Made by a program: the position numbers and the translations under genes. DNA of 57,437 bases, taken from assembly GCA_022614695.1 (NCBI GenBank), contig JAKEIC010000077.1, forward strand, positions 1-57,437, given 5' to 3'. Below, one piece after another: positions 1-57,437 of the stretch. Each line of letters begins with the position of its first letter. Position 1 is the stretch's first letter. This DNA is from Planctomycetales bacterium. Lineage in GTDB: Bacteria > Planctomycetota > JAKEIC01. The notes under the pieces were generated by a model. It was not told the origin of the DNA. It worked only from the letters and a program-made list of their open reading frames with translations, and made no database searches.

Positions 1-1
1 G

Positions 2-3000
2 GGCCCCGCGGGCGAGTTCTCCGTGTGGCAGACGCTCGCGGGCGGCCATGCCACCCGGAACCACCTCGCCTTCGACGCCGACGGGGACGGCGACCTCGAC
101 CTCCTCGAGCTGAACTACGGCGAGCAGAACCGGCTGCTCCTGAACAACGGGTCCGGCGAGTTCACCGACGGGACCGACCCCCTCGGCCTCTCGGCGACGG
201 GCATCCCGTCCCGCAGCGACCTTTCCCGCTGCGCGGTCGCCGTGGATGTGGACGGCGACGGGGACCCGGACGTCGTCGTCGGGAACGAGGGCCAGAACCG
301 CCTCTACCGCAACAACGGGGCGGGCGAGTTCACGGACGGGACCGACCTCGCGCAGGTCCTGCCCTTCGGACTCCCCGCGATGGTGGACGACACGCGGGCG
401 CTCGTCGCGCTGGACGTGGACGGCGACGGGGACCGGGACCTGATCGTCGGCAACATCGGCCAGGACCAGCTCCTGCTGAACGACGGCAGCGGCGAGTTCC
501 TGGTGGGGACCGACATCCTCGGCGTCCTCACGACCGGGCTCCCGGCCGCCGCCGACCCGACGACCGGGATCGTGGCGGCCGACCTGGACGGCGACGGCGA
601 CACGGACCTCGCCACCTCGAACGACGCGGGCGCCTCGGCTCGGCTGCTCCTCAACTCGAACGGGGCGGGCGAGTTCGTGGACTCGACGTTCGCCGCGACG
701 ACGGGCCTGCCGTACCGCACCGACCCGAACCGCGCGCTCGTGCTCGGGAACTTGGACGGCTCGCCGGGGACCGACCTGATCCTCGTCGGGCGGGGCCGAG
801 CGCACCTCCTCCTGAACGACGGCTCCGGGTTCTTCCGGGACGCCTCGAGCGACTGGCGGCGCCAGGTGCCGGGCACGGCTCTGGCGCTGCGCGCGCTCTA
901 CGCGGCCTCCGGAACCGCTGTCTTCGCGGTGGGCGACGGGGGGGCGATCCGGTTCAACAACGGCTCGGGCTGGAGCGGCCAATCGTCCGGGACCACCAGC
1001 AACCTCGCGGGGGTCCACGGGACGGGCGCGTCCGACGTCTTCTCCGTGGGGGCGGGGGGCACGATCCTCCACTGGAACGGGAGCACCTGGACGAGCCTCA
1101 CGAGCGGCTCGACGCAGCCGCTCAACGGCGTCTTCGCCGTGACGGGGACGAACATCTACGTCGCCGGGAACCAGGGGACCCTGCTTCGTTCGACGAACGG
1201 GATCACCTGGAGCGCCCTCACGAGCGGGACGACGCAACACCTGCGCGCCGCGTTCGCCGCCTCGGCCACGGACGTCTGGGTGGCCGGCGACGGCGGGACG
1301 ATCCTCTACTCGAGCGACGGGACCACGTTCGCGGCGCAGACGTCCGGGACCACGCGCGCGCTCCGGGCGCTCTGGGGAAGCTCGGCGACCGACGTCACCG
1401 CGGTCGGGGACGGCGGGACGATCCTCCACTGGAACGGCACCTCCTGGGCGATGCAGGCCTCGGGGTCGGGGGCCGACCTCTTCGCGGTCACCGGCACCTC
1501 GAGCACGAGCCTCTGGGCGACCGGCCGCGGCGGCGAGGTGCTCGTCGGCAACGGCACCACCTGGACTCCGGACGACGCGGGCGTGCACGCCGACCTCGTC
1601 GCGGTGGCCGCGCCCTCGGCGACCGACGTCTACGCGGTCGGCCCCTTCGCGACCATCGTCCACGACGACGGGTCCGCCACGACGACCGGGATGCCCGCGG
1701 TGTCGCTCCAGGCGCGCGGGGCCGTGGCCCTCGACACGGACCAGGACTCGGACCTGGACCTCGTCGTCTCGGGCGAGGGGCCGGATAGGGTGTTCGTGAA
1801 CAACGGGACCGCGCTCTTCACCGACGCCACCGGGACGGCCTTCCCCTCCCCGCTCTCCGACCCGAGCTGGGGGCTCGTGGCGGCGAACCTGAACGGCGGG
1901 ACGATCCCCGACCTGGTCGTCGCGAACGACGGCCAGAACCGCCTCTGGATCGGGGCGACGGGCGGGACGTTCTCCGACGGGACCGACGTCGCCGGCTCCC
2001 TCACGACGGGGCTCCCGGTCCACCTCGACGCGCGCGACGCGGCGGTCGGGGACGTGACGGGGGACGGCGTGCCCGACGTGGTCCTCGCGATCTTCGGGGC
2101 GCAGAACCGGCTCTTCGTGCCGGGGCCGGGCGGCCGGTACGTGGACGGCACCTTCGCGGCGACGACGGGGCTCCCGACCGACTCCGACCCGAGCGAGGGG
2201 GCGACGCTCTCGGACGTGGACGCGGACGGAGACCTGGACCTGCTCTTCGCGAACCGCGGGGTGCAGAACCGGCTCTACCTGAACAACGGGTCGGGGCTCT
2301 TCACCGACGCGACCGCCGCGCGGCTGCCGACAGACACCGACCCGACGGTGGACATCGCCTCGGGCGACGTGGACGGCGACCTGGACCGGGACCTGGTGAT
2401 GGGGAACGACGGCGCGCAGTGCCGGCTCTACCTGAACAACGGGTCCGGGGTCTTCACGGACGCCACCGGGACTCGGCTCCCCACCCTGGTCGCCCCGACC
2501 CGGGACGTGGCGCTCGTGGACGTGAACGGGGACGGCGACCGGGACCTCCTCCTCGCGAACGGGGGCATCTGGACCCAGGACACGCAGGCCGTCACGACGA
2601 ACGACCTGCTCGCCGTCTCCTCGGCCGGGGCCTCGGCGGTCTGGGCCGTCGGGCTCTCGGGGACGATCCTCTTCCACAACGGGACCCTGTGGGCCGCCCA
2701 GACGAGCGGGACGACGAACGCCCTGCGGGGCGTCTACGCGGTCTCCACGATTGACGCCTTCGCGGTCGGGGACGGCGGGACGATCCTCAGGTGGAACGGG
2801 ACGTCGTGGAGCGCCATGACGAGCGGCACCACGAACAACCTCCGCGCCGTCTTCGGGTCCGCGGCGAACGACGTCCACGCGGTCGGCGACTCGGGGACCG
2901 TGCTCACGTTCAACGGGACGTCCTGGTCCTCGACGGCCCCGCCGGGGCTCACGACCAATCTGACGGGCGGCTCGAGCGTCTCGGCCCTCTCCGCGCTCGC

Positions 3001-3919
3001 CGTCGGGGCCGGGGGCACGGCTCTCGCCTGGAACGGGCTCTACTGGGCGACGGCGCGTTCGGGCACGGCGACGGCGCTCTCGGCCGCCGCTCCCGTGGTC
3101 CCGACCGACTTCCTGGTCGTCGGCTCGGCCGGCCTGGCGATCCGCGTGGACCCGCTGCTCTGGACGCCGGTCCCCTCCTCGACGACGAACAACCTGAACG
3201 CCGCGGCGGCGACGGGCACGAACGACGTGGTCGCGGTGGGGGACGCCGGGCGGGTCGTGCGGGACGTGGGGTCCGGATTCGCCGTCGAGACGACCCCCGT
3301 CTCGACGAACCTCCTCGGCGTCGTGGCCATCTCGCCGGCGCACGTGGTGGCCGTGGGCGCGGGGGGGGTGGTGATCCGGTGGCGCGGGGTCCAGAACCGG
3401 CTCTGGACGAACAACAGCGCGGGGACGTTCACCGACGGTACGTTCCTGCCGCCGACGGGGTTGCCGGCGGACTTCGACCCCTCGATGGACCTCCACGCGG
3501 GCGACCTCGACTTGGACGGCGACCTGGACCTCCTGTGGGCGAACGCCCGGGCCCAGAACCGGCTCTCGATCAACAACGGGGCGGGCCTCTTCACCGACGG
3601 CACCGACCCCGGGGGGACGCTCCCGAGCGGGCTCCAGCCGGACGCCGACGACAGCCGGGCCATCGTGATCCTCGACGCGAACGGCGGCGCCCTCGACTAC
3701 GTCCTGGGGAACCACAAGCAGCAGAACCGGCTCTACTTCAACGTGAACGGGGCCGGGGAGCTGATGGACCGCACGGACGAGGGCGACTCGCTGCCCTTCG
3801 GGCTCCCCGTGGACCGGGCCGAGACCCGCTCGATCCGGCAGGGGGACCTGAACCTAGACGGGCTCCTCGACCTCGTCTTCGTGAACAACGGCGGGGCGGT
3901 GCTGATGCTGCACCGGTAG
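2..3919 (+). CDS. FG-GAP/VCBS-repeat surface protein with two embedded beta-propeller-like repeat blocks (5' partial, continues upstream of the window)
   Basis: The frame is open to the window edge. Codons from nt 2 read GPAGEFSVWQ, which already matches the repeat consensus, so GTG 23 in the ORF track is probably internal. There are many copies of D-[VL]-D-G-D-G-D-x-D-[LV]-[VL]-x-x-N-x-G-x-Q-N-R-L-[YL]-x-N-N-G-x-G-x-F-T-D. Two blocks (about nt 890-1680 and 2590-3390) hold ~42-aa repeats of the form GGTILHWNGTSW...TSGTxxxL...V. Confidence 0.8.
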   Translation, partial: GPAGEFSVWQTLAGGHATRNHLAFDADGDGDLDLLELNYGEQNRLLLNNGSGEFTDGTDPLGLSATGIPSRSDLSRCAVAVDVDGDGDPDVVVGNEGQNRLYRNNGAGEFTDGTDLAQVLPFGLPAMVDDTRALVALDVDGDGDRDLIVGNIGQDQLLLNDGSGEFLVGTDILGVLTTGLPAAADPTTGIVAADLDGDGDTDLATSNDAGASARLLLNSNGAGEFVDSTFAATTGLPYRTDPNRALVLGNLDGSPGTDLILVGRGRAHLLLNDGSGFFRDASSDWRRQVPGTALALRALYAASGTAVFAVGDGGAIRFNNGSGWSGQSSGTTSNLAGVHGTGASDVFSVGAGGTILHWNGSTWTSLTSGSTQPLNGVFAVTGTNIYVAGNQGTLLRSTNGITWSALTSGTTQHLRAAFAASATDVWVAGDGGTILYSSDGTTFAAQTSGTTRALRALWGSSATDVTAVGDGGTILHWNGTSWAMQASGSGADLFAVTGTSSTSLWATGRGGEVLVGNGTTWTPDDAGVHADLVAVAAPSATDVYAVGPFATIVHDDGSATTTGMPAVSLQARGAVALDTDQDSDLDLVVSGEGPDRVFVNNGTALFTDATGTAFPSPLSDPSWGLVAANLNGGTIPDLVVANDGQNRLWIGATGGTFSDGTDVAGSLTTGLPVHLDARDAAVGDVTGDGVPDVVLAIFGAQNRLFVPGPGGRYVDGTFAATTGLPTDSDPSEGATLSDVDADGDLDLLFANRGVQNRLYLNNGSGLFTDATAARLPTDTDPTVDIASGDVDGDLDRDLVMGNDGAQCRLYLNNGSGVFTDATGTRLPTLVAPTRDVALVDVNGDGDRDLLLANGGIWTQDTQAVTTNDLLAVSSAGASAVWAVGLSGTILFHNGTLWAAQTSGTTNALRGVYAVSTIDAFAVGDGGTILRWNGTSWSAMTSGTTNNLRAVFGSAANDVHAVGDSGTVLTFNGTSWSSTAPPGLTTNLTGGSSVSALSALAVGAGGTALAWNGLYWATARSGTATALSAAAPVVPTDFLVVGSAGLAIRVDPLLWTPVPSSTTNNLNAAAATGTNDVVAVGDAGRVVRDVGSGFAVETTPVSTNLLGVVAISPAHVVAVGAGGVVIRWRGVQNRLWTNNSAGTFTDGTFLPPTGLPADFDPSMDLHAGDLDLDGDLDLLWANARAQNRLSINNGAGLFTDGTDPGGTLPSGLQPDADDSRAIVILDANGGALDYVLGNHKQQNRLYFNVNGAGELMDRTDEGDSLPFGLPVDRAETRSIRQGDLNLDGLLDLVFVNNGGAVLMLHR

Positions 3920-3923
3920 GCGG

Positions 3924-5405
3924 ATGGGGTCGGTGCGCCTCGGCTGGCCCAGCCTCGTCCCCGCGGCGCTCCTCGCGACTCTGCTCGCCCCACCGGGCCC
4001 GGTTCTTGGCCAGGACGCGCCCGCTCCGGACCCCGACGCGGCGCTCCTCTCCGGGTTCGAGGAGAAGCTCGGGAGGGTTCGCGCCTGGGAGGCTCAGAGG
4101 CAGGCGGTGGTCGGGGAAGAGAGGCGCAGCCTCATCGGGCTCGGCCGGGTCGCGCGGCGTCAGTTCTCGCGACTCTGGGAGGGCGAACTGGAGAGGTTCG
4201 CCTCGCCCTTCCTGGATCCCGGGGCGCTGGCCCAGGTGCGGAGGGCGGTGGCCGTCGCGGACGACACGTTCGGGAAGGTCCCGGCCGGCACTTGGACCTC
4301 CGTCTCGGAGGCGTGGAGGAGGGAGTGGGGGCTGCGCTGGGCGACGCTGATCACGGCCGCCCGCGAGTCCAGTCGGCGGGACCTCGAGGCGGTCGCCGCG
4401 CGAGAGGCGCTCCGGCGTGACCCCGAGAACGAGATCGCCCGGATGACGAGGTCGCGGCTGTTCCCGGACTGGCGACGCGAACACGAGTCGAGGGGGCTGG
4501 TCTACGACGACCGCGCAGGATGGGTCCCCCGGGGGGATACGGGGAGGCTCGACGCGGGGCTCCTGCCGTTCCTGGACGGATGGCACCCCGCGGAGAAGGT
4601 CGAGGAGCGCCGCCGCCTCTGGCAGAACGCGTGGGAAGTTCCGTGGTCCTTCTGGAGGATCCGGACGAACCTGCCCGCGCGCGACATCCGCCCCATCGGC
4701 CAGCTCCTCGACATGACCTGGGGCTGGGCGATGGAGAACGTCTCGGGTCACTTCTCCTTGGACGTGCGAGGCGAGGTCCGTGTCCTCGTGTTCGCGAAAC
4801 GCGAGGACTACGACGAGCACGCCCGCGTCTGGCATCGTACCTACGAGAAGTCGCTGAAGAAGGTGGGGGGGTTCTTCTCCCTGGAGGATCGGGCGGCGCA
4901 CGCCCTCTGTGAGGAGGGAGCTCGCGATGACAGGATGCCGCACGTGATCCCACACGAGGCGGCTCACGCGCTCCTGGCGGTCTCGGAGCCACACGGCGGC
5001 CGGTCGGGCGTGGACGCGGGGGCACTCCTCGCCGAGGCGATCGCGATCCACGCGGAGTTCTGCGGCACGGCGCCGCCCGGGTTCGGGGCTCGCCGGCTTC
5101 GGGCCGCCGCTGGCTGGCTCCCCCGCGTGCAGAAGCCGAGGAGCCTCGCGGCACTCCTTGCCGTCCGGAATGCAGACCTGTACGGGTCGTCGGCATCGGA
5201 GTTCTACCCGCAAGGCGCCGCCCTGGCGGGGTTCTTCATGGAGTCGGGAGACCTGCGCCGTCGGGAGGCTTTCCTCGAGTCCTTGCTCGCGATGTACCGC
5301 GGGACGTGGCAGCCACGGCTGCTCCCGAAGCTCCTGGGGCGATCCCCCGAGGAGATGGAAGGCGATTGGTCCGCCTGGCTCGCGGCCGCGAACGGGGGCG
5401 ACTGA
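3924..5405 (+). CDS. Secreted hypothetical protein with a zincin-like HExxH motif (DUF1570 / peptidase-MA-like)
   Basis: N-terminal signal-like segment MGSVRLGWPSLVPAALLATLLAPPGPVLGQ. It also has RVLVFAKREDYDEHARV ... VIPHEAAHALLAV ... LLAEAIAIHAEF, an arrangement resembling DUF1570-type proteins. Assigned from memory of the family, not from a search. Confidence 0.55.
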   Translation: MGSVRLGWPSLVPAALLATLLAPPGPVLGQDAPAPDPDAALLSGFEEKLGRVRAWEAQRQAVVGEERRSLIGLGRVARRQFSRLWEGELERFASPFLDPGALAQVRRAVAVADDTFGKVPAGTWTSVSEAWRREWGLRWATLITAARESSRRDLEAVAAREALRRDPENEIARMTRSRLFPDWRREHESRGLVYDDRAGWVPRGDTGRLDAGLLPFLDGWHPAEKVEERRRLWQNAWEVPWSFWRIRTNLPARDIRPIGQLLDMTWGWAMENVSGHFSLDVRGEVRVLVFAKREDYDEHARVWHRTYEKSLKKVGGFFSLEDRAAHALCEEGARDDRMPHVIPHEAAHALLAVSEPHGGRSGVDAGALLAEAIAIHAEFCGTAPPGFGARRLRAAAGWLPRVQKPRSLAALLAVRNADLYGSSASEFYPQGAALAGFFMESGDLRRREAFLESLLAMYRGTWQPRLLPKLLGRSPEEMEGDWSAWLAAANGGD

Positions 5406-5435
5406 TTCCGGGCGTCGAGCCCTCCCAGGCAAGTA

Positions 5436-7850
5436 GGCCCCTACGAGGTCCTCGGGAAGCTCGGCCGCGGCGGGTTCGCGGTCGTCTACCGGGCGCGACA
5501 CGTCGAGACGGGACGCGAGGTCGCCCTGAAGGTCCTCGACCGTGAGCGCGGCGCGATCGGGCCCGACGCGCTCCTGCGGTTCCGGCGTGAGATCGAGGCG
5601 GCGCGGGCCCTCGACCACCCGGGGATCGTCCGCGTTGTGGACGCGGAATTCGGTTCACGGTTCACCGCTCACAGTGAACTCGTGAACCGTGAACTGCAAT
5701 CTCCCTGGGTCGCGCTCGAACTCGTCGAGGGCGAGGCGCTCTGGTGCGTCCTCCAGCGCGAGGTCCTCCCGTGGCGCCGCGCGGTCGAGATCGCCCGGGA
5801 CCTCGCCGACGCCCTCGCCCACGCCCACGCGCGGGGGATCCTCCACCGGGACGTGAAGCCTGGCAACATCCTCGTCGGCCGCAAGTGGGGCGACCAGGAT
5901 GTTGCCCATGGGGCCCCTAGGAACGCACGAAGCGCATTCCTCACCGACTTCGGCCTCGCCCGGCTCGCCTCGACCGGCTCGCGGCTCACGCGCACCGGCG
6001 AGGCCCTCGGGACGCCTCACTACATGTCTCCCGAGCAGGCCCGGGGAGAGACACGGACTCTCACGCCGGCTACCGACATCTGGTCCGTCGGCGCGGTGCT
6101 CTACGAGATGCTCGCGGGGCGGCCGCCTTTCGAGGCCGATTCCCCCCCCGAGATCCTCGAGAAGGTCGTCCGCTCGGAGCCGATCGCGATCCGCCGCCTG
6201 CGGCCCGACGCTCCCGAGGGCCTCGACCGCGTCGTGAGGGCCTGTCTCGGGAAGCGGCCGCGGGCCCGGTACCGAGATGCGACGGCGCTCCGGGACGACC
6301 TGGACCGGGTCCGGATCGGCGAGCCCCCGCTCGCCCGCCTCCCGCGCTCGCGACTCGTCGTCATGCCGGCGGCCCTCGTCCTCGCGGCCGGCGCGGTCGT
6401 GGCCGTCCTTTCCCTGCGGCCCCTCCGGCCGCTCACTCGGGCCGATGCGACTCCGCCTCGCGGCTCCCCGGCCGGAACGGAGGCCGAGGCCCTCGCCTCG
6501 CGCGCCCGCGACATCCGATCCTCGGACCCCGGTCGGGCCGAGGAGCTCCTGGCGCGCGCCCTCGAGGCGAAGCCGGAGCGGGACGACTGGCGGGTCGAGA
6601 GGGGGCTGTTGCTCTGGACCCTGGGCAGGAACCTGGAAGCGCGGCTGGCCTGGGAACGCGTGCCCGCGCCGAGCCCCGCGCGGCCCGTGGCGCGGCTCTT
6701 CCTGGGCCTGGAGTCGTTCTTCCGACTCGACCGGGAGGGGACGATCCGGGAACTCGAGCCTCTCGCCGGCTCCGGCACCCGTGAGGCGCGTCTCGCGGGG
6801 GCCGCGATCGCGGCCTTGGCAGGTCGCTGGGAGGACGCCCGGCAAGGCCTCCGCGGGGAGGAGGGGTGGGAGGCCGCTCTGATCCGAGCCTCCGTGGAAA
6901 CCTCGGACCCGGGAGGAGACGACTCGCTCGCCGCGCGGGAGTACGGAAGGGCGCTCGACGAGGGGATCCAGTTCTCGTGGGCGTACAGCAATCTCGGACT
7001 CGCGCGCCAGGCCCAAGGCGACCTGGCGGGCGCCATCCGGGACTACGAAACCGCCCTCCGAATCAACCCGCGGAGCGCCGAGGCCTACGCGAATCTCGGC
7101 GACGCTCGCCGGGCCCAGGGCGACCTGACGGCGGCGATCCGGGACCTCAGCGCGGCCCTCGATCTCAACCCACGCCTCGCGCAGGCCTACGGCAATCGAG
7201 GCCTCGTCCGCCAGAAACAAGGCGACCTCGCCGGGGCCATCCGGGATTTCGAGACCGTGATCGAGCTCGACCCGCGGGACGAGAAGGCGTACACACATCG
7301 CGGGCACGCTCGCCGGCTCCTCGGGGACCTCGCCGGCGCCCTCCGCGACTACGACGCCGCCCTGGAGATCAACCCCGGGCTCGCGGAGGTCTACTTCGAC
7401 CGGGGCGCCCTCCGCGAGCTCCAAGGCGATGGGACCGGGGCGGTCCGGGACTTCGACACCGCGATCGAGAAGGACCCGCGGCACGCTCAGGCGTACTATG
7501 GCCGGGGCATCGTGCGACAGGCCCGAGGCGACGTGGTTGGGGCGATCGGGGACTACGACGCCGCGATCGCGATCACCCCGCGATTCGCGGAAGCCCGGAC
7601 CAACCGCGGGATCCTCCGGAAGTCCCAGGGGGACCTGGCGGGAGCCATGCTCGATTTCGAGGCTGCGCTCGAGGCCAACCCCCGGCTCGGGGAGGCGTAC
7701 TTCAGTCGCGGCATCGCGCGCCGCGAGCTCGGCGACCTCGCCGGCGCGATCGCCGACTTCGAGAGGGCCCTGGAAGTCTCCCCGCCGGGGTGGCGCCACC
7801 GCGGGAGCACGGAGAGCCACCTGGCCGCCGCCCGCGCGGCGGGACGTTGA
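5436..7850 (+). CDS. K1: receptor Ser/Thr kinase - TM - juxtamembrane module - TPR array; start codon unresolved
   Basis: Translation from nt 5436 gives GPYEVLGKLGRGGFAVVYRARH..VALKVL (Gly-loop, VAxK), HRDVKPGNILV, DFGLAR and GTPHYMSPEQ. A TM helix LVVMPAALVLAAGAVVAVLSL follows, then about nine 34-aa TPRs (GDLAGAIRDYETALRINP...). No ATG/GTG/TTG lies between the in-frame TGA at 5403-5405 and the Gly-loop. The first canonical start is GTG 5637 (the ORF-track start), which would remove the ATP-binding strands. Confidence 0.75.
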   Translation, partial: GPYEVLGKLGRGGFAVVYRARHVETGREVALKVLDRERGAIGPDALLRFRREIEAARALDHPGIVRVVDAEFGSRFTAHSELVNRELQSPWVALELVEGEALWCVLQREVLPWRRAVEIARDLADALAHAHARGILHRDVKPGNILVGRKWGDQDVAHGAPRNARSAFLTDFGLARLASTGSRLTRTGEALGTPHYMSPEQARGETRTLTPATDIWSVGAVLYEMLAGRPPFEADSPPEILEKVVRSEPIAIRRLRPDAPEGLDRVVRACLGKRPRARYRDATALRDDLDRVRIGEPPLARLPRSRLVVMPAALVLAAGAVVAVLSLRPLRPLTRADATPPRGSPAGTEAEALASRARDIRSSDPGRAEELLARALEAKPERDDWRVERGLLLWTLGRNLEARLAWERVPAPSPARPVARLFLGLESFFRLDREGTIRELEPLAGSGTREARLAGAAIAALAGRWEDARQGLRGEEGWEAALIRASVETSDPGGDDSLAAREYGRALDEGIQFSWAYSNLGLARQAQGDLAGAIRDYETALRINPRSAEAYANLGDARRAQGDLTAAIRDLSAALDLNPRLAQAYGNRGLVRQKQGDLAGAIRDFETVIELDPRDEKAYTHRGHARRLLGDLAGALRDYDAALEINPGLAEVYFDRGALRELQGDGTGAVRDFDTAIEKDPRHAQAYYGRGIVRQARGDVVGAIGDYDAAIAITPRFAEARTNRGILRKSQGDLAGAMLDFEAALEANPRLGEAYFSRGIARRELGDLAGAIADFERALEVSPPGWRHRGSTESHLAAARAAGR
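5650..5697. repeat. In-frame heptad-phased palindrome inside the K1 N-lobe
   Basis: The arms are GTTCACGGTTCAC (5653-5665) and GTGAACCGTGAAC (5682-5694), an exact 13-bp inverted repeat. The inner part is TCAC-A-GTGA. 7-nt phasing: cggttca|cggttca|ccgctca|cagtgaa|ctcgtga|accgtga. It is translated as EFGSRFTAHSELVNRELQS where K6 has only VGDEGTRL. Confidence 0.85.
5862..5941. repeat. Double-hairpin module between the catalytic loop and DFG of K1 (copy 1 of 3)
   Basis: Hairpin 1 is GGCAACATCCTCGTC (5862-5876), a 15-nt loop, then GACCAGGATGTTGCC (5892-5906), with 14 of 15 positions paired. Hairpin 2 is AGGAACGCAC-GAA-GCGCATTCCT (5919-5941), with two A.C mismatches relative to the perfect K6 copy. 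Confidence 0.9.
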
Positions 7851-7875
7851 CCCCTGTGACCGTGCCGGCGAGAAT
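7847..7875 (+). promoter_or_regulatory. Candidate sigma70-type promoter for the IPT/TIG giant gene
   Basis: TTGACC (7847-7852), a 17-nt spacer, then GAGAAT (7870-7875), 32 nt upstream of ATG 7907. The -35 overlaps the K1 stop codon. Motif match only. Confidence 0.35.
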
Positions 7876-7906
7876 CCAGGTCCCGCTCCCGCCGAGGGGG
7901 TTCCGG

Positions 7907-10900
7907 ATGCCCGGGCGACCGCGACGGACCGCCGCCCCCCTCCTCCTCCGCGTCGTGGCCGCGGCCGCGACGGGCTGCCCCCCGGGCAAGTCGAAGTCCG
8001 ACAGGCTCCCCCCCCCGCCGCCACCCGTCCTGAACCTCATCGCCCCGACCATCGGGCCGACGACGGGAGGGACGCTCGTCACGCTCACGGGCACCGGGTT
8101 CCAGACCGGGGCCACGGTCCTCTTCGGCACGACGGCCTCGGCGACCGCCACGTTCGTCTCGGCGACGCGGCTCACCGCGACGGCGCCCTCCCTCGCGGCC
8201 GGGATCCACGCCGTCCGCGTCACGAACCCCGACAGCTTGTCGTCCCAGCTCGCCTCCGCGTTCCAGGCCTACGCGGGCGCCCCGCCGGCGCCGCTCGTCT
8301 TCGGGATCGCCCCGACGCAGGGGCCGACGACGGGAGGCACGGCGTTCAACATCTCGGGGACCGGGTTCCAGACGGGCGCCTCGATCCGGATCGGGGGGAA
8401 CCCGGCCGGGAACGTCGCGGTGATCTCGGCGACCCTCGCGGCGGGCGTGACTCCGGCCGGCGCGGTCGGCCCGGCGGACGTCTCGGTCGTGAACCCGGAC
8501 TCCCAGTCGGCGACCCTCGTGGCCGGGTTCTCGTACCGCCCGCCGGGCCCGGCGCCTCTCCCGACGCTCTCCGCGGTGACGCCCTCCGTCGGCTCGATGG
8601 CCGGGGGCGTGATCTCCACGTTCTCGGGCGCGAACTTCCAGACCGGGGCGACCGTCACGATCGGGGGGAACCCCGCGACCGCGGTCGTCGTCCTCTCGGC
8701 CTCGGCGATGCAGGCGCGGATCCCCGCGGGGCTGCCCGGATCGGTCGCCGTCACGATCACCAACCCCGACGGCGGGTCGGTGACGGTCCCGGGGGCCTTC
8801 ACGTACTTCGGCCCGGCGCCCACCGTCTCGTCCGCGACGCCCTCTTCCGGGCCGATCGGCGGGGGGACCCCGGTCACGATCTCGGGGAGCGGCTTCTACC
8901 CCGGGGCGACGGTGACCGTCTCCGGGCGCCCGACCATCAACCTGCTCTACGTCTCGACCACCACCCTCGTCGCGACGACGACCGCGGGCCCGATCGGCCC
9001 GGGGGCGATCGTTGTCACGAACGCCGACGGGGTCTCGGGGAGCCTCGCGGGGGGGTTCACGTACCAGGGGCCGCTCCCGACCGTCTCGGGAGTCACTCCC
9101 GGCTCCGGGCCCTCGTCGGGCGGGAGCACGGTCACGGTGACGGGGACCGACTTCTTCGCGGGCGCCACGGTCCTCGTCGGCGGGACGCCCGCCACGGGGG
9201 TCACCTGGGTCTCCCCCTACATCGTCCGGGCGACGACGCCCGCGGGGAACGTCGGCCCCGCTTCGGTGACCGTGACGAACGTGGACGGCCGATCGGCCAC
9301 GCTGGGCTCTGCCTTCACCTACGTGGGGCCCACTCCCGCTCTCTCGGGGGTCGCGCCCGCCTCCGGGCCGGTCGCGGGAGGGACGACGATCACGCTCTCC
9401 GGGACGGGCTTTGTGGCGGGGGCGACCGTCTCGGTGGGTGGCGTTGCCGCGGGGTCGCCGACGGTCTTCTCATCCACGCAGGCGACGGCGGTCACCCCGG
9501 CCGGCGTCGCGGGCGCGGCCCCGGTCCGGATCGCCAACCCGGACGGGCAGTCCTCGACGCTCGCCTCTGCCTTCACCTACATCGGCCCGGCCCCCACCGT
9601 TTCGGGCGTCTCTCCCGCCTCGGGCCCCGCGGCCGGGGGGACCGCCGTCACGGTCACGGGCACGGGTTTCGTGCCCGGCGCCACGGTGACGGTCGGGGGA
9701 GCCACGGCGACTTCCGTCGCCGTGGCTGGCTCCACCCAGGTCACCGGCGTGACCCCGGCCGGCGCCATCGGCCCCGCAACCGTCGTGGTGACGAACCCGG
9801 ACGGGCAGTCCGGGAGCCTCGGCGGCGGCTACACGTTCCAGGGGCCGACGCCCTCGCTCTCGGGGGTCGTGCCCGCGAGCGGCCCGGCGGCGGGGGGAGC
9901 GGCCCTCACGCTCGCAGGGGCGAACTTCGCCGCGGGGGCGACGGTGACCCTCGGGGGCGCCCCCGCGACCTCGGTCACGATCGCCGGTTCGACGACGATC
10001 ACGTGCACGTCCCCGGCCGGCGCGGCGGGACCCGCGGCGGTCGTCGTGACGAACCCCGACGGACAGTCCGCGACCCTCGCCGGCGCCTACAACTTCCTCG
10101 GGGCGACGCCCTCCCTTTCCTCCGTCTCCCCGGCCTCCGGCCCGGCGGCGGGCGGGACGGCCGTCACGCTCACGGGGACGAACTTCACCGGATCGGTCGG
10201 GGTGACCCTTGGAGGTATGGCCGCGACGAGCGTCGCGGTCGTCTCGGGGACGAGCGTCACCTGCGTCACGCCCGCGGGTCCCGTGGGGCCGGTCGCGGTG
10301 GTTGTGACCAACGCCGACGGGCAGACGGCCACCCTCGCCGCGGGGTTCACGTACCAGGGCCCGGTCCCGTCGCTCTCGTCGGTCTCTCCGGGGACGGGAT
10401 CCACGGGGGGCGGGACGCGCGTGACCCTCACGGGGACCGGTTTCGCGCCCGGGGCGACGGCCGCGATCGGCGGCGTGGCCGCGACGGGGGTGACGGTCGT
10501 GAACTCGACCACGATCACCGCCTGGACCCCCGCCGGGGCGGCGGGCACGGTCTCGGCCGACATCACGAACCCGGACGCCCAGACGGCGAACCTCGCCTCG
10601 GCCTACACGTACGCCGCGGGGCCCTCGGTCGCCTCCGTGTCCCCGGCGACAGGAACCTCCTCCGGCGGGACGTTCGTGACCGTGACCGGGACAGGCTTCG
10701 CGGTCGGGGCGACGGTGGACTTCTCGGGGGCGGCCGCCGGGACCGTGACGGTCGTCTCCGCGACGCAGATCACCTGCACGACGCCCGCCGGAGCCGTGGG
10801 ACCGGCCTCCGTGACGGTCACGAACCCCGGGCCGATGGCGGCGACCGCGCCGGGCGCCTTCACCTACCTCGGGGCGGCGCCGGCGGTTTCGGGGGTCTCC

Positions 10901-13900
10901 CCCGGTTCCGGCCCGCTCGCGGGCGGGACCGCGATCACGGTGACGGGGACGGACTTCGCCGCCGGGGCCACCGTGACGGTCGGAGGCGCGCCGGCGACGA
11001 GCGTGGCATTCGCCTCGACGACGCAGCTCACCGCCACGACCCCCGCGGGCGCGATCGGTCCGAAGTCCGTCGTCGTGACCAACCCGGACGGCCAGCCTGC
11101 GACCCTCTCGGGCGGGTTCAACCACCTCGGGCCGCCTCCCGCGATCTCGGGCGTGTCGCCGGCCTTCGGGCCGGCCGCCGGAGGGACGGCGCTCACGGTC
11201 TCGGGATCGAACTTCTTCGCGGGCGCCACGCTCGCCGTCGGCGGAGCCGCGGCGACGGGGGTGACGGTCTCCCCGGCGGCGCTCGTCCGGGGGACGACGC
11301 CCGCCGGGGCGGTCGGACCCGCGGCGGTGACCGTGACCAACGTGGACGGGCAGACCGCGACGCTCGCGGGGGCGTTCATCTTCCAGGGCGCGGCGCCGAC
11401 GCTCTCGGGCGTGTCGCCCGCCACGGGCTCGAGCCTCGGCGGGACGACCCTCACGCTCACGGGCACGAACTTCGTGACGGGCGCCGGCGTGACGATCGCC
11501 GGGGCGGCCGCGACGAGCGTCACCGTGGTCTCGACGACCACCGCGACGGCCGTCACTCCCGCCGGCACGGTCGGCCCGGCCGCGATCCAGCTCACGAACC
11601 CGGACCTGCAGGGAGCGACCCTGGGCTCGGGGTTCACCTACGTGGGGCCGGCGCCCACCGTGACCGCCGTCTCGCCCACGGCCGGTCCCGCCTCCGGCGG
11701 GCTCACCGTCACGCTGACCGGGACGAACTTCGCCGCGGGGGCGACGGTGACATTCGCCGGGATCCAGGCCCCGGGAGCCGTGACCGTCGTCTCCGCGACG
11801 CAGCTCACCTGCACGACCCCGGCCGCCCCGGTCGGTCCCGCCACGGTCACGGTCCGGAACGCCGACGGGAACGCGGGGTCGCTGGCCTCCGCCTACACCT
11901 TCACGGGCCCCGCGCCCTCGATCGCGGGACTCACGCCGAACGCCGGCACCTCGGCCGGCGGGAGCGTTGTCACGGTCACCGGCTCGGGGTTCTCGGGGGG
12001 AACGACCGTCGCGTTCGGGAGCGGCATCGCCACGGGGGTCGCCGTCGTCTCCTCGACCCTCCTCACGGCCACGACCCCGGCGGGCGCGATGGGCCCCGCG
12101 ACGGTCACGGTGACGACGGCCGACGGCCAGAGCGCCTCGCTCGCCGGCGGCTACACCTACCTCGGCCCATCTCCGGTGCTCTCTTCGGTCGCGCCCTCCT
12201 CGGGGCCGGTCGCGGGGGGGACGGCGGTGACCCTCACGGGGACGAACTTCGCGGCCGGAGCGACGGTCACCTTCGGCGGGGCGATCGCGACCTCGGTGAC
12301 CGTCGCGAGTGCCAGTTCGATCACTTGCGTGGCGCCCGCGGGCGCGATGGGACCGGCGAGCGTCGTCGTGACCAACGTGGACGGCCAGTCGTCCACGCTC
12401 GCGTCCGGCTGGACCTTCCTCGGACCCGCCCCCACCGCGACCTCGGTCTCTCCCTCGAACGGCCCCGCCGGCGGCGGGACCGTCCTCACGGTCACCGGGA
12501 CGAACTTCGCCGCGGGAGCGACGGTCACGGTGGGAGGCGCCCCGGGGACCCTGGTCACGCTCCTCTCCGCGACCCAGGTCCGTTGCACCGCGCCCGCAGG
12601 CCCGGTCGGGCCGGCGAGCGTGACCGTCACGAACGTGGACGGGCAGGCCGCGACCGTGGCGGCCGGGTTCACGTACACCGGAGCGCTGCCGAGCGTCACC
12701 TCGGTCTCCCCGGCGTCGGGTCCCTCCACCGGGGGGAGTCTGGTCACGGTCACCGGGACGAACTTCTACGCCGGGGCGACGGTCGCCTTCGGCGGAGCCC
12801 TGGCGACCTCGGCGACCGTCGCCAGCCCGACCGCGATCGCCTGCTTCACCCCCTCGGGGAGCGTGGGAGTCGTGACGGTCGTCGTCACGAACGCCGACGG
12901 CCAGTCGGCCACCCTCGCGGGCGGGTTCACCTACATCGGGCCCGCGCCCACGCTCTCGACGGTCTCCCCCTCCTCGGGGCCGATGGCCGGGGGGACCGCG
13001 GTGACGCTCACGGGGACGAACTACGCGGCCGGGGCCACGGTCACGATCGGGGGGGCGGCGGCCGGATCGGTGACCGTCGCCTCGTCCACCTCGATCACCG
13101 CCACGACCCCCGCGGGCGCGAACGGTCCGGCGGCCGTCGTCGTCACGAACCCGGACAGCCAGACGGCGACCCTCGCAGGCGGGTTCAACTACCTGGGGAC
13201 GGCGCCGACCCTCGGGAGCGTGAGCCCCGGCTCCGGCCCGCTCACGGGCGGCACGGCGATCACGCTCACCGGGACCAGCTTCTTCGCGGGCGCGACCGTC
13301 GCCGTGGGCGGGGCGGCCGCCACCAGCTCGACGGTCGTCTCCTCGACGACGGCCACGGCGGGGACTCCCGCCGGGGCGATCGGACCGGCCGCGGTCCGGA
13401 TCACGAACCCCGACGGACAGTTCGCCGAGATCGCCTCGGGGTTCAACTATCTCGGCCCCGCGCCGACGCTCACGACGATCTCCCCGAACTCGGGCCCCCC
13501 GGCCGGGGGGACCGCGATCACCCTCACGGGCTCGAACTTCGCGGGGGGAGCGACCGTGACGGTCGGGGGCGGCGGGGCGACGACCGTCACGGTCGCTAGT
13601 TCCACGACGATCACGTGCGCCACGCCCGCCGCCGCGGTCGGGACGGCGACGGTCACGGTCACGAACCCGGACGGCCAGTCGGCGAGCCTCGGGGGCGGCT
13701 TCACGTACATGGGCCTCGCGCCCGGACTCTCCTCGGTCTCCCCGGCGTCGGGTCCCATGGCCGGGGGGACGACGATCACGCTCTCCGGAGCCAACTTCTA
13801 TGCCGGGGCGACCGCGACGGTCGGAGGCGTGCCGGCGACATCGGTGACCCTCGTCTCGAGCTCCTCGCTCACCTGCGTGACGCCCGCGGGACAGAACGGC

Positions 13901-15628
13901 CCGGCCGCCGTCGTCCTACGGAACCCCGACGGCCAGCAGGCCTCGATGCCGGCGGCGTTCAACTACCTGGGCGCGGCGCCCTCCATCGCGTCCGTCTCGC
14001 CGGCCTCGGGCCCGACGGCGGGCGGGACCTCGATCACGCTCTCGGGGACGGGGTTCTACGCGGGAGCGACGGTGACGGTCGGGGGGAGCCTCGCGACGTC
14101 GGTCTCGGTCCCCTCGACGACGCAGTTGGCGTGCGTGGCCCCGGCGGGCGCGGCCGGCCCGGCAGCCGTCGTCCTCACGAACCGGGACGGCCAGTCGGCG
14201 TCGCTGGCGGCGGCGTTCACCTACGTAGCGCCGCCGGTCGTCACCTCGATCTTCCCGACCGTCGGGCCCCCGGGCGGGGGAACCACCGTCACGTTCACGG
14301 GGAGCGGGTTCCAGTCGGGGGCGACGGTCCTCTTCGGGGCGTCGGCCGGGACGACCGTGATCCTTGTCTCCTCGACGCAGATCACGGCCGTCTCCCCCAC
14401 GGGGACCGGGACCGTCTCGGTGACCGTCACCAACACCGATGGCCAGTCGGGGACCCTCGCGGCCGCCTACGGCTACACGAACAACCCCGTCGTGACCTCG
14501 GTCTCGCCGGCGTCCGGCCCGCTCTCGGGGGGGCAGACCGTGACGATCGCGGGGATGAACTTCTTCTCCGGGGCGACGGCGGACTTCGGGGGCCTCGCCC
14601 TCACGGTGTCCTCGGTCTCGGCCACCCAGGTCGTGGGGACGACAGCGGCGTCCGCGGCGACGGGATCGGTGACCGCGCGCGTCACCAACCCGGGGCCGTT
14701 CGCGGGAACCCTCGCGAACGGCTACTGCTACCAGGTGACGGCGGGCTCGCGGACGGCGGCCTACGTGTGGGACACCTCGTCGGGGATCGACTACCGCCGC
14801 CGCTGGTACGTGGACTTCGCCTCGACGCAGTTCGCGAACGACCTGGCCGCGGCGGGCCTCTCGACGAGCGGCTCGCACCCGGGGACGGACGCCCAGGCGA
14901 AGGACCTGGTCCAGGAGCAGATCCTCCGGACGGTGAACATCGCGTACCTCCGGAACGCCGACGGGAGCAAGGTCTCGGGGACCTCGTTCAACGTGACCTT
15001 CGTGGGCGTGGCGCCGGCCGCCGGGACGCCCGGCGGGACGGGAGCGAGCGACTACGGCCGCATGTGCGTGGGAGGCTGCGACACGGCGGGCTGCTCGACG
15101 GGAGTCCTCGGGATCGCGAGCTACGACAACGTCACCGCGAGCAACCCGTGCAACGACTTCTCCGAGGACAACTGCGGCGTGGTCCTCGGGACCGGGAACA
15201 CGGGGGTCTTCACGCGGAACCTCCTGAACGCCTGGACCTCGACGCTCTCGCCGGCCCTCGCGACGAGCGGCGCCGACGAGAAGTTCGTGGACGGCTGCTA
15301 CACGCTCGGCCAGGGCTCGGCCGCCGACGACGCGCGGTTCAACCAGATCCGGAACTACATCGCCGAGTTCGGCCGCCGCGTCGCGTTCACGCTCGCCCAC
15401 GAGGTCGGCCACTCGATGGGCCTCGTGGCGAACGGGACCGGCTCGCCCTGCGCCGTCCACTCGACGGGGATCTCCTGCACCCCGAGCAGCGCCGGCCACG
15501 ACTGCTCCGCCACGACGAACGTCATGAACGCGCTCACGACCCTCTCCGGGAGCTTCTCCGACACCTCCCGCACGTTCACGACGAACGACCAGACCCAGCT
15601 CGGGAGCTTCGTGGGGCTGAGCCCCTAG
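7907..15628 (+). CDS. Giant lipoprotein with 26 tandem IPT/TIG-like Ig-fold domains and a C-terminal Cys-rich zincin-like domain (HEVGH)
   Basis: ATG 7907 gives MPGRPRRTAAPLLLRVVAAAATGC, a lipobox-like ATGC. I counted 26 repeats of ~86 aa of the type P-x-[VL]-S-[GS]-V-S-P-A-S-G-P-x-A-G-G-T-x-V-T-[LV]-T-G-T-[GN]-F-x-x-G-A-T-V-T-[VF]-G-G...V-T-N-P-D-G-Q. The last ~295 aa contain many Cys and FTLAHEVGHSMGL. The ORF-track start at 6866 overlaps K1 out of frame and is rejected. Confidence 0.85.
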   Translation: MPGRPRRTAAPLLLRVVAAAATGCPPGKSKSDRLPPPPPPVLNLIAPTIGPTTGGTLVTLTGTGFQTGATVLFGTTASATATFVSATRLTATAPSLAAGIHAVRVTNPDSLSSQLASAFQAYAGAPPAPLVFGIAPTQGPTTGGTAFNISGTGFQTGASIRIGGNPAGNVAVISATLAAGVTPAGAVGPADVSVVNPDSQSATLVAGFSYRPPGPAPLPTLSAVTPSVGSMAGGVISTFSGANFQTGATVTIGGNPATAVVVLSASAMQARIPAGLPGSVAVTITNPDGGSVTVPGAFTYFGPAPTVSSATPSSGPIGGGTPVTISGSGFYPGATVTVSGRPTINLLYVSTTTLVATTTAGPIGPGAIVVTNADGVSGSLAGGFTYQGPLPTVSGVTPGSGPSSGGSTVTVTGTDFFAGATVLVGGTPATGVTWVSPYIVRATTPAGNVGPASVTVTNVDGRSATLGSAFTYVGPTPALSGVAPASGPVAGGTTITLSGTGFVAGATVSVGGVAAGSPTVFSSTQATAVTPAGVAGAAPVRIANPDGQSSTLASAFTYIGPAPTVSGVSPASGPAAGGTAVTVTGTGFVPGATVTVGGATATSVAVAGSTQVTGVTPAGAIGPATVVVTNPDGQSGSLGGGYTFQGPTPSLSGVVPASGPAAGGAALTLAGANFAAGATVTLGGAPATSVTIAGSTTITCTSPAGAAGPAAVVVTNPDGQSATLAGAYNFLGATPSLSSVSPASGPAAGGTAVTLTGTNFTGSVGVTLGGMAATSVAVVSGTSVTCVTPAGPVGPVAVVVTNADGQTATLAAGFTYQGPVPSLSSVSPGTGSTGGGTRVTLTGTGFAPGATAAIGGVAATGVTVVNSTTITAWTPAGAAGTVSADITNPDAQTANLASAYTYAAGPSVASVSPATGTSSGGTFVTVTGTGFAVGATVDFSGAAAGTVTVVSATQITCTTPAGAVGPASVTVTNPGPMAATAPGAFTYLGAAPAVSGVSPGSGPLAGGTAITVTGTDFAAGATVTVGGAPATSVAFASTTQLTATTPAGAIGPKSVVVTNPDGQPATLSGGFNHLGPPPAISGVSPAFGPAAGGTALTVSGSNFFAGATLAVGGAAATGVTVSPAALVRGTTPAGAVGPAAVTVTNVDGQTATLAGAFIFQGAAPTLSGVSPATGSSLGGTTLTLTGTNFVTGAGVTIAGAAATSVTVVSTTTATAVTPAGTVGPAAIQLTNPDLQGATLGSGFTYVGPAPTVTAVSPTAGPASGGLTVTLTGTNFAAGATVTFAGIQAPGAVTVVSATQLTCTTPAAPVGPATVTVRNADGNAGSLASAYTFTGPAPSIAGLTPNAGTSAGGSVVTVTGSGFSGGTTVAFGSGIATGVAVVSSTLLTATTPAGAMGPATVTVTTADGQSASLAGGYTYLGPSPVLSSVAPSSGPVAGGTAVTLTGTNFAAGATVTFGGAIATSVTVASASSITCVAPAGAMGPASVVVTNVDGQSSTLASGWTFLGPAPTATSVSPSNGPAGGGTVLTVTGTNFAAGATVTVGGAPGTLVTLLSATQVRCTAPAGPVGPASVTVTNVDGQAATVAAGFTYTGALPSVTSVSPASGPSTGGSLVTVTGTNFYAGATVAFGGALATSATVASPTAIACFTPSGSVGVVTVVVTNADGQSATLAGGFTYIGPAPTLSTVSPSSGPMAGGTAVTLTGTNYAAGATVTIGGAAAGSVTVASSTSITATTPAGANGPAAVVVTNPDSQTATLAGGFNYLGTAPTLGSVSPGSGPLTGGTAITLTGTSFFAGATVAVGGAAATSSTVVSSTTATAGTPAGAIGPAAVRITNPDGQFAEIASGFNYLGPAPTLTTISPNSGPPAGGTAITLTGSNFAGGATVTVGGGGATTVTVASSTTITCATPAAAVGTATVTVTNPDGQSASLGGGFTYMGLAPGLSSVSPASGPMAGGTTITLSGANFYAGATATVGGVPATSVTLVSSSSLTCVTPAGQNGPAAVVLRNPDGQQASMPAAFNYLGAAPSIASVSPASGPTAGGTSITLSGTGFYAGATVTVGGSLATSVSVPSTTQLACVAPAGAAGPAAVVLTNRDGQSASLAAAFTYVAPPVVTSIFPTVGPPGGGTTVTFTGSGFQSGATVLFGASAGTTVILVSSTQITAVSPTGTGTVSVTVTNTDGQSGTLAAAYGYTNNPVVTSVSPASGPLSGGQTVTIAGMNFFSGATADFGGLALTVSSVSATQVVGTTAASAATGSVTARVTNPGPFAGTLANGYCYQVTAGSRTAAYVWDTSSGIDYRRRWYVDFASTQFANDLAAAGLSTSGSHPGTDAQAKDLVQEQILRTVNIAYLRNADGSKVSGTSFNVTFVGVAPAAGTPGGTGASDYGRMCVGGCDTAGCSTGVLGIASYDNVTASNPCNDFSEDNCGVVLGTGNTGVFTRNLLNAWTSTLSPALATSGADEKFVDGCYTLGQGSAADDARFNQIRNYIAEFGRRVAFTLAHEVGHSMGLVANGTGSPCAVHSTGISCTPSSAGHDCSATTNVMNALTTLSGSFSDTSRTFTTNDQTQLGSFVGLSP
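8023..14735 (+). repeat. Coding tandem repeat array of 26 units of about 258 bp (IPT/TIG domains)
   Basis: The G-P-x-x-G-G-T...T-G-[TS]-x-F motif recurs about every 86 codons. The repeat also produces a ladder of 85-86-aa minus-strand shadow ORFs (for example 8947-9204, 9319-9576, 10603-10863, 13189-13446). Confidence 0.85.
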
Positions 15629-16926
15629 TCCACCGCGAAGACGCGCATCGGGGCGGACTTCCCCCTCACCGGCATCGAGGGGAGCTCCCGGAGCCCCTTG
15701 TCCCCCGCGACGAGGGCGGCCGTGTCTGCCGAGGCGAGGATCGGGGCGCCCGCGAGCTTCGTCAGCCCCTCGAGACGGCTCGCGGTGTTCACGGCGTCGC
15801 CGATCACCGTGAACTCGAGGCGCCGACCCGGGGCGCCGATGTTGCCCGAGACGACGGATCCGGTGTGGATGCCGATCCCCATCCGGAGCGTGGGCAGTCC
15901 CCGGGCCTCCCGCCCCCGGTTGTGCGCCGCGAGAGCCGCGACCATCGCGCGGGCGCACCCGACGGCGGCCGCCGCCCCGTGGTCGTTCGCGTCGCCGCCC
16001 CCCGGCGACTCCACCCCGAAGACGACGAGCGCCCCGTCCCCCATGAACTTGTCGAGGACCCCTCCGTGGCGCTCCACCTCGCCATACATGGCCCCGTGGT
16101 AGGCGTTCAGCTGCTCGACGACCTCCGTCGGGGGAAGCCTCTCGCTCATCGCCGTGAACTCGCGGAGGTCGCTCGATAGGAGCGTCACGGTCCGGAGCTG
16201 TCCTCCGAGCGCGAGCGCCGCCTCGGGGTCGCCCTCGACGACGCGGCGGACCGCCGCCTCCGGGAGGTAGCGCCCGAGGAGCCTCACGCGGGCGTGGGTC
16301 TCGAGGGTCTTGCGCGCCTCGTTCGCCGAGAACCAGCCCACCACGCCCGCGATCCCGAGCAGCGAGGTGGCCACGAAGTGCGGGGCCCCGAACCGGATCG
16401 AGAACCAGTCGTACTGCCGGTGCCAGGAGAGGCACAGGACGAAGAGGAGCGCCGCCACGGCGCCCCCCAGGACGGCCGCGCGGTGGTGGTTCCGGATCGT
16501 GTTGATGAGCAGGACCGAGAGGAGCGCCGGCGCGCAGACCGTCCCGACGAACTGCTCGCCGTCGCGCCGGGCCTCCAGCGGCATCTCGATCGAGGACATG
16601 ACGAAGAAGATCCCGACGGAGCAGGAGAGGTCGAGGAGGACCGACCCGTAGACGACCGACGGCCGCGCGCCCACCCGGCGGACGAGCACGCGGAGCGCGA
16701 GGGCGAACCCGAAGACGGTCGAGAAATAGAGGGTCGGCACCCAGGTCGCGCCCTCCTGGAAGAAGAGGTTCACCGCGATCGAGACGGGGACGACGAGCCC
16801 GAAGGCGAGGAGCCGGTAGAACGCGATGGCGCGCTCGACGCGGTCCCGCGAGAGCCGCAGCGTCTGGTCTATCTCCCGCCGCGCCGTGCCGCCGCTGGCC
16901 ATGGGGCACCTCCCGCGCGAGAGCAT
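15625..16926 (-). CDS. Membrane-anchored class III adenylate/guanylate cyclase
   Basis: The N-terminal half has about six hydrophobic helices. The C-terminal half reads LLSSDLREFTAMSE...LDKFMGDGALVVFG...GIGIHTGSVVSGNIG...FTVIGDAVNTASRLEG, the class III cyclase signature. The stop codon shares a CTAG with the convergent IPT gene stop. Confidence 0.85.
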   Translation of the reverse strand: MLSRGRCPMASGGTARREIDQTLRLSRDRVERAIAFYRLLAFGLVVPVSIAVNLFFQEGATWVPTLYFSTVFGFALALRVLVRRVGARPSVVYGSVLLDLSCSVGIFFVMSSIEMPLEARRDGEQFVGTVCAPALLSVLLINTIRNHHRAAVLGGAVAALLFVLCLSWHRQYDWFSIRFGAPHFVATSLLGIAGVVGWFSANEARKTLETHARVRLLGRYLPEAAVRRVVEGDPEAALALGGQLRTVTLLSSDLREFTAMSERLPPTEVVEQLNAYHGAMYGEVERHGGVLDKFMGDGALVVFGVESPGGGDANDHGAAAAVGCARAMVAALAAHNRGREARGLPTLRMGIGIHTGSVVSGNIGAPGRRLEFTVIGDAVNTASRLEGLTKLAGAPILASADTAALVAGDKGLRELPSMPVRGKSAPMRVFAVD

Positions 16927-16972
16927 AGCCCGACGCGGCGAGGGGCGAGAGGCCCGGCGGGGCCGAGACCCA

Positions 16973-19942
16973 TCAGTCTCCCGCGCTCCGGCTCCTCTCT
17001 AGGAGAGCCTTCCAGCGCGGGTCGCCGTGCAGGGATCGCAGTTCGGGGACTTCAGCAAGAGCCGGGCGGACCTCCCGGCAGAGCTCGAGCGCCCTTCGCA
17101 GTTGCTCGAACGCCCGATCCACGAGCTGGGGGCGATCGCCGCCGGGCCCGCCGGCCGCCACGGCATAGCAGCGGGCGAGTGCCGAGTGAGCGACAACCCG
17201 CAGGGCTCGGACCGTCCGGAGGGCGAGCGGGCTCTCTCTCTCGGCGAGGGCGAGTACCCCCTCGAGGATGGCTCTGGCCTCCACGTGTGCGCCCTCGCGA
17301 GAGAGTCGAATGGCATCGAGTGCCCGGACCTTCCACCGGATGCGCCACCCGACCAGGCCTTCCCAACGCGGATCCTGGTTCAGGAAGGCCATCTCGGCGG
17401 AGGACCACCAGTCCGAAGGACCGCTCCTAGGGTCCGACCAGGTCACTGTCTCGAGCCACGCACCCGGGGTCCACCCGTAGTCGAGAGCCCGAGTCAATTC
17501 CGCCAAGGCCCTTTCCACCAGGACCACTCCCGGATCGGGGCGGGGGTCCACTGGGGCCACCCGGGTCCGCGGCGGTCCCTGAGCGCGCGCGCGTAGCCGG
17601 TGGAGCGCTGCGTGGGCCGCGATTAGCGGGTACGTCCCGATCCATCTCGCCTCGATGGATTGACTCTCGGCCGCTTGCACGGACTCCTCGAGGAGACGCT
17701 CCGCATCGGCAGTGTGGTCCTGCGCCGCCTCGCGCACCCCCTCCCAAGTCCGGTCCCGCCATGTGGCTTGACGGTTCAGCGCCTGCCAACGTGGCTCGAC
17801 CTCCAGACGCACGAACTCCGCGGCCTCCAACCGCCACTGCCATCCGAGAGCCACGGCCCGCTCCAGGTGGTCCAGCGCGGCCTCGACGACAGTGTCAGCC
17901 GACCCGTGAGGGCCACGTCTCGCGGGCCGACTCCCCGCGAGGGCCCGCGCGAGCCCGAAATGAGCGTCTCGGAACACCGCACGGCATTGAATGTCCCGGG
18001 AAGCCCCTGCCGCCTCGGCCTCCTGGAGCCCCGACTCGTACTCCCCGATCGCCACCTCGTAGGCGCACTCGTCCACTAAACGGCGCGCGCGCTCGAGCCG
18101 GCGGAGCCACGGAGCCCCGGCCTGCGCGGCCTCCCAGCTCGCGAGTCTCTCCTCCCACGTCCACTGCGACCCGAGCCCGTCGAGGCGCTCCTCGGGCCCG
18201 GCCCGGATGGCCAGCCTGATCGGGACCGCGATACCCTCTCGCGCGTCGGCGATGGCCCCCAGCCGGTCTCCCCGGGCGTTCCGGGCCAGGGCCCGGCCGA
18301 AGTACCAGCCGGGCCGCGGCGGCGATCCCCGATCCTGGGCGACCCGGATCAGCTCCGAGTACTCCCCGATCGCCCTGTCGTAGGCCGCTTCCGCGGCGCC
18401 GCCTCGGCGCGCGTCGACATCTCCCAGAGCGAGATGCACCCGCGCGCGAGCGTCCTGTACATCGAGCGTTTCCGGGACGGACCAGTAGGGCCCGGCTACG
18501 TGGAGGTCGCGGACCCCGGATCCCGCGCCAACTCGCATCCCATCCGTCCACGCCTGGAGCGCTTCCAGGTAGGGGCCCCGGGGGTCCTGCCCGCGCACAG
18601 TCCTCGCACGCGCCTCCCAGAGCAGGACCTCACCCAGGAGGATTCGCGCTCTCGCGGGACTCGGATCGAGCAAGACCAGCTCCTGGAGCTGGGTAATCGT
18701 TGGATCAAAGTTTGCGTAACCTCCGCTCCGGAGGCTCCGGCCGCCGCTCTCGATCTCACGGGGGGAGACTATCAGGCGAGCCCGCACGAGCTCTCCCAAG
18801 ACCTCCTGATGCTGTTCGGCCCGGTACCGGCCATAGCTCACGAGTGCGGCCGTCGCGACACCTCCGCAGGCCACGACCGCCCAAAGGACCGGATGCCGCG
18901 CGATGTGGCGGCGCGCCACCGACGCCCGCCGGGCGAGCACAGGCTCGCCCCGGAGGAACCTCGCCAGGTCCTCGGCCAGGGCCTCCCCGGTCGCGTACCG
19001 CCGCTCCGGGGACTTCTCCAGACACTTCCCCACGATTGTCTCGAGGTCCCACGGCACCCCGGGCGCCCGACGACGCAGAGGCGAGGGATCCCACGACACC
19101 ACCGCCGCCAGCACCGCCAGGGGCGTCTTCCCGTCGAACGGCACCCCGCCCGTCAAGCACTCGTACAGCACCACCCCGCACGACCAGATGTCTGCACGCC
19201 CGTCCACCACCTCGCTCCGCGCCTGCTCGGGGGACATGTAGTTCGGGGTCCCGAAAACCTGCCCGCTCCGCGAGAGGGTCGTCGAACCCTCCACGTCCCG
19301 CGCGAGCCCGAAGTCGGCGAGGTGAGGTTCCCCGCCCTGGTCGAGCAGGATGTTCCCCGGCTTCACGTCCCGGTGGATGACGCCGAGGGCGTGGGCGTGG
19401 GCGAGCGCACGGGCCACCGTCTCCACGATCCGCGCCGCCCGGTTGGGAGGGAGCGTGTCCTGATCCAGGAGCGCGGCGAGGCTCTCGCCCTCGACGAGAT
19501 CCTGCACGAGGTAGGCCATCCCCTCCGCCTCGCCGGCCGCGTGGACGGCGACGATGTTCGGGTGCCGCAGCCGAGCTGCGACGCGCCCCTCCCGGAGGAA
19601 CCGGGCGCGGCGATCCGCGGGAGCCCCCGCGGGGAGGACCTTGAGGGCGACCTCCCGGCCGAGGGACGGATCCCGGGCGCGGTAGACGACTCCCATCCCG
19701 CCGCGGCCGAGTTCCCCCGAGATCACGTAGGCGCCGAGCCGCTGCGGGGCGGAAGCCGGCGGCGGCGCGACGGAGAGGCCGAGCGAGTCCGAATTCGAGG
19801 GCGGTGGACCGCCGGAGACGTGCGTGACCGTGGGCGAGCCCGGGAGGCCGGGAATCGGCTCGGTGAGGTTCTCCCGGGGGGCCTCGGGAGGGGCCCCTCG
19901 GCTCCCGGGATCCAGGTTCTTGCGGTTCTTGTCCGGCCCCAC
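16973..19942 (-). CDS. K8: Ser/Thr protein kinase with a long helical-repeat C-terminal region (different family from K1-K7)
   Basis: Motifs GELGRGGMGVVYRARD, VALKVL, HRDVKPGNILLDQGGEPHLADFGLAR, GTPNYMSPEQ and a TM-like VLWAVVACGGVATAALV. About 600 aa follow with recurring ...DPRW.AL... helical motifs. The beta7-DFG spacing is canonical, with no palindromic insert. Confidence 0.85.
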   Translation of the reverse strand: MGPDKNRKNLDPGSRGAPPEAPRENLTEPIPGLPGSPTVTHVSGGPPPSNSDSLGLSVAPPPASAPQRLGAYVISGELGRGGMGVVYRARDPSLGREVALKVLPAGAPADRRARFLREGRVAARLRHPNIVAVHAAGEAEGMAYLVQDLVEGESLAALLDQDTLPPNRAARIVETVARALAHAHALGVIHRDVKPGNILLDQGGEPHLADFGLARDVEGSTTLSRSGQVFGTPNYMSPEQARSEVVDGRADIWSCGVVLYECLTGGVPFDGKTPLAVLAAVVSWDPSPLRRRAPGVPWDLETIVGKCLEKSPERRYATGEALAEDLARFLRGEPVLARRASVARRHIARHPVLWAVVACGGVATAALVSYGRYRAEQHQEVLGELVRARLIVSPREIESGGRSLRSGGYANFDPTITQLQELVLLDPSPARARILLGEVLLWEARARTVRGQDPRGPYLEALQAWTDGMRVGAGSGVRDLHVAGPYWSVPETLDVQDARARVHLALGDVDARRGGAAEAAYDRAIGEYSELIRVAQDRGSPPRPGWYFGRALARNARGDRLGAIADAREGIAVPIRLAIRAGPEERLDGLGSQWTWEERLASWEAAQAGAPWLRRLERARRLVDECAYEVAIGEYESGLQEAEAAGASRDIQCRAVFRDAHFGLARALAGSRPARRGPHGSADTVVEAALDHLERAVALGWQWRLEAAEFVRLEVEPRWQALNRQATWRDRTWEGVREAAQDHTADAERLLEESVQAAESQSIEARWIGTYPLIAAHAALHRLRARAQGPPRTRVAPVDPRPDPGVVLVERALAELTRALDYGWTPGAWLETVTWSDPRSGPSDWWSSAEMAFLNQDPRWEGLVGWRIRWKVRALDAIRLSREGAHVEARAILEGVLALAERESPLALRTVRALRVVAHSALARCYAVAAGGPGGDRPQLVDRAFEQLRRALELCREVRPALAEVPELRSLHGDPRWKALLERSRSAGD

Positions 19943-20035
19943 CTACCCCCCAACAGGCGGGCACATTCTACGCACCGAGAGCCGAAGCCGCCCCCCTTGC
20001 GAGGCCGGGGCCGAGCCCGCGCACGGGGGGATCGG

Positions 20036-20063
20036 TTGACGGGATGAGCCCCGCACCTACACT
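20036..20063 (+). promoter_or_regulatory. Candidate promoter for the amidohydrolase pair (near-leaderless)
   Basis: TTGACG (20036-20041), a 16-nt spacer, then TACACT (20058-20063). The GTG start at 20072 lies 8 nt downstream of the -10. Motif match only. Confidence 0.3.
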
Positions 20064-20071
20064 CTGCCGCC

Positions 20072-21385
20072 GTGGCGGGCGGAGGGCTCTTCCGGGCGAC
20101 AGGCTGCCTCGCGGCGCTCCTCGCCGCGAGTCCCGCCCGCTCGCAGGCTCCTCCCGCCGCCGCGAAGGTCCTCGCGATCCGCGACGCGACCGTGATCCCG
20201 GTTTCCGGGCCGATCCTCCCCCGGGCAACGGTCCTCGTCCGCGGCGGGAAGATCGCCGAGGTGGGGCCGAACGTCGCCGTGCCGCCCGGGGCCGAGGTCC
20301 ACGACGGGCGGGGGAAGTTCCTCACGCCCGGCGTGATAGACCCCCACTCGCACATGGGGGTCTACCCGTGGCCGGGGACGCCCGCGACGTCCGACGGGAA
20401 CGAGGCCTCGGCTCCCGTCACCGCCGAGGTCCGCGCGGCCGACTCGATCCACGTGGAGGACCCGGCCTTCGCGCGGGCCCGGGCGGGGGGCGTGACCACG
20501 GTCCAGATCCTCCCCGGGAGCGCGAACCTGATCGGGGGCGAGGCGGCGATCGTGAAGCTCCGGCCCGTGCCCTCGCTCGCCGGGATGCGCTTCGAGGGCG
20601 CCCCGCGCGGCTTGAAGATGGCCGTCGGCGAGAACCCGAAGCGCGTCTACGGCGGCAGGGGGAAGACCCCCTCGACTCGCATGGGGAACGCCGCCGTGAT
20701 GAGGCAGGCTTTCATCAAGGCCCGGGAGTACCTCACGAAGTGGGACCGCTACCGGGCGAAGCTCGAGGAGCACCGTCGGAAGCTCGCCGCGGGCGAGGAG
20801 AAGGCCGAGAAGGAGCCCGAGAAGCCTGAGACCGACCTCCAGCTCGAGACCCTCGCGGCCGTCCTCCGCGGGGAGGTCCGCGTGCATATCCACTGCTACC
20901 AGACCCACGACATCGAGTTCCTCTTCCGGCTCTCGGACGAGTTCGGCTTCAAGATCGCCTGCTTCCACCACGGCCTCGAGGCCTACAAGGTCGCCGACGA
21001 GATCGCCCGCCGCGAGATCGGCGTCACCACCTGGACCGACTGGTGGGGGTTCAAGATCGAGGCCTTCGACGGGATCCCCTACGCGTTCCCGATCCTCCTC
21101 CGGAAGGGGGTCCTCGCCTCGCTCCACTCGGACTCCTCGAGCGGCGTCCAGCGCCTCTACCACGAGGCGGCGAAGGCGGTCCGCTACGGGGTCTCGGAGG
21201 AGGACGCGTTCAAGCTCTTCACGCTGAACCCCGCGAAGCAGCTCGGGATCGAGGCGCGCGTCGGGACGATCGAGCCCGGGAAGGACGCCGACCTCGCCCT
21301 CTTCGACCGCCACCCGTTCGACATGTACGCGCGGGTGGAGAAGACGTTCATTGACGGCGTGCTCGTGTACGAGAGGGGGAAGTGA
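20072..21385 (+). CDS. Secreted amidohydrolase-family protein
   Basis: Signal-like N-terminus (GCLAALLAASPARSQA). It has GVIDPHSHMGVY, a metal-binding H-x-H, and VHIHCYQTHD, in an overall imidazolonepropionase/prolidase-like amidohydrolase layout. Confidence 0.75.
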   Translation: MAGGGLFRATGCLAALLAASPARSQAPPAAAKVLAIRDATVIPVSGPILPRATVLVRGGKIAEVGPNVAVPPGAEVHDGRGKFLTPGVIDPHSHMGVYPWPGTPATSDGNEASAPVTAEVRAADSIHVEDPAFARARAGGVTTVQILPGSANLIGGEAAIVKLRPVPSLAGMRFEGAPRGLKMAVGENPKRVYGGRGKTPSTRMGNAAVMRQAFIKAREYLTKWDRYRAKLEEHRRKLAAGEEKAEKEPEKPETDLQLETLAAVLRGEVRVHIHCYQTHDIEFLFRLSDEFGFKIACFHHGLEAYKVADEIARREIGVTTWTDWWGFKIEAFDGIPYAFPILLRKGVLASLHSDSSSGVQRLYHEAAKAVRYGVSEEDAFKLFTLNPAKQLGIEARVGTIEPGKDADLALFDRHPFDMYARVEKTFIDGVLVYERGK

Positions 21386-22710
21386 TGCCGCCCCTGCGCG
21401 TGCCCGTGCTCGTCCTCGTGCTCGTGCTCGGACGACCCGGGACGGAGCCCGCCGCGCTTGCCCAGGACCCCGTCCCGGCCGCCGTCGCCATCGTCGGTGG
21501 CACGGTCCACACGGCCGCCGGCGCCCCGATCCCGAACGGGACCGTCGTGATCCGGGACGGGAAGATCGAGGCCGTGGGTCCGGGGCTCGCGCCGCCCGCC
21601 GGCGCGCGCGTCGTCCGGGCCGACGGCTGCTGGGTGACCCCGGGGTTCACAGACTCGGGGACCTCGCTCGGGCTCGTGGAGATCGAGCTGGTGGAGGCGA
21701 GCCGGGACAGCCACGAGAAGGGGGACCCGATCCAGCCTCAGCTCCGGGCCCTCGACGCATTCCACCCCGCGAGCGTCGTGATCCCGGTCACGCGCGTGAA
21801 CGGGATCACGACGGCGCTCGTGGTCCCGGACCCGAGGAACGTGCTCTCCGGCCAGAGCATGCTCGTGCACCTCGACGGCGCGGAGCCCGCGCAATACCTC
21901 GTGAAGTCTCCCGTCGCGGTCCACGCGAACCTGGGGGAGTCCTCGCGCGGCGAGGGGGACAGCGCCCCGCGCACCCGGATGGGCGAGGTGGCGCTCCTCC
22001 GGAAGGCCCTCGTGGCGGCGAGGGACTACTCCGAGAAGCGCGGCCGCTACGAGCGGAAGTTCGAGGAGTACCGCCGGAAGGTGGCCGCCGGGGAGAAGCC
22101 CGATGGCGACGAGCCCGAGCCGCCCGCGCGGGACCTGAAGAACGACGCGCTCGTGCCGGTGCTCCGCGGCGAGATCCCCCTGGTCGTCCGCGCCCGCCGC
22201 GCCTCCGACCTCCTGCTCGGCCTCGAGATCGGGCGCGAGTTCGGCGTCCGCGTGGTCCTCGACGGCGCGACCGAGGCCTGGAAGGTGGCGGCAAGGATCG
22301 CGGAGGCGAAGGTCCCCGTGATCGTCGGCCCGATCACCGAGCAGCCCGAGGACCTCGAGGCGCTCGGCGCGGTCTACGAGAACGCGGCGAGGCTCCACGC
22401 GGCCGGCGTCACGTTCGCGATCAAGACGGCCGACGCCCACAACGTGCGGAACCTCCCGTACGAGGCGGGGACGGCCGTGACATACGGCCTCCCCTGGGAC
22501 GTCGCCTTCGCGGCCGTGACGCGCCGCCCCGCCGAGATCCTCGGTGCCGACGGCCACGGCACCCTCGAGCCCGGCAAGTGCGCCGACGTCGTCGTCTGGT
22601 CCGGCGACCCGTTCCAGCCGCGGAGCGTCCCGAAGGCGGTCTTCATCCGCGGCCGCGAGATCCCCCTCACGAACAAGCAGACGGAGCTGCGGGACAAGTT
22701 CGGGAAGTAG
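21385..22710 (+). CDS. Second amidohydrolase-family protein, translationally coupled to the first
   Basis: ATG 21385 overlaps the upstream TGA (tgATG), and a G-rich SD-like gagaggggga lies upstream. It has a signal-like MPPLRVPVLVLVLVLG and is paralogous to the preceding gene, but the H-x-H position reads FTDSGT. The track start GTG 21382 is equally possible. Confidence 0.7.
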   Translation: MPPLRVPVLVLVLVLGRPGTEPAALAQDPVPAAVAIVGGTVHTAAGAPIPNGTVVIRDGKIEAVGPGLAPPAGARVVRADGCWVTPGFTDSGTSLGLVEIELVEASRDSHEKGDPIQPQLRALDAFHPASVVIPVTRVNGITTALVVPDPRNVLSGQSMLVHLDGAEPAQYLVKSPVAVHANLGESSRGEGDSAPRTRMGEVALLRKALVAARDYSEKRGRYERKFEEYRRKVAAGEKPDGDEPEPPARDLKNDALVPVLRGEIPLVVRARRASDLLLGLEIGREFGVRVVLDGATEAWKVAARIAEAKVPVIVGPITEQPEDLEALGAVYENAARLHAAGVTFAIKTADAHNVRNLPYEAGTAVTYGLPWDVAFAAVTRRPAEILGADGHGTLEPGKCADVVVWSGDPFQPRSVPKAVFIRGREIPLTNKQTELRDKFGK

Positions 22711-22755
22711 GCCTCGCGGAGCGCACGCCCGGGCCGTCGGGGTACGATCGCCCTC

Positions 22756-24672
22756 GTGGACCCCGGGCAGCGGACCGTGGGCTGCTTCCTCGCCGATTTC
22801 GGCCTCGCCCGGTACGTCGCGACCGGCTCGAAGTACACGCGGACGGGCCAGGCGCTCGGGACTCCCGAGTACATGTCCCCCGAGCAGGCGGTCGGCGACC
22901 CGGACGCGCTCTCGCCGGCCACCGACGTGTGGGGGCTCGGGGCCGCTCTCCACGAGATGCTCGCCGGAAGTCCGCCGTTCGAGGGAGACACGCCCACCTT
23001 GATCGCGAAGATCCTCCTCGAGTCGCCGCCGCGCATCCGTCGCCTCCGGCCCGACGCGCCCCGCGCCGTGGACCGGATCCTGCGGGTCTGCCTCGGGAAG
23101 GACCCCGCGCGCCGGTACGCGAACGGCCGGTCGCTCGCCGAGGACCTCGAGCGAGTCCTGCGCGGCGAGTCCCCTCTCGCGCGCCCTCCCTCGACAAGCA
23201 CGCTCATGACGGTCGCGGCCGTCGCCGCGGTCGCTGCCGTGGCCGCGCTCCTGCTCGTCGGCCGGTCGCCCACGGGGTCGGGGGGATCGGGGGCCGAGGA
23301 CCTGCCCGATCCGGGGGTTGCGCGGGCCGCGCTGTCCGGGGCGGCGTCGCCCGAGGGCCTGGCGGTCCGGGCGCGGGCGCTCCGGGCCTCCGACCCGCAG
23401 GCGGCCGTCCACCTGCTCGGGGAGGCGCTGGCGAGGGAACCCCTGCGGCACGCGTGGCGGCTCGAGCGCGGACTCCTCCTCTGGTGCCTCGGCGACGGGG
23501 AGGCGGCGCGGGAGGAGTGGCGCCGCGTCCCTCCCGACACCCCCGAAGGAACCGAAGCAAGGCTCTACGGCGGGCTCGTGGGCGTGATCAGCGGACACGA
23601 GGTGCGGATCCGGTCCGACCCGGAGACCGTGGACCGGGCGATCCGCGACCTCGAGGCCGTGGCCTCCGGTACGGGTCCCGAGGCCGCCCTCGCGCGGGGA
23701 GCCCTCGCGACGGCGCGACGGGATTGGGGGGAGGCGCGCCAGGCCCTTCGGGACGCCCCCGGATGGCTGGCGGCGATGCTCCGGGCGTTCGTCGAGGGAA
23801 CGGACCCCGCGGGCGACGATCGCCTGGCGGCCCGGGAGTACGGGGTCGCGCTCGCGGAGGGCGTCCCGTTCGGCTGGGCGTACGTGAACCGGGCGTGCTG
23901 CCTCGAGACGACGGGAGACTACGCCGCCATGCGAGCCGAGGCCGAAGCGGCCGTCCGCCTGCTGCCGGACGTCCCCGAGGCGCACAACGTCCTCGGCCAT
24001 TGCATGCTCCGCCTCGGCGATCTCCGCGGGGCGATGGAGGCGCTCGACGAGGCGCTGCGGCTCCGGCCGGGATTCGCCAACGCCCTCTTCGCCCGCGCCG
24101 GGGTGTGGATCGCCCGGGGGGACACCGCCCAGGCGCTCGCGGACATGGATGAGGCGGTCGTTGCCGACCCCGCCGATCCCGCCGCCTGGTGTCGCCGGGG
24201 GTTCCTGCGGTCGCGCCTCGGGGACCCCGCCGGCGCCGAGGCGGACCAGGACGAGGCGTTGCGGCTCCGTCCGGCCTTCCCCGAGGCGTTGGTGAACCGC
24301 GGAGCCCTGCGCAGCGCGCGCGCGGACCACGGCGGCGCGCTCGCCGACCTCGACGAGTCGCTGCGGATCGAGCCCGACCACCCCGAGGCGCTCCTCAACC
24401 GTGGGATCGCGCGACGCGCGGCCGGGCAGGTCGAGGGCTCTCTCGACGACTTCGCCCGACTCGCCGGCCTGCGCCCGGTGGACCCCGAGGCCCACCTCGG
24501 CCTGGCGCTCGGACGCGAGCTCCGGGAAGAGTGGCGCGGGGCGGCCACGGCCTACGCCGAGGTGCTGCGCCTCGCGCCCGGACACCCGCAGGCCGAGCGG
24601 GTGAGGCGCTCCCTCGCCGAGTGCGAGGAGCGCGCGCGGACGGCGGCGGGGAGCGAGGGGCGCGGCCGTTGA
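22756..24672 (+). CDS. K2: N-lobe-less paralogue (kinase subdomains VII-XI only) - TM - juxtamembrane module - TPR array
   Basis: It starts VDPGQRTVGCFLADFGLARYVATGSKYTRTGQALGTPEYMSPEQA. No Gly-loop, VAxK Lys or HRD loop exists upstream; the gene is preceded by only 45 nt and then the amidohydrolase stop. It has a TM helix LMTVAAVAAVAAVAALLLVG, the conserved WRLERGLLLW...GWLAAMLRAFVEGTDPAGD...PFGWAY module, and TPRs up to the stop. Confidence 0.75.
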   Translation: MDPGQRTVGCFLADFGLARYVATGSKYTRTGQALGTPEYMSPEQAVGDPDALSPATDVWGLGAALHEMLAGSPPFEGDTPTLIAKILLESPPRIRRLRPDAPRAVDRILRVCLGKDPARRYANGRSLAEDLERVLRGESPLARPPSTSTLMTVAAVAAVAAVAALLLVGRSPTGSGGSGAEDLPDPGVARAALSGAASPEGLAVRARALRASDPQAAVHLLGEALAREPLRHAWRLERGLLLWCLGDGEAAREEWRRVPPDTPEGTEARLYGGLVGVISGHEVRIRSDPETVDRAIRDLEAVASGTGPEAALARGALATARRDWGEARQALRDAPGWLAAMLRAFVEGTDPAGDDRLAAREYGVALAEGVPFGWAYVNRACCLETTGDYAAMRAEAEAAVRLLPDVPEAHNVLGHCMLRLGDLRGAMEALDEALRLRPGFANALFARAGVWIARGDTAQALADMDEAVVADPADPAAWCRRGFLRSRLGDPAGAEADQDEALRLRPAFPEALVNRGALRSARADHGGALADLDESLRIEPDHPEALLNRGIARRAAGQVEGSLDDFARLAGLRPVDPEAHLGLALGRELREEWRGAATAYAEVLRLAPGHPQAERVRRSLAECEERARTAAGSEGRGR

Positions 24673-26654
24673 CCCCGCCCCCGAGCCGGGACGGCCCCTC
24701 CGGGGACCCGGGGCGCGGGGCGCCTCGCGCGTTCCTCGCCGACTTCGGCCTGGCGAAGTCCGTCTCCACCGGATCGAAGCTCACCCGCACCGGCCAGGCT
24801 CTCGGGACCCCGGAGTACATGTCGCCCGAGCAGGCCCGCGGCGAGATGGCGGAATTGACGCCGGCCGCGGACACCTGGGCCGTCGGGGCCCTGCTCTACG
24901 AGGCCGTCACGGGGCGGGTCCCCTTCGAGGGCCCGACGCCGGCCCAGGTGGTCCTGAAGGTCCTCCGCCACGAGCCGCCCCCGCTGCGCCGGCTCGCGCC
25001 GGGGGTCCCCGAGGCCCTCGAGGCGGTCGTCCGGGGTTGCCTCGGGAAGCGCGCCACCGACCGCTACCGGGACGGAGCGACCCTGCGCGACGACCTGGAC
25101 CGGCTCCTCGGTGGGGCGCGGCCGCTCTCGCGCGCCCGGAGACGGCAGAGGCCCGTGCTCCTCGCGGCGTGCGGGGCCGGTGCGGTCGCCCTCGTCGCGG
25201 CGCTCGTGCCGTCCGGGACCCCGACCGAGCCCGAACCGGTCGTCGGGCCCGCGCCGGCCGCCGCCCTGGCGGCGCGCGCCCGCGCCGTGGAGACCGGGGA
25301 CCCCGCGGCGGCGGCGAGGCTCCTCGACGAAGCCCTCGCCGCCGAACCCGGCCACCCGTCCCGCCACGAGTGGCGGCTCCGGCGGGGGCTCCTCCTCTGG
25401 GCCCTCGGGCGGGGGGCGGAGGCCCGCGAGGCGTGGGACCGGGTCCCCGACGACGCGGGCGAGGCCCCGCGGGCCCGGCTCTACTCGGCGCTCGAGCCGA
25501 TGTTCCGCCTGGCAGGGGAGGAGGCAGGGCCGGCGCTCGAGCGGGTCGCCCGCGGGACGGGCCCGGAAGCGGGCCTCGCGCGGGGGGCGCTCGCGACGGT
25601 CCGCCGGGACTGGGGCGCGGCCCGGGCCGCCCTGGGCGGTTTGCCCGGCTGGGAGGCGGCGCTCCTTCGCGCGTCGGTGGAGTGCCTCGACGCGGCGGGC
25701 GGAGATCCGGCGCTCGCGGTCCGCGATTCGGACGCGGCGCTCGCGACGGGCATCCGGTTCGGATGGGCGTTGAGCAACCGGAGCGCCGCCCGCCGGGAGC
25801 TGGGAGACTTCCGCGGCGCCCTGCTCGACGCGGAGGAGGCACTGCGGCTCTCCCCCGGGTTCCTCCTGGCGCTCCTCGGCCGCGCCGAGGCCCGACTTGC
25901 GCTGGGCGACGGGCGGGGGGCGCTCGCCGACTGCGAGGAGGTCCTGCGGCGCGACCCCGGCTACGCCAAGGGGCTCACCGGGCGAGCGGACACCCATCGG
26001 GCCCTGGGCGACCACGCCCGCGCGATTGCCGACTACGACGCGGCGCTGCGGCTCCAGCCCGGCGATCCGGTCGCGCTCACGAACCGGGGGGTCAGCCGCG
26101 AGCGGCTCGGGGACCTCGAAGGCGCGATCGCCGACCACGAGGCGGCGCTCCGCGCCCGGCCGAGCATGTTCGAGGCGCTCCTGAACCGGGGCAACGCCCG
26201 GTTCCTCCTCCGCGACGGCGAGCGCGCCCTCGAGGACTTCGGCGCCGCGATCCGGGCCCGGCCGCGCCGCGTCGAGCCGTACTTCAACCGCGGGAACGTC
26301 CGCACGTTCCTCGGAGACCACGCCGGGGCCGCGGAGGACTACACGGCCGCGATCGAGAGGGACCCGGGGATGGTCGCCGCCTACCTCTCCCGCGGCAACG
26401 CCCGCGTCCGGCTCGGCGACCACCGGGGGGCGTCGGAGGACTTCGCCGCGACGATCCGCCTCGACCCCTCGGACGCGGCCGTCCACGGGAACCTCGGATC
26501 GAGCCTCTACGAGCTGGGGGACCTCGCCGGCGCCGCGGCCCACTACGAGGAGTTCCTCCGGCGCTTGCCCGATCACCGCTCCGCCCGCCACCTCCGTGGG
26601 AGGCTCGAGGAGATCCGCCGGAGGCTGGCGGGCGGGGAGCCGGGCGGCCGTTAG
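24669..26654 (+). CDS. K3: N-lobe-less paralogue - TM - juxtamembrane module - TPR array
   Basis: TTG 24669 overlaps the K2 stop TGA 24670-24672. It begins LTPPPSRDGPSGDPGRGAPRAFLADFGLAKSVSTGSKLTRTGQALGTPEYMSPEQARGE. The TM helix is PVLLAACGAGAVALVAALV, followed by about seven TPRs. The track ORF start at 24189 is an out-of-frame overlap with K2. Confidence 0.7.
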   Translation: MTPPPSRDGPSGDPGRGAPRAFLADFGLAKSVSTGSKLTRTGQALGTPEYMSPEQARGEMAELTPAADTWAVGALLYEAVTGRVPFEGPTPAQVVLKVLRHEPPPLRRLAPGVPEALEAVVRGCLGKRATDRYRDGATLRDDLDRLLGGARPLSRARRRQRPVLLAACGAGAVALVAALVPSGTPTEPEPVVGPAPAAALAARARAVETGDPAAAARLLDEALAAEPGHPSRHEWRLRRGLLLWALGRGAEAREAWDRVPDDAGEAPRARLYSALEPMFRLAGEEAGPALERVARGTGPEAGLARGALATVRRDWGAARAALGGLPGWEAALLRASVECLDAAGGDPALAVRDSDAALATGIRFGWALSNRSAARRELGDFRGALLDAEEALRLSPGFLLALLGRAEARLALGDGRGALADCEEVLRRDPGYAKGLTGRADTHRALGDHARAIADYDAALRLQPGDPVALTNRGVSRERLGDLEGAIADHEAALRARPSMFEALLNRGNARFLLRDGERALEDFGAAIRARPRRVEPYFNRGNVRTFLGDHAGAAEDYTAAIERDPGMVAAYLSRGNARVRLGDHRGASEDFAATIRLDPSDAAVHGNLGSSLYELGDLAGAAAHYEEFLRRLPDHRSARHLRGRLEEIRRRLAGGEPGGR

Positions 26655-26665
26655 GATTCCCTCCC

Positions 26666-28996
26666 GTGGAGGGAGACCCCGCGACCCGGATCGGTCCCTA
26701 CGAGATCGGGGAGGAGCTCGGCCGGGGCGGGTTCGGCTCGGTCTACCGGGCGCGGGACGCCTCGACCGGCCGGGAGGTCGCGCTCAAGGTCTTGCGCGAG
26801 GATCCGGGGGACGGCGCACTCCCGGCCCGCCGGTTCCTGCGCGAGACGTCGCTCGTGCGCGAGCTCGATCACCCGGCGATCCTGAAGGTCCTCGACGCGT
26901 CCCGGGAGGACGAGAAGCCCCTCTGGGTGGCGTTCGAGCTCGTGGAGGGCGTTCCCCTCTGGAAGCTCCTGGCCGAGGAGCCCCTCGAGTGGCGCCGGGC
27001 GGCCGAGATCGCCCGCGACGTCGCCGCCGCCCTCGGACACGCCCACGCCAAGGGGATCCTGCACAGGGACGTGAAGCCGGGCAACATCCTCGTCGGCCGC
27101 AAGTGGGGTGACGAGGATGTTGCGGACGGGGCCCCCGGGAACGCGCGAAGCGCGTTCCTCACCGACTTCGGCCTCGCCCGCGTCACTGACACGCGGTCGC
27201 GCCTCACGGTGACGGGGATGGCGATCGGGACGCCGGAGTACATGTCGCCCGAGCAGGCGCGCGGAGAGACGACGTCTCTCAGCCCGGCGACCGACGTCTG
27301 GGCGGTCGGCGTGGTCCTCTACGAGATGCTCGCGGGGCGACTGCCGTTCGAGGGGGACTCCCCCGAGTCGGTGATCGAGAAGGTCGTCCTGCGGGAGCCG
27401 GTGGGCCTCCGGAAGCTCCGGTCCGGCGTGCCGGCGGGGCTCGACCGCGTCGTGCGCGCCTGTCTCGCGAAGCGGCGGGAGTCGCGCTACCCGGACGGGA
27501 CGGCTCTCCAGGAGGACTTGGACCGGGTGCTCCGGGGTGAGAACGCACGCGCCTCGCCGCCCCACCGATGGCGAGGCCCCGCGATCGCGGCGGGGATGGC
27601 GGCGCTCCTCGCCGGCGCGGTCGCCCTGCGTCCCGGCTCCCCGCGCTCGGCGTCGGCGCCCGCCGAGGCCCGGTCCGCCCCGTCCGCCGCGGAGGCCCTG
27701 GCGGGGAGGGCGGCCCGGCTCAGGGGCTCCGACCCCGTCGAAGCCGCCCGGCTCCTCCAGCAGGCGTTGGCGGAGGATCTCGGTCACCCCGACGCCGACC
27801 GCTGGCGGCTGGAACGCGGCCTCCTCCTCTGGTCGGTCGGGTACGGGGACGAGGCGCAAGGGGAGTGGCTGCGGATCGCCCCCGGCTCGCCGCTCGCGCC
27901 GCCCGCGCGGCTCTACCGCGGTCTCGAGGCGATCCTGCGGATCCGCTCGAGCGCGGAGCGGCGCCAGGCGGGGACCGCCGAGCTGGAGGCCGCGGCTTCC
28001 GGCGAGGGCCGCGAGGGGAGACTCGCGCGCGGGACGCTGGCCGCGTTCGGCCACCGTTGGGACGAGGCGCGGCGTGCCCTGCGCGACGAGACCGGATGGG
28101 AGGCCGCCCTGCTCCGAGGCTACGTCGAGGGACTCGATCCGGCCGGCGACCGCGCGGCCGTCGTTCGGGAGCTCGGGGAGGCCCTCGCGGCCGGGCTCCC
28201 CTTCTCGTGGGCCCACAACAACCGGGGCGCCGCGCTCCTCGAGCTCGGGGACGCGCCGGGCGCGCTCGCGGAATTCGACGCGGCCCTCCGGCTCCGGCCC
28301 GACGATCCCGGGGCGCTCCTCAACCGGGGCATCGCGCGCCTCGGGGCCGGAGATCCGCGCGGGGCCCGCGACGACCTGACGACTCTGCTGCGGGACTCGC
28401 CGGGCGACTCCGCCGCCTCCCACCAGCGAGGCATCGCCCGGATGAGGCTCGGCGACACGGTCGGGGCCCTCGCGGACTTCACCGCGTCGCTCGAGGGCCG
28501 GCCGCGGGACCCGGACACGCGGTACAACCGGGGGAACGCCCACGTGGCCCTGGGGGACCTGGCGGCGGCCGAGAGGGACTACACGATCGCGATCGAGGCG
28601 CGACCTGACTTCCACGGGGCGCTCACGAACCGCGGGAACGTCCGCTGGAACCAGGGGAACGAGTCGGGAGCCCTCGAGGACTACGACGCCGCGCTCCGGA
28701 TCGCGCCGGGTGAGTCACGGGCGCTCAACAACCGGGGGAGGCTGCACCTCCGGCACGGCCGTCTCGAGGCCGCCGACGCGGACTTGCGAGCCGCTCGCAA
28801 GTCGGACCCGTCGTTCCCCGATCCGCTCTACAACCTCGGGATCGTCCACCAGAAGCGGCGAGAGTGGGAGGAGGCCATCCAGCTCTTCTCGGAGTTCCTT
28901 CGCATGGCTCCGACCCATGCCGCCGCCGAGGAGGCCCGCCTCCGGCGGACCGGCTGCGAGCAGGGCGCGCAGGAGGAATCCGGGCGCCCGCGCTGA
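26666..28996 (+). CDS. K4: full-length receptor Ser/Thr kinase - TM - juxtamembrane module - TPR array
   Basis: GTG 26666 lies 11 nt after the K3 stop. The sequence reads VEGDPATRIGPYEIGEELGRGGFGSVYRARD, VALKVL, HRDVKPGNILVGRKWGDEDVADGAPGNARSAFLTDFGLAR, GTPEYMSPEQ. The TM helix is GPAIAAGMAALLAGAVAL, followed by TPRs. The track ORF start at 25037 overlaps K3 out of frame. Confidence 0.85.
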   Translation: MEGDPATRIGPYEIGEELGRGGFGSVYRARDASTGREVALKVLREDPGDGALPARRFLRETSLVRELDHPAILKVLDASREDEKPLWVAFELVEGVPLWKLLAEEPLEWRRAAEIARDVAAALGHAHAKGILHRDVKPGNILVGRKWGDEDVADGAPGNARSAFLTDFGLARVTDTRSRLTVTGMAIGTPEYMSPEQARGETTSLSPATDVWAVGVVLYEMLAGRLPFEGDSPESVIEKVVLREPVGLRKLRSGVPAGLDRVVRACLAKRRESRYPDGTALQEDLDRVLRGENARASPPHRWRGPAIAAGMAALLAGAVALRPGSPRSASAPAEARSAPSAAEALAGRAARLRGSDPVEAARLLQQALAEDLGHPDADRWRLERGLLLWSVGYGDEAQGEWLRIAPGSPLAPPARLYRGLEAILRIRSSAERRQAGTAELEAAASGEGREGRLARGTLAAFGHRWDEARRALRDETGWEAALLRGYVEGLDPAGDRAAVVRELGEALAAGLPFSWAHNNRGAALLELGDAPGALAEFDAALRLRPDDPGALLNRGIARLGAGDPRGARDDLTTLLRDSPGDSAASHQRGIARMRLGDTVGALADFTASLEGRPRDPDTRYNRGNAHVALGDLAAAERDYTIAIEARPDFHGALTNRGNVRWNQGNESGALEDYDAALRIAPGESRALNNRGRLHLRHGRLEAADADLRAARKSDPSFPDPLYNLGIVHQKRREWEEAIQLFSEFLRMAPTHAAAEEARLRRTGCEQGAQEESGRPR
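27080..27159. repeat. Double-hairpin module in K4 (copy 2 of 3)
   Basis: Hairpin 1 is GCAACATCCTCGTC (27081-27094) paired with GACGAGGATGTTGC (27110-27123), a 14-bp stem. Hairpin 2 is GGAACGCGC-GAA-GCGCGTTCC (27138-27158). I count 6 differences from the 80-nt K6 copy. Confidence 0.9.
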
Positions 28997-29006
28997 GGGG
29001 TATCTC

Positions 29007-30863
29007 GTGAACTGCTCCCTCACCGACTTCGGCCTCGCGAAGTTCGCGGCGACCGGCTCCCGGCTCACGCGCACCGGCCAGGCGCTCGGGACCCCCGCCT
29101 ACATGTCGCCCGAGCAGGCGCGCGGCGAGCTCCTCGCCCTCTCGCCCGCGACGGACGTCTGGTCGCTCGGGTGCGTCCTCTACGAGATGCTCGCGGGCCG
29201 CCCCCCCTTTGAGGGAGGGACGCCGGCCGAGACCGTCGGGAAGGTCCTCTTCTCGGAACCCCCGGCGCTCCGGCGACTCCGCCCGGACGTCCCCGCGAGC
29301 CTGGAGCGGATCGTGCGGGTGGCGCTCGCGAAGGGCGTCCGGGCGCGGTATCCCGATGCCGCGGCGTTCCGCGACGACCTCGATCGCGTGACGCGAGGCG
29401 AGAGCCCGCGAGCGCGGCCGCCCGGCCCGCGACGCCTTGGGACCACACTCGCGCTGGGGGCCGCCGCCGCCGCCGGGGCTATCGGCCTCTCGTGGCACTT
29501 CCGCCCGCCGGAGGCGCCTCCGCCGCCCGCCGCCCCGCCGGCGAGGTCCCGGGCGGAGGCGCTCGCGGACCGTGCCCGCGGGCTCCGGACCTCCGACCCT
29601 CGGGAGGCGGCCCGCCTTCTCGGGGAAGCGCTCCGGGAGGACCCCGGCCGCGCGGGGTGGCGGCTCGAGCGGGGGCTCCTCCTCTGGGCGCTCGGCGAGA
29701 GCCGCGTGGCTCGCGAGGAGTGGGGCCGGGTGTGCGAAGTCCCCGGCGGCTGCCCGGAGTCCGAGAGGGCCCATCTCTACCGCGCGCTCGAGGTGGTCTT
29801 CGACATGGACCTCGGGGCGCGGAGGATCGAGGAGGCGCTGCCCGACATCGAGGCGGTCCTCGCCGCCGACGGATCGTGCGCGGGGCTCGCGAGGGGGGCC
29901 ATCGCGGCCGTCTGGGGGCACGGGCCGGAGGCGCTCGAGGAGCTCCGGGAGCAGCGAGGCTGGGAGGCGGCGCTGCTGCGGGGCTACGTCGAGGGGGACG
30001 CCGAACGTCATCCCGGAGGCGACCCGGCCCGCGCGGTGCGGGAGTTCACCGAGGCGCTCGCGGCCGGCCTTCCCTTCGCGTGGGCCTACCTCGACCGAGG
30101 CGTCTCGCGCCACCGGCTGGGCGACTTCCCGGGCGCGATCCGGGACTGCGACGCGGCCCTGCGGGTGCGCCCGGCGTGGCACGTGGCCCTGGCCAACCGG
30201 GGCGCGGCGCGCCTCTCCCTCGGGGACACCCCGCGGGCCCTCGAGGACGTGGAGGCCGCGCTGCGACTCCGGCCGGACTACCCGGATGGCCTCCTCGGCC
30301 GCGCGAGCGTCCGCGCGGCGCTGGGGGACCTCCCCGGCGCGCTGGAGGACGCGGAGGCCTCCCTGCGTCTCCAGCCCCAGTCCGCCCTGGGCCTGACGCA
30401 CCGGGGCGAGCTCCGCGGGCGGCTCGGCGACGCGCGGGGCGCCCGCGAGGACCTGGACTCCGCCCTCCGGCTCCGCCCCGAGATGCCCGAGGCGCTCGCC
30501 TTCCGGGGCAAGCTGCGGGGGGAGCTCGGCGACTTCTCCGGGGCCCTCGACGATCTCGACGCCGCGATCCGGCTCCGGCCCGGGGTGCCGAACTTCCACG
30601 TGGTCCGGGCGGCCGCGCGCGAGTCGCTGGGCCGGCTGGAGGAGGCGGTGCTCGACTGCGACGCGGCCGTCCGGCTCAAGCCCGACTACGTCGAGGCGCT
30701 CGCGCAGCGCGCGCGGGCGCGGATCAGCCTCGGAAACCCGGAGGGGGCCCTCGCCGACTGCGGGGAGGCCCTGCGGCTCCGTCCGGGATACGCGCCGGCC
30801 CTTGAGTTCGAGGCGAGGGCCCGGGCCGAGCTGGCGGAACGGGGCCCCCGAGGCGGGCGGTAG
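29007..30863 (+). CDS. K5: N-lobe-less paralogue - TM - juxtamembrane module - TPR array
   Basis: GTG 29007 lies 10 nt after the K4 stop. It begins VNCSLTDFGLAKFAATGSRLTRTGQALGTPAYMSPEQARGE. The TM helix is LGTTLALGAAAAAGAIGLSW, followed by about six TPRs. Confidence 0.7.
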   Translation: MNCSLTDFGLAKFAATGSRLTRTGQALGTPAYMSPEQARGELLALSPATDVWSLGCVLYEMLAGRPPFEGGTPAETVGKVLFSEPPALRRLRPDVPASLERIVRVALAKGVRARYPDAAAFRDDLDRVTRGESPRARPPGPRRLGTTLALGAAAAAGAIGLSWHFRPPEAPPPPAAPPARSRAEALADRARGLRTSDPREAARLLGEALREDPGRAGWRLERGLLLWALGESRVAREEWGRVCEVPGGCPESERAHLYRALEVVFDMDLGARRIEEALPDIEAVLAADGSCAGLARGAIAAVWGHGPEALEELREQRGWEAALLRGYVEGDAERHPGGDPARAVREFTEALAAGLPFAWAYLDRGVSRHRLGDFPGAIRDCDAALRVRPAWHVALANRGAARLSLGDTPRALEDVEAALRLRPDYPDGLLGRASVRAALGDLPGALEDAEASLRLQPQSALGLTHRGELRGRLGDARGAREDLDSALRLRPEMPEALAFRGKLRGELGDFSGALDDLDAAIRLRPGVPNFHVVRAAARESLGRLEEAVLDCDAAVRLKPDYVEALAQRARARISLGNPEGALADCGEALRLRPGYAPALEFEARARAELAERGPRGGR

Positions 30864-30869
30864 GGCGAC

Positions 30870-31745
30870 CTACCTCCCGTAGATCACCCAGGCGCAGAGG
30901 CCGATCCACAGGAGGACGCTCCCGAGGAGCGTCGGATCCCGGAGCAGCGTCCGGCCGGGGGTCTCCCCGGCGCCCCGCCGGAAGCCGAGCCAGGCGTACC
31001 TTCCGATCCCTGCGGCGACGGGGAGGACGGTCCACCCGAGCGCGCGGGTCCCGAACCGGGCGACCGTGTCGGGGGCGACCGTGTAGAACGCGTACGCCGC
31101 GAGAGCGGCGGCCCCCGTCGCCGCGACGGCTGCGTCGAGGAGCCTCCGCGGGTAGAGGGCCAGCACCGCCCGGGCCTCCGCCCCGAGGGCCCGCTGCTCG
31201 GCCCGGCGCTTGGCCGTCGCGAGGAACAACGCGAGAAGGGTGCCGCACAGCACGATCCAGCGCGACGGCTCGCAGGGGACGGCCGCCGCGCCGGCCAGGA
31301 TCCGGAGGAGGAACCCCCCGGCGACGGCGGCCACGTCCAGGACCGGGATGCGCCTGAGGACGAGCGTGTAGGCGGCCGAGAGCGCGAGATAGCCCGCGCC
31401 GAAGGCGGCCACCGCCCATCCGGGGCCGAGGGCCAGGGCCAGTCCGGCGAGGACGAGCGCGCAGGAGGCGAAGACCGCCGCGCCTACCGGCAGGTCGCCG
31501 GAGGCCACGGGCCGGACGCGGCGCGCCGGGTGCCGGCGATCCTCCGCGGCGTCCCGCACGTCGTTCGCCAGGTAGACGCCCGCGGCGAGGAGCGAGAACG
31601 CGGCGGCCGCCGCCAGCGACCGGCCGGCGGCGCCGGCGTCCCCCAAGGACCGGGAAAAAAGTACTGGCATGAGGACGGCGGCATTCTTGACAAGGTCTCC
31701 CGGTCGGGTTCCCCGGACGGTCGCAAGCGCCATGCCCCAAGGCAT
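30870..31745 (-). CDS. UbiA-family prenyltransferase, decaprenyl-phosphate phosphoribosyltransferase-like
   Basis: It has LVKNAAVLMPVLFS and YLANDVRDAAEDRRHPARRVRPVASG (an NDxxDxxxD-type motif followed by RP[IV]ASG) and is polytopic and hydrophobic throughout. Confidence 0.75.
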   Translation of the reverse strand: MPWGMALATVRGTRPGDLVKNAAVLMPVLFSRSLGDAGAAGRSLAAAAAFSLLAAGVYLANDVRDAAEDRRHPARRVRPVASGDLPVGAAVFASCALVLAGLALALGPGWAVAAFGAGYLALSAAYTLVLRRIPVLDVAAVAGGFLLRILAGAAAVPCEPSRWIVLCGTLLALFLATAKRRAEQRALGAEARAVLALYPRRLLDAAVAATGAAALAAYAFYTVAPDTVARFGTRALGWTVLPVAAGIGRYAWLGFRRGAGETPGRTLLRDPTLLGSVLLWIGLCAWVIYGR

Positions 31746-31889
31746 ATGCTTTATACTTTACAAAATGTCTTCGATGTTGAGAATATGGGGATTATGACTC
31801 AAGTGAGTGGTCCCTGGGCCCGATAACCACGTGTGGGCCACGACCGTTCCGGGGCGCGCGGGGCGGTTGCGGGGGTCACTCTCCGACTC

Positions 31890-31898
31890 TGGTATACT
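31890..31898 (+). promoter_or_regulatory. Extended -10 element (TGgTATACT) in the AT-richer divergent intergenic region
   Basis: tggtatact at 31890-31898, about 37 nt upstream of ATG 31935, with the G-rich SD-like ggggggagga in between. The region 31746-31830 is the most AT-rich stretch of the window and probably also holds the promoter of the divergent UbiA gene. Confidence 0.3.
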
Positions 31899-31934
31899 GC
31901 TTGCGGTAGCCAGGGGGGAGGATCGGGGAGAGTG

Positions 31935-32183
31935 ATGGCGGAACCTCGCAATCGGCGGACGACGCGGACCGTGCGGAGGGGCTCGGAGAAGCCCATGCTG
32001 ACGCGCACGACCAAGAGCCAGACGCAGGAGATCCGCGTGCTGCTCGATCGCCTCAAGAAGTTCGAGCAGATCCCCCAGACTCCCTACAACCGCTCAATCC
32101 TCGAGATCGGGATCTCGACGATCCGCGAGCGGCTCCGGGACCTCTCCAGGTTCCGGCCGTTCGACCGGCCGAGCAACTCGTAG
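31935..32183 (+). CDS. Small basic hypothetical protein (82 aa)
   Basis: ATG 31935 is preceded by a purine-rich SD-like sequence. The product begins MAEPRNRRTTRTVRRGSEKP... and I recognise no family. The track ORF (start 31833) extends the N-terminus without support. Confidence 0.4.
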   Translation: MAEPRNRRTTRTVRRGSEKPMLTRTTKSQTQEIRVLLDRLKKFEQIPQTPYNRSILEIGISTIRERLRDLSRFRPFDRPSNS

Positions 32184-32191
32184 CCTGCCTG

Positions 32192-32230
32192 GGGCCTGGC
32201 ACCCGGTGCCAGGCACGTCGTGCCAGGCAC
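32192..32230. promoter_or_regulatory. Three 14-bp-phased copies of the palindrome GTGCC-W-GGCAC (candidate operator or structured leader)
   Basis: The copies are gGgcctggcac (32192-32202, 10/11), gtgccaggcac (32206-32216) and gtgccaggcac (32220-32230), centred at 32197, 32211 and 32225. They lie between the small-ORF stop and the crotonase gene. A weak TTTACT-17-TCTACT (32236-32264) follows immediately. Confidence 0.5.
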
Positions 32231-32271
32231 GCGCGTTTACTCGGGGTTGCGCACCTGTTCTACTTGAGGCC

Positions 32272-33042
32272 GTGGAGACTCTCGTCGTGTCGTCCGCGGG
32301 CCCGGTCACGACGGTCTCCCTCGCGCGGCCGGCGGTCCGGAACGCCTTCAACGAGGTCGTGATCGCGGAAGTGACCGAGGCGTTCCGCTCGGTCCCCGAG
32401 GCGGCGCGGGTCGTCCTGCTGCGCGGGGAGGGTCCCGCCTTCTGCGCCGGCGCCGACATCGAGTGGATGCGGAAGAGCCGGGCCTACACCGAGGAGCAGA
32501 ACGCGCGGGACGCCGCCGCCATGGCGGCGATGTTCCGTGCCGTGGACGAGTGCCCGAAGCCTGTCGTCGGCCGGATCCACTCCTTCGCGCTCGGGGGCGG
32601 CACCGGCCTGGCGGCCTGCTGCGACATCGTGGTCGCCTCGGAGGACGCCCAGTTCGGCTTCACCGAGGTGCGGCTCGGGATCATGCCGAGCATCATCTCG
32701 TCGTTCGTGCTCCCGAAGATAGGCGCCTCGGCGGCGCGGCGCTACTTCCTCACGGGCGAGAGGTTCGGGGCCGAGGAGGCCCGCCGGCTGGGGCTCGTCC
32801 ACGAGGTGGCGAAGGCCGACGCCCTCGACGGGCGCGTCGAGGCGATCGTGAAGGAGCTCCTCGCGGCCGGACCGAAGGCGAGCGTCGAGGCGAAGCGTCT
32901 CATCCGGGAACTCCTCGGCCGCCCCCGCGACGAAGCGATCCCCGAGACGGTCCGGAGGATCGCGAGCCTCCGCGTGACGCCCGAGGCCCAGGAGGGGCTC
33001 GGGGCGTTCCTCGAGAAGAGGAAGCCGAACTGGTCGGCGTGA
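32272..33042 (+). CDS. Enoyl-CoA hydratase/isomerase (crotonase) family protein
   Basis: It reads VETLVVSSAGPVTTVSLARPAVRNAFN...LLRGEGPAFCAGADIEWM...FALGGGTGLAACCDI.., a crotonase oxyanion-hole pattern. I prefer GTG 32272 over the track start 32206, which lies inside the palindrome array. Confidence 0.8.
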   Translation: METLVVSSAGPVTTVSLARPAVRNAFNEVVIAEVTEAFRSVPEAARVVLLRGEGPAFCAGADIEWMRKSRAYTEEQNARDAAAMAAMFRAVDECPKPVVGRIHSFALGGGTGLAACCDIVVASEDAQFGFTEVRLGIMPSIISSFVLPKIGASAARRYFLTGERFGAEEARRLGLVHEVAKADALDGRVEAIVKELLAAGPKASVEAKRLIRELLGRPRDEAIPETVRRIASLRVTPEAQEGLGAFLEKRKPNWSA

Positions 33043-33158
33043 GCCGGCTCGTCCCTCACCGGGTTGCAACCTGGTAAGGGAACTCGCCCGCGCTAGAATG
33101 CCGCTCCCTTCGGCCGGGCGGGGGTGGCTCGGCCGGACACCCGGAGGCTCAGCGCGTC

Positions 33159-34304
33159 ATGGCCGGCGGCGGAGTCGCGATCATCGGAGCGGGGTGGGTT
33201 CCCGCGCGGGCCGCCTCGCCCGAGCAGTCGTACCGCGAGATGACCTACGAGGCGGCGGTCCGGGCCTACCGGGACGCGGGCGTCTCCCACGACGAGATCC
33301 AGGGCTTCGTCACCTGCGCCGAGGACCTCCTCGAGGGGACGAGCATCTTCGACGAGTACACGCCGGACCAGATGGGGGCCGTCCAGAAGCCCGTGCACAC
33401 GGTGACGGGGGACGGGCTGTACGGGCTGGCGGTCGCCTGGATGAAGATCCGGGGCGGCGTCATGGACCTCGTCGCCGTCCAGGCCCACAGCAAGGCGAGC
33501 AACTGCCTTGACCTCCCGAAGGTCCTCCACTACGCCCTCGACCCGGTCTTCACGCGGCCGCTCGTCCCCCACCCGTACGCCCTCGCGGCTCTCGAGTTCT
33601 CGGCCTGCGGCGCGGCCGGCGTCGCCCCCCTCGACGCGGCGGCCGCGGTGGTCGTCAAGAACCGGGGGAACGCCCTCGAGAACCCGATCGCCGCCCACGG
33701 CGCGGCTGTGCGACCCGACGAGGTGGCCGCCTCGACGAGCCCCTTCCGGCCCCTCCGCTCGCTCGATATCGCGGCGCACGCCGACGGCTCGGTCGTGCTC
33801 GTCCTCGGCGGCGAAGATCGCGCGCGGAAGTCCCGGAAGCCCGTCTGGGTCCGCGGCGTCGGCTGGTCCTCCGAGAGCCCGACGATCGAGACCCGATCTT
33901 GGGTAGAGGCCGACTACTGCCGGCAGTCGGCCGCGCTCGCCTGGAAGACCGCGGGCATCTCCGACCCGGCGCGCGGGGTGGACTTCGCCGAGGTGGACGA
34001 CTCGTTCTCGTACAAGGAGCTCCAGCACCTCGAGGCGCTCGGGCTCGGCGGCGGCCGCGCGGCCGAGCGCGCCCGGGCCGGCGCCTTCGCGCGCGGCGGG
34101 GAGTTCCCCGTGAACGCCTCCGGCGGCGCCCTCGGGATGGGGAACCTCCTCGAGGCCTCGGGCCTCTACCGCGTTGTCGAGGCCGTCCTCCAGATCCGGG
34201 GCGAGGCGGGGAAGCGCCAGCTCGCCCGAACCCGGACGGCGGTGGTCCAGTCCTGGCGCGGGGTCCCCTCGACGAGCGGCGCCGTCGCCGTGCTCGCGGC
34301 CTGA
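33159..34304 (+). CDS. Thiolase-fold (SCP-x/Ltp-like) protein, first of two
   Basis: It has VAIIGAGWVP..., DLVAVQAHSKAS and NASGGALGMGNLLEASGLYRVVEAVLQIRGEAGKRQ, a thiolase C-terminal layout. The canonical Cys nucleophile and GHP motif are not obvious (by-eye alignment). Confidence 0.7.
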   Translation: MAGGGVAIIGAGWVPARAASPEQSYREMTYEAAVRAYRDAGVSHDEIQGFVTCAEDLLEGTSIFDEYTPDQMGAVQKPVHTVTGDGLYGLAVAWMKIRGGVMDLVAVQAHSKASNCLDLPKVLHYALDPVFTRPLVPHPYALAALEFSACGAAGVAPLDAAAAVVVKNRGNALENPIAAHGAAVRPDEVAASTSPFRPLRSLDIAAHADGSVVLVLGGEDRARKSRKPVWVRGVGWSSESPTIETRSWVEADYCRQSAALAWKTAGISDPARGVDFAEVDDSFSYKELQHLEALGLGGGRAAERARAGAFARGGEFPVNASGGALGMGNLLEASGLYRVVEAVLQIRGEAGKRQLARTRTAVVQSWRGVPSTSGAVAVLAA

Positions 34305-34306
34305 CC

Positions 34307-35479
34307 ATGAGACGCGTCGCCATCGTCGGGGCCGGGATGACCAAGTTCGTGCGCCGCGCGCACGAGACGGCGAAGGAGCTCACGTTCGAGGCCTCGCGGC
34401 TCGCGCTCGAGTCGTGCGGGATGAAGCGCCAGGACCTCGGCTGCGTCGTCCACGGGACGGCCCCCGACGCCTTCGACGGCTTCCACATGAAGGGCGAGTT
34501 CCTCCTCGACGGCTCGGGGGGCTTCGGGAAGCCCTACATGCGCTGCTACGTCGGCGGAGGGACCGGGGTCTTCGCCCCCATCCACGGCTTCCTCCACGTC
34601 GCCTCGGGCCTCTTCGACACATGCCTCGTCGTGTGCGAGGAGAAGATGTCCTCGTGCCAGCCCCACCCGCAGGGGGCCTTCATCTCCATCTTCGACCACA
34701 CCACCGAGCGGCCCCTCGGCCCGAACCTCCTCTGGATCTTCGCGCTCGAGATGAACCGATACATGTCGGTCCACGGGATCAAGCTCGAGGACATCGCGCG
34801 CGTCTCGGTGAAGAACAAGGGGAACGCCCTCGACCACCCCTCGGCCCAGCTCGGCGAGAAGCTCACGGTGGAGCAGGTCCTCCAGAGCGAGATCATGGCC
34901 TGGCCGGTGCACCGGCTGATGGTCTCCCCGACCTCGGACGGCGCCGCCGCCGTGATCCTCGCGGCCGAGGGCGTCGCCGAGAAGCTCACCGACAAGCCCG
35001 TCTGGATCCAGGGAGTCGGGTGGAACCTCGACACCGCCTACTGGACGAACCGGGACCTCTACTACCCCGAGTACGTCGAGAAGGCGGCCCGGATGGCTTA
35101 CGGGATGGCCGGCATCCGCGAGCCCTCGAAGGAGATCAACTTCGCCGAGCCCTACGACCCCTTCGCCTACAAGGAGCTGCACCACATGGAGGGGCTGCTC
35201 CTCTGCGGGAAGGGCGAGGCGCCGCGGCTCACGGCCGACGGCGTCACGGCCCGCACCGGGAACCTCCCCACGTGCCCCTCGGGCGGGCTCCTCGGCGTCG
35301 GGAACCCGATCGCGGCCGCGGGCATGATGAAGGTCTGCGAGCTCTTCTGGCAGTGCCGCGGCGAGGCCGGGAAGCGCCAGATCCCCGGCCCGCCGAAGCG
35401 CGGCGTCGCGCAGGCCTGGGGCGACCTGATGCAGGTCGGGACCGTCCTCGTCGTCGGGTCGGAGAAGCCGAAGACATGA
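34307..35479 (+). CDS. Thiolase-fold (SCP-x/Ltp-like) protein, second of two
   Basis: ATG 34307 lies 2 nt after the upstream stop. The sequence reads MRRVAIVGAGMTKFVRRAHETAKELTFEAS..., CEEKMS and CPSGGLLGVGNPIAAAGMMKVCELFWQCRGEAGKRQ. Confidence 0.75.
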   Translation: MRRVAIVGAGMTKFVRRAHETAKELTFEASRLALESCGMKRQDLGCVVHGTAPDAFDGFHMKGEFLLDGSGGFGKPYMRCYVGGGTGVFAPIHGFLHVASGLFDTCLVVCEEKMSSCQPHPQGAFISIFDHTTERPLGPNLLWIFALEMNRYMSVHGIKLEDIARVSVKNKGNALDHPSAQLGEKLTVEQVLQSEIMAWPVHRLMVSPTSDGAAAVILAAEGVAEKLTDKPVWIQGVGWNLDTAYWTNRDLYYPEYVEKAARMAYGMAGIREPSKEINFAEPYDPFAYKELHHMEGLLLCGKGEAPRLTADGVTARTGNLPTCPSGGLLGVGNPIAAAGMMKVCELFWQCRGEAGKRQIPGPPKRGVAQAWGDLMQVGTVLVVGSEKPKT

Positions 35480-36000
35480 GCCAGCCCTCCCAGACCCCCG
35501 GGACCGCCCTCCGCGCCGAGGACTTCTCCTCGGGCCGCGTGATCACGGTCCGGGACCGGCTCTTCACCCGCTACGCTTGGGACGCGGGGGTCGCCATCGG
35601 GCGCTACCTCGCGGGCCTCCGGCGCGGCGTGATCCTCGGCTCCCGCTGCCCGAAGTGCGACCGGACCGTCGTCCCGGTGCGCTCCTTCTGCGAGCGCTGC
35701 TTCTCGGCGCTCGTGGACGAGGTGCCGCTCACCGACCGCGGGACCGTCAACACGTTCTCGGTCACCTACGTCACGTGGGACATGAAGAAGCTCGAGAAGC
35801 CCCTCATCCCGGCCGTGATCGAGATCGAGGGGGCGAGCAAGGGCTGCGGGATCCTCCACCTCCTCGACCCCGACCTCGACCCGAAGACGGTGAAGGTCGG
35901 GATGCGGGTCCGGGCCGTCTGGAAGGGGACCCGGAGCCGGGAGGGGGCGATCACCGACATCCGCCACTTCGCGCGGCTCGAGGAAGGGGCGGGCGCGTGA
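35476..36000 (+). CDS. DUF35-type OB-fold / Zn-ribbon protein, first of two
   Basis: ATG 35476 overlaps the thiolase stop (ATGA). It has a CPKCDRTVVPVRSFCERC four-Cys ribbon followed by an OB-fold-like C-terminus. Confidence 0.75.
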   Translation: MSQPSQTPGTALRAEDFSSGRVITVRDRLFTRYAWDAGVAIGRYLAGLRRGVILGSRCPKCDRTVVPVRSFCERCFSALVDEVPLTDRGTVNTFSVTYVTWDMKKLEKPLIPAVIEIEGASKGCGILHLLDPDLDPKTVKVGMRVRAVWKGTRSREGAITDIRHFARLEEGAGA

Positions 36001-36464
36001 TCCCACACGTCGAGACGAACCAGGACCTCCGCGCGTGGCCCGGGGACATCCCCGTCGAGCACCTCTATACGGCAGGGCCGGCGGGGGACGCGGCGCTCCG
36101 CGCGATGAAGGAGCGGGCCGCCCTCCTCGGGAGCCGGTGCAACGCCTGCGCCGTCACCTACGTCCCCGCCCGCTACTTCTGCGAGCGCTGCTTCGCGAGG
36201 CTCAACGAGACGGTGGACGTGCCCGCCCGTGGGATCGTGAAGGCCGTGGCCGTCGTCTCCGAGGACCGCGACCGGAAGCCCCTCCGCAAGCCGGTCGTCC
36301 TCGGCCTCGTCGCGCTCGAGGGCGCGACGGGCGTCTTCCTCCACCGGCTCGGCGTGAAGAAGCTCGACCAGGCGAAGGTCGGCGCCCGCGTCGAGGCCGT
36401 CTGGAAGCCCCCCGAGGAGAGGACCGGGTCGGTGGAGGACCTCCTCCACTTCCGGGTGGTCTAG
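35997..36464 (+). CDS. DUF35-type OB-fold / Zn-ribbon protein, second of two
   Basis: GTG 35997 overlaps the upstream stop (GTGA). It has a CNACAVTYVPARYFCERC ribbon and is paralogous to the preceding gene. Confidence 0.7.
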   Translation: MIPHVETNQDLRAWPGDIPVEHLYTAGPAGDAALRAMKERAALLGSRCNACAVTYVPARYFCERCFARLNETVDVPARGIVKAVAVVSEDRDRKPLRKPVVLGLVALEGATGVFLHRLGVKKLDQAKVGARVEAVWKPPEERTGSVEDLLHFRVV

Positions 36465-36490
36465 GAAAAAATGCGCGGGGCCGCGACGGT

Positions 36491-36520
36491 GAGAGAGGTC
36501 CCCCCCTTTGGGCCTCTCTC
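36491..36520 (+). terminator. GC-rich hairpin downstream of the DUF35 operon (possible terminator, no U-tract)
   Basis: gagagaggtcc / ggcctctctc forms an 11-bp stem including one G.U, with an 8-nt loop, 27 nt after the stop at 36464. A second GC hairpin lies around 36536-36560. No T-run follows on the plus strand, and an A6 run precedes at 36468-36473. Confidence 0.35.
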
Positions 36521-36653
36521 CCCACCCGTCTGCGGCCCCGCACGCGCGAGTCTCGCGGGGCGGGGTCACGAGCGGGTCACCGAGCCATCACGCATCGCGT
36601 AGAATCCCGGCCGTGAACGTGCGGGTGTCCTCCCCGGTTCCCTCGAATCTCCC

Positions 36654-37727
36654 GTGCTGAGCCCGCACCCCGGGTCCCCGGGTCCCCGGCGCAAGCGCCC
36701 CTCCCGCGAGAAGGACTGGCAGCGCCGCAGCCGCGAGGAGCGCGACGAGTCGGCCGCGACCCGCGCCGCGCCTCGCGGGGCCAAGGAAGAGGCGATCGCG
36801 CCGCCCGACCTCTCCCGCCTCCCGCGCGGGACGGTCCTCATGCTCATGAAGGGGGTCTGCCAGGTGCGCTCGGACGAGGGGCGGACGCTCCGGTGCGTCA
36901 TCCGGCGGACCCTCCTCCCACCCGACCCCGGGACCGACCCGCCGGCCGTGGTCGGCGACTCGGTCCGGTTCACCGAGGACGCCCCGGGTGACGGCGCGAT
37001 CGAGGGCGTCGAGCCGCGCAAGAGCCGCCTCTTCCGCGTCCACCCGCAGGACGAGGGGAAGCCCCTCCCGCGGCTCCAGGTCCTGGCCGCCAACGTGGAC
37101 CAGGTGGCGATCGTCGCCTCGCTCCGCGAGCCCGACCTCCGGCCCGGGCTCGTGGACCGCTACCTCGTCGGGGCCGCCGTCTCCGAGATCCCGTCCCTCC
37201 TCGTCCTGAACAAGGCCGACCTCGCGCCCGATCCGGGCCCCGAGGAGGCCGCGTGGCGGGCGCTAGGGATCCCGATCCTCCGCACGAGCGCCCTCGAGGG
37301 GACCGGGATCGCCGAGCTGCGGGCGCAGCTCGCCGGCCGGCGCACGGTCCTCGGCGGCCACTCGGGGGTGGGGAAGAGCTCCCTCATGGCGGCGCTCGAC
37401 CCCGACCTCGAGGTGATCGTCTCGGACGTGAACCCGATCACGGGGAAGGGCCGCCACACGACCTCGAGCGCGCACCTCCTGCGGCTCGCGGGGGGGATGG
37501 AGGTGGTGGACACGCCCGGGATCCGCGAGTTCGCCCTGGCCGGGCTCGACGCGGACGACGTGGGCCTCTACTTCCCCGACATCGCCGCGCTCGCGCCGGG
37601 CTGCCACTTCACGCCCTGCACCCACCTCCACGAGCCGCAATGCGCCGTCCGCGGGGCGGTTGAGAGCGGGCAGGTCGCGCGGTTCCGCTTCGAGAGCTAC
37701 GAGAAGATCCGGAAGAGCCTCGAGTAG
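36654..37727 (+). CDS. rsgA: Ribosome small-subunit-dependent GTPase A
   Basis: It has LVLNKADL, GHSGVGKSSLMAAL, GKGRHTTSSAHLLRL, DTPGIREFAL and the Zn-cluster CHFTPCTHLHEPQCAV. The basic ~60-aa N-terminal extension makes the exact start uncertain. A TAGAAT box lies at 36600-36605. Confidence 0.9.
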   Translation: MLSPHPGSPGPRRKRPSREKDWQRRSREERDESAATRAAPRGAKEEAIAPPDLSRLPRGTVLMLMKGVCQVRSDEGRTLRCVIRRTLLPPDPGTDPPAVVGDSVRFTEDAPGDGAIEGVEPRKSRLFRVHPQDEGKPLPRLQVLAANVDQVAIVASLREPDLRPGLVDRYLVGAAVSEIPSLLVLNKADLAPDPGPEEAAWRALGIPILRTSALEGTGIAELRAQLAGRRTVLGGHSGVGKSSLMAALDPDLEVIVSDVNPITGKGRHTTSSAHLLRLAGGMEVVDTPGIREFALAGLDADDVGLYFPDIAALAPGCHFTPCTHLHEPQCAVRGAVESGQVARFRFESYEKIRKSLE

Positions 37728-37748
37728 CGAGGCCCGCCGCGGGCCGCG

Positions 37749-39644
37749 CTAGTACAGCCGGATCGCCGTGTCCACCGCCGGCGTGTGGACGAGGTAGTTC
37801 ATCCACTCGGCCACCGAGGGGAGGACCGGCCGGTCGGAGCGGTCGGCGATGTGGCCCAGCGCCACGAGGATGAGGGCCCGCGTCTCGGGGTCGGTCTCGG
37901 CCTTGAAGCGGGTGATCAGGGGACCCACCGCCGCCTCGTCCCGGAGCGCGCCGATCGCGAGGATCGTCGAGAGGCGGAGGTAGGAGTTCTTCTCCTCGAG
38001 GACGGGCAGGAGGCCCGCGGCGGTCCCGCGGGCGCCGGAGAGCCCCAGGGCGAGGGCGGCGGCGGCCCGGACCTCGGGGAGCGTCGAGGACTCGAGGAGC
38101 TTCTGAAGCCTCGGAAGTGACGTCGCCTCTCCGCCCAGCCCGAGCGCCACGGCCGCCATCGCGCGGAGCGTGGGCTCCCCGGGGGACTCGGCGAGCCGGA
38201 GGAGGTCCCCGATCGCCGTCTTCTCGCGCAGCAGCCCGAGCGCGATCGCGGCCGCGCCGCGCAGGCTCGGGTCCTCCTCGGAAAGGAGCGACTGGCGCAG
38301 AGGGGTCCCGGCCGCGGGGTCGCCGAGGACCCCGAGGGCCATCGCGGCGAACCCACGCCCCTCGTGGTTGCCGAGCGTCGAGAGCGCCTTCACGCACTCG
38401 GCCCGCACCTCCGCCGCCTCGGGGGCCGGGGCGGCGCCCGCCGGCCCGCGGGCGAGCCGCGCCGCGGCGAGGCGACCGAAGCGCTCGACCATCCGGTCGC
38501 GGTCCGAGGCGACCGCCCGGCGGACCGTCCCGAGGTCTCGGGCGTCGCCGATGGCCCCGAGCGCCAGCACGGCCGCGCGTCGGACGTCCTCGGCGCGGTC
38601 GGCCGAGAGCAGCCTCGCGAGGAGCGCGCGCGCCTCGGCGAGGCGCGCCTCGCCCCCGAGACTCGCCGCCCCGTCCCGCCCCGCGTGGCCGATCCCCGCG
38701 ATCGCGTAGGCCCGGACCGAGGCCTCCTCGCCCTCGCGCGCCGCCGCGCGGAGGAGGGCCGGAGCCCCTGCGGGGTCCCTCAGGAGCCCCAGGGCGAGGG
38801 CCGCGGCTCCCCGCACCTCGGCTTCCTCCCCCGTCCGCTCCAGGAGGGCCGCCAGCCCCGCGGCCGCGGCCCGGTCCCCCGAGAGCCCGGCCGCCAGCGC
38901 CGCTGCGGCGCGCAGCCTAGGCTCGCGCCGCACGCGGTCCTGGGCGACCGCCAGGATCTGCGGCACGACGGCCGACGCCCTCGAGAGCCCCATCGCCAGG
39001 AGCGCCGATTCGCGCACCTCGGGGTCGGGGTCCTCGAGGAGCGGCAGGAGGAGGGGCGCGAGGGTCGGTTCCCCCGCCTTCCCGATCGCGAGGGCGGCGG
39101 CCGCGCGCACGATGCCGGCCGGCCCTCGCAGCTCCTGGAGCAGGAACGCCCCTAGCGGCGTGGCGAGGAACGGGGTCGGACCTCCGGGCCCGGTCTTCTC
39201 CGCCACGCCCTTCCTCTCGACGCGCGCGTAGGCGTGCCTGTTCAGGAACCACCATTCCTCCCATCGCGTCTCGGCGGGGCTCGCGCGGGAGTTCCCGGGA
39301 CGCCTCGGGGCCGTGGGCCCCGTCGGTCCCAGGCCGCCCGGGTCCTTGACGCCTCCCGGCGGCACCAGCCCTCCCCCGGACCGCGCCGGGGCCGTCGGGC
39401 CCGTCGGCCCCGTCGGCCCGGTCGGGCCCGTCGGCGTCGTCGGCGTGGTCGTCGAGGGCTCTCCCGTCTGGGTGCTCGGATTGGGAGAGGGAGTCGGGTA
39501 GGCGGGAGGGTAGTAGGTCGGCGAGGGGTATGGGTTGGGGCTCGGCGTCGGCCAGGGCGTCGGGTGTATCCCGCCGTGGGCCGAGGCCGCACCAGCGAGC
39601 AGAGCAAGGATGGCGGGAGCCGCCGCGAGCACTCGGCCGTTCAT
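37749..39644 (-). CDS. Secreted HEAT-repeat (PBS-lyase-type) protein with a Pro/Thr-rich linker
   Basis: I prefer ATG 39644, giving MNGRVLAAAPAILALLAGAASAHG with ggagag SD-like upstream, over the track start 39719. It has a PTPWPTPSPNPYPSP...TGPTGPTGPTGPT linker and many repeats of the type LLxDPDPEVRxxAAxALG. Confidence 0.75.
   Translation of the reverse strand: MNGRVLAAAPAILALLAGAASAHGGIHPTPWPTPSPNPYPSPTYYPPAYPTPSPNPSTQTGEPSTTTPTTPTGPTGPTGPTGPTAPARSGGGLVPPGGVKDPGGLGPTGPTAPRRPGNSRASPAETRWEEWWFLNRHAYARVERKGVAEKTGPGGPTPFLATPLGAFLLQELRGPAGIVRAAAALAIGKAGEPTLAPLLLPLLEDPDPEVRESALLAMGLSRASAVVPQILAVAQDRVRREPRLRAAAALAAGLSGDRAAAAGLAALLERTGEEAEVRGAAALALGLLRDPAGAPALLRAAAREGEEASVRAYAIAGIGHAGRDGAASLGGEARLAEARALLARLLSADRAEDVRRAAVLALGAIGDARDLGTVRRAVASDRDRMVERFGRLAAARLARGPAGAAPAPEAAEVRAECVKALSTLGNHEGRGFAAMALGVLGDPAAGTPLRQSLLSEEDPSLRGAAAIALGLLREKTAIGDLLRLAESPGEPTLRAMAAVALGLGGEATSLPRLQKLLESSTLPEVRAAAALALGLSGARGTAAGLLPVLEEKNSYLRLSTILAIGALRDEAAVGPLITRFKAETDPETRALILVALGHIADRSDRPVLPSVAEWMNYLVHTPAVDTAIRLY
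39391..39444. repeat. Six tandem copies of a 9-nt unit (ccCGTCGGc) encoding (PTG)n in the HEAT protein linker
   Basis: The copies read gccgtcggg cccgtcggc cccgtcggc ccggtcggg cccgtcggc gtcgtcggc. The array is in frame and coding on the minus strand. Confidence 0.8.
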
Positions 39645-39861
39645 GGGTCTCTCCGACGGGGGAGCAGAGTCAACTCGGGCAAATGTCGGGCCGTCGAACG
39701 CCGCCTCGAGCCCCCCCACACGCTGACGGAACTGGTTGCCACAGCGGCAGGTGCGTGCATTCCATACCCGCGCGTCCGGGATCGGACGAGGTCCTGGATA
39801 CGCTGTTTACCCCCGTCTGTCCACTCTCTTGCCACGGAGCGCCGGAGATCTTCCCGGGGCC

Positions 39862-39890
39862 TTGGCCGCGCGAAACGCCGCGGCTAGAAT
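39862..39890 (+). promoter_or_regulatory. Candidate sigma70-type promoter for the NifU-like/serA/moeA/K6/K7 gene string
   Basis: TTGGCC (39862-39867), a 17-nt spacer, then TAGAAT (39885-39890). An AGGAGG SD lies just before the start. TAGAAT also recurs upstream of the thiolase (33094-33099) and rsgA (36600-36605). Confidence 0.45.
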
Positions 39891-39920
39891 CGAGCCTGGA
39901 CTCGCAGGAACGAACAGGAG

Positions 39921-40154
39921 GTGCCTGTGGCGCTCGACAAGCAGCAGGTTCTGGAAGCCCTGGACGAGATCCGGCACTTCCTGCAGGCGGACGGGGGCGA
40001 CTGCGAACTCGTGGGGGTCGAGGGCAACAACGTCCTCATCCACCTGGTGGGCGCCTGCTCCGGCTGCTCGTCCTCGACGATGACGCTCACGTCCGGGATC
40101 GAGAATCACCTGCGCGACCGCTTCCCCGATCTGGAAGCCTTGGTCCCCGTCTAG
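39921..40154 (+). CDS. NifU-like (Nfu C-terminal type) Fe-S cluster scaffold/carrier domain protein
   Basis: It reads IRHFLQADGGDCELVGVEGNNVLIHLVGACSGCSSSTMTL, including the CxxC motif. GTG 39927 fits the AGGAGG spacing better than 39921. Confidence 0.8.
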   Translation: MPVALDKQQVLEALDEIRHFLQADGGDCELVGVEGNNVLIHLVGACSGCSSSTMTLTSGIENHLRDRFPDLEALVPV

Positions 40155-40163
40155 GCCGCGCGC

Positions 40164-41144
40164 ATGCCTGCGAGCCGGCGAGTCCTGATCTCGGACGACC
40201 TGGCTCCCCCCTGCGTGGAGGTGCTGGCGAGCCGCGGGATCGCGGGGGACTACCGGCCCGGGATCTCGGCCGAGGAGCTTGCGAAGTTCCTCGCGGGGGC
40301 CGAGGGGCTGTTGGTCCGGAGCCGCACGAAGGTGACCGCCGCGGTCTTCGAGGGCGCGGACTCCCTCCGAGTCGTCGGCCGCGCCGGCTCGGGCGTGGAC
40401 AACGTGGACGTGCCGGCGGCGACGGCGAAGGGCGTCCTCGTGATGAACGTGCCGGGCGGGAACACGCGATCGGTCGCCGAGCACGCGATCGCGCTCCTGC
40501 TCGCGCTGCTGCGCCGGATCCCGGCCGCTCACGCCTCGACGTCGGCGGGGAAGTGGGAGAAGTCCAAGTTCGAGGGTCGCGAGGCCGCGGGGAAGACCCT
40601 CGGCATCGTGGGGCCCGGCAAGATCGGCCGCGAGGTCGCCGCGATCGCTCGCGCCCTCGGGATGACCCCCATCGCGTCGCACCCCTCGGCCGGCCCGGAG
40701 GCCTCGGCGAAGTACGGGCTCCCGATCGTCCCGCTCGCGGAGCTGCTCGCGCGCGCGGACGCCGTCACGCTGCACGTCCCCTCGACGCCCAGGACCCAGG
40801 GGATGATGAACGCCGACGCCTTCCGGAAGATGAAGCGGGGCGCCTACCTCGTGAACTGCGCGCGCGGGGACGTGGTGGACGAGGGGGCGCTGCTCGCCGC
40901 CCTCGACGGCGGGACGCTCGCGGGCGCGGCGGTGGACGTCTTCCCGGTCGAGCCGCCGCCGCCCGCCTCGAGGCTCCTCTCGCACCCGAAGGTGATCGTC
41001 ACGCCGCACATCGCGGCGAGCACGGTCGAGGCGCAGGAGCGTGTCGCCCTCGCGATCGCCGAGCAGGTGGCGCGCTACCTCGTGGACGGCGTGGTCGCGA
41101 ACGCGGTGAACGCACCCGCTCCGGCGGGTGCCCCGCGGAAGTAG
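40164..41144 (+). CDS. serA: D-3-phosphoglycerate dehydrogenase-like 2-hydroxyacid dehydrogenase (short form, no ACT domain)
   Basis: It has LLVRSRTKVT, VVGRAGSGVDNVDVPAATAKGVLVMNVPGGNTRSVAEHA, GKWEKSKFEGREAAGKTLGIVGPGKIGREVA and NCARGDVVDE. Confidence 0.7.
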   Translation: MPASRRVLISDDLAPPCVEVLASRGIAGDYRPGISAEELAKFLAGAEGLLVRSRTKVTAAVFEGADSLRVVGRAGSGVDNVDVPAATAKGVLVMNVPGGNTRSVAEHAIALLLALLRRIPAAHASTSAGKWEKSKFEGREAAGKTLGIVGPGKIGREVAAIARALGMTPIASHPSAGPEASAKYGLPIVPLAELLARADAVTLHVPSTPRTQGMMNADAFRKMKRGAYLVNCARGDVVDEGALLAALDGGTLAGAAVDVFPVEPPPPASRLLSHPKVIVTPHIAASTVEAQERVALAIAEQVARYLVDGVVANAVNAPAPAGAPRK

Positions 41145-41173
41145 GGGTCCCCGTGGGACACGACCATGGTCCG

Positions 41174-42397
41174 ATGCGCCCGTTCGGCGCGCTGATGCCG
41201 GTCGCCGAGGCGGCGGCGCGGCTCCTCACGGCGGTCCGCCCGGTGGAGGAGGCCGAGGAGGTCCCGATCGCGGACGCGGCCGGCCGGGTGGCCGCCGCGG
41301 AGCTCCTCGCCGAGGATCCGGTGCCGCGCTTCGCGCGAGCCGTGATGGACGGCTACGCGGTGCGCGCGGCCGGAGGTCTCCCCGCGGACTGGCCCTGGCG
41401 ACTCGTCCTCGCCGGGGCGGTGCACGCCGGCGAGACGCCGCCGCCGGTCCGAGCGGGCGAGTGCGTCCAGATCGCGACCGGGGCCCCGCTCCCGCCGGGG
41501 GCCGACACGGTGGTCCCCGTCGAGGAGACCCACCGCGACGGAGGCACGGTGCTCGTCCTCCGGGCGATCCCGGCCGGCGCCAACGTGTCGCCGGCCGGGG
41601 CCGACTTCCAGGAGGGGGACCTGGTCGTCGGCCAGGGCGATGCGCTCACGCCCGCGCGGGTCGGGGCCGCCGCGGCGGCAGGGGCCGCGGCGCTCCGCGT
41701 CTACCGCCGGCCGCGGGTCGCGATCTGGGGGAGCGGGGACGAGGTGAGGCCGCCGGGCGCGTCGCTCGGCCCCGGCCAGGTCCACGACGCCAACGGACCC
41801 GCGCTCGCGGCGCTCGTCCGCGCGCACGGGGGGACGCCGCTCGCGGGCGGGACCCTCCCCGACCGCGAGGACGCCGTCGAGGCCGCGCTCGGGGGCGGAT
41901 CGGGGGCCGACCTGACCGTCGTGACCGGCGGCACGTCCGTCGGGGAGCGGGACCTCGTCGGCCGGGTCCTCGGGCGGCTCGCCGAGGTGCTGTTCCACGG
42001 CCTCGCGGTCAAGCCGGGGCGGCCGACCCTCGGGGCCCGGGTCCGAGGCCAGCTCGTCCTGGGCCTCCCCGGGAACCCGACCTCATGCCTCCAGATGGCC
42101 TACGTCTTCCTCGTGCCCGCGCTGCGACGGATGGCGCGGCTCCCCGACTGGGCGCCCACGCGCGTCCGGGCGGTCCTCTCCGACTCGGTCAAGTCGCCCC
42201 CCGACAAGCACCACTACTTCTCCGTGCGGCTCGCGGCCGAGTCGGGCGCGCAGCCCCGGCTCCCCCGCGCCGTGCCGGCCTGGAAGGAGTCGGGCACGAT
42301 CTCGAGCCTCTCGCTCGCCGACGGCTGGATCGAGATCCCGGTCGGGGTCGCGACCCTGGCGGCCGGCGCCGAGGTGGAGGTGGTCCTGTTCGGATGA
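41174..42397 (+). CDS. moeA: Molybdopterin molybdenumtransferase
   Basis: It has MRPFGALMPVAEAAARLL, AVMDGYAVRA, IATGAPLPPGADTVVPVE, TGGTSVGERD, LAVKPGRPT and LPGNPTS. The track start at 39530 is a spurious upstream extension. Confidence 0.85.
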   Translation: MRPFGALMPVAEAAARLLTAVRPVEEAEEVPIADAAGRVAAAELLAEDPVPRFARAVMDGYAVRAAGGLPADWPWRLVLAGAVHAGETPPPVRAGECVQIATGAPLPPGADTVVPVEETHRDGGTVLVLRAIPAGANVSPAGADFQEGDLVVGQGDALTPARVGAAAAAGAAALRVYRRPRVAIWGSGDEVRPPGASLGPGQVHDANGPALAALVRAHGGTPLAGGTLPDREDAVEAALGGGSGADLTVVTGGTSVGERDLVGRVLGRLAEVLFHGLAVKPGRPTLGARVRGQLVLGLPGNPTSCLQMAYVFLVPALRRMARLPDWAPTRVRAVLSDSVKSPPDKHHYFSVRLAAESGAQPRLPRAVPAWKESGTISSLSLADGWIEIPVGVATLAAGAEVEVVLFG

Positions 42398-44601
42398 GCG
42401 GTCCTCCGCGCCATCTCGGGCCCTGGGAGATCCTGGAGGAGATCGGCCGCGGGGGGTACGGGGCCGTCTACCGGGCTCGCCACTCGCGCACGGGAGCGCC
42501 GGCCGCCGTGAAGCTCGTCCTCGCGGGCGACGGGGCGACTCCGGAGGAGATCCGGCGGTTCCAGCGCGAGATCGCGCTGGCGCGCACCCTCGACCACCCG
42601 GGGATCGTGAAGGTGCTCGACGTGGGGGACGAGGGCACGCGCCTCTGGTACGCGATGGAGCTTGTCGAGGGCCGGCCGCTCTACAGGCTCCTCGCCGAGG
42701 AGACCCTCCCCTGGCGCCGCGCCGTCGAGATCGCCCGCGACGTCGCCGACGCCCTCGCCCACGCCCACGCGCGGGGGGTGCTTCACCGGGACGTGAAGCC
42801 TGGCAACATCCTCGTCGGCCGCAAGTGGGGCGACGAGGATGTTGCCAATGGGGCCCCTAGGAACGCGCGAAGCGCGTTCCTAGCCGACTTCGGCCTTGCC
42901 CGGCTCTCGTCGAGCGCGTCGCGCCTCACGCGGACCGGCATGGCGCTCGGGACGCCGGAGTACATGTCCCCCGAGCAGGCGCAGGGCGAGCGGGAGAAGC
43001 TCGGGCCCCCGACCGACGTGTGGGGCGTGGGCTGCGTCCTCTACGAGATGCTCGCGGGGAGGCTCCCGTTCGAGGGCACCTCGGCCGAGCACACGATCGA
43101 GGCCGTCGTGCTCCGCGAGCCGGTCCCGCTCCGCCGGGTCCGCCCCGACGCCCCGCCCGCGCTCGAGCGGGTCGTGCGCGTCTGCCTCGCCAAGCGCCCC
43201 TCGCGCCGCTACCGCGACGCGGGCGCGCTCCGCGACGACCTGGACCGCGTGCTCCGGGGCGAGCGTCCGCAGGCGCGGCCCCCGGCACGGTGGGGGTGGA
43301 GAGTCGCGGCCGCGGCCTTCGTGGCGGCAGTCGCGTGCTGGGCTGGCTGGCTCGCCCGGGAGTCGGGCGAGCCCGAGCTGGTTGCCGAAGGGCACGGGCC
43401 GCCTGGGGCCCCGTCGAGAGCGGAGTCGCTCGCGGGCCGGGCGCGAGCTCTCCGGGCCACGGATCCTCGGGAGGCGGCGCGGCTTCTCGGAGAGGCCCTC
43501 GCGCTCGAGAGAGACCAGCACGAGTGTAGGATCGAGAGAGGGCTCTTGCTCTGGGCTGCCGGAGATGGTCCCGGGGGCCGGGCCGAGTGGCAAGGCGTCC
43601 CGGCCACTGCCGCCGCGTGGTCGCGAGCGAACTTCTACATGGCGATCCAGGCCCTGGGCCATCCGGAGGGGTTCGATTTCGACGCCCAGCTCGAAGCGAT
43701 CCAGGACGGGTCGGGCCGAGAGTCCACGATCGCCCGGGCCATCCTCGAGCTCCTGCATCGAGAGTGGGCTTCTGCGCGTGCATTGCTGCGGGGACTTCCC
43801 GGCTGGGAGGCCGCGATGGCGCGAGGATACCTCGAGACCATGGATCCGACGGGAGATCCGGCGGCCGCCGTGCGAGAGTACGGCGTAGTCCTCGCGGAAG
43901 GCCTCCACATCCCGTGGGTCCATCAGATGCGCGCCGTGTGCCGCAACCGAACCGGAGACCCCCGGGGCGCGATCGAGGACGCGGACGAGACCCTGCGCGT
44001 CCAGCCAGCGTCCCCAGAGGCCCTTGAAGTCCGGGCAAATGCGAGAGGGAGACTCGGGGACCACGTCGGCGCTCTCGAGGACGCCGAGGCTGCGCTGAAG
44101 CTGCGCCCGCGGTTCCCGGGGGCGCTCCTCACCCGCGGGACCGTGAGAGGCCTGTCGGGCGACCTGGCTGGCGCACTCCGGGACTTTGACGCGGCTCTCG
44201 ATCTGGATCCGGGCTTTGAGCACGCCCTGTTCAATCGGGCCTATGCCCGGGAGCAGAGCGGCGACCTGCAGGGTAGCCTGAGGGACTACGACGCCCTCAT
44301 CCGGGTGCGGCCTGACCACGTGGATGCCAGGCACAACCGGGGCTCACTCCGGGCCCGACTGGGAGACGACGCGGGGGCGGAGGAGGATCTCGAAGTCGCC
44401 CACCGTGCGCGACCTGACGACCCGTTGCCTTTGGGGATGCTGGGGCGTGTCCGGCGGGCCCGGCGGGACTGGGCCGGTGCCGCGGATGCCTTCCGTGGTT
44501 TCCTCCGGCTCGCGGCGAGCGATTCGCAGCGAGCCCAGGTGACCGCATGGCTGGCAGAGTGCGAGGAGAAGCTCCGCGAGGAGCGCGCGAAGGGTCGGTA
44601 G
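42394..44601 (+). CDS. K6: full-length receptor Ser/Thr kinase - TM - juxtamembrane module - TPR array
   Basis: ATG 42394 overlaps the moeA stop (ATGA). The sequence reads MSGPPRHLGPWEILEEIGRGGYGAVYRARH, AVKLVL, HRDVKPGNILVGRKWGDEDVANGAPRNARSAFLADFGLAR, GTPEYMSPEQ. The TM helix is WRVAAAAFVAAVACWAGWLA, followed by TPRs. Confidence 0.85.
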   Translation: MSGPPRHLGPWEILEEIGRGGYGAVYRARHSRTGAPAAVKLVLAGDGATPEEIRRFQREIALARTLDHPGIVKVLDVGDEGTRLWYAMELVEGRPLYRLLAEETLPWRRAVEIARDVADALAHAHARGVLHRDVKPGNILVGRKWGDEDVANGAPRNARSAFLADFGLARLSSSASRLTRTGMALGTPEYMSPEQAQGEREKLGPPTDVWGVGCVLYEMLAGRLPFEGTSAEHTIEAVVLREPVPLRRVRPDAPPALERVVRVCLAKRPSRRYRDAGALRDDLDRVLRGERPQARPPARWGWRVAAAAFVAAVACWAGWLARESGEPELVAEGHGPPGAPSRAESLAGRARALRATDPREAARLLGEALALERDQHECRIERGLLLWAAGDGPGGRAEWQGVPATAAAWSRANFYMAIQALGHPEGFDFDAQLEAIQDGSGRESTIARAILELLHREWASARALLRGLPGWEAAMARGYLETMDPTGDPAAAVREYGVVLAEGLHIPWVHQMRAVCRNRTGDPRGAIEDADETLRVQPASPEALEVRANARGRLGDHVGALEDAEAALKLRPRFPGALLTRGTVRGLSGDLAGALRDFDAALDLDPGFEHALFNRAYAREQSGDLQGSLRDYDALIRVRPDHVDARHNRGSLRARLGDDAGAEEDLEVAHRARPDDPLPLGMLGRVRRARRDWAGAADAFRGFLRLAASDSQRAQVTAWLAECEEKLREERAKGR
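42802..42881. repeat. Double-hairpin module in K6 (copy 3 of 3, both stems perfect)
   Basis: Hairpin 1 is GGCAACATCCTCGTC (42802-42816), the loop GGCCGCAAGTGGGGC, then GACGAGGATGTTGCC (42832-42846), giving 15/15 bp. Hairpin 2 is AGGAACGCGC-GAA-GCGCGTTCCT (42859-42881), giving 10/10 bp with the core GCGAAGC. Confidence 0.95.
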
Positions 44602-44613
44602 GAGCTCGATACC

Positions 44614-46938
44614 ATGGGGGCCGGGATGACCGAATCGAGCCCGTTGCCGGTGTCCGATGGGCCCGCGTCCACGCGTTTCGGCCCCTGGGAGATCCTCGAG
44701 GAGATCGGCCGCGGGGGGTACGGGGCGGTCTACCGGGCTCGCCACTCGCGGACCGGCGCGGTCGCCGCGGTCAAGGTGATCCTCGCGGGCGAGGGCGCGA
44801 CTCCCGACGAGATCCGGAGGTTCCAGCGCGAGATCGCGCTCGCGCGCACGCTCGACCACCCGGGGATCGTCCGGGTCCTGGACGTCGGGGAGGAAGGGGC
44901 GCGGGCCTGGTTCGCGATGGAATACGTCGAGGGTCGCTCCCTGTGGGCCACGCTCACGGAGGAGTCGCTCCCGTGGCGTCGGGCCGTCGAGATCGCCCGG
45001 GACGTGGCCGACGCGCTCGGCCACGCGCACGCCCGGGGCATCCTCCACCGGGACCTGAAGTCGGCGAACATCCTGATCGGGAGGAAGGTCGTCGCGGCCC
45101 CGTCCAGAGTCCAGAGTTCAGAGTCCAGAGTTGGGAGCGAAGAGCCGAACTCCGAACCCCGGACGCTGAACTCTGAACGTCCTTTCCTCACCGACTTCGG
45201 CCTCGCCCGTCTCGCGAGCACCGGATCGCGGCTGACGCGGACGGGCTTCGCCATCGGGACGCCGGACTACATGTCGCCCGAGCAGGCGCGGGGCGAGCGG
45301 GACCGGCTGGGACCGGCGACCGATGTGTGGAGCCTCGGGTGCATCCTCTACGAGATGCTCGCCGGACGCCTGCCCTTCGAGGGCTCCTCCTCGGAGCTGC
45401 TCGTCGAGGCGGTCGTCGCGAAGGACCCGACGCCGATCGGCCGCCTCCGCGAGGATCTGCCCGCGGGGCTCGATCGTGTGATCCGCGTCTGCCTCGCGAA
45501 GGACGCCTCCGACCGCTACCGCGATGGCTGGGCGCTGCGGGACGACCTCGACCGGGTGCTGCGCGGCGAGCGGCCGCTCGCCCGGCCGCCGCGGGGACCG
45601 GCGCTCGTGCGGGCCCTCGTGCTCTCCGGGTTGGTCATGGCCGCCGCCCTCTGGGGCGGCTGGCCGGCGCGCGAGGGGCCCGGTCCGGTCCCGCCGCCGG
45701 CTCCCGATGCCCCGCGGTCCCCCCCGGCGACCGGTGCGCCTCCCCGGGCCGAGGGGCTCGCCGCTCGGGCCATGGCGGTCCGGCATTCGGACCCGACCGA
45801 GGCGGCGCGACTCCTCGAGGCGGCGATCGCCTCTTCCCCGGACCACGCGAGGGGCCTCGCCTGGCGCCTCGAGCGGGGTCTCGTCCTCTGGGCCGTGGGG
45901 CGCGCGTCGGAAGCCCTCGAGGAGTGGAGGGGAATCCCGGCGGGCGCTCCGGAGGCGAAGCTCGCCCGATTCTACGAAGGGCTCGAGGCCTTCTTCGCCC
46001 TGCGAACGGCCGATTCGCTCCGCGTCCTCAGCGCCTCCGCCTCCCTCGGTGGTCGGGCCGGCAACCTCGCCGATGCGGCCGTCTTCGCGGTGGCCCGTGA
46101 CTGGCGCGCCGCCCGCGAGGTCCTGCGGGGCGAGCCCGGCTGGGAGGCCGCTCTCCTCCGGGGCTACGTGGAGCACCACGACCCCTCCGGCGATCGGGAG
46201 GCGGCAATCCGCGAGTACGGTGTCGCGCTCGCCGACGGGATCCCCTTCGGCTGGGCCTACGGCAACCGGGCCAACCTGAGACAGGAGGCCGGAGACTTGG
46301 CGGGGGCCCGGGCCGACTATGACGAGGCCCTGAGGCTCGACCCCGGGCTGGTGCTCGCCTGGAACAACCGGGCCGCCTTCCGGTTCGCACTGGGGGATCG
46401 CGAGGGGGCCCGGGCGGACGTCGAGCAGGCCCTGCGGCTCGACCCGAGCTACGGGCACGCCTGGCACAACCGCGGGCTCATGCGGGGGGAGAGCGGAGAC
46501 CTGCGGGGCGCTCTCGAGGACGCGAGCGAGGCCGTCCGGCTGGAACCCCTCTACGCGGCGGCCTGGAACAACCGCAGCCTCGCGCGCCTCAGGTTGGGGG
46601 ACGTGGACGGGGCGATCGCCGACGCGGACGAGGCCCTCCGGCTCGATCCGAGCGAGGCCAAGACCTGGATCAATCGCGGGAACGCGCGGGGGACCCGAGG
46701 GGATGTGGAGGGGGCGATCGCCGATCTCGACGAGGGGCTCCGGCGGAACCCGCGGCTCCTCGACGGCTACATGCTCCGGGCATTCGCCCGACGCTTGGGG
46801 GGCGACCTCGAAGGGGCCGCGGCGGACCTCGCGCGGGCGCTCGAGCTCGCGCCCCCCGACTGGCCCCGCCGGGCGGAGGCCGAGAGGCTCCTGAAGGGGG
46901 TCGAGGCCGCCGTCCGGGGGAGCCAGAAGGGCCGGTGA
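44614..46938 (+). CDS. K7: full-length receptor Ser/Thr kinase - TM - juxtamembrane module - TPR array, with a different insert before DFG
   Basis: ATG 44614 has AGGAG 9 nt upstream. The sequence reads FGPWEILEEIGRGGYGAVYRARH, AVKVIL, HRDLKSANILIGRKVVAAPSRVQSSESRVGSEEPNSEPRTLNSERPFLTDFGLAR, GTPDYMSPEQ. The TM helix is LVRALVLSGLVMAAALWGG, followed by TPRs. Confidence 0.85.
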   Translation: MGAGMTESSPLPVSDGPASTRFGPWEILEEIGRGGYGAVYRARHSRTGAVAAVKVILAGEGATPDEIRRFQREIALARTLDHPGIVRVLDVGEEGARAWFAMEYVEGRSLWATLTEESLPWRRAVEIARDVADALGHAHARGILHRDLKSANILIGRKVVAAPSRVQSSESRVGSEEPNSEPRTLNSERPFLTDFGLARLASTGSRLTRTGFAIGTPDYMSPEQARGERDRLGPATDVWSLGCILYEMLAGRLPFEGSSSELLVEAVVAKDPTPIGRLREDLPAGLDRVIRVCLAKDASDRYRDGWALRDDLDRVLRGERPLARPPRGPALVRALVLSGLVMAAALWGGWPAREGPGPVPPPAPDAPRSPPATGAPPRAEGLAARAMAVRHSDPTEAARLLEAAIASSPDHARGLAWRLERGLVLWAVGRASEALEEWRGIPAGAPEAKLARFYEGLEAFFALRTADSLRVLSASASLGGRAGNLADAAVFAVARDWRAAREVLRGEPGWEAALLRGYVEHHDPSGDREAAIREYGVALADGIPFGWAYGNRANLRQEAGDLAGARADYDEALRLDPGLVLAWNNRAAFRFALGDREGARADVEQALRLDPSYGHAWHNRGLMRGESGDLRGALEDASEAVRLEPLYAAAWNNRSLARLRLGDVDGAIADADEALRLDPSEAKTWINRGNARGTRGDVEGAIADLDEGLRRNPRLLDGYMLRAFARRLGGDLEGAAADLARALELAPPDWPRRAEAERLLKGVEAAVRGSQKGR
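45103..45179. repeat. Heptad-phased imperfect palindrome inside K7, at the same codon position as the K1/K4/K6 double hairpin
   Basis: The heptads read tccagag|tccagag|ttcagag|tccagag|ttgggag|cgaagag|ccgaact|ccgaacc|ccggacg|ctgaact|ctgaacg. Pairing positions i+j=90280 over 45103-45135 versus 45145-45177 gives 24 Watson-Crick pairs of 33. The centre is CGAAG (45138-45142). Confidence 0.85.
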
Positions 46939-46957
46939 ACGACTCCTCCCGAGCCGC

Positions 46958-48739
46958 TCAGCGCTCCCGGAACACCAGGATCGAGTGGCCGATCGCCGCG
47001 TCCGGCTCCCGCGCCCGGAGCGGGGCCAGCGCCTCGGTCACGTCCGGGGTCTCGTGGAGGCTCCCGCCCCACGCTGTCGCGCTGATCGCGCGGACCGGGG
47101 CGTCGGCGAGCCGCGTGCGGCCGTCGGGGCCCTCGACGAGGAGCGGCCGCCAGCGGATCCCGTACCAGGACGGGTCCGCGGTCCCGAAGTAGTAGAGGGC
47201 GATCTCGGGGACCCCCTCGCGCCGGGCCCACTCGGCGAGCGCGGGGAGGTCCTGTCCCCAGTCGAGGTTCGAGTCGAGGAGCGCCCGGCGGCCGCCCTCC
47301 GGTCCCCCGGCGAGGGCGTTGAAGTAGGCGAGGTGGTGCGGGTGGACGGAGAGCGCGGTGCCCGCGTGGGCCGCGAGGATGGCCGCGAGCCCCAGGCTTG
47401 CCACCCGCGGCGAAGAATTGGGGTCAGACCCCATTGTTCGTGGGACGCAGGGGGACGTGAGGTTCACGACCCGCGACGCGAGGACGAAGAGGGCCGGGTA
47501 GATCGGGAGGAGGTGGCGCTCGCCGATGTTGAGGCCGGAGGCGATCGCCGCGGCCCCGTAGACGAGGATCCACGCGAGCGCCGTCCGCTCGCGCCCGTCC
47601 GGGGAGCGGAGCCTCCGGCGCCAGAGCCCCGAGAGCGCGAGCAGCGCGAGCGTGGCGAGCGTGCTCTTCACGAGGAACGCGACCGGGAAGTAGAGCGGCT
47701 GCCCGCCGAGCCGCGCCTCGCCGAGGAGGAACGTCTTCCGGCCCGGGACCTTTCCGAGCATGCTCCCGAGCCCGTAGAGCCACGCCTCGGGGAGGAGCCG
47801 CAGGTCCCGCGCGAGGCCGAGCGCGCCGCCCGCGAGCCCTCCGGGGACTGCCGCCGGCCAGGCGAGGTCGAGCCCGGGCTCGGGCCCGGCCCGGAACCGG
47901 AAGCCGTACGCGGCCCAGACCACCGGGAGCGCCAGGAGGGCGGCGAGCGCAAGGAGGAGTGCGGACGCCGCGAGCCGCGCGGCGGGGCTCTCCCCCCGGA
48001 GCCGCGCGGGGACCGGGGAGCCGGTGCCGTGGACGACCGGCGCTCGGCGCCACGCCCGCCACGCCGCGAGCAGGACCAGCGCCGGCCCGAGAAGGACCGC
48101 CGAGAACTTCGTCGAGAGCGCGAGCCCGAGCGCCGTCGCCGCTGCGGAGAGGGATCCCGCGGAGGGCCGCGCGAGCATCCGCGCCCCGCCGAGCAGCGCG
48201 AGCGACTGCGCCACCGCCGCGGGCACGTCGGTCGTGAGGAGCGGCCCGTGCGCGAGGACGGCGGGCGAGAACGCCGCGAGCACCGCCCCCGCGAGGCCCG
48301 CCTGGGTTCCGTACCACGCGCGCGCCCAGAGCGCGACGAGGACCACGAGCGCCGCTCCCCACGCGAGGCCGGCCCGCCGCGCCGCGACCATACTCCCGTG
48401 AGGGTCGCCCGACGCGGCGAGCACGACGGGTCCCGCGCGCCAGCCCTTCCCCGCCCTCCAGGGTTCGTCGTCCGCAGGGATCGGGCGGTCCCCGAGCGGG
48501 AGGGTCCCGAGGAGGAACGCGAGGGGCGGGTGCTCGGGCACGCCGCGGAAGTCGCCTCGCCACGCCGCGAGCCCCGCCACCAGGTGCCCCGGCTCGTCAA
48601 CGGTCGGGGACCGTGTCCGTTGCGACGACTCCGCGAGAGCCAGGTGGACCCCGACCGCGGCCGCGACGGCTCCGGGAAACGCGAGGCGGCGCCAAGCGGG
48701 CACGCCTGAATCGTCCAATCTCGCCCGCTGGACGTCCAA
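46958..48739 (-). CDS. GT39/GT83-type (PMT/ArnT-like) polyprenyl-phosphate-sugar-dependent glycosyltransferase
   Basis: Polytopic membrane protein with an N-terminal DEPGHLVAG loop motif and more than 10 hydrophobic helices. The soluble C-terminal part ends ...ILVFRER. Confidence 0.65.
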   Translation of the reverse strand: MDVQRARLDDSGVPAWRRLAFPGAVAAAVGVHLALAESSQRTRSPTVDEPGHLVAGLAAWRGDFRGVPEHPPLAFLLGTLPLGDRPIPADDEPWRAGKGWRAGPVVLAASGDPHGSMVAARRAGLAWGAALVVLVALWARAWYGTQAGLAGAVLAAFSPAVLAHGPLLTTDVPAAVAQSLALLGGARMLARPSAGSLSAAATALGLALSTKFSAVLLGPALVLLAAWRAWRRAPVVHGTGSPVPARLRGESPAARLAASALLLALAALLALPVVWAAYGFRFRAGPEPGLDLAWPAAVPGGLAGGALGLARDLRLLPEAWLYGLGSMLGKVPGRKTFLLGEARLGGQPLYFPVAFLVKSTLATLALLALSGLWRRRLRSPDGRERTALAWILVYGAAAIASGLNIGERHLLPIYPALFVLASRVVNLTSPCVPRTMGSDPNSSPRVASLGLAAILAAHAGTALSVHPHHLAYFNALAGGPEGGRRALLDSNLDWGQDLPALAEWARREGVPEIALYYFGTADPSWYGIRWRPLLVEGPDGRTRLADAPVRAISATAWGGSLHETPDVTEALAPLRAREPDAAIGHSILVFRER

Positions 48740-48770
48740 CGCTCCGGCGGCTTTCGCCGTGTCGAGCGTG

Positions 48771-48800
48771 TTGACTTGTGCATTCGCCGTCTGCTACGGT
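48771..48800 (+). promoter_or_regulatory. Candidate promoter giving a leaderless K9 transcript
   Basis: TTGACT (48771-48776), an 18-nt spacer, then TACGGT (48795-48800). ATG 48805 lies 4 nt downstream of the -10. Motif match only. Confidence 0.3.
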
Positions 48801-48804
48801 GCCC

Positions 48805-50016
48805 ATGAAAGACCTTCGATTGGCCACGAAGGAAGAGATGCTCCTGGCGGTCGAGGCCCTGAAGATGGGCCTCATGGACCCGGTCACGATCCAGAAGGGA
48901 CTGGACCAGCAGAAGACGCTGGCCGACCAGGGGAAGCAGGTCAAGCTCTTCGAGATCTTCGTCCGGCAAGGCTCGCTCCCCCTCGACACCGCCAAGGCCC
49001 TCATCAAGTTCCAGAAACTCGATGGGCTCCCGGACGGCTCGGGCCGCGAGCCGGTCGAGGGCTACCACGTGACCGGGAAGCTCGGCCGCGGCGGGATGGC
49101 GATCGTCTACGAGGCGGAGAAGCTCGCCGGCGGCGGGACGGTCGCGCTCAAGGTCCTGATGCCGGTCCACAACGGGAAGCCCGTCGAAGTGGCGCGCTTC
49201 CGCCGCGAGGCCGAGCTGCTCACCAAGTTCGACCACGCGAACATCGTGAAGGGCTACGACCAGGGCGAGTCGGGAGGCCTCCACTACCTCGCCATGGAGG
49301 TGGTCCGCGGGGAGTCGGTGCAGGCGATCCTCGATCGCGACGGGCCGCTCGACGAGGACCGCGCTCTCTACGTGATCGTCCACGTCGCGAAGGCCCTCGA
49401 CTACTGCCAGAAGCAGGGCATCCTCCATCGCGACATCAAGCCCGAGAACATCCTGGTGACGCCCCAGGGGAGGATCGTCCTCTGCGACCTCGGCTTCGCG
49501 AAGCCGCTCGGCGGCGAGGACTCGACCGACCAGGACGGGACCACGTGCGGGACGGTCCAGTACATCTCGCCCGAGCAGGCGAGCGGCAAGGTGGACCTCG
49601 ACATCCGGAGCGACATCTACTCGCTCGGGGCGACTCTCTACCACCTGGTCGTGGGGAAGGTCCCCTTCTCCGGCGGCGAGAGCATGGAGGTGATGGCGAA
49701 GCACGTCCTGGACGAGCTGGAGAACCCCCAGGCCCTCAGCAAGAACGTGACGTCGCACCTCTCCTACTTCATCATGAAGATGATGGCGAAGGAGCGCGAG
49801 ATCCGCTACCAGAGCCCCGCGGAGCTGGTCGAGGACATCGAGACGCAGATCCTCGGGAAGAAGACCCTGGTCTTCAACCCGGACGGCGGCCCCAAGTCCG
49901 AGGACGACCTCTTCGAGGCCCCGGGCGCCCCCCCCCAGGCGAAGCCGGCCCGCGAGGCTCCCCGCGAGCGCCCGAGCCGCACCTTCGACGCGAACCGTCT
50001 GCGGCGGCGGCGCTGA
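48805..50016 (+). CDS. K9: cytoplasmic Ser/Thr kinase with an N-terminal T2SSE_N/MshEN-like tandem helical motif
   Basis: The sequence reads GKLGRGGMAIVYEAE, VALKVL, HRDIKPENILVTPQGRIVLCDLGFAK (DLG variant), GTVQYISPEQ. The N-terminal 75 aa contain two 24-residue L-x-x-x-x-L-x-x-G-L-x-x-x-x-x-L/I-x-x-x-L-x-x-Q-like motifs. I see no TM segment. The alternative start is 48778. Confidence 0.8.
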   Translation: MKDLRLATKEEMLLAVEALKMGLMDPVTIQKGLDQQKTLADQGKQVKLFEIFVRQGSLPLDTAKALIKFQKLDGLPDGSGREPVEGYHVTGKLGRGGMAIVYEAEKLAGGGTVALKVLMPVHNGKPVEVARFRREAELLTKFDHANIVKGYDQGESGGLHYLAMEVVRGESVQAILDRDGPLDEDRALYVIVHVAKALDYCQKQGILHRDIKPENILVTPQGRIVLCDLGFAKPLGGEDSTDQDGTTCGTVQYISPEQASGKVDLDIRSDIYSLGATLYHLVVGKVPFSGGESMEVMAKHVLDELENPQALSKNVTSHLSYFIMKMMAKEREIRYQSPAELVEDIETQILGKKTLVFNPDGGPKSEDDLFEAPGAPPQAKPAREAPRERPSRTFDANRLRRRR

Positions 50017-50043
50017 TCGGCGTCGCCTCGTACCGGCGTCGCC

Positions 50044-51174
50044 TCAATTCCCTCGCGCCTCCTCCGCCTTCCGGAGGAGCTCCTCCGCCTCCTTGAGGCG
50101 ACCTGCTGCTGCTTCGAGGAAGCGAGCCCGCTGGGCTTCGCGGAGCTGCTGCTCCAGGGCGCCGCGCTCCGCGGGTTCGTCGGGGAGCCGAGCCGCCGCC
50201 TCGAAGGCCTCGATGATCCTCTCGATCAGGTCAAGGCGGTCCGGAACGTCGGAGACGATCAGCGAATTCGTGACGACATCGTAGTCCACCCCGCCGAGGG
50301 GCTTCCCGCTCTTGTCCCGAGTCAGGCAAGCCTCGACGGCACGGGCCAGCGGGAACTTCACGTCCTTGTCCCAGAGCCTCTCCCGGACGTCCTGCCGGTC
50401 GGTGCGGGTGGGACCCGCGCTGCGGAGCCGGATGACCCGCGTCTCGAGATGCTTCTTGAGCCCCTCCGGGTTCCGGATGACCCAGATGTCCGCGTCCGGC
50501 TCCTTCACGAGGGTCATCTCGACAGCCTTCACCACCGAGTCCAGGGCCTTCCTCCAGGGGGTCCTCCGGAGTCGCACCGAGACGGGCAGCGGCCTCGGCA
50601 CGTCGCTCCCGACGACGACGTTCGCGCCCACGGCCGCGGCGATCGCCTGAACGACATCCCGAAGGTCGGCCTTCTCGAAGTCGAGATCCACGACGGCCGG
50701 TCGTGAGACCGTCCAGACGGCGCCGGACTTCTCGGAGACGCAGCCCGCGGCATCCGCCACGATGCGCAACGCGTCTTCCCAGTGGACATCCTCGAGCTTC
50801 ACGGTCACGAGGATCGGCGGCCAGACGTCCGCGAGCGGCGTCCTCTGCGCGTCCTTCCCCAGCAGGATGTTCCGCCCCGACTTCTCCTTGAGGAACGCGA
50901 TCGCCTCGACGAGAGGCTTCTCCTTCACGTCGAGCGTGATGCGCGGCTCGTCCTCCAGAGGTGCCGCGAGGATCCCGGCGACCGCCCCGAACCCCGCGCG
51001 GCCAAGATCGAACGGGAGCCGCAAGTTCCTCCCCGGCGCTCCGCCCCGCTCGAAGCCCCGGAGATCACGGGCCTCCGGCTCGGGCGGGTCCTCCTGCGCC
51101 CGTGCTGGTCCCGCGACTGCGGGCAGGACTGCGCAGGCTATCCCGCCGACGAGGGCCATCCACCTCGCGCCCAT
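50044..51174 (-). CDS. Secreted hypothetical protein with two STN/secretin-N-like short repeats and a C-terminal coiled coil
   Basis: I prefer ATG 51174, giving the signal peptide MGARWMALVGGIACAVLPAVAGPARAQ. The track start 51504 runs into the upstream gene. The repeats are ITLDVKEKPLVEAIAFLKEKSGRNILLG and VDLDFEKADLRDVVQAIAAAVGANVVVG. The functional call is weak. Confidence 0.5.
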   Translation of the reverse strand: MGARWMALVGGIACAVLPAVAGPARAQEDPPEPEARDLRGFERGGAPGRNLRLPFDLGRAGFGAVAGILAAPLEDEPRITLDVKEKPLVEAIAFLKEKSGRNILLGKDAQRTPLADVWPPILVTVKLEDVHWEDALRIVADAAGCVSEKSGAVWTVSRPAVVDLDFEKADLRDVVQAIAAAVGANVVVGSDVPRPLPVSVRLRRTPWRKALDSVVKAVEMTLVKEPDADIWVIRNPEGLKKHLETRVIRLRSAGPTRTDRQDVRERLWDKDVKFPLARAVEACLTRDKSGKPLGGVDYDVVTNSLIVSDVPDRLDLIERIIEAFEAAARLPDEPAERGALEQQLREAQRARFLEAAAGRLKEAEELLRKAEEARGN

Positions 51175-51200
51175 AGCGTCCTCCCTTACCCCGTGAACTC

Positions 51201-52343
51201 CTACGGTATGACCTGAATGACCTCGACCGGTTGGCTGATCCCCTTCGCCTTGATGCGTCCCACGACCTCGAACTTCATCTCCTTCTTGATGTCCTGGCTC
51301 CGGCCGAGGATCGCGTCGAAGGTGTGCTGGCTGATGAGGATCTGGCCGGGTTCGGCGGCCTCGCAGAGGCGGTGGGCGAGGTTCACGTGGTGGCCGAGGA
51401 CGGTGTATTGCATGCGCTTGTCCGTGCCGATGGTGCCGACCATCATCTCGCCGGTGTTGATGCCGATCCCGAGTTGCGGCGCGGGCTTCCCTTCCGCCGC
51501 CCACTTCTCCGTGAGCTTCTTGTGGCCGCGCTGCATCTCGATCGCGACGCGCAGCGAGTCGAGCGCGTGGTTCTCGTTCGGGATCGGCGCCCCGAAGATC
51601 GCCATCACCTCGTCGCCGACCACCTTGTCGAGAGTCGCCTCGTGCTTCTCGATCATTTCAATCATGAGCCCCAGGTACTCGTTGATGATGTCCCGCACGG
51701 CCTCCGGAGGCATCTTCTCCGAGGTCGAGGTGAAGCCGCGGAGGTCCCCGAACAGCACGGTCATCGCCTTTCGCTCGGCCTTGAAATAGTCGCGCTTGAG
51801 CTCCTTCATCTTCGCGATCACGGCGGGCGCGACGAAGCGCTGGAAGGTCTGCTCGAGGTCGCGGAGGTCGGTCAGGTCCTCGATCAGGATCTGCGGCTTC
51901 CCGTTCTCGACGTTCACCTTCACCCGGTAGGTGAGGTCCTTCCCCTGGGCCGGGTCGGGCCACGTCCGCTCGCGGGAGACCGGCCGCCCGTTCCCGCGCG
52001 CCTCGGAGACCAGCTCGCGGAGGAGCCCCGGTCCCCAGGGGAACTGGTCCACCGCGGAGAGGTGCTGGCCGACCAGGTTCTCGCGCGGGACGCCGAGGGC
52101 CTTGGCGAGCGCCGAGTTCAAGTACTCGATCCGATCCTGCTCGTTGAGTTGGATGACCTTCTCCTCGAGGCCGGCGATGCTGCGGAGCGCGCCCTGCTGC
52201 CCGGTGCCCTCCTTCTTGAGGACCCGGACCTGACGCCGGAGCTCGGCGAGCTCGTCGAGGAGCTCTCGTTTGCTGGTGAGCCGGTCGAGGAGGCCCATGA
52301 GGGAACGGGCGCCCGCGGCCCGAAGAGTCGAGCGCTTGGGCAC
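51201..52343 (-). CDS. PAS-domain class III adenylate/guanylate cyclase
   Basis: It has an N-terminal coiled coil and a PAS-like IEYLNSALAKALGVPRENLVGQHLSAVD. The cyclase domain reads MTVLFGDLRGFTSTSE...LDKVVGDEVMAIFGAP...GIGINTGEMMVGTIG...YTVLGHHVNLAHRLCE. Confidence 0.85.
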   Translation of the reverse strand: MPKRSTLRAAGARSLMGLLDRLTSKRELLDELAELRRQVRVLKKEGTGQQGALRSIAGLEEKVIQLNEQDRIEYLNSALAKALGVPRENLVGQHLSAVDQFPWGPGLLRELVSEARGNGRPVSRERTWPDPAQGKDLTYRVKVNVENGKPQILIEDLTDLRDLEQTFQRFVAPAVIAKMKELKRDYFKAERKAMTVLFGDLRGFTSTSEKMPPEAVRDIINEYLGLMIEMIEKHEATLDKVVGDEVMAIFGAPIPNENHALDSLRVAIEMQRGHKKLTEKWAAEGKPAPQLGIGINTGEMMVGTIGTDKRMQYTVLGHHVNLAHRLCEAAEPGQILISQHTFDAILGRSQDIKKEMKFEVVGRIKAKGISQPVEVIQVIP

Positions 52344-52391
52344 CCCGAGGATCGGGCAGGTTACCGGAGCCTGGGGAAGGGGTCAACGCGC

Positions 52392-52419
52392 TTGCGCCCG
52401 GCCGCTCGGTCGCGATAAT
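52392..52419 (+). promoter_or_regulatory. Candidate promoter for rpmB
   Basis: TTGCGC (52392-52397), a 16-nt spacer, then GATAAT (52414-52419). An SD-like ggagggcggaggg precedes ATG 52448. Confidence 0.4.
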
Positions 52420-52447
52420 CCCCCGCCCCGGGAGGGCGGAGGGACGC

Positions 52448-52705
52448 ATGGCTCGCGAGTGCCAGTACTGCGGGAAGAAGACGCGCTCCGGGATGATGTA
52501 CACCCGCCGCGGGCTCGCGAAGAGGAAGGGCGGCGTCGGCCGGCGCATCACGGGCCACAACAAGCGCACCTTCGAGCCCAACGTCCAGAAGATCCGCGCG
52601 GTCGTCGGGGGGCGGGTCGTCCGCGTGAAGATCTGCACCCAGTGCCTCCGGACCGGCCTCGCCCAAAAGCCCGCCCCCGGGCGCGGGAAGAAGCCCGCGT
52701 CCTAG
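52448..52705 (+). CDS. rpmB: 50S ribosomal protein L28
   Basis: MARECQYCGKKTRSGMMYTRRGLAKRKGGVGRRITGHNKRTFEPNVQKIRAVV..., the characteristic L28 N-terminus and length. Confidence 0.9.
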   Translation: MARECQYCGKKTRSGMMYTRRGLAKRKGGVGRRITGHNKRTFEPNVQKIRAVVGGRVVRVKICTQCLRTGLAQKPAPGRGKKPAS

Positions 52706-52751
52706 CGCCCCGGCTGACGGGGCTCCGGCGGGCCGCTACCATCACCCGCGC

Positions 52752-53687
52752 ATGGCGGCGGGACGAACGGCGCTCCCGGTCACCGAGCGGGTGAACCCCG
52801 CGACCGCGGACCTCGACCTCCTGCCCACGCGCGAGGTGGTCGCGCGGCTCCTCGCCGAGGAGGCGAAGGTGCCGGCGGCCGTCGCCGCCGAGGCGCGGGC
52901 GATCGCGCGCGTGGCCGACCGCGTCGCCGGGGCGCTCGCCGGGCGAGGCCGCCTCCTCTACGTGGGCGCGGGGTCGAGCGGGCGCGTGGGCGCCGCCGAC
53001 GCGGCCGAGTGCCCGCCGACGTTCGGGACCGATCCGGAGCGCGTGGTCGCGATCCTCGCGGGGGGGCCCGGAGCGCTGCTCCGGGCCGTCGAGGGCGCCG
53101 AGGACTCGGCCGAGGACGGGGCGGCGGCCGTGGCGTCCCGCGGCACGGGGCCCGGCGACGTCGTCGTGGGCCTCTCGGCGAGCGGTCGGACCCCCTTCGT
53201 GCTGGGGGCGCTGGCGGAGGCGAGGCGCCGCCGGGCGTTCACGGCGCTGGTGACCTCGGCGGGCGCCCCGCGCGGGACCGCCGACCTGGTGATCGCGCCG
53301 TGGACCGGCCCGGAGGCGATCGCCGGTTCCACGCGCTTGAAGGCCGCCACCGCGGCGAAACTCGTCTGCTCGGCGATCACCACGGCGGCGATGGTCCGCC
53401 TCGGGAAGGTCCACGGGAACTTCATGGTGGACCTGACCCCGGCCTGCGCGAAGCTCCGGGACCGGGCGCGGAGGATCCTCGGGGACCTCGCCGGAGCGCC
53501 GCCCGCCGAGGCCGACCGCCTGCTCGCGGCGGCCGGCGGGTCGGCCAAGGTCGCCGTCGTGATGGCGCGCGCCGCCTGCGGCGCGGCCCAGGCCCGGGCC
53601 CGGCTCGCGCGCGCGCGGGGCGCGCTCCGGCGGGCGCTCGACCACGGGCCCCGACGCCGCGCCCCGCGGAGGAAGGGGGCCCGGTGA
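52752..53687 (+). CDS. murQ: N-acetylmuramic acid 6-phosphate etherase
   Basis: It has TERVNPATADLDLLPTREVV, LLYVGAGSSGRVGAADAAECPPTFG, GLSASGRTPFV, STRLKAATAAK and FMVDL, which is the SIS-domain MurQ pattern. Confidence 0.85.
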   Translation: MAAGRTALPVTERVNPATADLDLLPTREVVARLLAEEAKVPAAVAAEARAIARVADRVAGALAGRGRLLYVGAGSSGRVGAADAAECPPTFGTDPERVVAILAGGPGALLRAVEGAEDSAEDGAAAVASRGTGPGDVVVGLSASGRTPFVLGALAEARRRRAFTALVTSAGAPRGTADLVIAPWTGPEAIAGSTRLKAATAAKLVCSAITTAAMVRLGKVHGNFMVDLTPACAKLRDRARRILGDLAGAPPAEADRLLAAAGGSAKVAVVMARAACGAAQARARLARARGALRRALDHGPRRRAPRRKGAR

Positions 53688-54706
53688 GCCCCCTCGCCCC
53701 CTTCCGCCTCGAGCCGATCCTCAAGGAGAAGCTCTGGGGCGGCCGCCGGCTCGCCGAGGTGCTCGGCCGCCCGCTCCCGCCCGGCGCGCGCGTCGGCGAG
53801 TCGTGGGAGGTCTCGGACGTGGGGGACGACGTCTCGCGGATCGCGTCGGGCCCGTGGCGGGGCCGGACCCTCCGCGACCTGGCGCGCGCGGAGCCGGCGG
53901 CGCTCTACGGCCCCGGGCGCCTCGCCCCGCCGTGCTTCCCGCTCCTCGTGAAGTTCATAGACGCGACCGAGGCGCTCTCGATCCAGGTCCATCCCGACGA
54001 CGAGACGGCCGCGGCCCTCGGCGACCCGTCCGGGAAGGCCGAGGCGTGGGTGGTCCTCCACGCCGAGTCCGGCGCCTCCCTTTGGCGAGGGCTCGAACCG
54101 GGCATCACGCGGGCCCGGTTCGGCGAGCTGCTCGAGGCCGGCCGCGCGTCCGAGGCGATCCACAGGATCGCGGCGGCGGCGGGGGACGCGGTCTACGTCC
54201 CGCCCGGGAGCGTCCACGCGATCGGGGCGGGGATCCTCCTCTACGAGATCCAGCAGGCGGCCGACGTGACCTATCGCCTCGACGACTGGGGACGCGTCGG
54301 GGGGGACGGGAAGCCGCGGCCGCTCCAGCGCGGGAAGGGGCTCCGGTCGGTGGATTTCGTGACGCCCTGCCTCGACAAGCGCCCCCCCGCGCGGCTCGGG
54401 CCCGGCGACGAGCTGCTCGTCGCGTGCGAGAAGTTCACGCTGCGTCGGTGGCCGGGGCCCGCCGAGCGCGAGGAGGACCCCGGACCGCTCGGTCCCCACG
54501 TCCTCACGTCCGTCGCCGGGGAGTGCGTGCTGGCGGGCGCCTTCGGGGAGGAGCCCCTCCGGCGCGGGGAGACCGTGCTGGTCCCGCACGCCGCGGGCCG
54601 GTACCGGGTGCGCCCGCGCGGGGAGGCGACGCTCCTCTGCGCGAGCGCGCCGGGGCTGGCCAATTCCCCTCCTTCCGGCTGGCGCCGGGGCGGGCCAGTC
54701 GCTTGA
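53684..54706 (+). CDS. manA: Type I mannose-6-phosphate isomerase (cupin)
   Basis: GTG 53684 overlaps the murQ stop (GTGA). It has LEPILKEKLWGGRRL, ESWEVSD, FPLLVKFIDATEALSIQVHPDD, GKAEAWVVL and VYVPPGSVHAIG. Confidence 0.75.
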   Translation: MSPLAPFRLEPILKEKLWGGRRLAEVLGRPLPPGARVGESWEVSDVGDDVSRIASGPWRGRTLRDLARAEPAALYGPGRLAPPCFPLLVKFIDATEALSIQVHPDDETAAALGDPSGKAEAWVVLHAESGASLWRGLEPGITRARFGELLEAGRASEAIHRIAAAAGDAVYVPPGSVHAIGAGILLYEIQQAADVTYRLDDWGRVGGDGKPRPLQRGKGLRSVDFVTPCLDKRPPARLGPGDELLVACEKFTLRRWPGPAEREEDPGPLGPHVLTSVAGECVLAGAFGEEPLRRGETVLVPHAAGRYRVRPRGEATLLCASAPGLANSPPSGWRRGGPVA

Positions 54707-54728
54707 ATGGCGCCCCCGCGGGATCCCC

Positions 54729-55724
54729 ATGGCGACCACGAGACTCAACCGGCTGCTCGCCTCGGCGGGCTACGGCTCGCGCCGGGCCTGCGACGAGCTG
54801 ATCGCCGAGGGGCGGGTCACGGTGGACGGGTTCCCCGTGCGGGACCTCGGCGTCACCGTGGACCCCGAGGAGCGGGACGTCCGCTGTGACGGCGTGCGGG
54901 TCCGGCCCGCGCGGCGGGTCGTCTACGCCTTCCACAAGCCGCGCGGAGTGATCTGCACCGACGCCCCGGGGAATGCCCCGCGCGCGGTGGACTTCCTCCC
55001 GAAGGACGGCCGGAGGCTCTTCGCGGTCGGGCGGCTCGACGCCGAGTCGTCCGGGCTCCTGCTCTTCACCAACGACGGCGACCTCGCCAACCGCATCGCC
55101 CACCCGCGCTACGGGGTCCCGAAGACCTACCGCGTCCGGGTGAAGGGCGAGGTCCCGGAGGCCGACGTCGCGCAGATCGAGCACGGGGTGTGGCTCGCCG
55201 AGGGGCGCACCGGCCCCGCGCGGGTCCGGGTGGTCCACCGCGAGCGGCAGAAGACCATCCTCCTCGTCACGATCCGCGAGGGAAGGAACCGCGAGGTGCG
55301 CCGGGTGCTCGCGCGGCTCGGCCACCGGGTCGTGCGGCTCACGCGGGTCGGGATCGGCGGGCTGCCGCTCGGGAACCTGAAGCCCGGGCGGTTCCGGATC
55401 CTCGCGCCCGAGGAGGAGTGGACCCTCGTCGAGAGCACGGCGCCGCCGGCGCGCGCCATGGAGCCGCCGTGGCCGGAGCGCCGGAAGGACGATTCGACGC
55501 GGCGACACGGGGACGCGGCGACGCGGCGAGGAGCCAAGCCGGGAGACGCCGCCCCGTCCCGCGCGCAGGGAAGCTGGGCCCGGAGGCCCCCGTTCGGGCG
55601 CGGGAGCGCCGGAGGGAGCGGAGGGGGCAAGAGCCGCGGACCCGGGCACGGGCGGGGAGACCGACGGAGGCGGCACGGAGCCGGAGGACGGCCGCGCCGC
55701 AGACATCGCAGGAGGGACCGATGA
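54729..55724 (+). CDS. rluB: RsuA/RluB-family pseudouridine synthase with an Arg/Gly-rich C-terminal tail
   Basis: The S4 domain reads RLNRLLASAGYGSRRACDELIAEGRVTVDG. The catalytic motif reads GRLDAESSGLLLFTNDGDLANRIAHPRYGVPKTY. The last ~90 aa are low-complexity and R/G-rich. Confidence 0.8.
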   Translation: MATTRLNRLLASAGYGSRRACDELIAEGRVTVDGFPVRDLGVTVDPEERDVRCDGVRVRPARRVVYAFHKPRGVICTDAPGNAPRAVDFLPKDGRRLFAVGRLDAESSGLLLFTNDGDLANRIAHPRYGVPKTYRVRVKGEVPEADVAQIEHGVWLAEGRTGPARVRVVHRERQKTILLVTIREGRNREVRRVLARLGHRVVRLTRVGIGGLPLGNLKPGRFRILAPEEEWTLVESTAPPARAMEPPWPERRKDDSTRRHGDAATRRGAKPGDAAPSRAQGSWARRPPFGRGSAGGSGGGKSRGPGHGRGDRRRRHGAGGRPRRRHRRRDR

Positions 55725-57437
55725 ACGTGACCACCCGGAGCCTCATGGCGGCGGCGTCCGTCGCCGTACTCGTGGGTTGCCAGGGAGGCGGGGCCCCCTC
55801 CGCCTCGGGCGGCGGGGACGCGCGCCCGGGGACGACCGCACCCCCGGCGACGGCCCCCGCCTCCGCGCCGGCCCCGGCTGCGCCCGCCCCGGACCCGAAG
55901 TGGAAGGAGGTCTCCGTGCTCACGAAGCCGTCGTCTTCCGACGGGGTCACCGAGGCGAAGCTCGGGAACGGCCTCCGGATCCTCGTCCAGGAGATGCACG
56001 ACGTCCCCGTCGTGACCGCGATGGTCTGGTACCGCGTGGGCTCCGCCAACGAGAAGGACGGCGCGACCGGGCTCTCGCACTATCTCGAGCACCTGATGTT
56101 CAAGGGGACCGACAAGCTGAAGAAGGGCGAGATAGACGACATCACTCTCCGGAACGGCGGCGCGAACAACGCCTTCACGTCCCAGGACTACACCGCCTAC
56201 TACTTCGACTTCGCCTCGGACCGCTGGGAGGTGGCTCTCGAGATCGAGGCGAACCGGATGCGGAAGTGCGCGTTCGACCCGAAGGAATTCCAGGCCGAGA
56301 AGAAGGTCGTGCTCGAGGAGCTGAAGATCAACCTCGACAGCCCCGACGGGAAGCTCGAGCGGAAGATCGAGGAGACGCTCTTCGCCGGCCTTCCCTACCG
56401 CCACCACGTCCTCGGGACGCTCCAGGACGTGACGGACCGCGTGGACCAGGACGTGGTCAAGACCTACTACGACCGCCACTACTGGCCCGCGAACGCCACC
56501 GTGGTCGTCGCGGGCGACGTGAGGACGGAGCGCGTGCTCTCGCTGGTGGCCGAGAGGTTCGGCGGGATCGCGCCCGGGAACCCCGCCGACCCGCTCCCGG
56601 CGAAGCGGGCCGCCCCGCCCGGCGACCGGCGCGTCGAGGTGCGCCAGCCGCTCGAGGTCCCGCGGTTCACCGTGGGCTACCCGACCGTGCGCACGGGGGA
56701 CCCGGAGGACTACGTCCTCGACGTGACCCGTCAGGTCCTGGTCGGCGGGAAGTCCTCCCGGCTATACCGCCGGCTCGTGGACGGCGAGAAGCTCGCGACG
56801 GACGTCTCGGCGTGGAACGACTCGCGGCGTCTGCCCGGGGCCTTCTTCGTGAGCGTCGAGCCGAAGGCGGAGGCGGACCGGGCCCGGATCGAGGCTGTGG
56901 TCGCCGAGGAGATGGAGCGGCTCGGGAAGGAGCCCGTCTCCGAGGCGGAGTTGTCGCGGGCGAAGAACCTGATCGTCGCCTCGTTCGTTTTCGAGAAGGA
57001 GACCGCGCACAACCGCGCCTCGGCGCTCGGCAAGTACGACACGATCGCCGACTGGCGTTACGTCGAGACGTACGTGCCGAGGATCGAGGCGGTCGCGGCG
57101 GCCGACGTGAGGCGGGTGGCCGCGGAGTTCCTCGTGCCCAAGAACCGGATCACGGGCTGGGCCCTCCCGCCCGAGGACGGCCCGAAGGGCGGCGCCGGGG
57201 GCGGGGCCGGCGCCGGGGGCGGGGCCCGGCGCTCGGCGCGTCCCGGCCAGGCCGGGTTCCGCGGCCACTTCCGCTCGCCCCTCCAGTCGGCCGGCGGCGC
57301 CGGTGCCGACGCGCCCGCGCTCCCGGTCCGGCGCTTCGCCCTCCCGAACGGGATGAAGCTCCTGGTCCTCCCCCGGAAGGGCGCGCCCATCGTGGCGCTC
57401 CGCGCCTTCGTGGACGCCGACCGGCGCCACGAGCCGA
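55721..57437 (+). CDS. M16 (pitrilysin/insulinase) family zinc peptidase lipoprotein, 3' partial; a second M16 module begins near the window end
   Basis: This ORF is not in the supplied ORF track because it has no stop in the window. ATG 55721 overlaps the rluB stop (ATGA). MNVTTRSLMAAASVAVLVGC is a lipobox. LRILVQEMHDVPVV...GLSHYLEHLMFKGT carries the inverted HxxEH zinc motif. I translated the frame to nt 57437 by hand without meeting a stop. After a Gly-rich linker it reads RRFALPNGMKLLVLPRKGAPIVALRAFV, which restarts an M16 N-domain. Confidence 0.85.
   Translation, partial: MNVTTRSLMAAASVAVLVGCQGGGAPSASGGGDARPGTTAPPATAPASAPAPAAPAPDPKWKEVSVLTKPSSSDGVTEAKLGNGLRILVQEMHDVPVVTAMVWYRVGSANEKDGATGLSHYLEHLMFKGTDKLKKGEIDDITLRNGGANNAFTSQDYTAYYFDFASDRWEVALEIEANRMRKCAFDPKEFQAEKKVVLEELKINLDSPDGKLERKIEETLFAGLPYRHHVLGTLQDVTDRVDQDVVKTYYDRHYWPANATVVVAGDVRTERVLSLVAERFGGIAPGNPADPLPAKRAAPPGDRRVEVRQPLEVPRFTVGYPTVRTGDPEDYVLDVTRQVLVGGKSSRLYRRLVDGEKLATDVSAWNDSRRLPGAFFVSVEPKAEADRARIEAVVAEEMERLGKEPVSEAELSRAKNLIVASFVFEKETAHNRASALGKYDTIADWRYVETYVPRIEAVAAADVRRVAAEFLVPKNRITGWALPPEDGPKGGAGGGAGAGGGARRSARPGQAGFRGHFRSPLQSAGGAGADAPALPVRRFALPNGMKLLVLPRKGAPIVALRAFVDADRRHEP

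Follow-up and report, generated by a model that had tools for sequence, protein, structure and literature searches.

How did a palindrome built from 7-nt units come to lie, translated in frame, inside the kinase domain of a bacterial protein? To our knowledge, in-frame palindromes in bacterial genes are textbook material only for Rickettsia, where they are viewed as selfish repeats. The palindrome considered here lies in K7, a gene from a Planctomycetales MAG with a GC content of 74%, within a window (the whole stretch of DNA analysed) of 57,437 nt.

44614–46938, forward strand: the K7 open reading frame, coding for a Ser/Thr protein kinase with a hydrophobic segment and a TPR-repeat domain; its length is 774 aa counted from the ATG and 762 aa in the database call.

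The Pfam families Pkinase and TPR were matched on the database protein P0001, which is identical to K7, and the window shares with the locus L001 the gene order MoeA, kinase, kinase, PMT_2. Judging from the hydrophobic segment downstream of it, the kinase domain is probably cytoplasmic. The AlphaFold model of K7 has a mean pLDDT of 84.9. In this model, the insert that contains the palindrome has a pLDDT below 50 and no secondary structure at residues 150–174 (762-aa numbering), with strands on either side at residues 141–147 and 177–180. The insert is therefore modelled as a disordered loop at the tip of the beta7–beta8 hairpin, between the catalytic loop HRDxKxxN and DFG.

The original prediction held that a 77-nt element in K7 consists of inverted halves, each an array of 7-nt units, which fold back on each other around a C(GAA)G turn. 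The parts of this fold-back are as follows.

45102–45131, forward strand: left arm, GTCCAGA, GTCCAGA, GTTCAGA, GTCCAGA, GT; TRF period 7, 4.3 copies, 91% matches, score 53; direct-repeat family D2.
45136–45144, forward strand: symmetry centre AGCGAAGAG, which contains the C(GAA)G turn; spacer of inverted repeat I1, coding for part of G-S-E-E.
45145–45178, forward strand: right arm, CCGAACT, CCGAACC, CCGGACG, CTGAACT, CTGAAC; TRF period 7, 4.9 copies, 77% matches, unit CCGAACT; inverted repeats I1, I2 and I4.
45079–45088, forward strand: 5' side of the outer stem, GGGAGGAAGG, G-R-K codons with the rare AGG for Arg; its partner is 45181–45189.
45181–45189, forward strand: 3' side of the outer stem, CCTTTCCTC, P-F-L codons, among them the native F-L that belongs to strand beta-8.

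The TRF arrays (4.3 and 4.9 copies) and the inverted repeats bore out the heptad units and their inverted arrangement, and the turn was found at the centre as described. The earlier hand pairing of 24 out of 33 was also roughly right. Counted base by base, register 1 of the fold-back (arms 45101–45135 and 45145–45179, 35 nt, 74% complementary, with a 9-nt spacer) contains 26 Watson–Crick pairs out of 35, and a shift by one heptad gives register 2 (45109–45137 and 45150–45178, 29 nt, 83% complementary). The proposed span of 77 nt, on the other hand, fits the arrays but not the extent of the element: 77 is not a multiple of the codon, the surplus over the orthologue is 87 nt (29 codons), and the fold-back reaches further outward. 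The outer stem GGGAGGAAGG/CCTTTCCTC pairs in a 141-nt RNA fold (−57.9 kcal/mol, z = −2.6) and is the only K7 stem in which flanking codons take part (G-R-K against P-F-L). The sequence TTCCTCACC is identical among the insert-bearing paralogues and different in the insert-less orthologue.

Compared with shuffled controls, the K7 element folded better than nearly all shuffles, with z ranging from −2.9 to −5.0. The 91-nt sense strand reached −17.8 kcal/mol as DNA (z = −2.9; 2 of 200 shuffles equal) and −36.3 kcal/mol as RNA (z = −3.3; 2 of 200 shuffles equal), the latter with no G.U pairs. The antisense strand as RNA reached −49.4 kcal/mol (z = −5.0), was equalled by 0 of 200 shuffles and formed 7 G.U pairs. 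The mismatches are skewed on the sense strand, with 6 A.C or C.A compared with 1 G.T (one-sided binomial p ~0.06 for 6 of 7). Consequently, the antisense RNA folds far better, and the same preference for the antisense strand was observed in all four type B inserts of the relatives described below. When gapless 30-nt arms were evaluated at every position of the 57-kb window, the K7 element ranked first with 24 of 30 pairs, a value attained in 0 of 20 whole-window shuffles. Furthermore, four of the seven period-7 TRF rows in the whole window belong to the K7 element and a similar element in K1, and both AT-containing heptad arrays that TRF reports in the window fall within kinase genes. These results confirm that the fold-back and the heptad arrays of K7 are real and exceptional.

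How does the gene accommodate such an array? Two nested segments have to be distinguished.

45076–45192 (about), forward strand: loop cassette enclosed by the N-I-L codons AACATCCTG and the D-F-G codons GACTTCGGC, over which K7 and its orthologue differ.
45088–45183, forward strand: in-frame insert VVAAPSRVQSSESRVGSEEPNSEPRTLNSERP, 32 codons with low GC3 and rare codons, stop-free.

The blastn collinearity between K7 and L001 is broken between window positions 45074 and 45193 (L001 10482–10514), with a net difference of 87 nt, and the block identities place K7 closest to its orthologue up to the N codon/NIL and again from the D of DFG. The DNA of the cassette borders is near-invariant across all paralogues (AACATCCT for N-I-L and GACTTCGGC for D-F-G). 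The insert is translated as VVAAPSRVQSSESRVGSEEPNSEPRTLNSERP between G-R-K and F-L-T-D-F-G, just as claimed, and its composition agrees with the earlier view that the heptads are a nucleotide-level feature. Its GC3 is 0.656 compared with 0.919 in the other 742 codons, the lowest of any 32-codon window of the gene; its GC content is 62.5% compared with 75%; and the codons AGT, TCA and GTT occur in K7 only within it. All of the ~14 inserts found in this kinase family are in frame and without stop codons; the product is a disordered loop rich in S/E/R/P/N. The TGA-carrying heptads in K7, K1 and P0041 close two of the three frames and leave the gene's own frame open, which in K1 is owed to an 8-nt unit and in P0041 to a mutated unit. 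Programmed translational bypass, as in T4 gene 60 or mitochondrial byp, was considered and rejected, as neither the K7 insert nor any of the ~14 related ones contains a stop or leaves the frame of its two flanks, so that ribosomes can read through without a bypass.

The same loop exists in at least four states in close relatives: no insert (12 aa), type A (26–27 aa, two hairpins), type B (41–42 aa, a heptad palindrome) and type C (26–77 aa). The syntenic orthologue of K7, P0002 (74% identity), has an ordinary, insert-free turn of 12 residues, HRDVKSANILVDRVGRAHVADFG; collinearity breaks exactly at the element, and the turn is remodelled in K7 rather than merely interrupted. K4 is of type A, whereas its syntenic orthologue P0023 carries a type C insert of 77 aa at the same spot. 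The insert type differs in two of the three syntenic orthologous pairs, and the types are scattered on the kinase-domain tree instead of following it. Together with the disorder modelled for the loop, these observations indicate that the codon position is both a hotspot and a tolerated loop, two possibilities that the original prediction had raised. As for palindromic symmetry, the sole K7 orthologue lacks the element, but symmetry of this class is retained in types A and B. A large subfamily of paralogues starts exactly at the beta7–beta8 loop site, with the N-lobe gone.

The K7 palindrome does not stand alone. Type B, present in four relatives, matches it in architecture, in length and in the S-E-E centre but is built from another unit, GTCGTTT/AAACGAC. 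The homology between the two is weak: the DNA alignment scores are only 2.5–3.3 sd above shuffles, and the peptide shared by the loops is limited to K-V-V and S-E-E. Among 1.84 billion representative proteins, a resemblance to the K7 loop was found only in the type B proteins and in two unrelated repeat proteins. Unit type and arm length vary among the relatives. The inserts are so far confined to two loops of one paralogous kinase family, and at least three independent MAGs share the insert architecture at the loop that holds the K7 insert. In a second, independent assembly, whose source population was the same or nearly so, the insert is identical and the protein agrees at 773 of 774 residues, the sole change lying outside the insert.

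The stems of the sister inserts include codons of the kinase itself. In hairpin 1 of type A, the native N-I-L-V codons AACATCCTCGTC are paired with GACGAGGATGTT (D-E-D-V), and hairpin 2 pairs AGGAACGCGC with GCGCGTTCCT, the latter holding the native A-F-L codons; in type C, AAGTCGCTGAGA pairs with TCTCAGCGACTT, the native L-S-D-F codons. That native codons form one arm points to inverted duplication in situ rather than import. Across the seven type A sequences, 96.8% of cells are paired compared with at most 52% in slid controls, and three pairs have changes in both partners, among them the series G-C, G.T, A-T. This covariation is paid for by amino-acid changes (A to T, A to V).

Furthermore, the inserts of same-genome paralogues are more alike than their flanks: insert identity is 0.92 compared with 0.64 and 0.72 in the flanks for K6–K1, 0.93 compared with 0.79 and 0.75 for P0008–P0017, and 0.83 compared with 0.62 and 0.71 for P0004–P0027. 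The orthologues K6–P0003 show the opposite trend, with 0.78 in the insert and 0.88 in the flank. K6 and K1 have a common block with an identity of 0.91–1.0 that extends from −105 to +60 nt around the insert. The inserts thus resemble those of paralogues in their own genome more than those of orthologues, a pattern of concerted evolution.

We propose that the K7 element is a translated, heptad-built quasi-palindrome that arose by slippage and template switching in a permissive loop cassette swapped by gene conversion, and we give this proposal an even chance of being right. In its first step, which we grade as shown, the beta7–beta8 turn is a permissive surface loop and, in this Planctomycetales kinase-TPR family, behaves like an exchangeable cassette bounded by the N-I-L and D-F-G codons. 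In the second step, we infer that the DNA polymerase switches template, by fold-back or hairpin-primed copying, and thereby produces inverted copies of nearby sequence in situ, and that slippage multiplies the 7-nt units in one arm while template switching mirrors them into the other. Slippage and switching would also tend to re-homogenise the arms, and the palindromes would therefore persist with paired changes, no function being needed. Such effects of template switching are documented: it creates perfect stems, homogenises the arms of inverted repeats, produces multibase compensatory changes and alters coding sequence (PMC8794818, PMC8604942). In the third step, which we grade as partly shown, short-tract gene conversion would copy cassettes between paralogues of the same genome, with the conserved flanks as homology, and hairpin-induced breaks may stimulate this conversion. 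In the fourth, for which we claim consistency only, selection would act mainly on the protein, so that the frame stays open and the loop harmless. K7 may either have made its own version or have received a type-B-like cassette whose repeat unit has since turned over. We do not think that the K7 element has a dedicated biochemical function.

Some observations speak against this proposal. No switch or conversion event is seen directly for K7, whose close relatives comprise just the identical second assembly and one insert-less orthologue. The K7 arms are 74–83% complementary, below what active homogenisation predicts, and the homology of the K7 insert to type B is weak. The mismatch skew and the antisense folding bias are not predicted by slippage and switching alone, and the covariation pattern in type A is equally expected from selection on nucleic-acid structure. 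Extreme codon bias on conserved residues may partly explain the paralogue identity around the catalytic loop.

Could the hairpin itself be what is selected, either as an element of the K7 mRNA (for ribosome pausing, as an RNase site or as a protein-binding heptad array) or as a structured antisense RNA, with the peptide as a passenger? We consider this unlikely, even though several of the above results fit it. The antisense RNA folds with z = −5.0 and 7 G.U pairs compared with z = −3.3 and none for the sense strand, and this strand preference is repeated in four of four type B inserts. Type A keeps its 96.8% pairing, with changes on both sides and a G.U intermediate, despite the amino-acid changes. 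Non-optimal codons are retained in a genome with 92% GC3, and type A hairpin 2 contains GCGAAGC, which we take to be an unusually stable DNA mini-hairpin motif. However, one orthologue is without the element and orthologous pairs carry unlike inserts, and no structure is conserved at the K7 locus. No Rfam family matched the element, and a scan for sigma-70-type consensus sites showed nothing promoter-like or terminator-like near it on either strand. The skew amounts to a few unit-level differences that were multiplied as the arrays expanded, which leaves a small effective sample behind p ~0.06, and selection against an over-stable mRNA hairpin would yield an identical skew. Covariation, in turn, can be mimicked by template switching (PMC8794818).

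A small mobile palindromic repeat (RPE-, REP- or MITE-like) inserted in frame would explain why K7 has an element that its orthologue is missing and why its GC content looks foreign (62.5% against 75%). A direct repeat, CGTCC, is present at both ends of the element (45101 and 45178), and the combination of a palindrome with in-frame translation recalls RPEs (PMC10969869). The GTYCAGA unit is also widespread: at least 120 metagenome contigs contain (GTYCAGA)x3, for the most part not within long ORFs, and the unit is at times accompanied by an inverted partner array (among the contigs with the unit are L098, L101, L118, L124, L143, L151 and L157). Nevertheless, we find a mobile origin very unlikely. 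The metagenome matches have only the repeat unit in common with K7, with no common centre or ends, and their loci are dominated by period-7 arrays of many differing units. With 77 nt between them, the CGTCC repeats are out of frame, and precise excision would break the reading frame; no in-frame target duplication is present at the element; the turn is remodelled relative to the orthologue, not simply interrupted; and sister inserts take native codons as an arm.

The searches for copies and for mobility enzymes that the original prediction had suggested gave negative results. No further copies of the element were found outside two loops of the paralogous kinases in ~130 kb of clade DNA (the 57-kb window and ~75 kb of sister MAGs). 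None of the window ORFs scanned with Pfam, which did not include the one at 6.8–15.6 kb, matched a transposase, RAYT or integrase, no mobility genes were present in the syntenic L001 stretch (35.5–49 kb), and neither the scanned ORFs nor the related-locus gene tables contained a RAYT or IS200/IS605-type enzyme. The proposed analogy to RPEs therefore holds for the outcome, an in-frame translated palindrome, but not for the mechanism of dispersed selfish insertion. Membership in three known classes was rejected. The whole K7 element is one fold-back with no TIR pair around a core, and the scanned window ORFs contain no IS element (MITE); it is intragenic, longer than 75 nt and single-copy in the window (REP/RAYT); and it consists of 77–117 nt of 7-nt units with no dispersed copies in the DNA examined and no conserved family peptide (RPE).

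Less likely still is a contingency locus, in which frameshifts from gained or lost 7-nt units would silence K7, or compensating changes in the two arms would remodel the loop peptide, resulting in phase or sequence variation of the sensor kinase. Seven nucleotides are not a codon multiple, each arm contains 4–5 copies, and unit type and arm length differ among relatives. Heptanucleotide repeats drive phase variation in other bacteria, for which Haemophilus HMW1A is reportedly an example. However, the second independent assembly has an identical insert, and the short, imperfect arrays (91% and 77%) are poor slippage substrates. TGA closes two of the three frames in the right arm, and therefore most unit changes would just kill K7; a kinase domain that is probably cytoplasmic would, for that reason, be under no obvious pressure for variation. 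It is hardly credible that the element is a product of assembly or amplification, for instance of a chimeric fold-back read: the source is a MAG and some library artefacts can create palindromes, but the element is mid-contig, in frame, stop-free and identical in the second assembly, its architecture is found again at this loop in at least three independent MAGs, its arms pair imperfectly, and its stop-carrying units are arranged such that the gene's frame stays open.

Slippage and template switching within an exchangeable cassette thus remain our preferred origin for the element. A wider scheme, which we put forward tentatively and consider rather unlikely, goes further. The beta7–beta8 loop, and less so the beta4–beta5 loop, may be a self-perpetuating site of palindrome cassettes. 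Hairpins extruded in replication would lead to breaks or switches, and these would be repaired either on the element itself, so that heptad arrays are made and mirrored, or on a paralogue, by homing-like conversion between N-I-L and D-F-G. Loop peptides would in this way be created, diversified, swapped and deleted; failed repair would give rise to paralogues without an N-lobe; and the hairpins would perhaps be kept for sense or antisense RNA structure. If our preferred origin is right, the kinase family would be a natural record of hairpin replication errors building new protein loops, through which a debated mutational mechanism could be tested directly in bacteria. The family would also show replication errors imitating "compensatory" evolution and positive selection, perhaps breaking genes at a defined point. 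The family serves as a warning that covariation and conserved stems in coding regions need not imply functional RNA. On the other hand, if the hairpins are functional, especially in antisense, they would form a new class of intragenic structured element.

How does the K7 element compare with known systems? REP sequences are likewise hairpin-forming, and the K7 left arm starts with CGTC, which PMC3733652 describes as one of the two tetranucleotide tags of REP superfamilies; unlike the K7 element, they are 20–40 bp long, extragenic and high-copy. They come with a RAYT gene, of which the scanned window ORFs and the related-locus gene tables show none. Heptanucleotide repeats are described in PMC4679880, citing Mrazek et al. 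2007, as the most abundant class of long SSR in most prokaryotic genomes. Those known as cyanobacterial STRR and Beggiatoaceae TAACTGA resemble the K7 arrays in having tandem 7-nt units in 2–6 or more copies, mixed related units and occasional inverted pairs (PMC4679880). Such arrays lie overwhelmingly between genes (of the 170 sets in the Beggiatoaceae genome, just 25 are exceptions; PMC4679880), whereas those of K7 are intragenic, in frame and paired in a hairpin, in a 74% GC genome with almost no other such arrays in the sequence examined.

RPEs share the outcome, being palindromic DNA in frame in genes that adds a peptide at a tolerated site and is present or absent between orthologues. 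They are, however, ~150 bp long, form sequence families with a conserved peptide per family and are dispersed within one genome over many unrelated genes and intergenic sites (PMC10969869), whereas K7 has 7-nt repeats with no consensus beyond the unit and sister inserts with native codons as an arm, in a different phylum and at a different GC content. An RPE-like outcome seems to have been reached by another route, through local template switching, 7-nt slippage and paralogue exchange, and has come about repeatedly at a single codon position in a sensor-kinase family with many copies. The template-switch quasi-palindromes share with the kinase loops the inverted copies of adjacent sequence, which among the loops are clear in the sister inserts, the perfect or near-perfect stems, which in the loops would likewise have been made in one step, the homogenisation of arms, the multibase "compensatory" changes and the multi-residue replacements (PMC8794818, PMC8604942). 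The cases described are mostly substitutions or small insertions of a few to ~20 nt in rRNA genes, yeast genes and primate genomes. The kinase loops, by comparison, contain in-frame insertions of 50–230 nt, found repeatedly at the same codon position across a family of bacterial genes, and they combine these with tandem-repeat expansion and apparent exchange between paralogues.

The fold-back predicted in K7, a kinase-TPR gene, is a real and statistically strong palindrome built from 7-nt units. The window in which it lies is 57.4 kb long with a GC content of 74%, and its proteins match those of Planctomycetales metagenome-assembled genomes (MAGs).

Features of K7 and of its insert
44614-46938, + strand: K7, with a Ser/Thr kinase domain, a hydrophobic segment and a TPR domain
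45088-45183, + strand: in-frame insert of 32 codons between HRDLKSAN-ILIGRK (catalytic loop) and FLTDFG; its peptide contains SRVQSSESRVGSEEPNSEPR
45102-45131, + strand: left array of GTCCAGA (Tandem Repeats Finder: period 7, 4.3 copies, 91% matches)
45145-45178, + strand: right array of CCGAACT (Tandem Repeats Finder: period 7, 4.9 copies, 77% matches)
Centre of the palindrome: AGCGAAGAG

The two arrays are mutually inverted, with 35-nt arms (45101-45135 and 45145-45179) that are 74% complementary; counted base by base, 26 of the 35 positions form Watson-Crick pairs, close to the hand count of the original prediction. When the register is slipped by one heptad, the complementarity is 83% over 29 nt. 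The centre includes the C(GAA)G turn, as had been predicted, and the stem extends outward, the G-R-K codons (GGGAGGAAGG) pairing with the P-F-L codons (CCTTTCCTC). Among all window positions scanned with gapless 30-nt arms, the K7 element was the top fold-back (24 of 30 pairs), a score of which all 20 whole-window shuffles fell short. The fold of the sense strand likewise stood out from dinucleotide shuffles (z = -2.9 as DNA and -3.3 as RNA). Furthermore, the window contains only seven period-7 rows, four of which belong to the K7 element and to a heptad palindrome in its paralogue K1. The repeat finder, the shuffled controls and the whole-window scan thus confirm the heptad-built fold-back.

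Could such an element be accommodated within a kinase domain? The palindrome appears to be a nucleotide-level feature that is nevertheless translated. The GC3 of the insert is 0.656 compared with 0.919 in the other 742 codons, the minimum among the 32-codon windows of K7, and the codons AGT, TCA and GTT are confined to the insert in this gene. In every related insert examined, the frame is kept and stop codons are absent. The right-arm unit CTGAAC contains TGA, which successive heptads shift through successive frames; only two of the K7 units keep the TGA, so that exactly the gene's own frame is open. An open frame is likewise kept by an 8-nt unit in the K1 element and by a mutated third unit (GGGGAAC) in P0041, a protein from another MAG. 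Purifying selection for read-through would give rise to such a pattern. Stop avoidance alone was rejected as the cause of the imperfections of the K7 palindrome, since mirroring the left arm perfectly would add only one TGA. In the AlphaFold model of K7 (mean pLDDT 84.9), the insert is unstructured (pLDDT < 50) and is flanked by strands 141-147 (ILIGRKV) and 177-180 (RPFL), and the insert would therefore lengthen the beta7-beta8 hairpin and give it a floppy tip.

The protein nearest to K7 is P0002 (74% identity), its syntenic orthologue at L001, a locus in a related MAG that has the gene order MoeA, kinase, kinase, PMT_2 in common with the K7 region. P0002 has an ordinary turn, HRDVKSANILVDRVGRAHVADFG, in place of the K7 insert, and the blastn collinearity between L001 and the window is interrupted exactly at the element (45074 to 45193, net 87 nt). 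The flanks of K7 are nearest to P0002 up to N-I-L and again from D-F-G, which rules out a conversion tract extending into them. In another assembly, from this organism or one nearly identical to it, the K7 insert is identical. Repeating the protein search with just the kinase domain gave shorter, more distant kinases and no nearer relative of K7; a contig search with generic kinase motifs yielded, among the matches listed, only kinases of at most 40% identity from other phyla. The inserts found in the cassette, the loop segment between the N-I-L and D-F-G codons, fall into three types.

Insert types of the cassette
Type A, 26-27 aa, GRKWGDEDVA.GAPRNARSAFLTDFG: K1, K4, K6 and several MAG proteins
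Type A in the window: 42805-42894 (K6), 27083-27172 (K4), 5865-5954 (K1)
Type A at related loci: L001 7984-8076; L002 1167-1256; L208 1118-1210; L209 3433-3525
Type B, 42 aa: P0007, P0008, P0017, P0020
Type C, 26-77 aa: P0011, P0021, P0023

The original prediction had spoken of two unrelated palindromes at one codon position. The position is indeed shared, but K7 is not a one-off, as its architecture recurs in the four type B inserts. The DNA of all four is a heptad-phased palindrome that encodes S-E-E at its centre, with a left arm of (GTCGTTT)n or (GTTTGNC)n and a right arm of (AAACGAC)n or (CAAACNC)n; in P0007, the stems reach 18 consecutive pairs. K7 resembles type B in the distance from Asn to DFG (41 compared with 42 residues), the K-V-V start and the S-E-E centre, but differs from it in the unit, GTYCAGA/TCTGAAC. 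The DNA similarity between the two is only 2.5-3.3 sd above shuffles in either orientation; forward and reverse-complement alignments score alike, and the K7 insert may or may not be an inverted copy of type B. When the 60-residue K7 loop was searched with HMMER against 1.84 billion representative proteins, the only meaningful matches were P0017 and P0008 (E ~3e-4); the top matches, P0240 and P0241, were rejected as unrelated repeat proteins of chance similarity. We therefore class the K7 insert with the type B architecture, as a divergent form whose homology is likely but short of proven; in the public data searched, the K7 version is confined to its own cluster. Among the four type B sequences, which are similar to each other, one both-side change was seen in 34 consensus pairs. 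In P0017 (L002 5583-5738), PRD replaces the catalytic HRD (LPRDVKPGN); this protein may be a pseudokinase, or the PRD may be a sequencing variant.

The inserts behave as exchangeable cassettes. In a neighbour-joining tree built from the kinase domain with the loop left out, the insert types are scattered: the B-like K7 is joined to P0002, which has no insert, the type A kinases K4 and P0004 are joined to the type C kinases P0023 and P0011, respectively, and P0013 (A) is joined to P0020 (B). Synteny shows K4 and P0023 to be orthologues by position, and their alignment is interrupted at the loop only; the insert type differs in two of the three orthologous pairs between the window genome and the L001 genome. 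We compared the loops of K1, K4 and K6 with those at L001, L002, L208 and L209. Paralogues within one genome had higher identity in the insert than in the flanks (0.92 versus 0.64 and 0.72 for K6-K1, 0.93 versus 0.79 and 0.75 for P0008-P0017, and 0.83 versus 0.62 and 0.71 for P0004-P0027), whereas the orthologues K6 and P0003 showed the reverse (0.78 versus 0.88). K6 and K1 also share a block (~165-200 nt) with an identity of 0.91-1.0, which reaches from about -105 to +60 nt relative to the insert. These identities match the pattern of short-tract gene conversion (concerted evolution) centred on the cassette, for which the homology would be supplied by the nearly invariant DNA of the catalytic loop and of FLTDFG. 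Extreme codon bias may partially inflate the upstream identity; it cannot explain the identity inside the codon-poor insert. The scattered insert types, the differences between orthologues and the disordered loop of the model support the earlier proposal of a hot spot or a tolerated loop.

The K7 element is part of a family-wide phenomenon, which is of more interest than the lone element. Another in-frame heptad palindrome of K1 lies within its beta4-beta5 loop.

5646-5700: K1 palindrome, CGGTTCA twice facing GTGAAC three times

Its sequence, GAATTC GGTTCAC GGTTCAC CGCTCAC A GTGAACT CGTGAAC CGTGAAC TG, encodes a 14-residue insert, and P0041 has related GTGAACN heptads in the same loop (L002 897-1022). 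The K1 and K7 units have the core GTTCA/TGAAC in common. At the beta7-beta8 turn, kinases of other planctomycete/PVC lineages also have inserts of 15-38 residues, in ~8% of the 120 matches of the kinase-domain search (P0185, P0190, P0201, P0207, P0220, P0224). In P0224, a high-GC example from another planctomycete lineage, a palindrome that is complementary at 26 of 28 positions adjoins the NIL codons (L207 2207-2350; -90 kcal/mol over 144 nt); the insert at L206 (58% GC) is not clearly palindromic. Three tandem paralogues in the window are half-kinases.

~22756-24672: K2
24669-26654: K3
29008-30863: K5

Their Pkinase match is limited to profile positions 138-263, plus TPR, and their starts, 5-24 codons ahead of DFG, coincide exactly with the cassette site. 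The TTG start of K3 overlaps the K2 stop (TTGA), and K3 retains GAPRAFLADFG, a type A remnant without the left arm of hairpin 2; K5 starts with GTG after GAGGGG. Dozens of database homologues of 575-700 aa without the HRD motif are truncated in the same way. Such starts would fit a break-prone site; one ancient truncation that was later duplicated would explain them equally well.

With at least eight kinase or half-kinase genes in 57 kb and two adenylate/guanylate cyclase-domain genes, at 15628-16998 (-) and 51204-52382 (-), the window is a chromosomal region unusually rich in signalling genes. The giant frame at 6785-15625 (+), ~2,900 codons without a stop, includes a 258-nt unit repeated 8.5 times in tandem (12042-14224, 66% matches) and probably encodes a repetitive surface or adhesin-like protein, and the adjoining ORF 2-3916 encodes an FG-GAP repeat protein with 153-nt repeats.

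How did the palindromes arise? Each type A insert forms two hairpins, and native kinase codons (NILV, AFL) are part of their arms. In hairpin 1, AAC ATC CTC GTC (N-I-L-V, universal in kinases) pairs with GAC GAG GAT GTT (D-E-D-V); in hairpin 2, AGGAACGCGC pairs with GCGCGTTCCT, the latter including the beta8 A-F-L codons. In type C, the L-S-D-F codons form the right arm of a perfect stem of 12 bp, AAGTCGCTGAGA/TCTCAGCGACTT. Since an imported element would not complement its target, these arms point to in-situ inverted copying. Across the seven type A sequences, 96.8% of the cells are paired, compared with at most 52% after the partner has been shifted by 1-3 columns. Both sides have changed in three type A pairs (e.g., ATC/GAT to GTC/GAC in P0041), among them the series G-C (K6), G.T (P0004) and A-T (P0027, P0003), which entails the peptide changes A to T and A to V. 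In six of the seven genes, C-G closes a GAA or GGA loop in hairpin 2, and the motif GCGAAGC occurs in hairpin 2 of K6, K4, P0003 and P0004.

Template switching can create perfect stems in one event and homogenise the arms of inverted repeats, and it can produce multibase compensatory changes and rewrite adjacent codons with no need for selection on structure (PMC8794818, PMC8604942). According to PMC4679880, which cites Mrazek et al. 2007, most prokaryotic genomes have heptanucleotide units as their most frequent long simple-sequence repeats, possibly because of the manner of polymerase slippage. The native-codon arms of the sister inserts and the cassette behaviour of a permissive loop, both of which we observed, together with this published behaviour of template switches and heptads, lead us to a best explanation to which we give an even chance. 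Slippage would multiply heptads within one arm, template switching would mirror and repair the arms, and conversion would exchange cassettes between genes, all steps being confined to a loop that the protein tolerates. Here, we infer the switching, the slippage and the source of the K7 unit.

Could the K7 hairpin, on the other hand, be a functional nucleic-acid structure? Six of the seven transition-type mismatches in the fold-back are A.C on the sense strand; these become G.U pairs on the antisense strand (seven in the antisense fold versus none in the sense fold), and, as a result, the antisense RNA folds better. Its energy (45095-45185, minus strand) is -49.4 kcal/mol, with z = -5.0 and none of 200 shuffles equalling it, compared with -36.3 kcal/mol for the mRNA, and the preference has the same direction in all four type B inserts (L002, L083, L084), which also favours a functional structure. 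The skew might come from an antisense structured RNA, from selection against an over-stable mRNA hairpin or from strand-biased mutation of a few repeat units that were later amplified. However, neither a sigma-70 promoter nor an intrinsic terminator was found at the element, Rfam gave no match to a known RNA family, only sub-threshold chance matches (including a miRNA-precursor model that favours hairpins), and the K7 locus itself is not conserved. For these reasons, we consider a functional structure rather unlikely.

The suggestion of an insertion resembling the Rickettsia palindromic elements (RPEs) found no support. No clusters of TCCAGAG, TTCAGAG or CTGAACT occur elsewhere in the window, and in the loci of sister MAGs, AT-containing heptad arrays are found in kinase loops only. 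Pfam assigned the window ORFs to FG-GAP, cyclase, amidohydrolase, UbiA, enoyl-CoA hydratase, thiolase, L28, SIS, PMI, pseudouridine synthase, M16 peptidase and the kinase/TPR genes. It detected no transposase, REP-associated transposase (RAYT) or integrase in the window ORFs other than the 6785-15625 frame; the L001 gene table, syntenic with window 35.5-49 kb, is also without them. Thus, neither the hairpin-binding enzyme nor the dispersed copies of an RPE-like element were found in the DNA examined. A CGTCC direct repeat at both ends is not an in-frame target duplication, because its copies are 77 nt apart. A metagenome search for (TYCAGAG)x3 returned at least 120 stretches, 80 of them as loci (L085-L164). 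In the loci listed (GC 35%-68%), the (GTYCAGA)n arrays lie mostly outside long ORFs, and ~10 loci have an inverted partner array (e.g., L098, L101, L118, L124, L143, L151, L157). These ~10 resemble K7 in hairpin architecture; otherwise, only the unit is in common. The listed loci are dominated by period-7 arrays of ~60 other units, often adjoining, and period 7 accounts for 264 of ~585 tandem-repeat rows in their 400 kb. They represent heptanucleotide-rich genomes rather than a single element in many copies. Because every insert is in frame and stop-free, translational bypass is ruled out, as is removal in the manner of an intron or intein.

Membership in the RPE, REP or MITE families was rejected, the K7 element departing from each in at least one defining feature, and its likeness to RPEs is in outcome only. 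In-frame palindromes, template-switch hairpins and heptanucleotide repeats are all known already, and the K7 element is a variant of these kinds.
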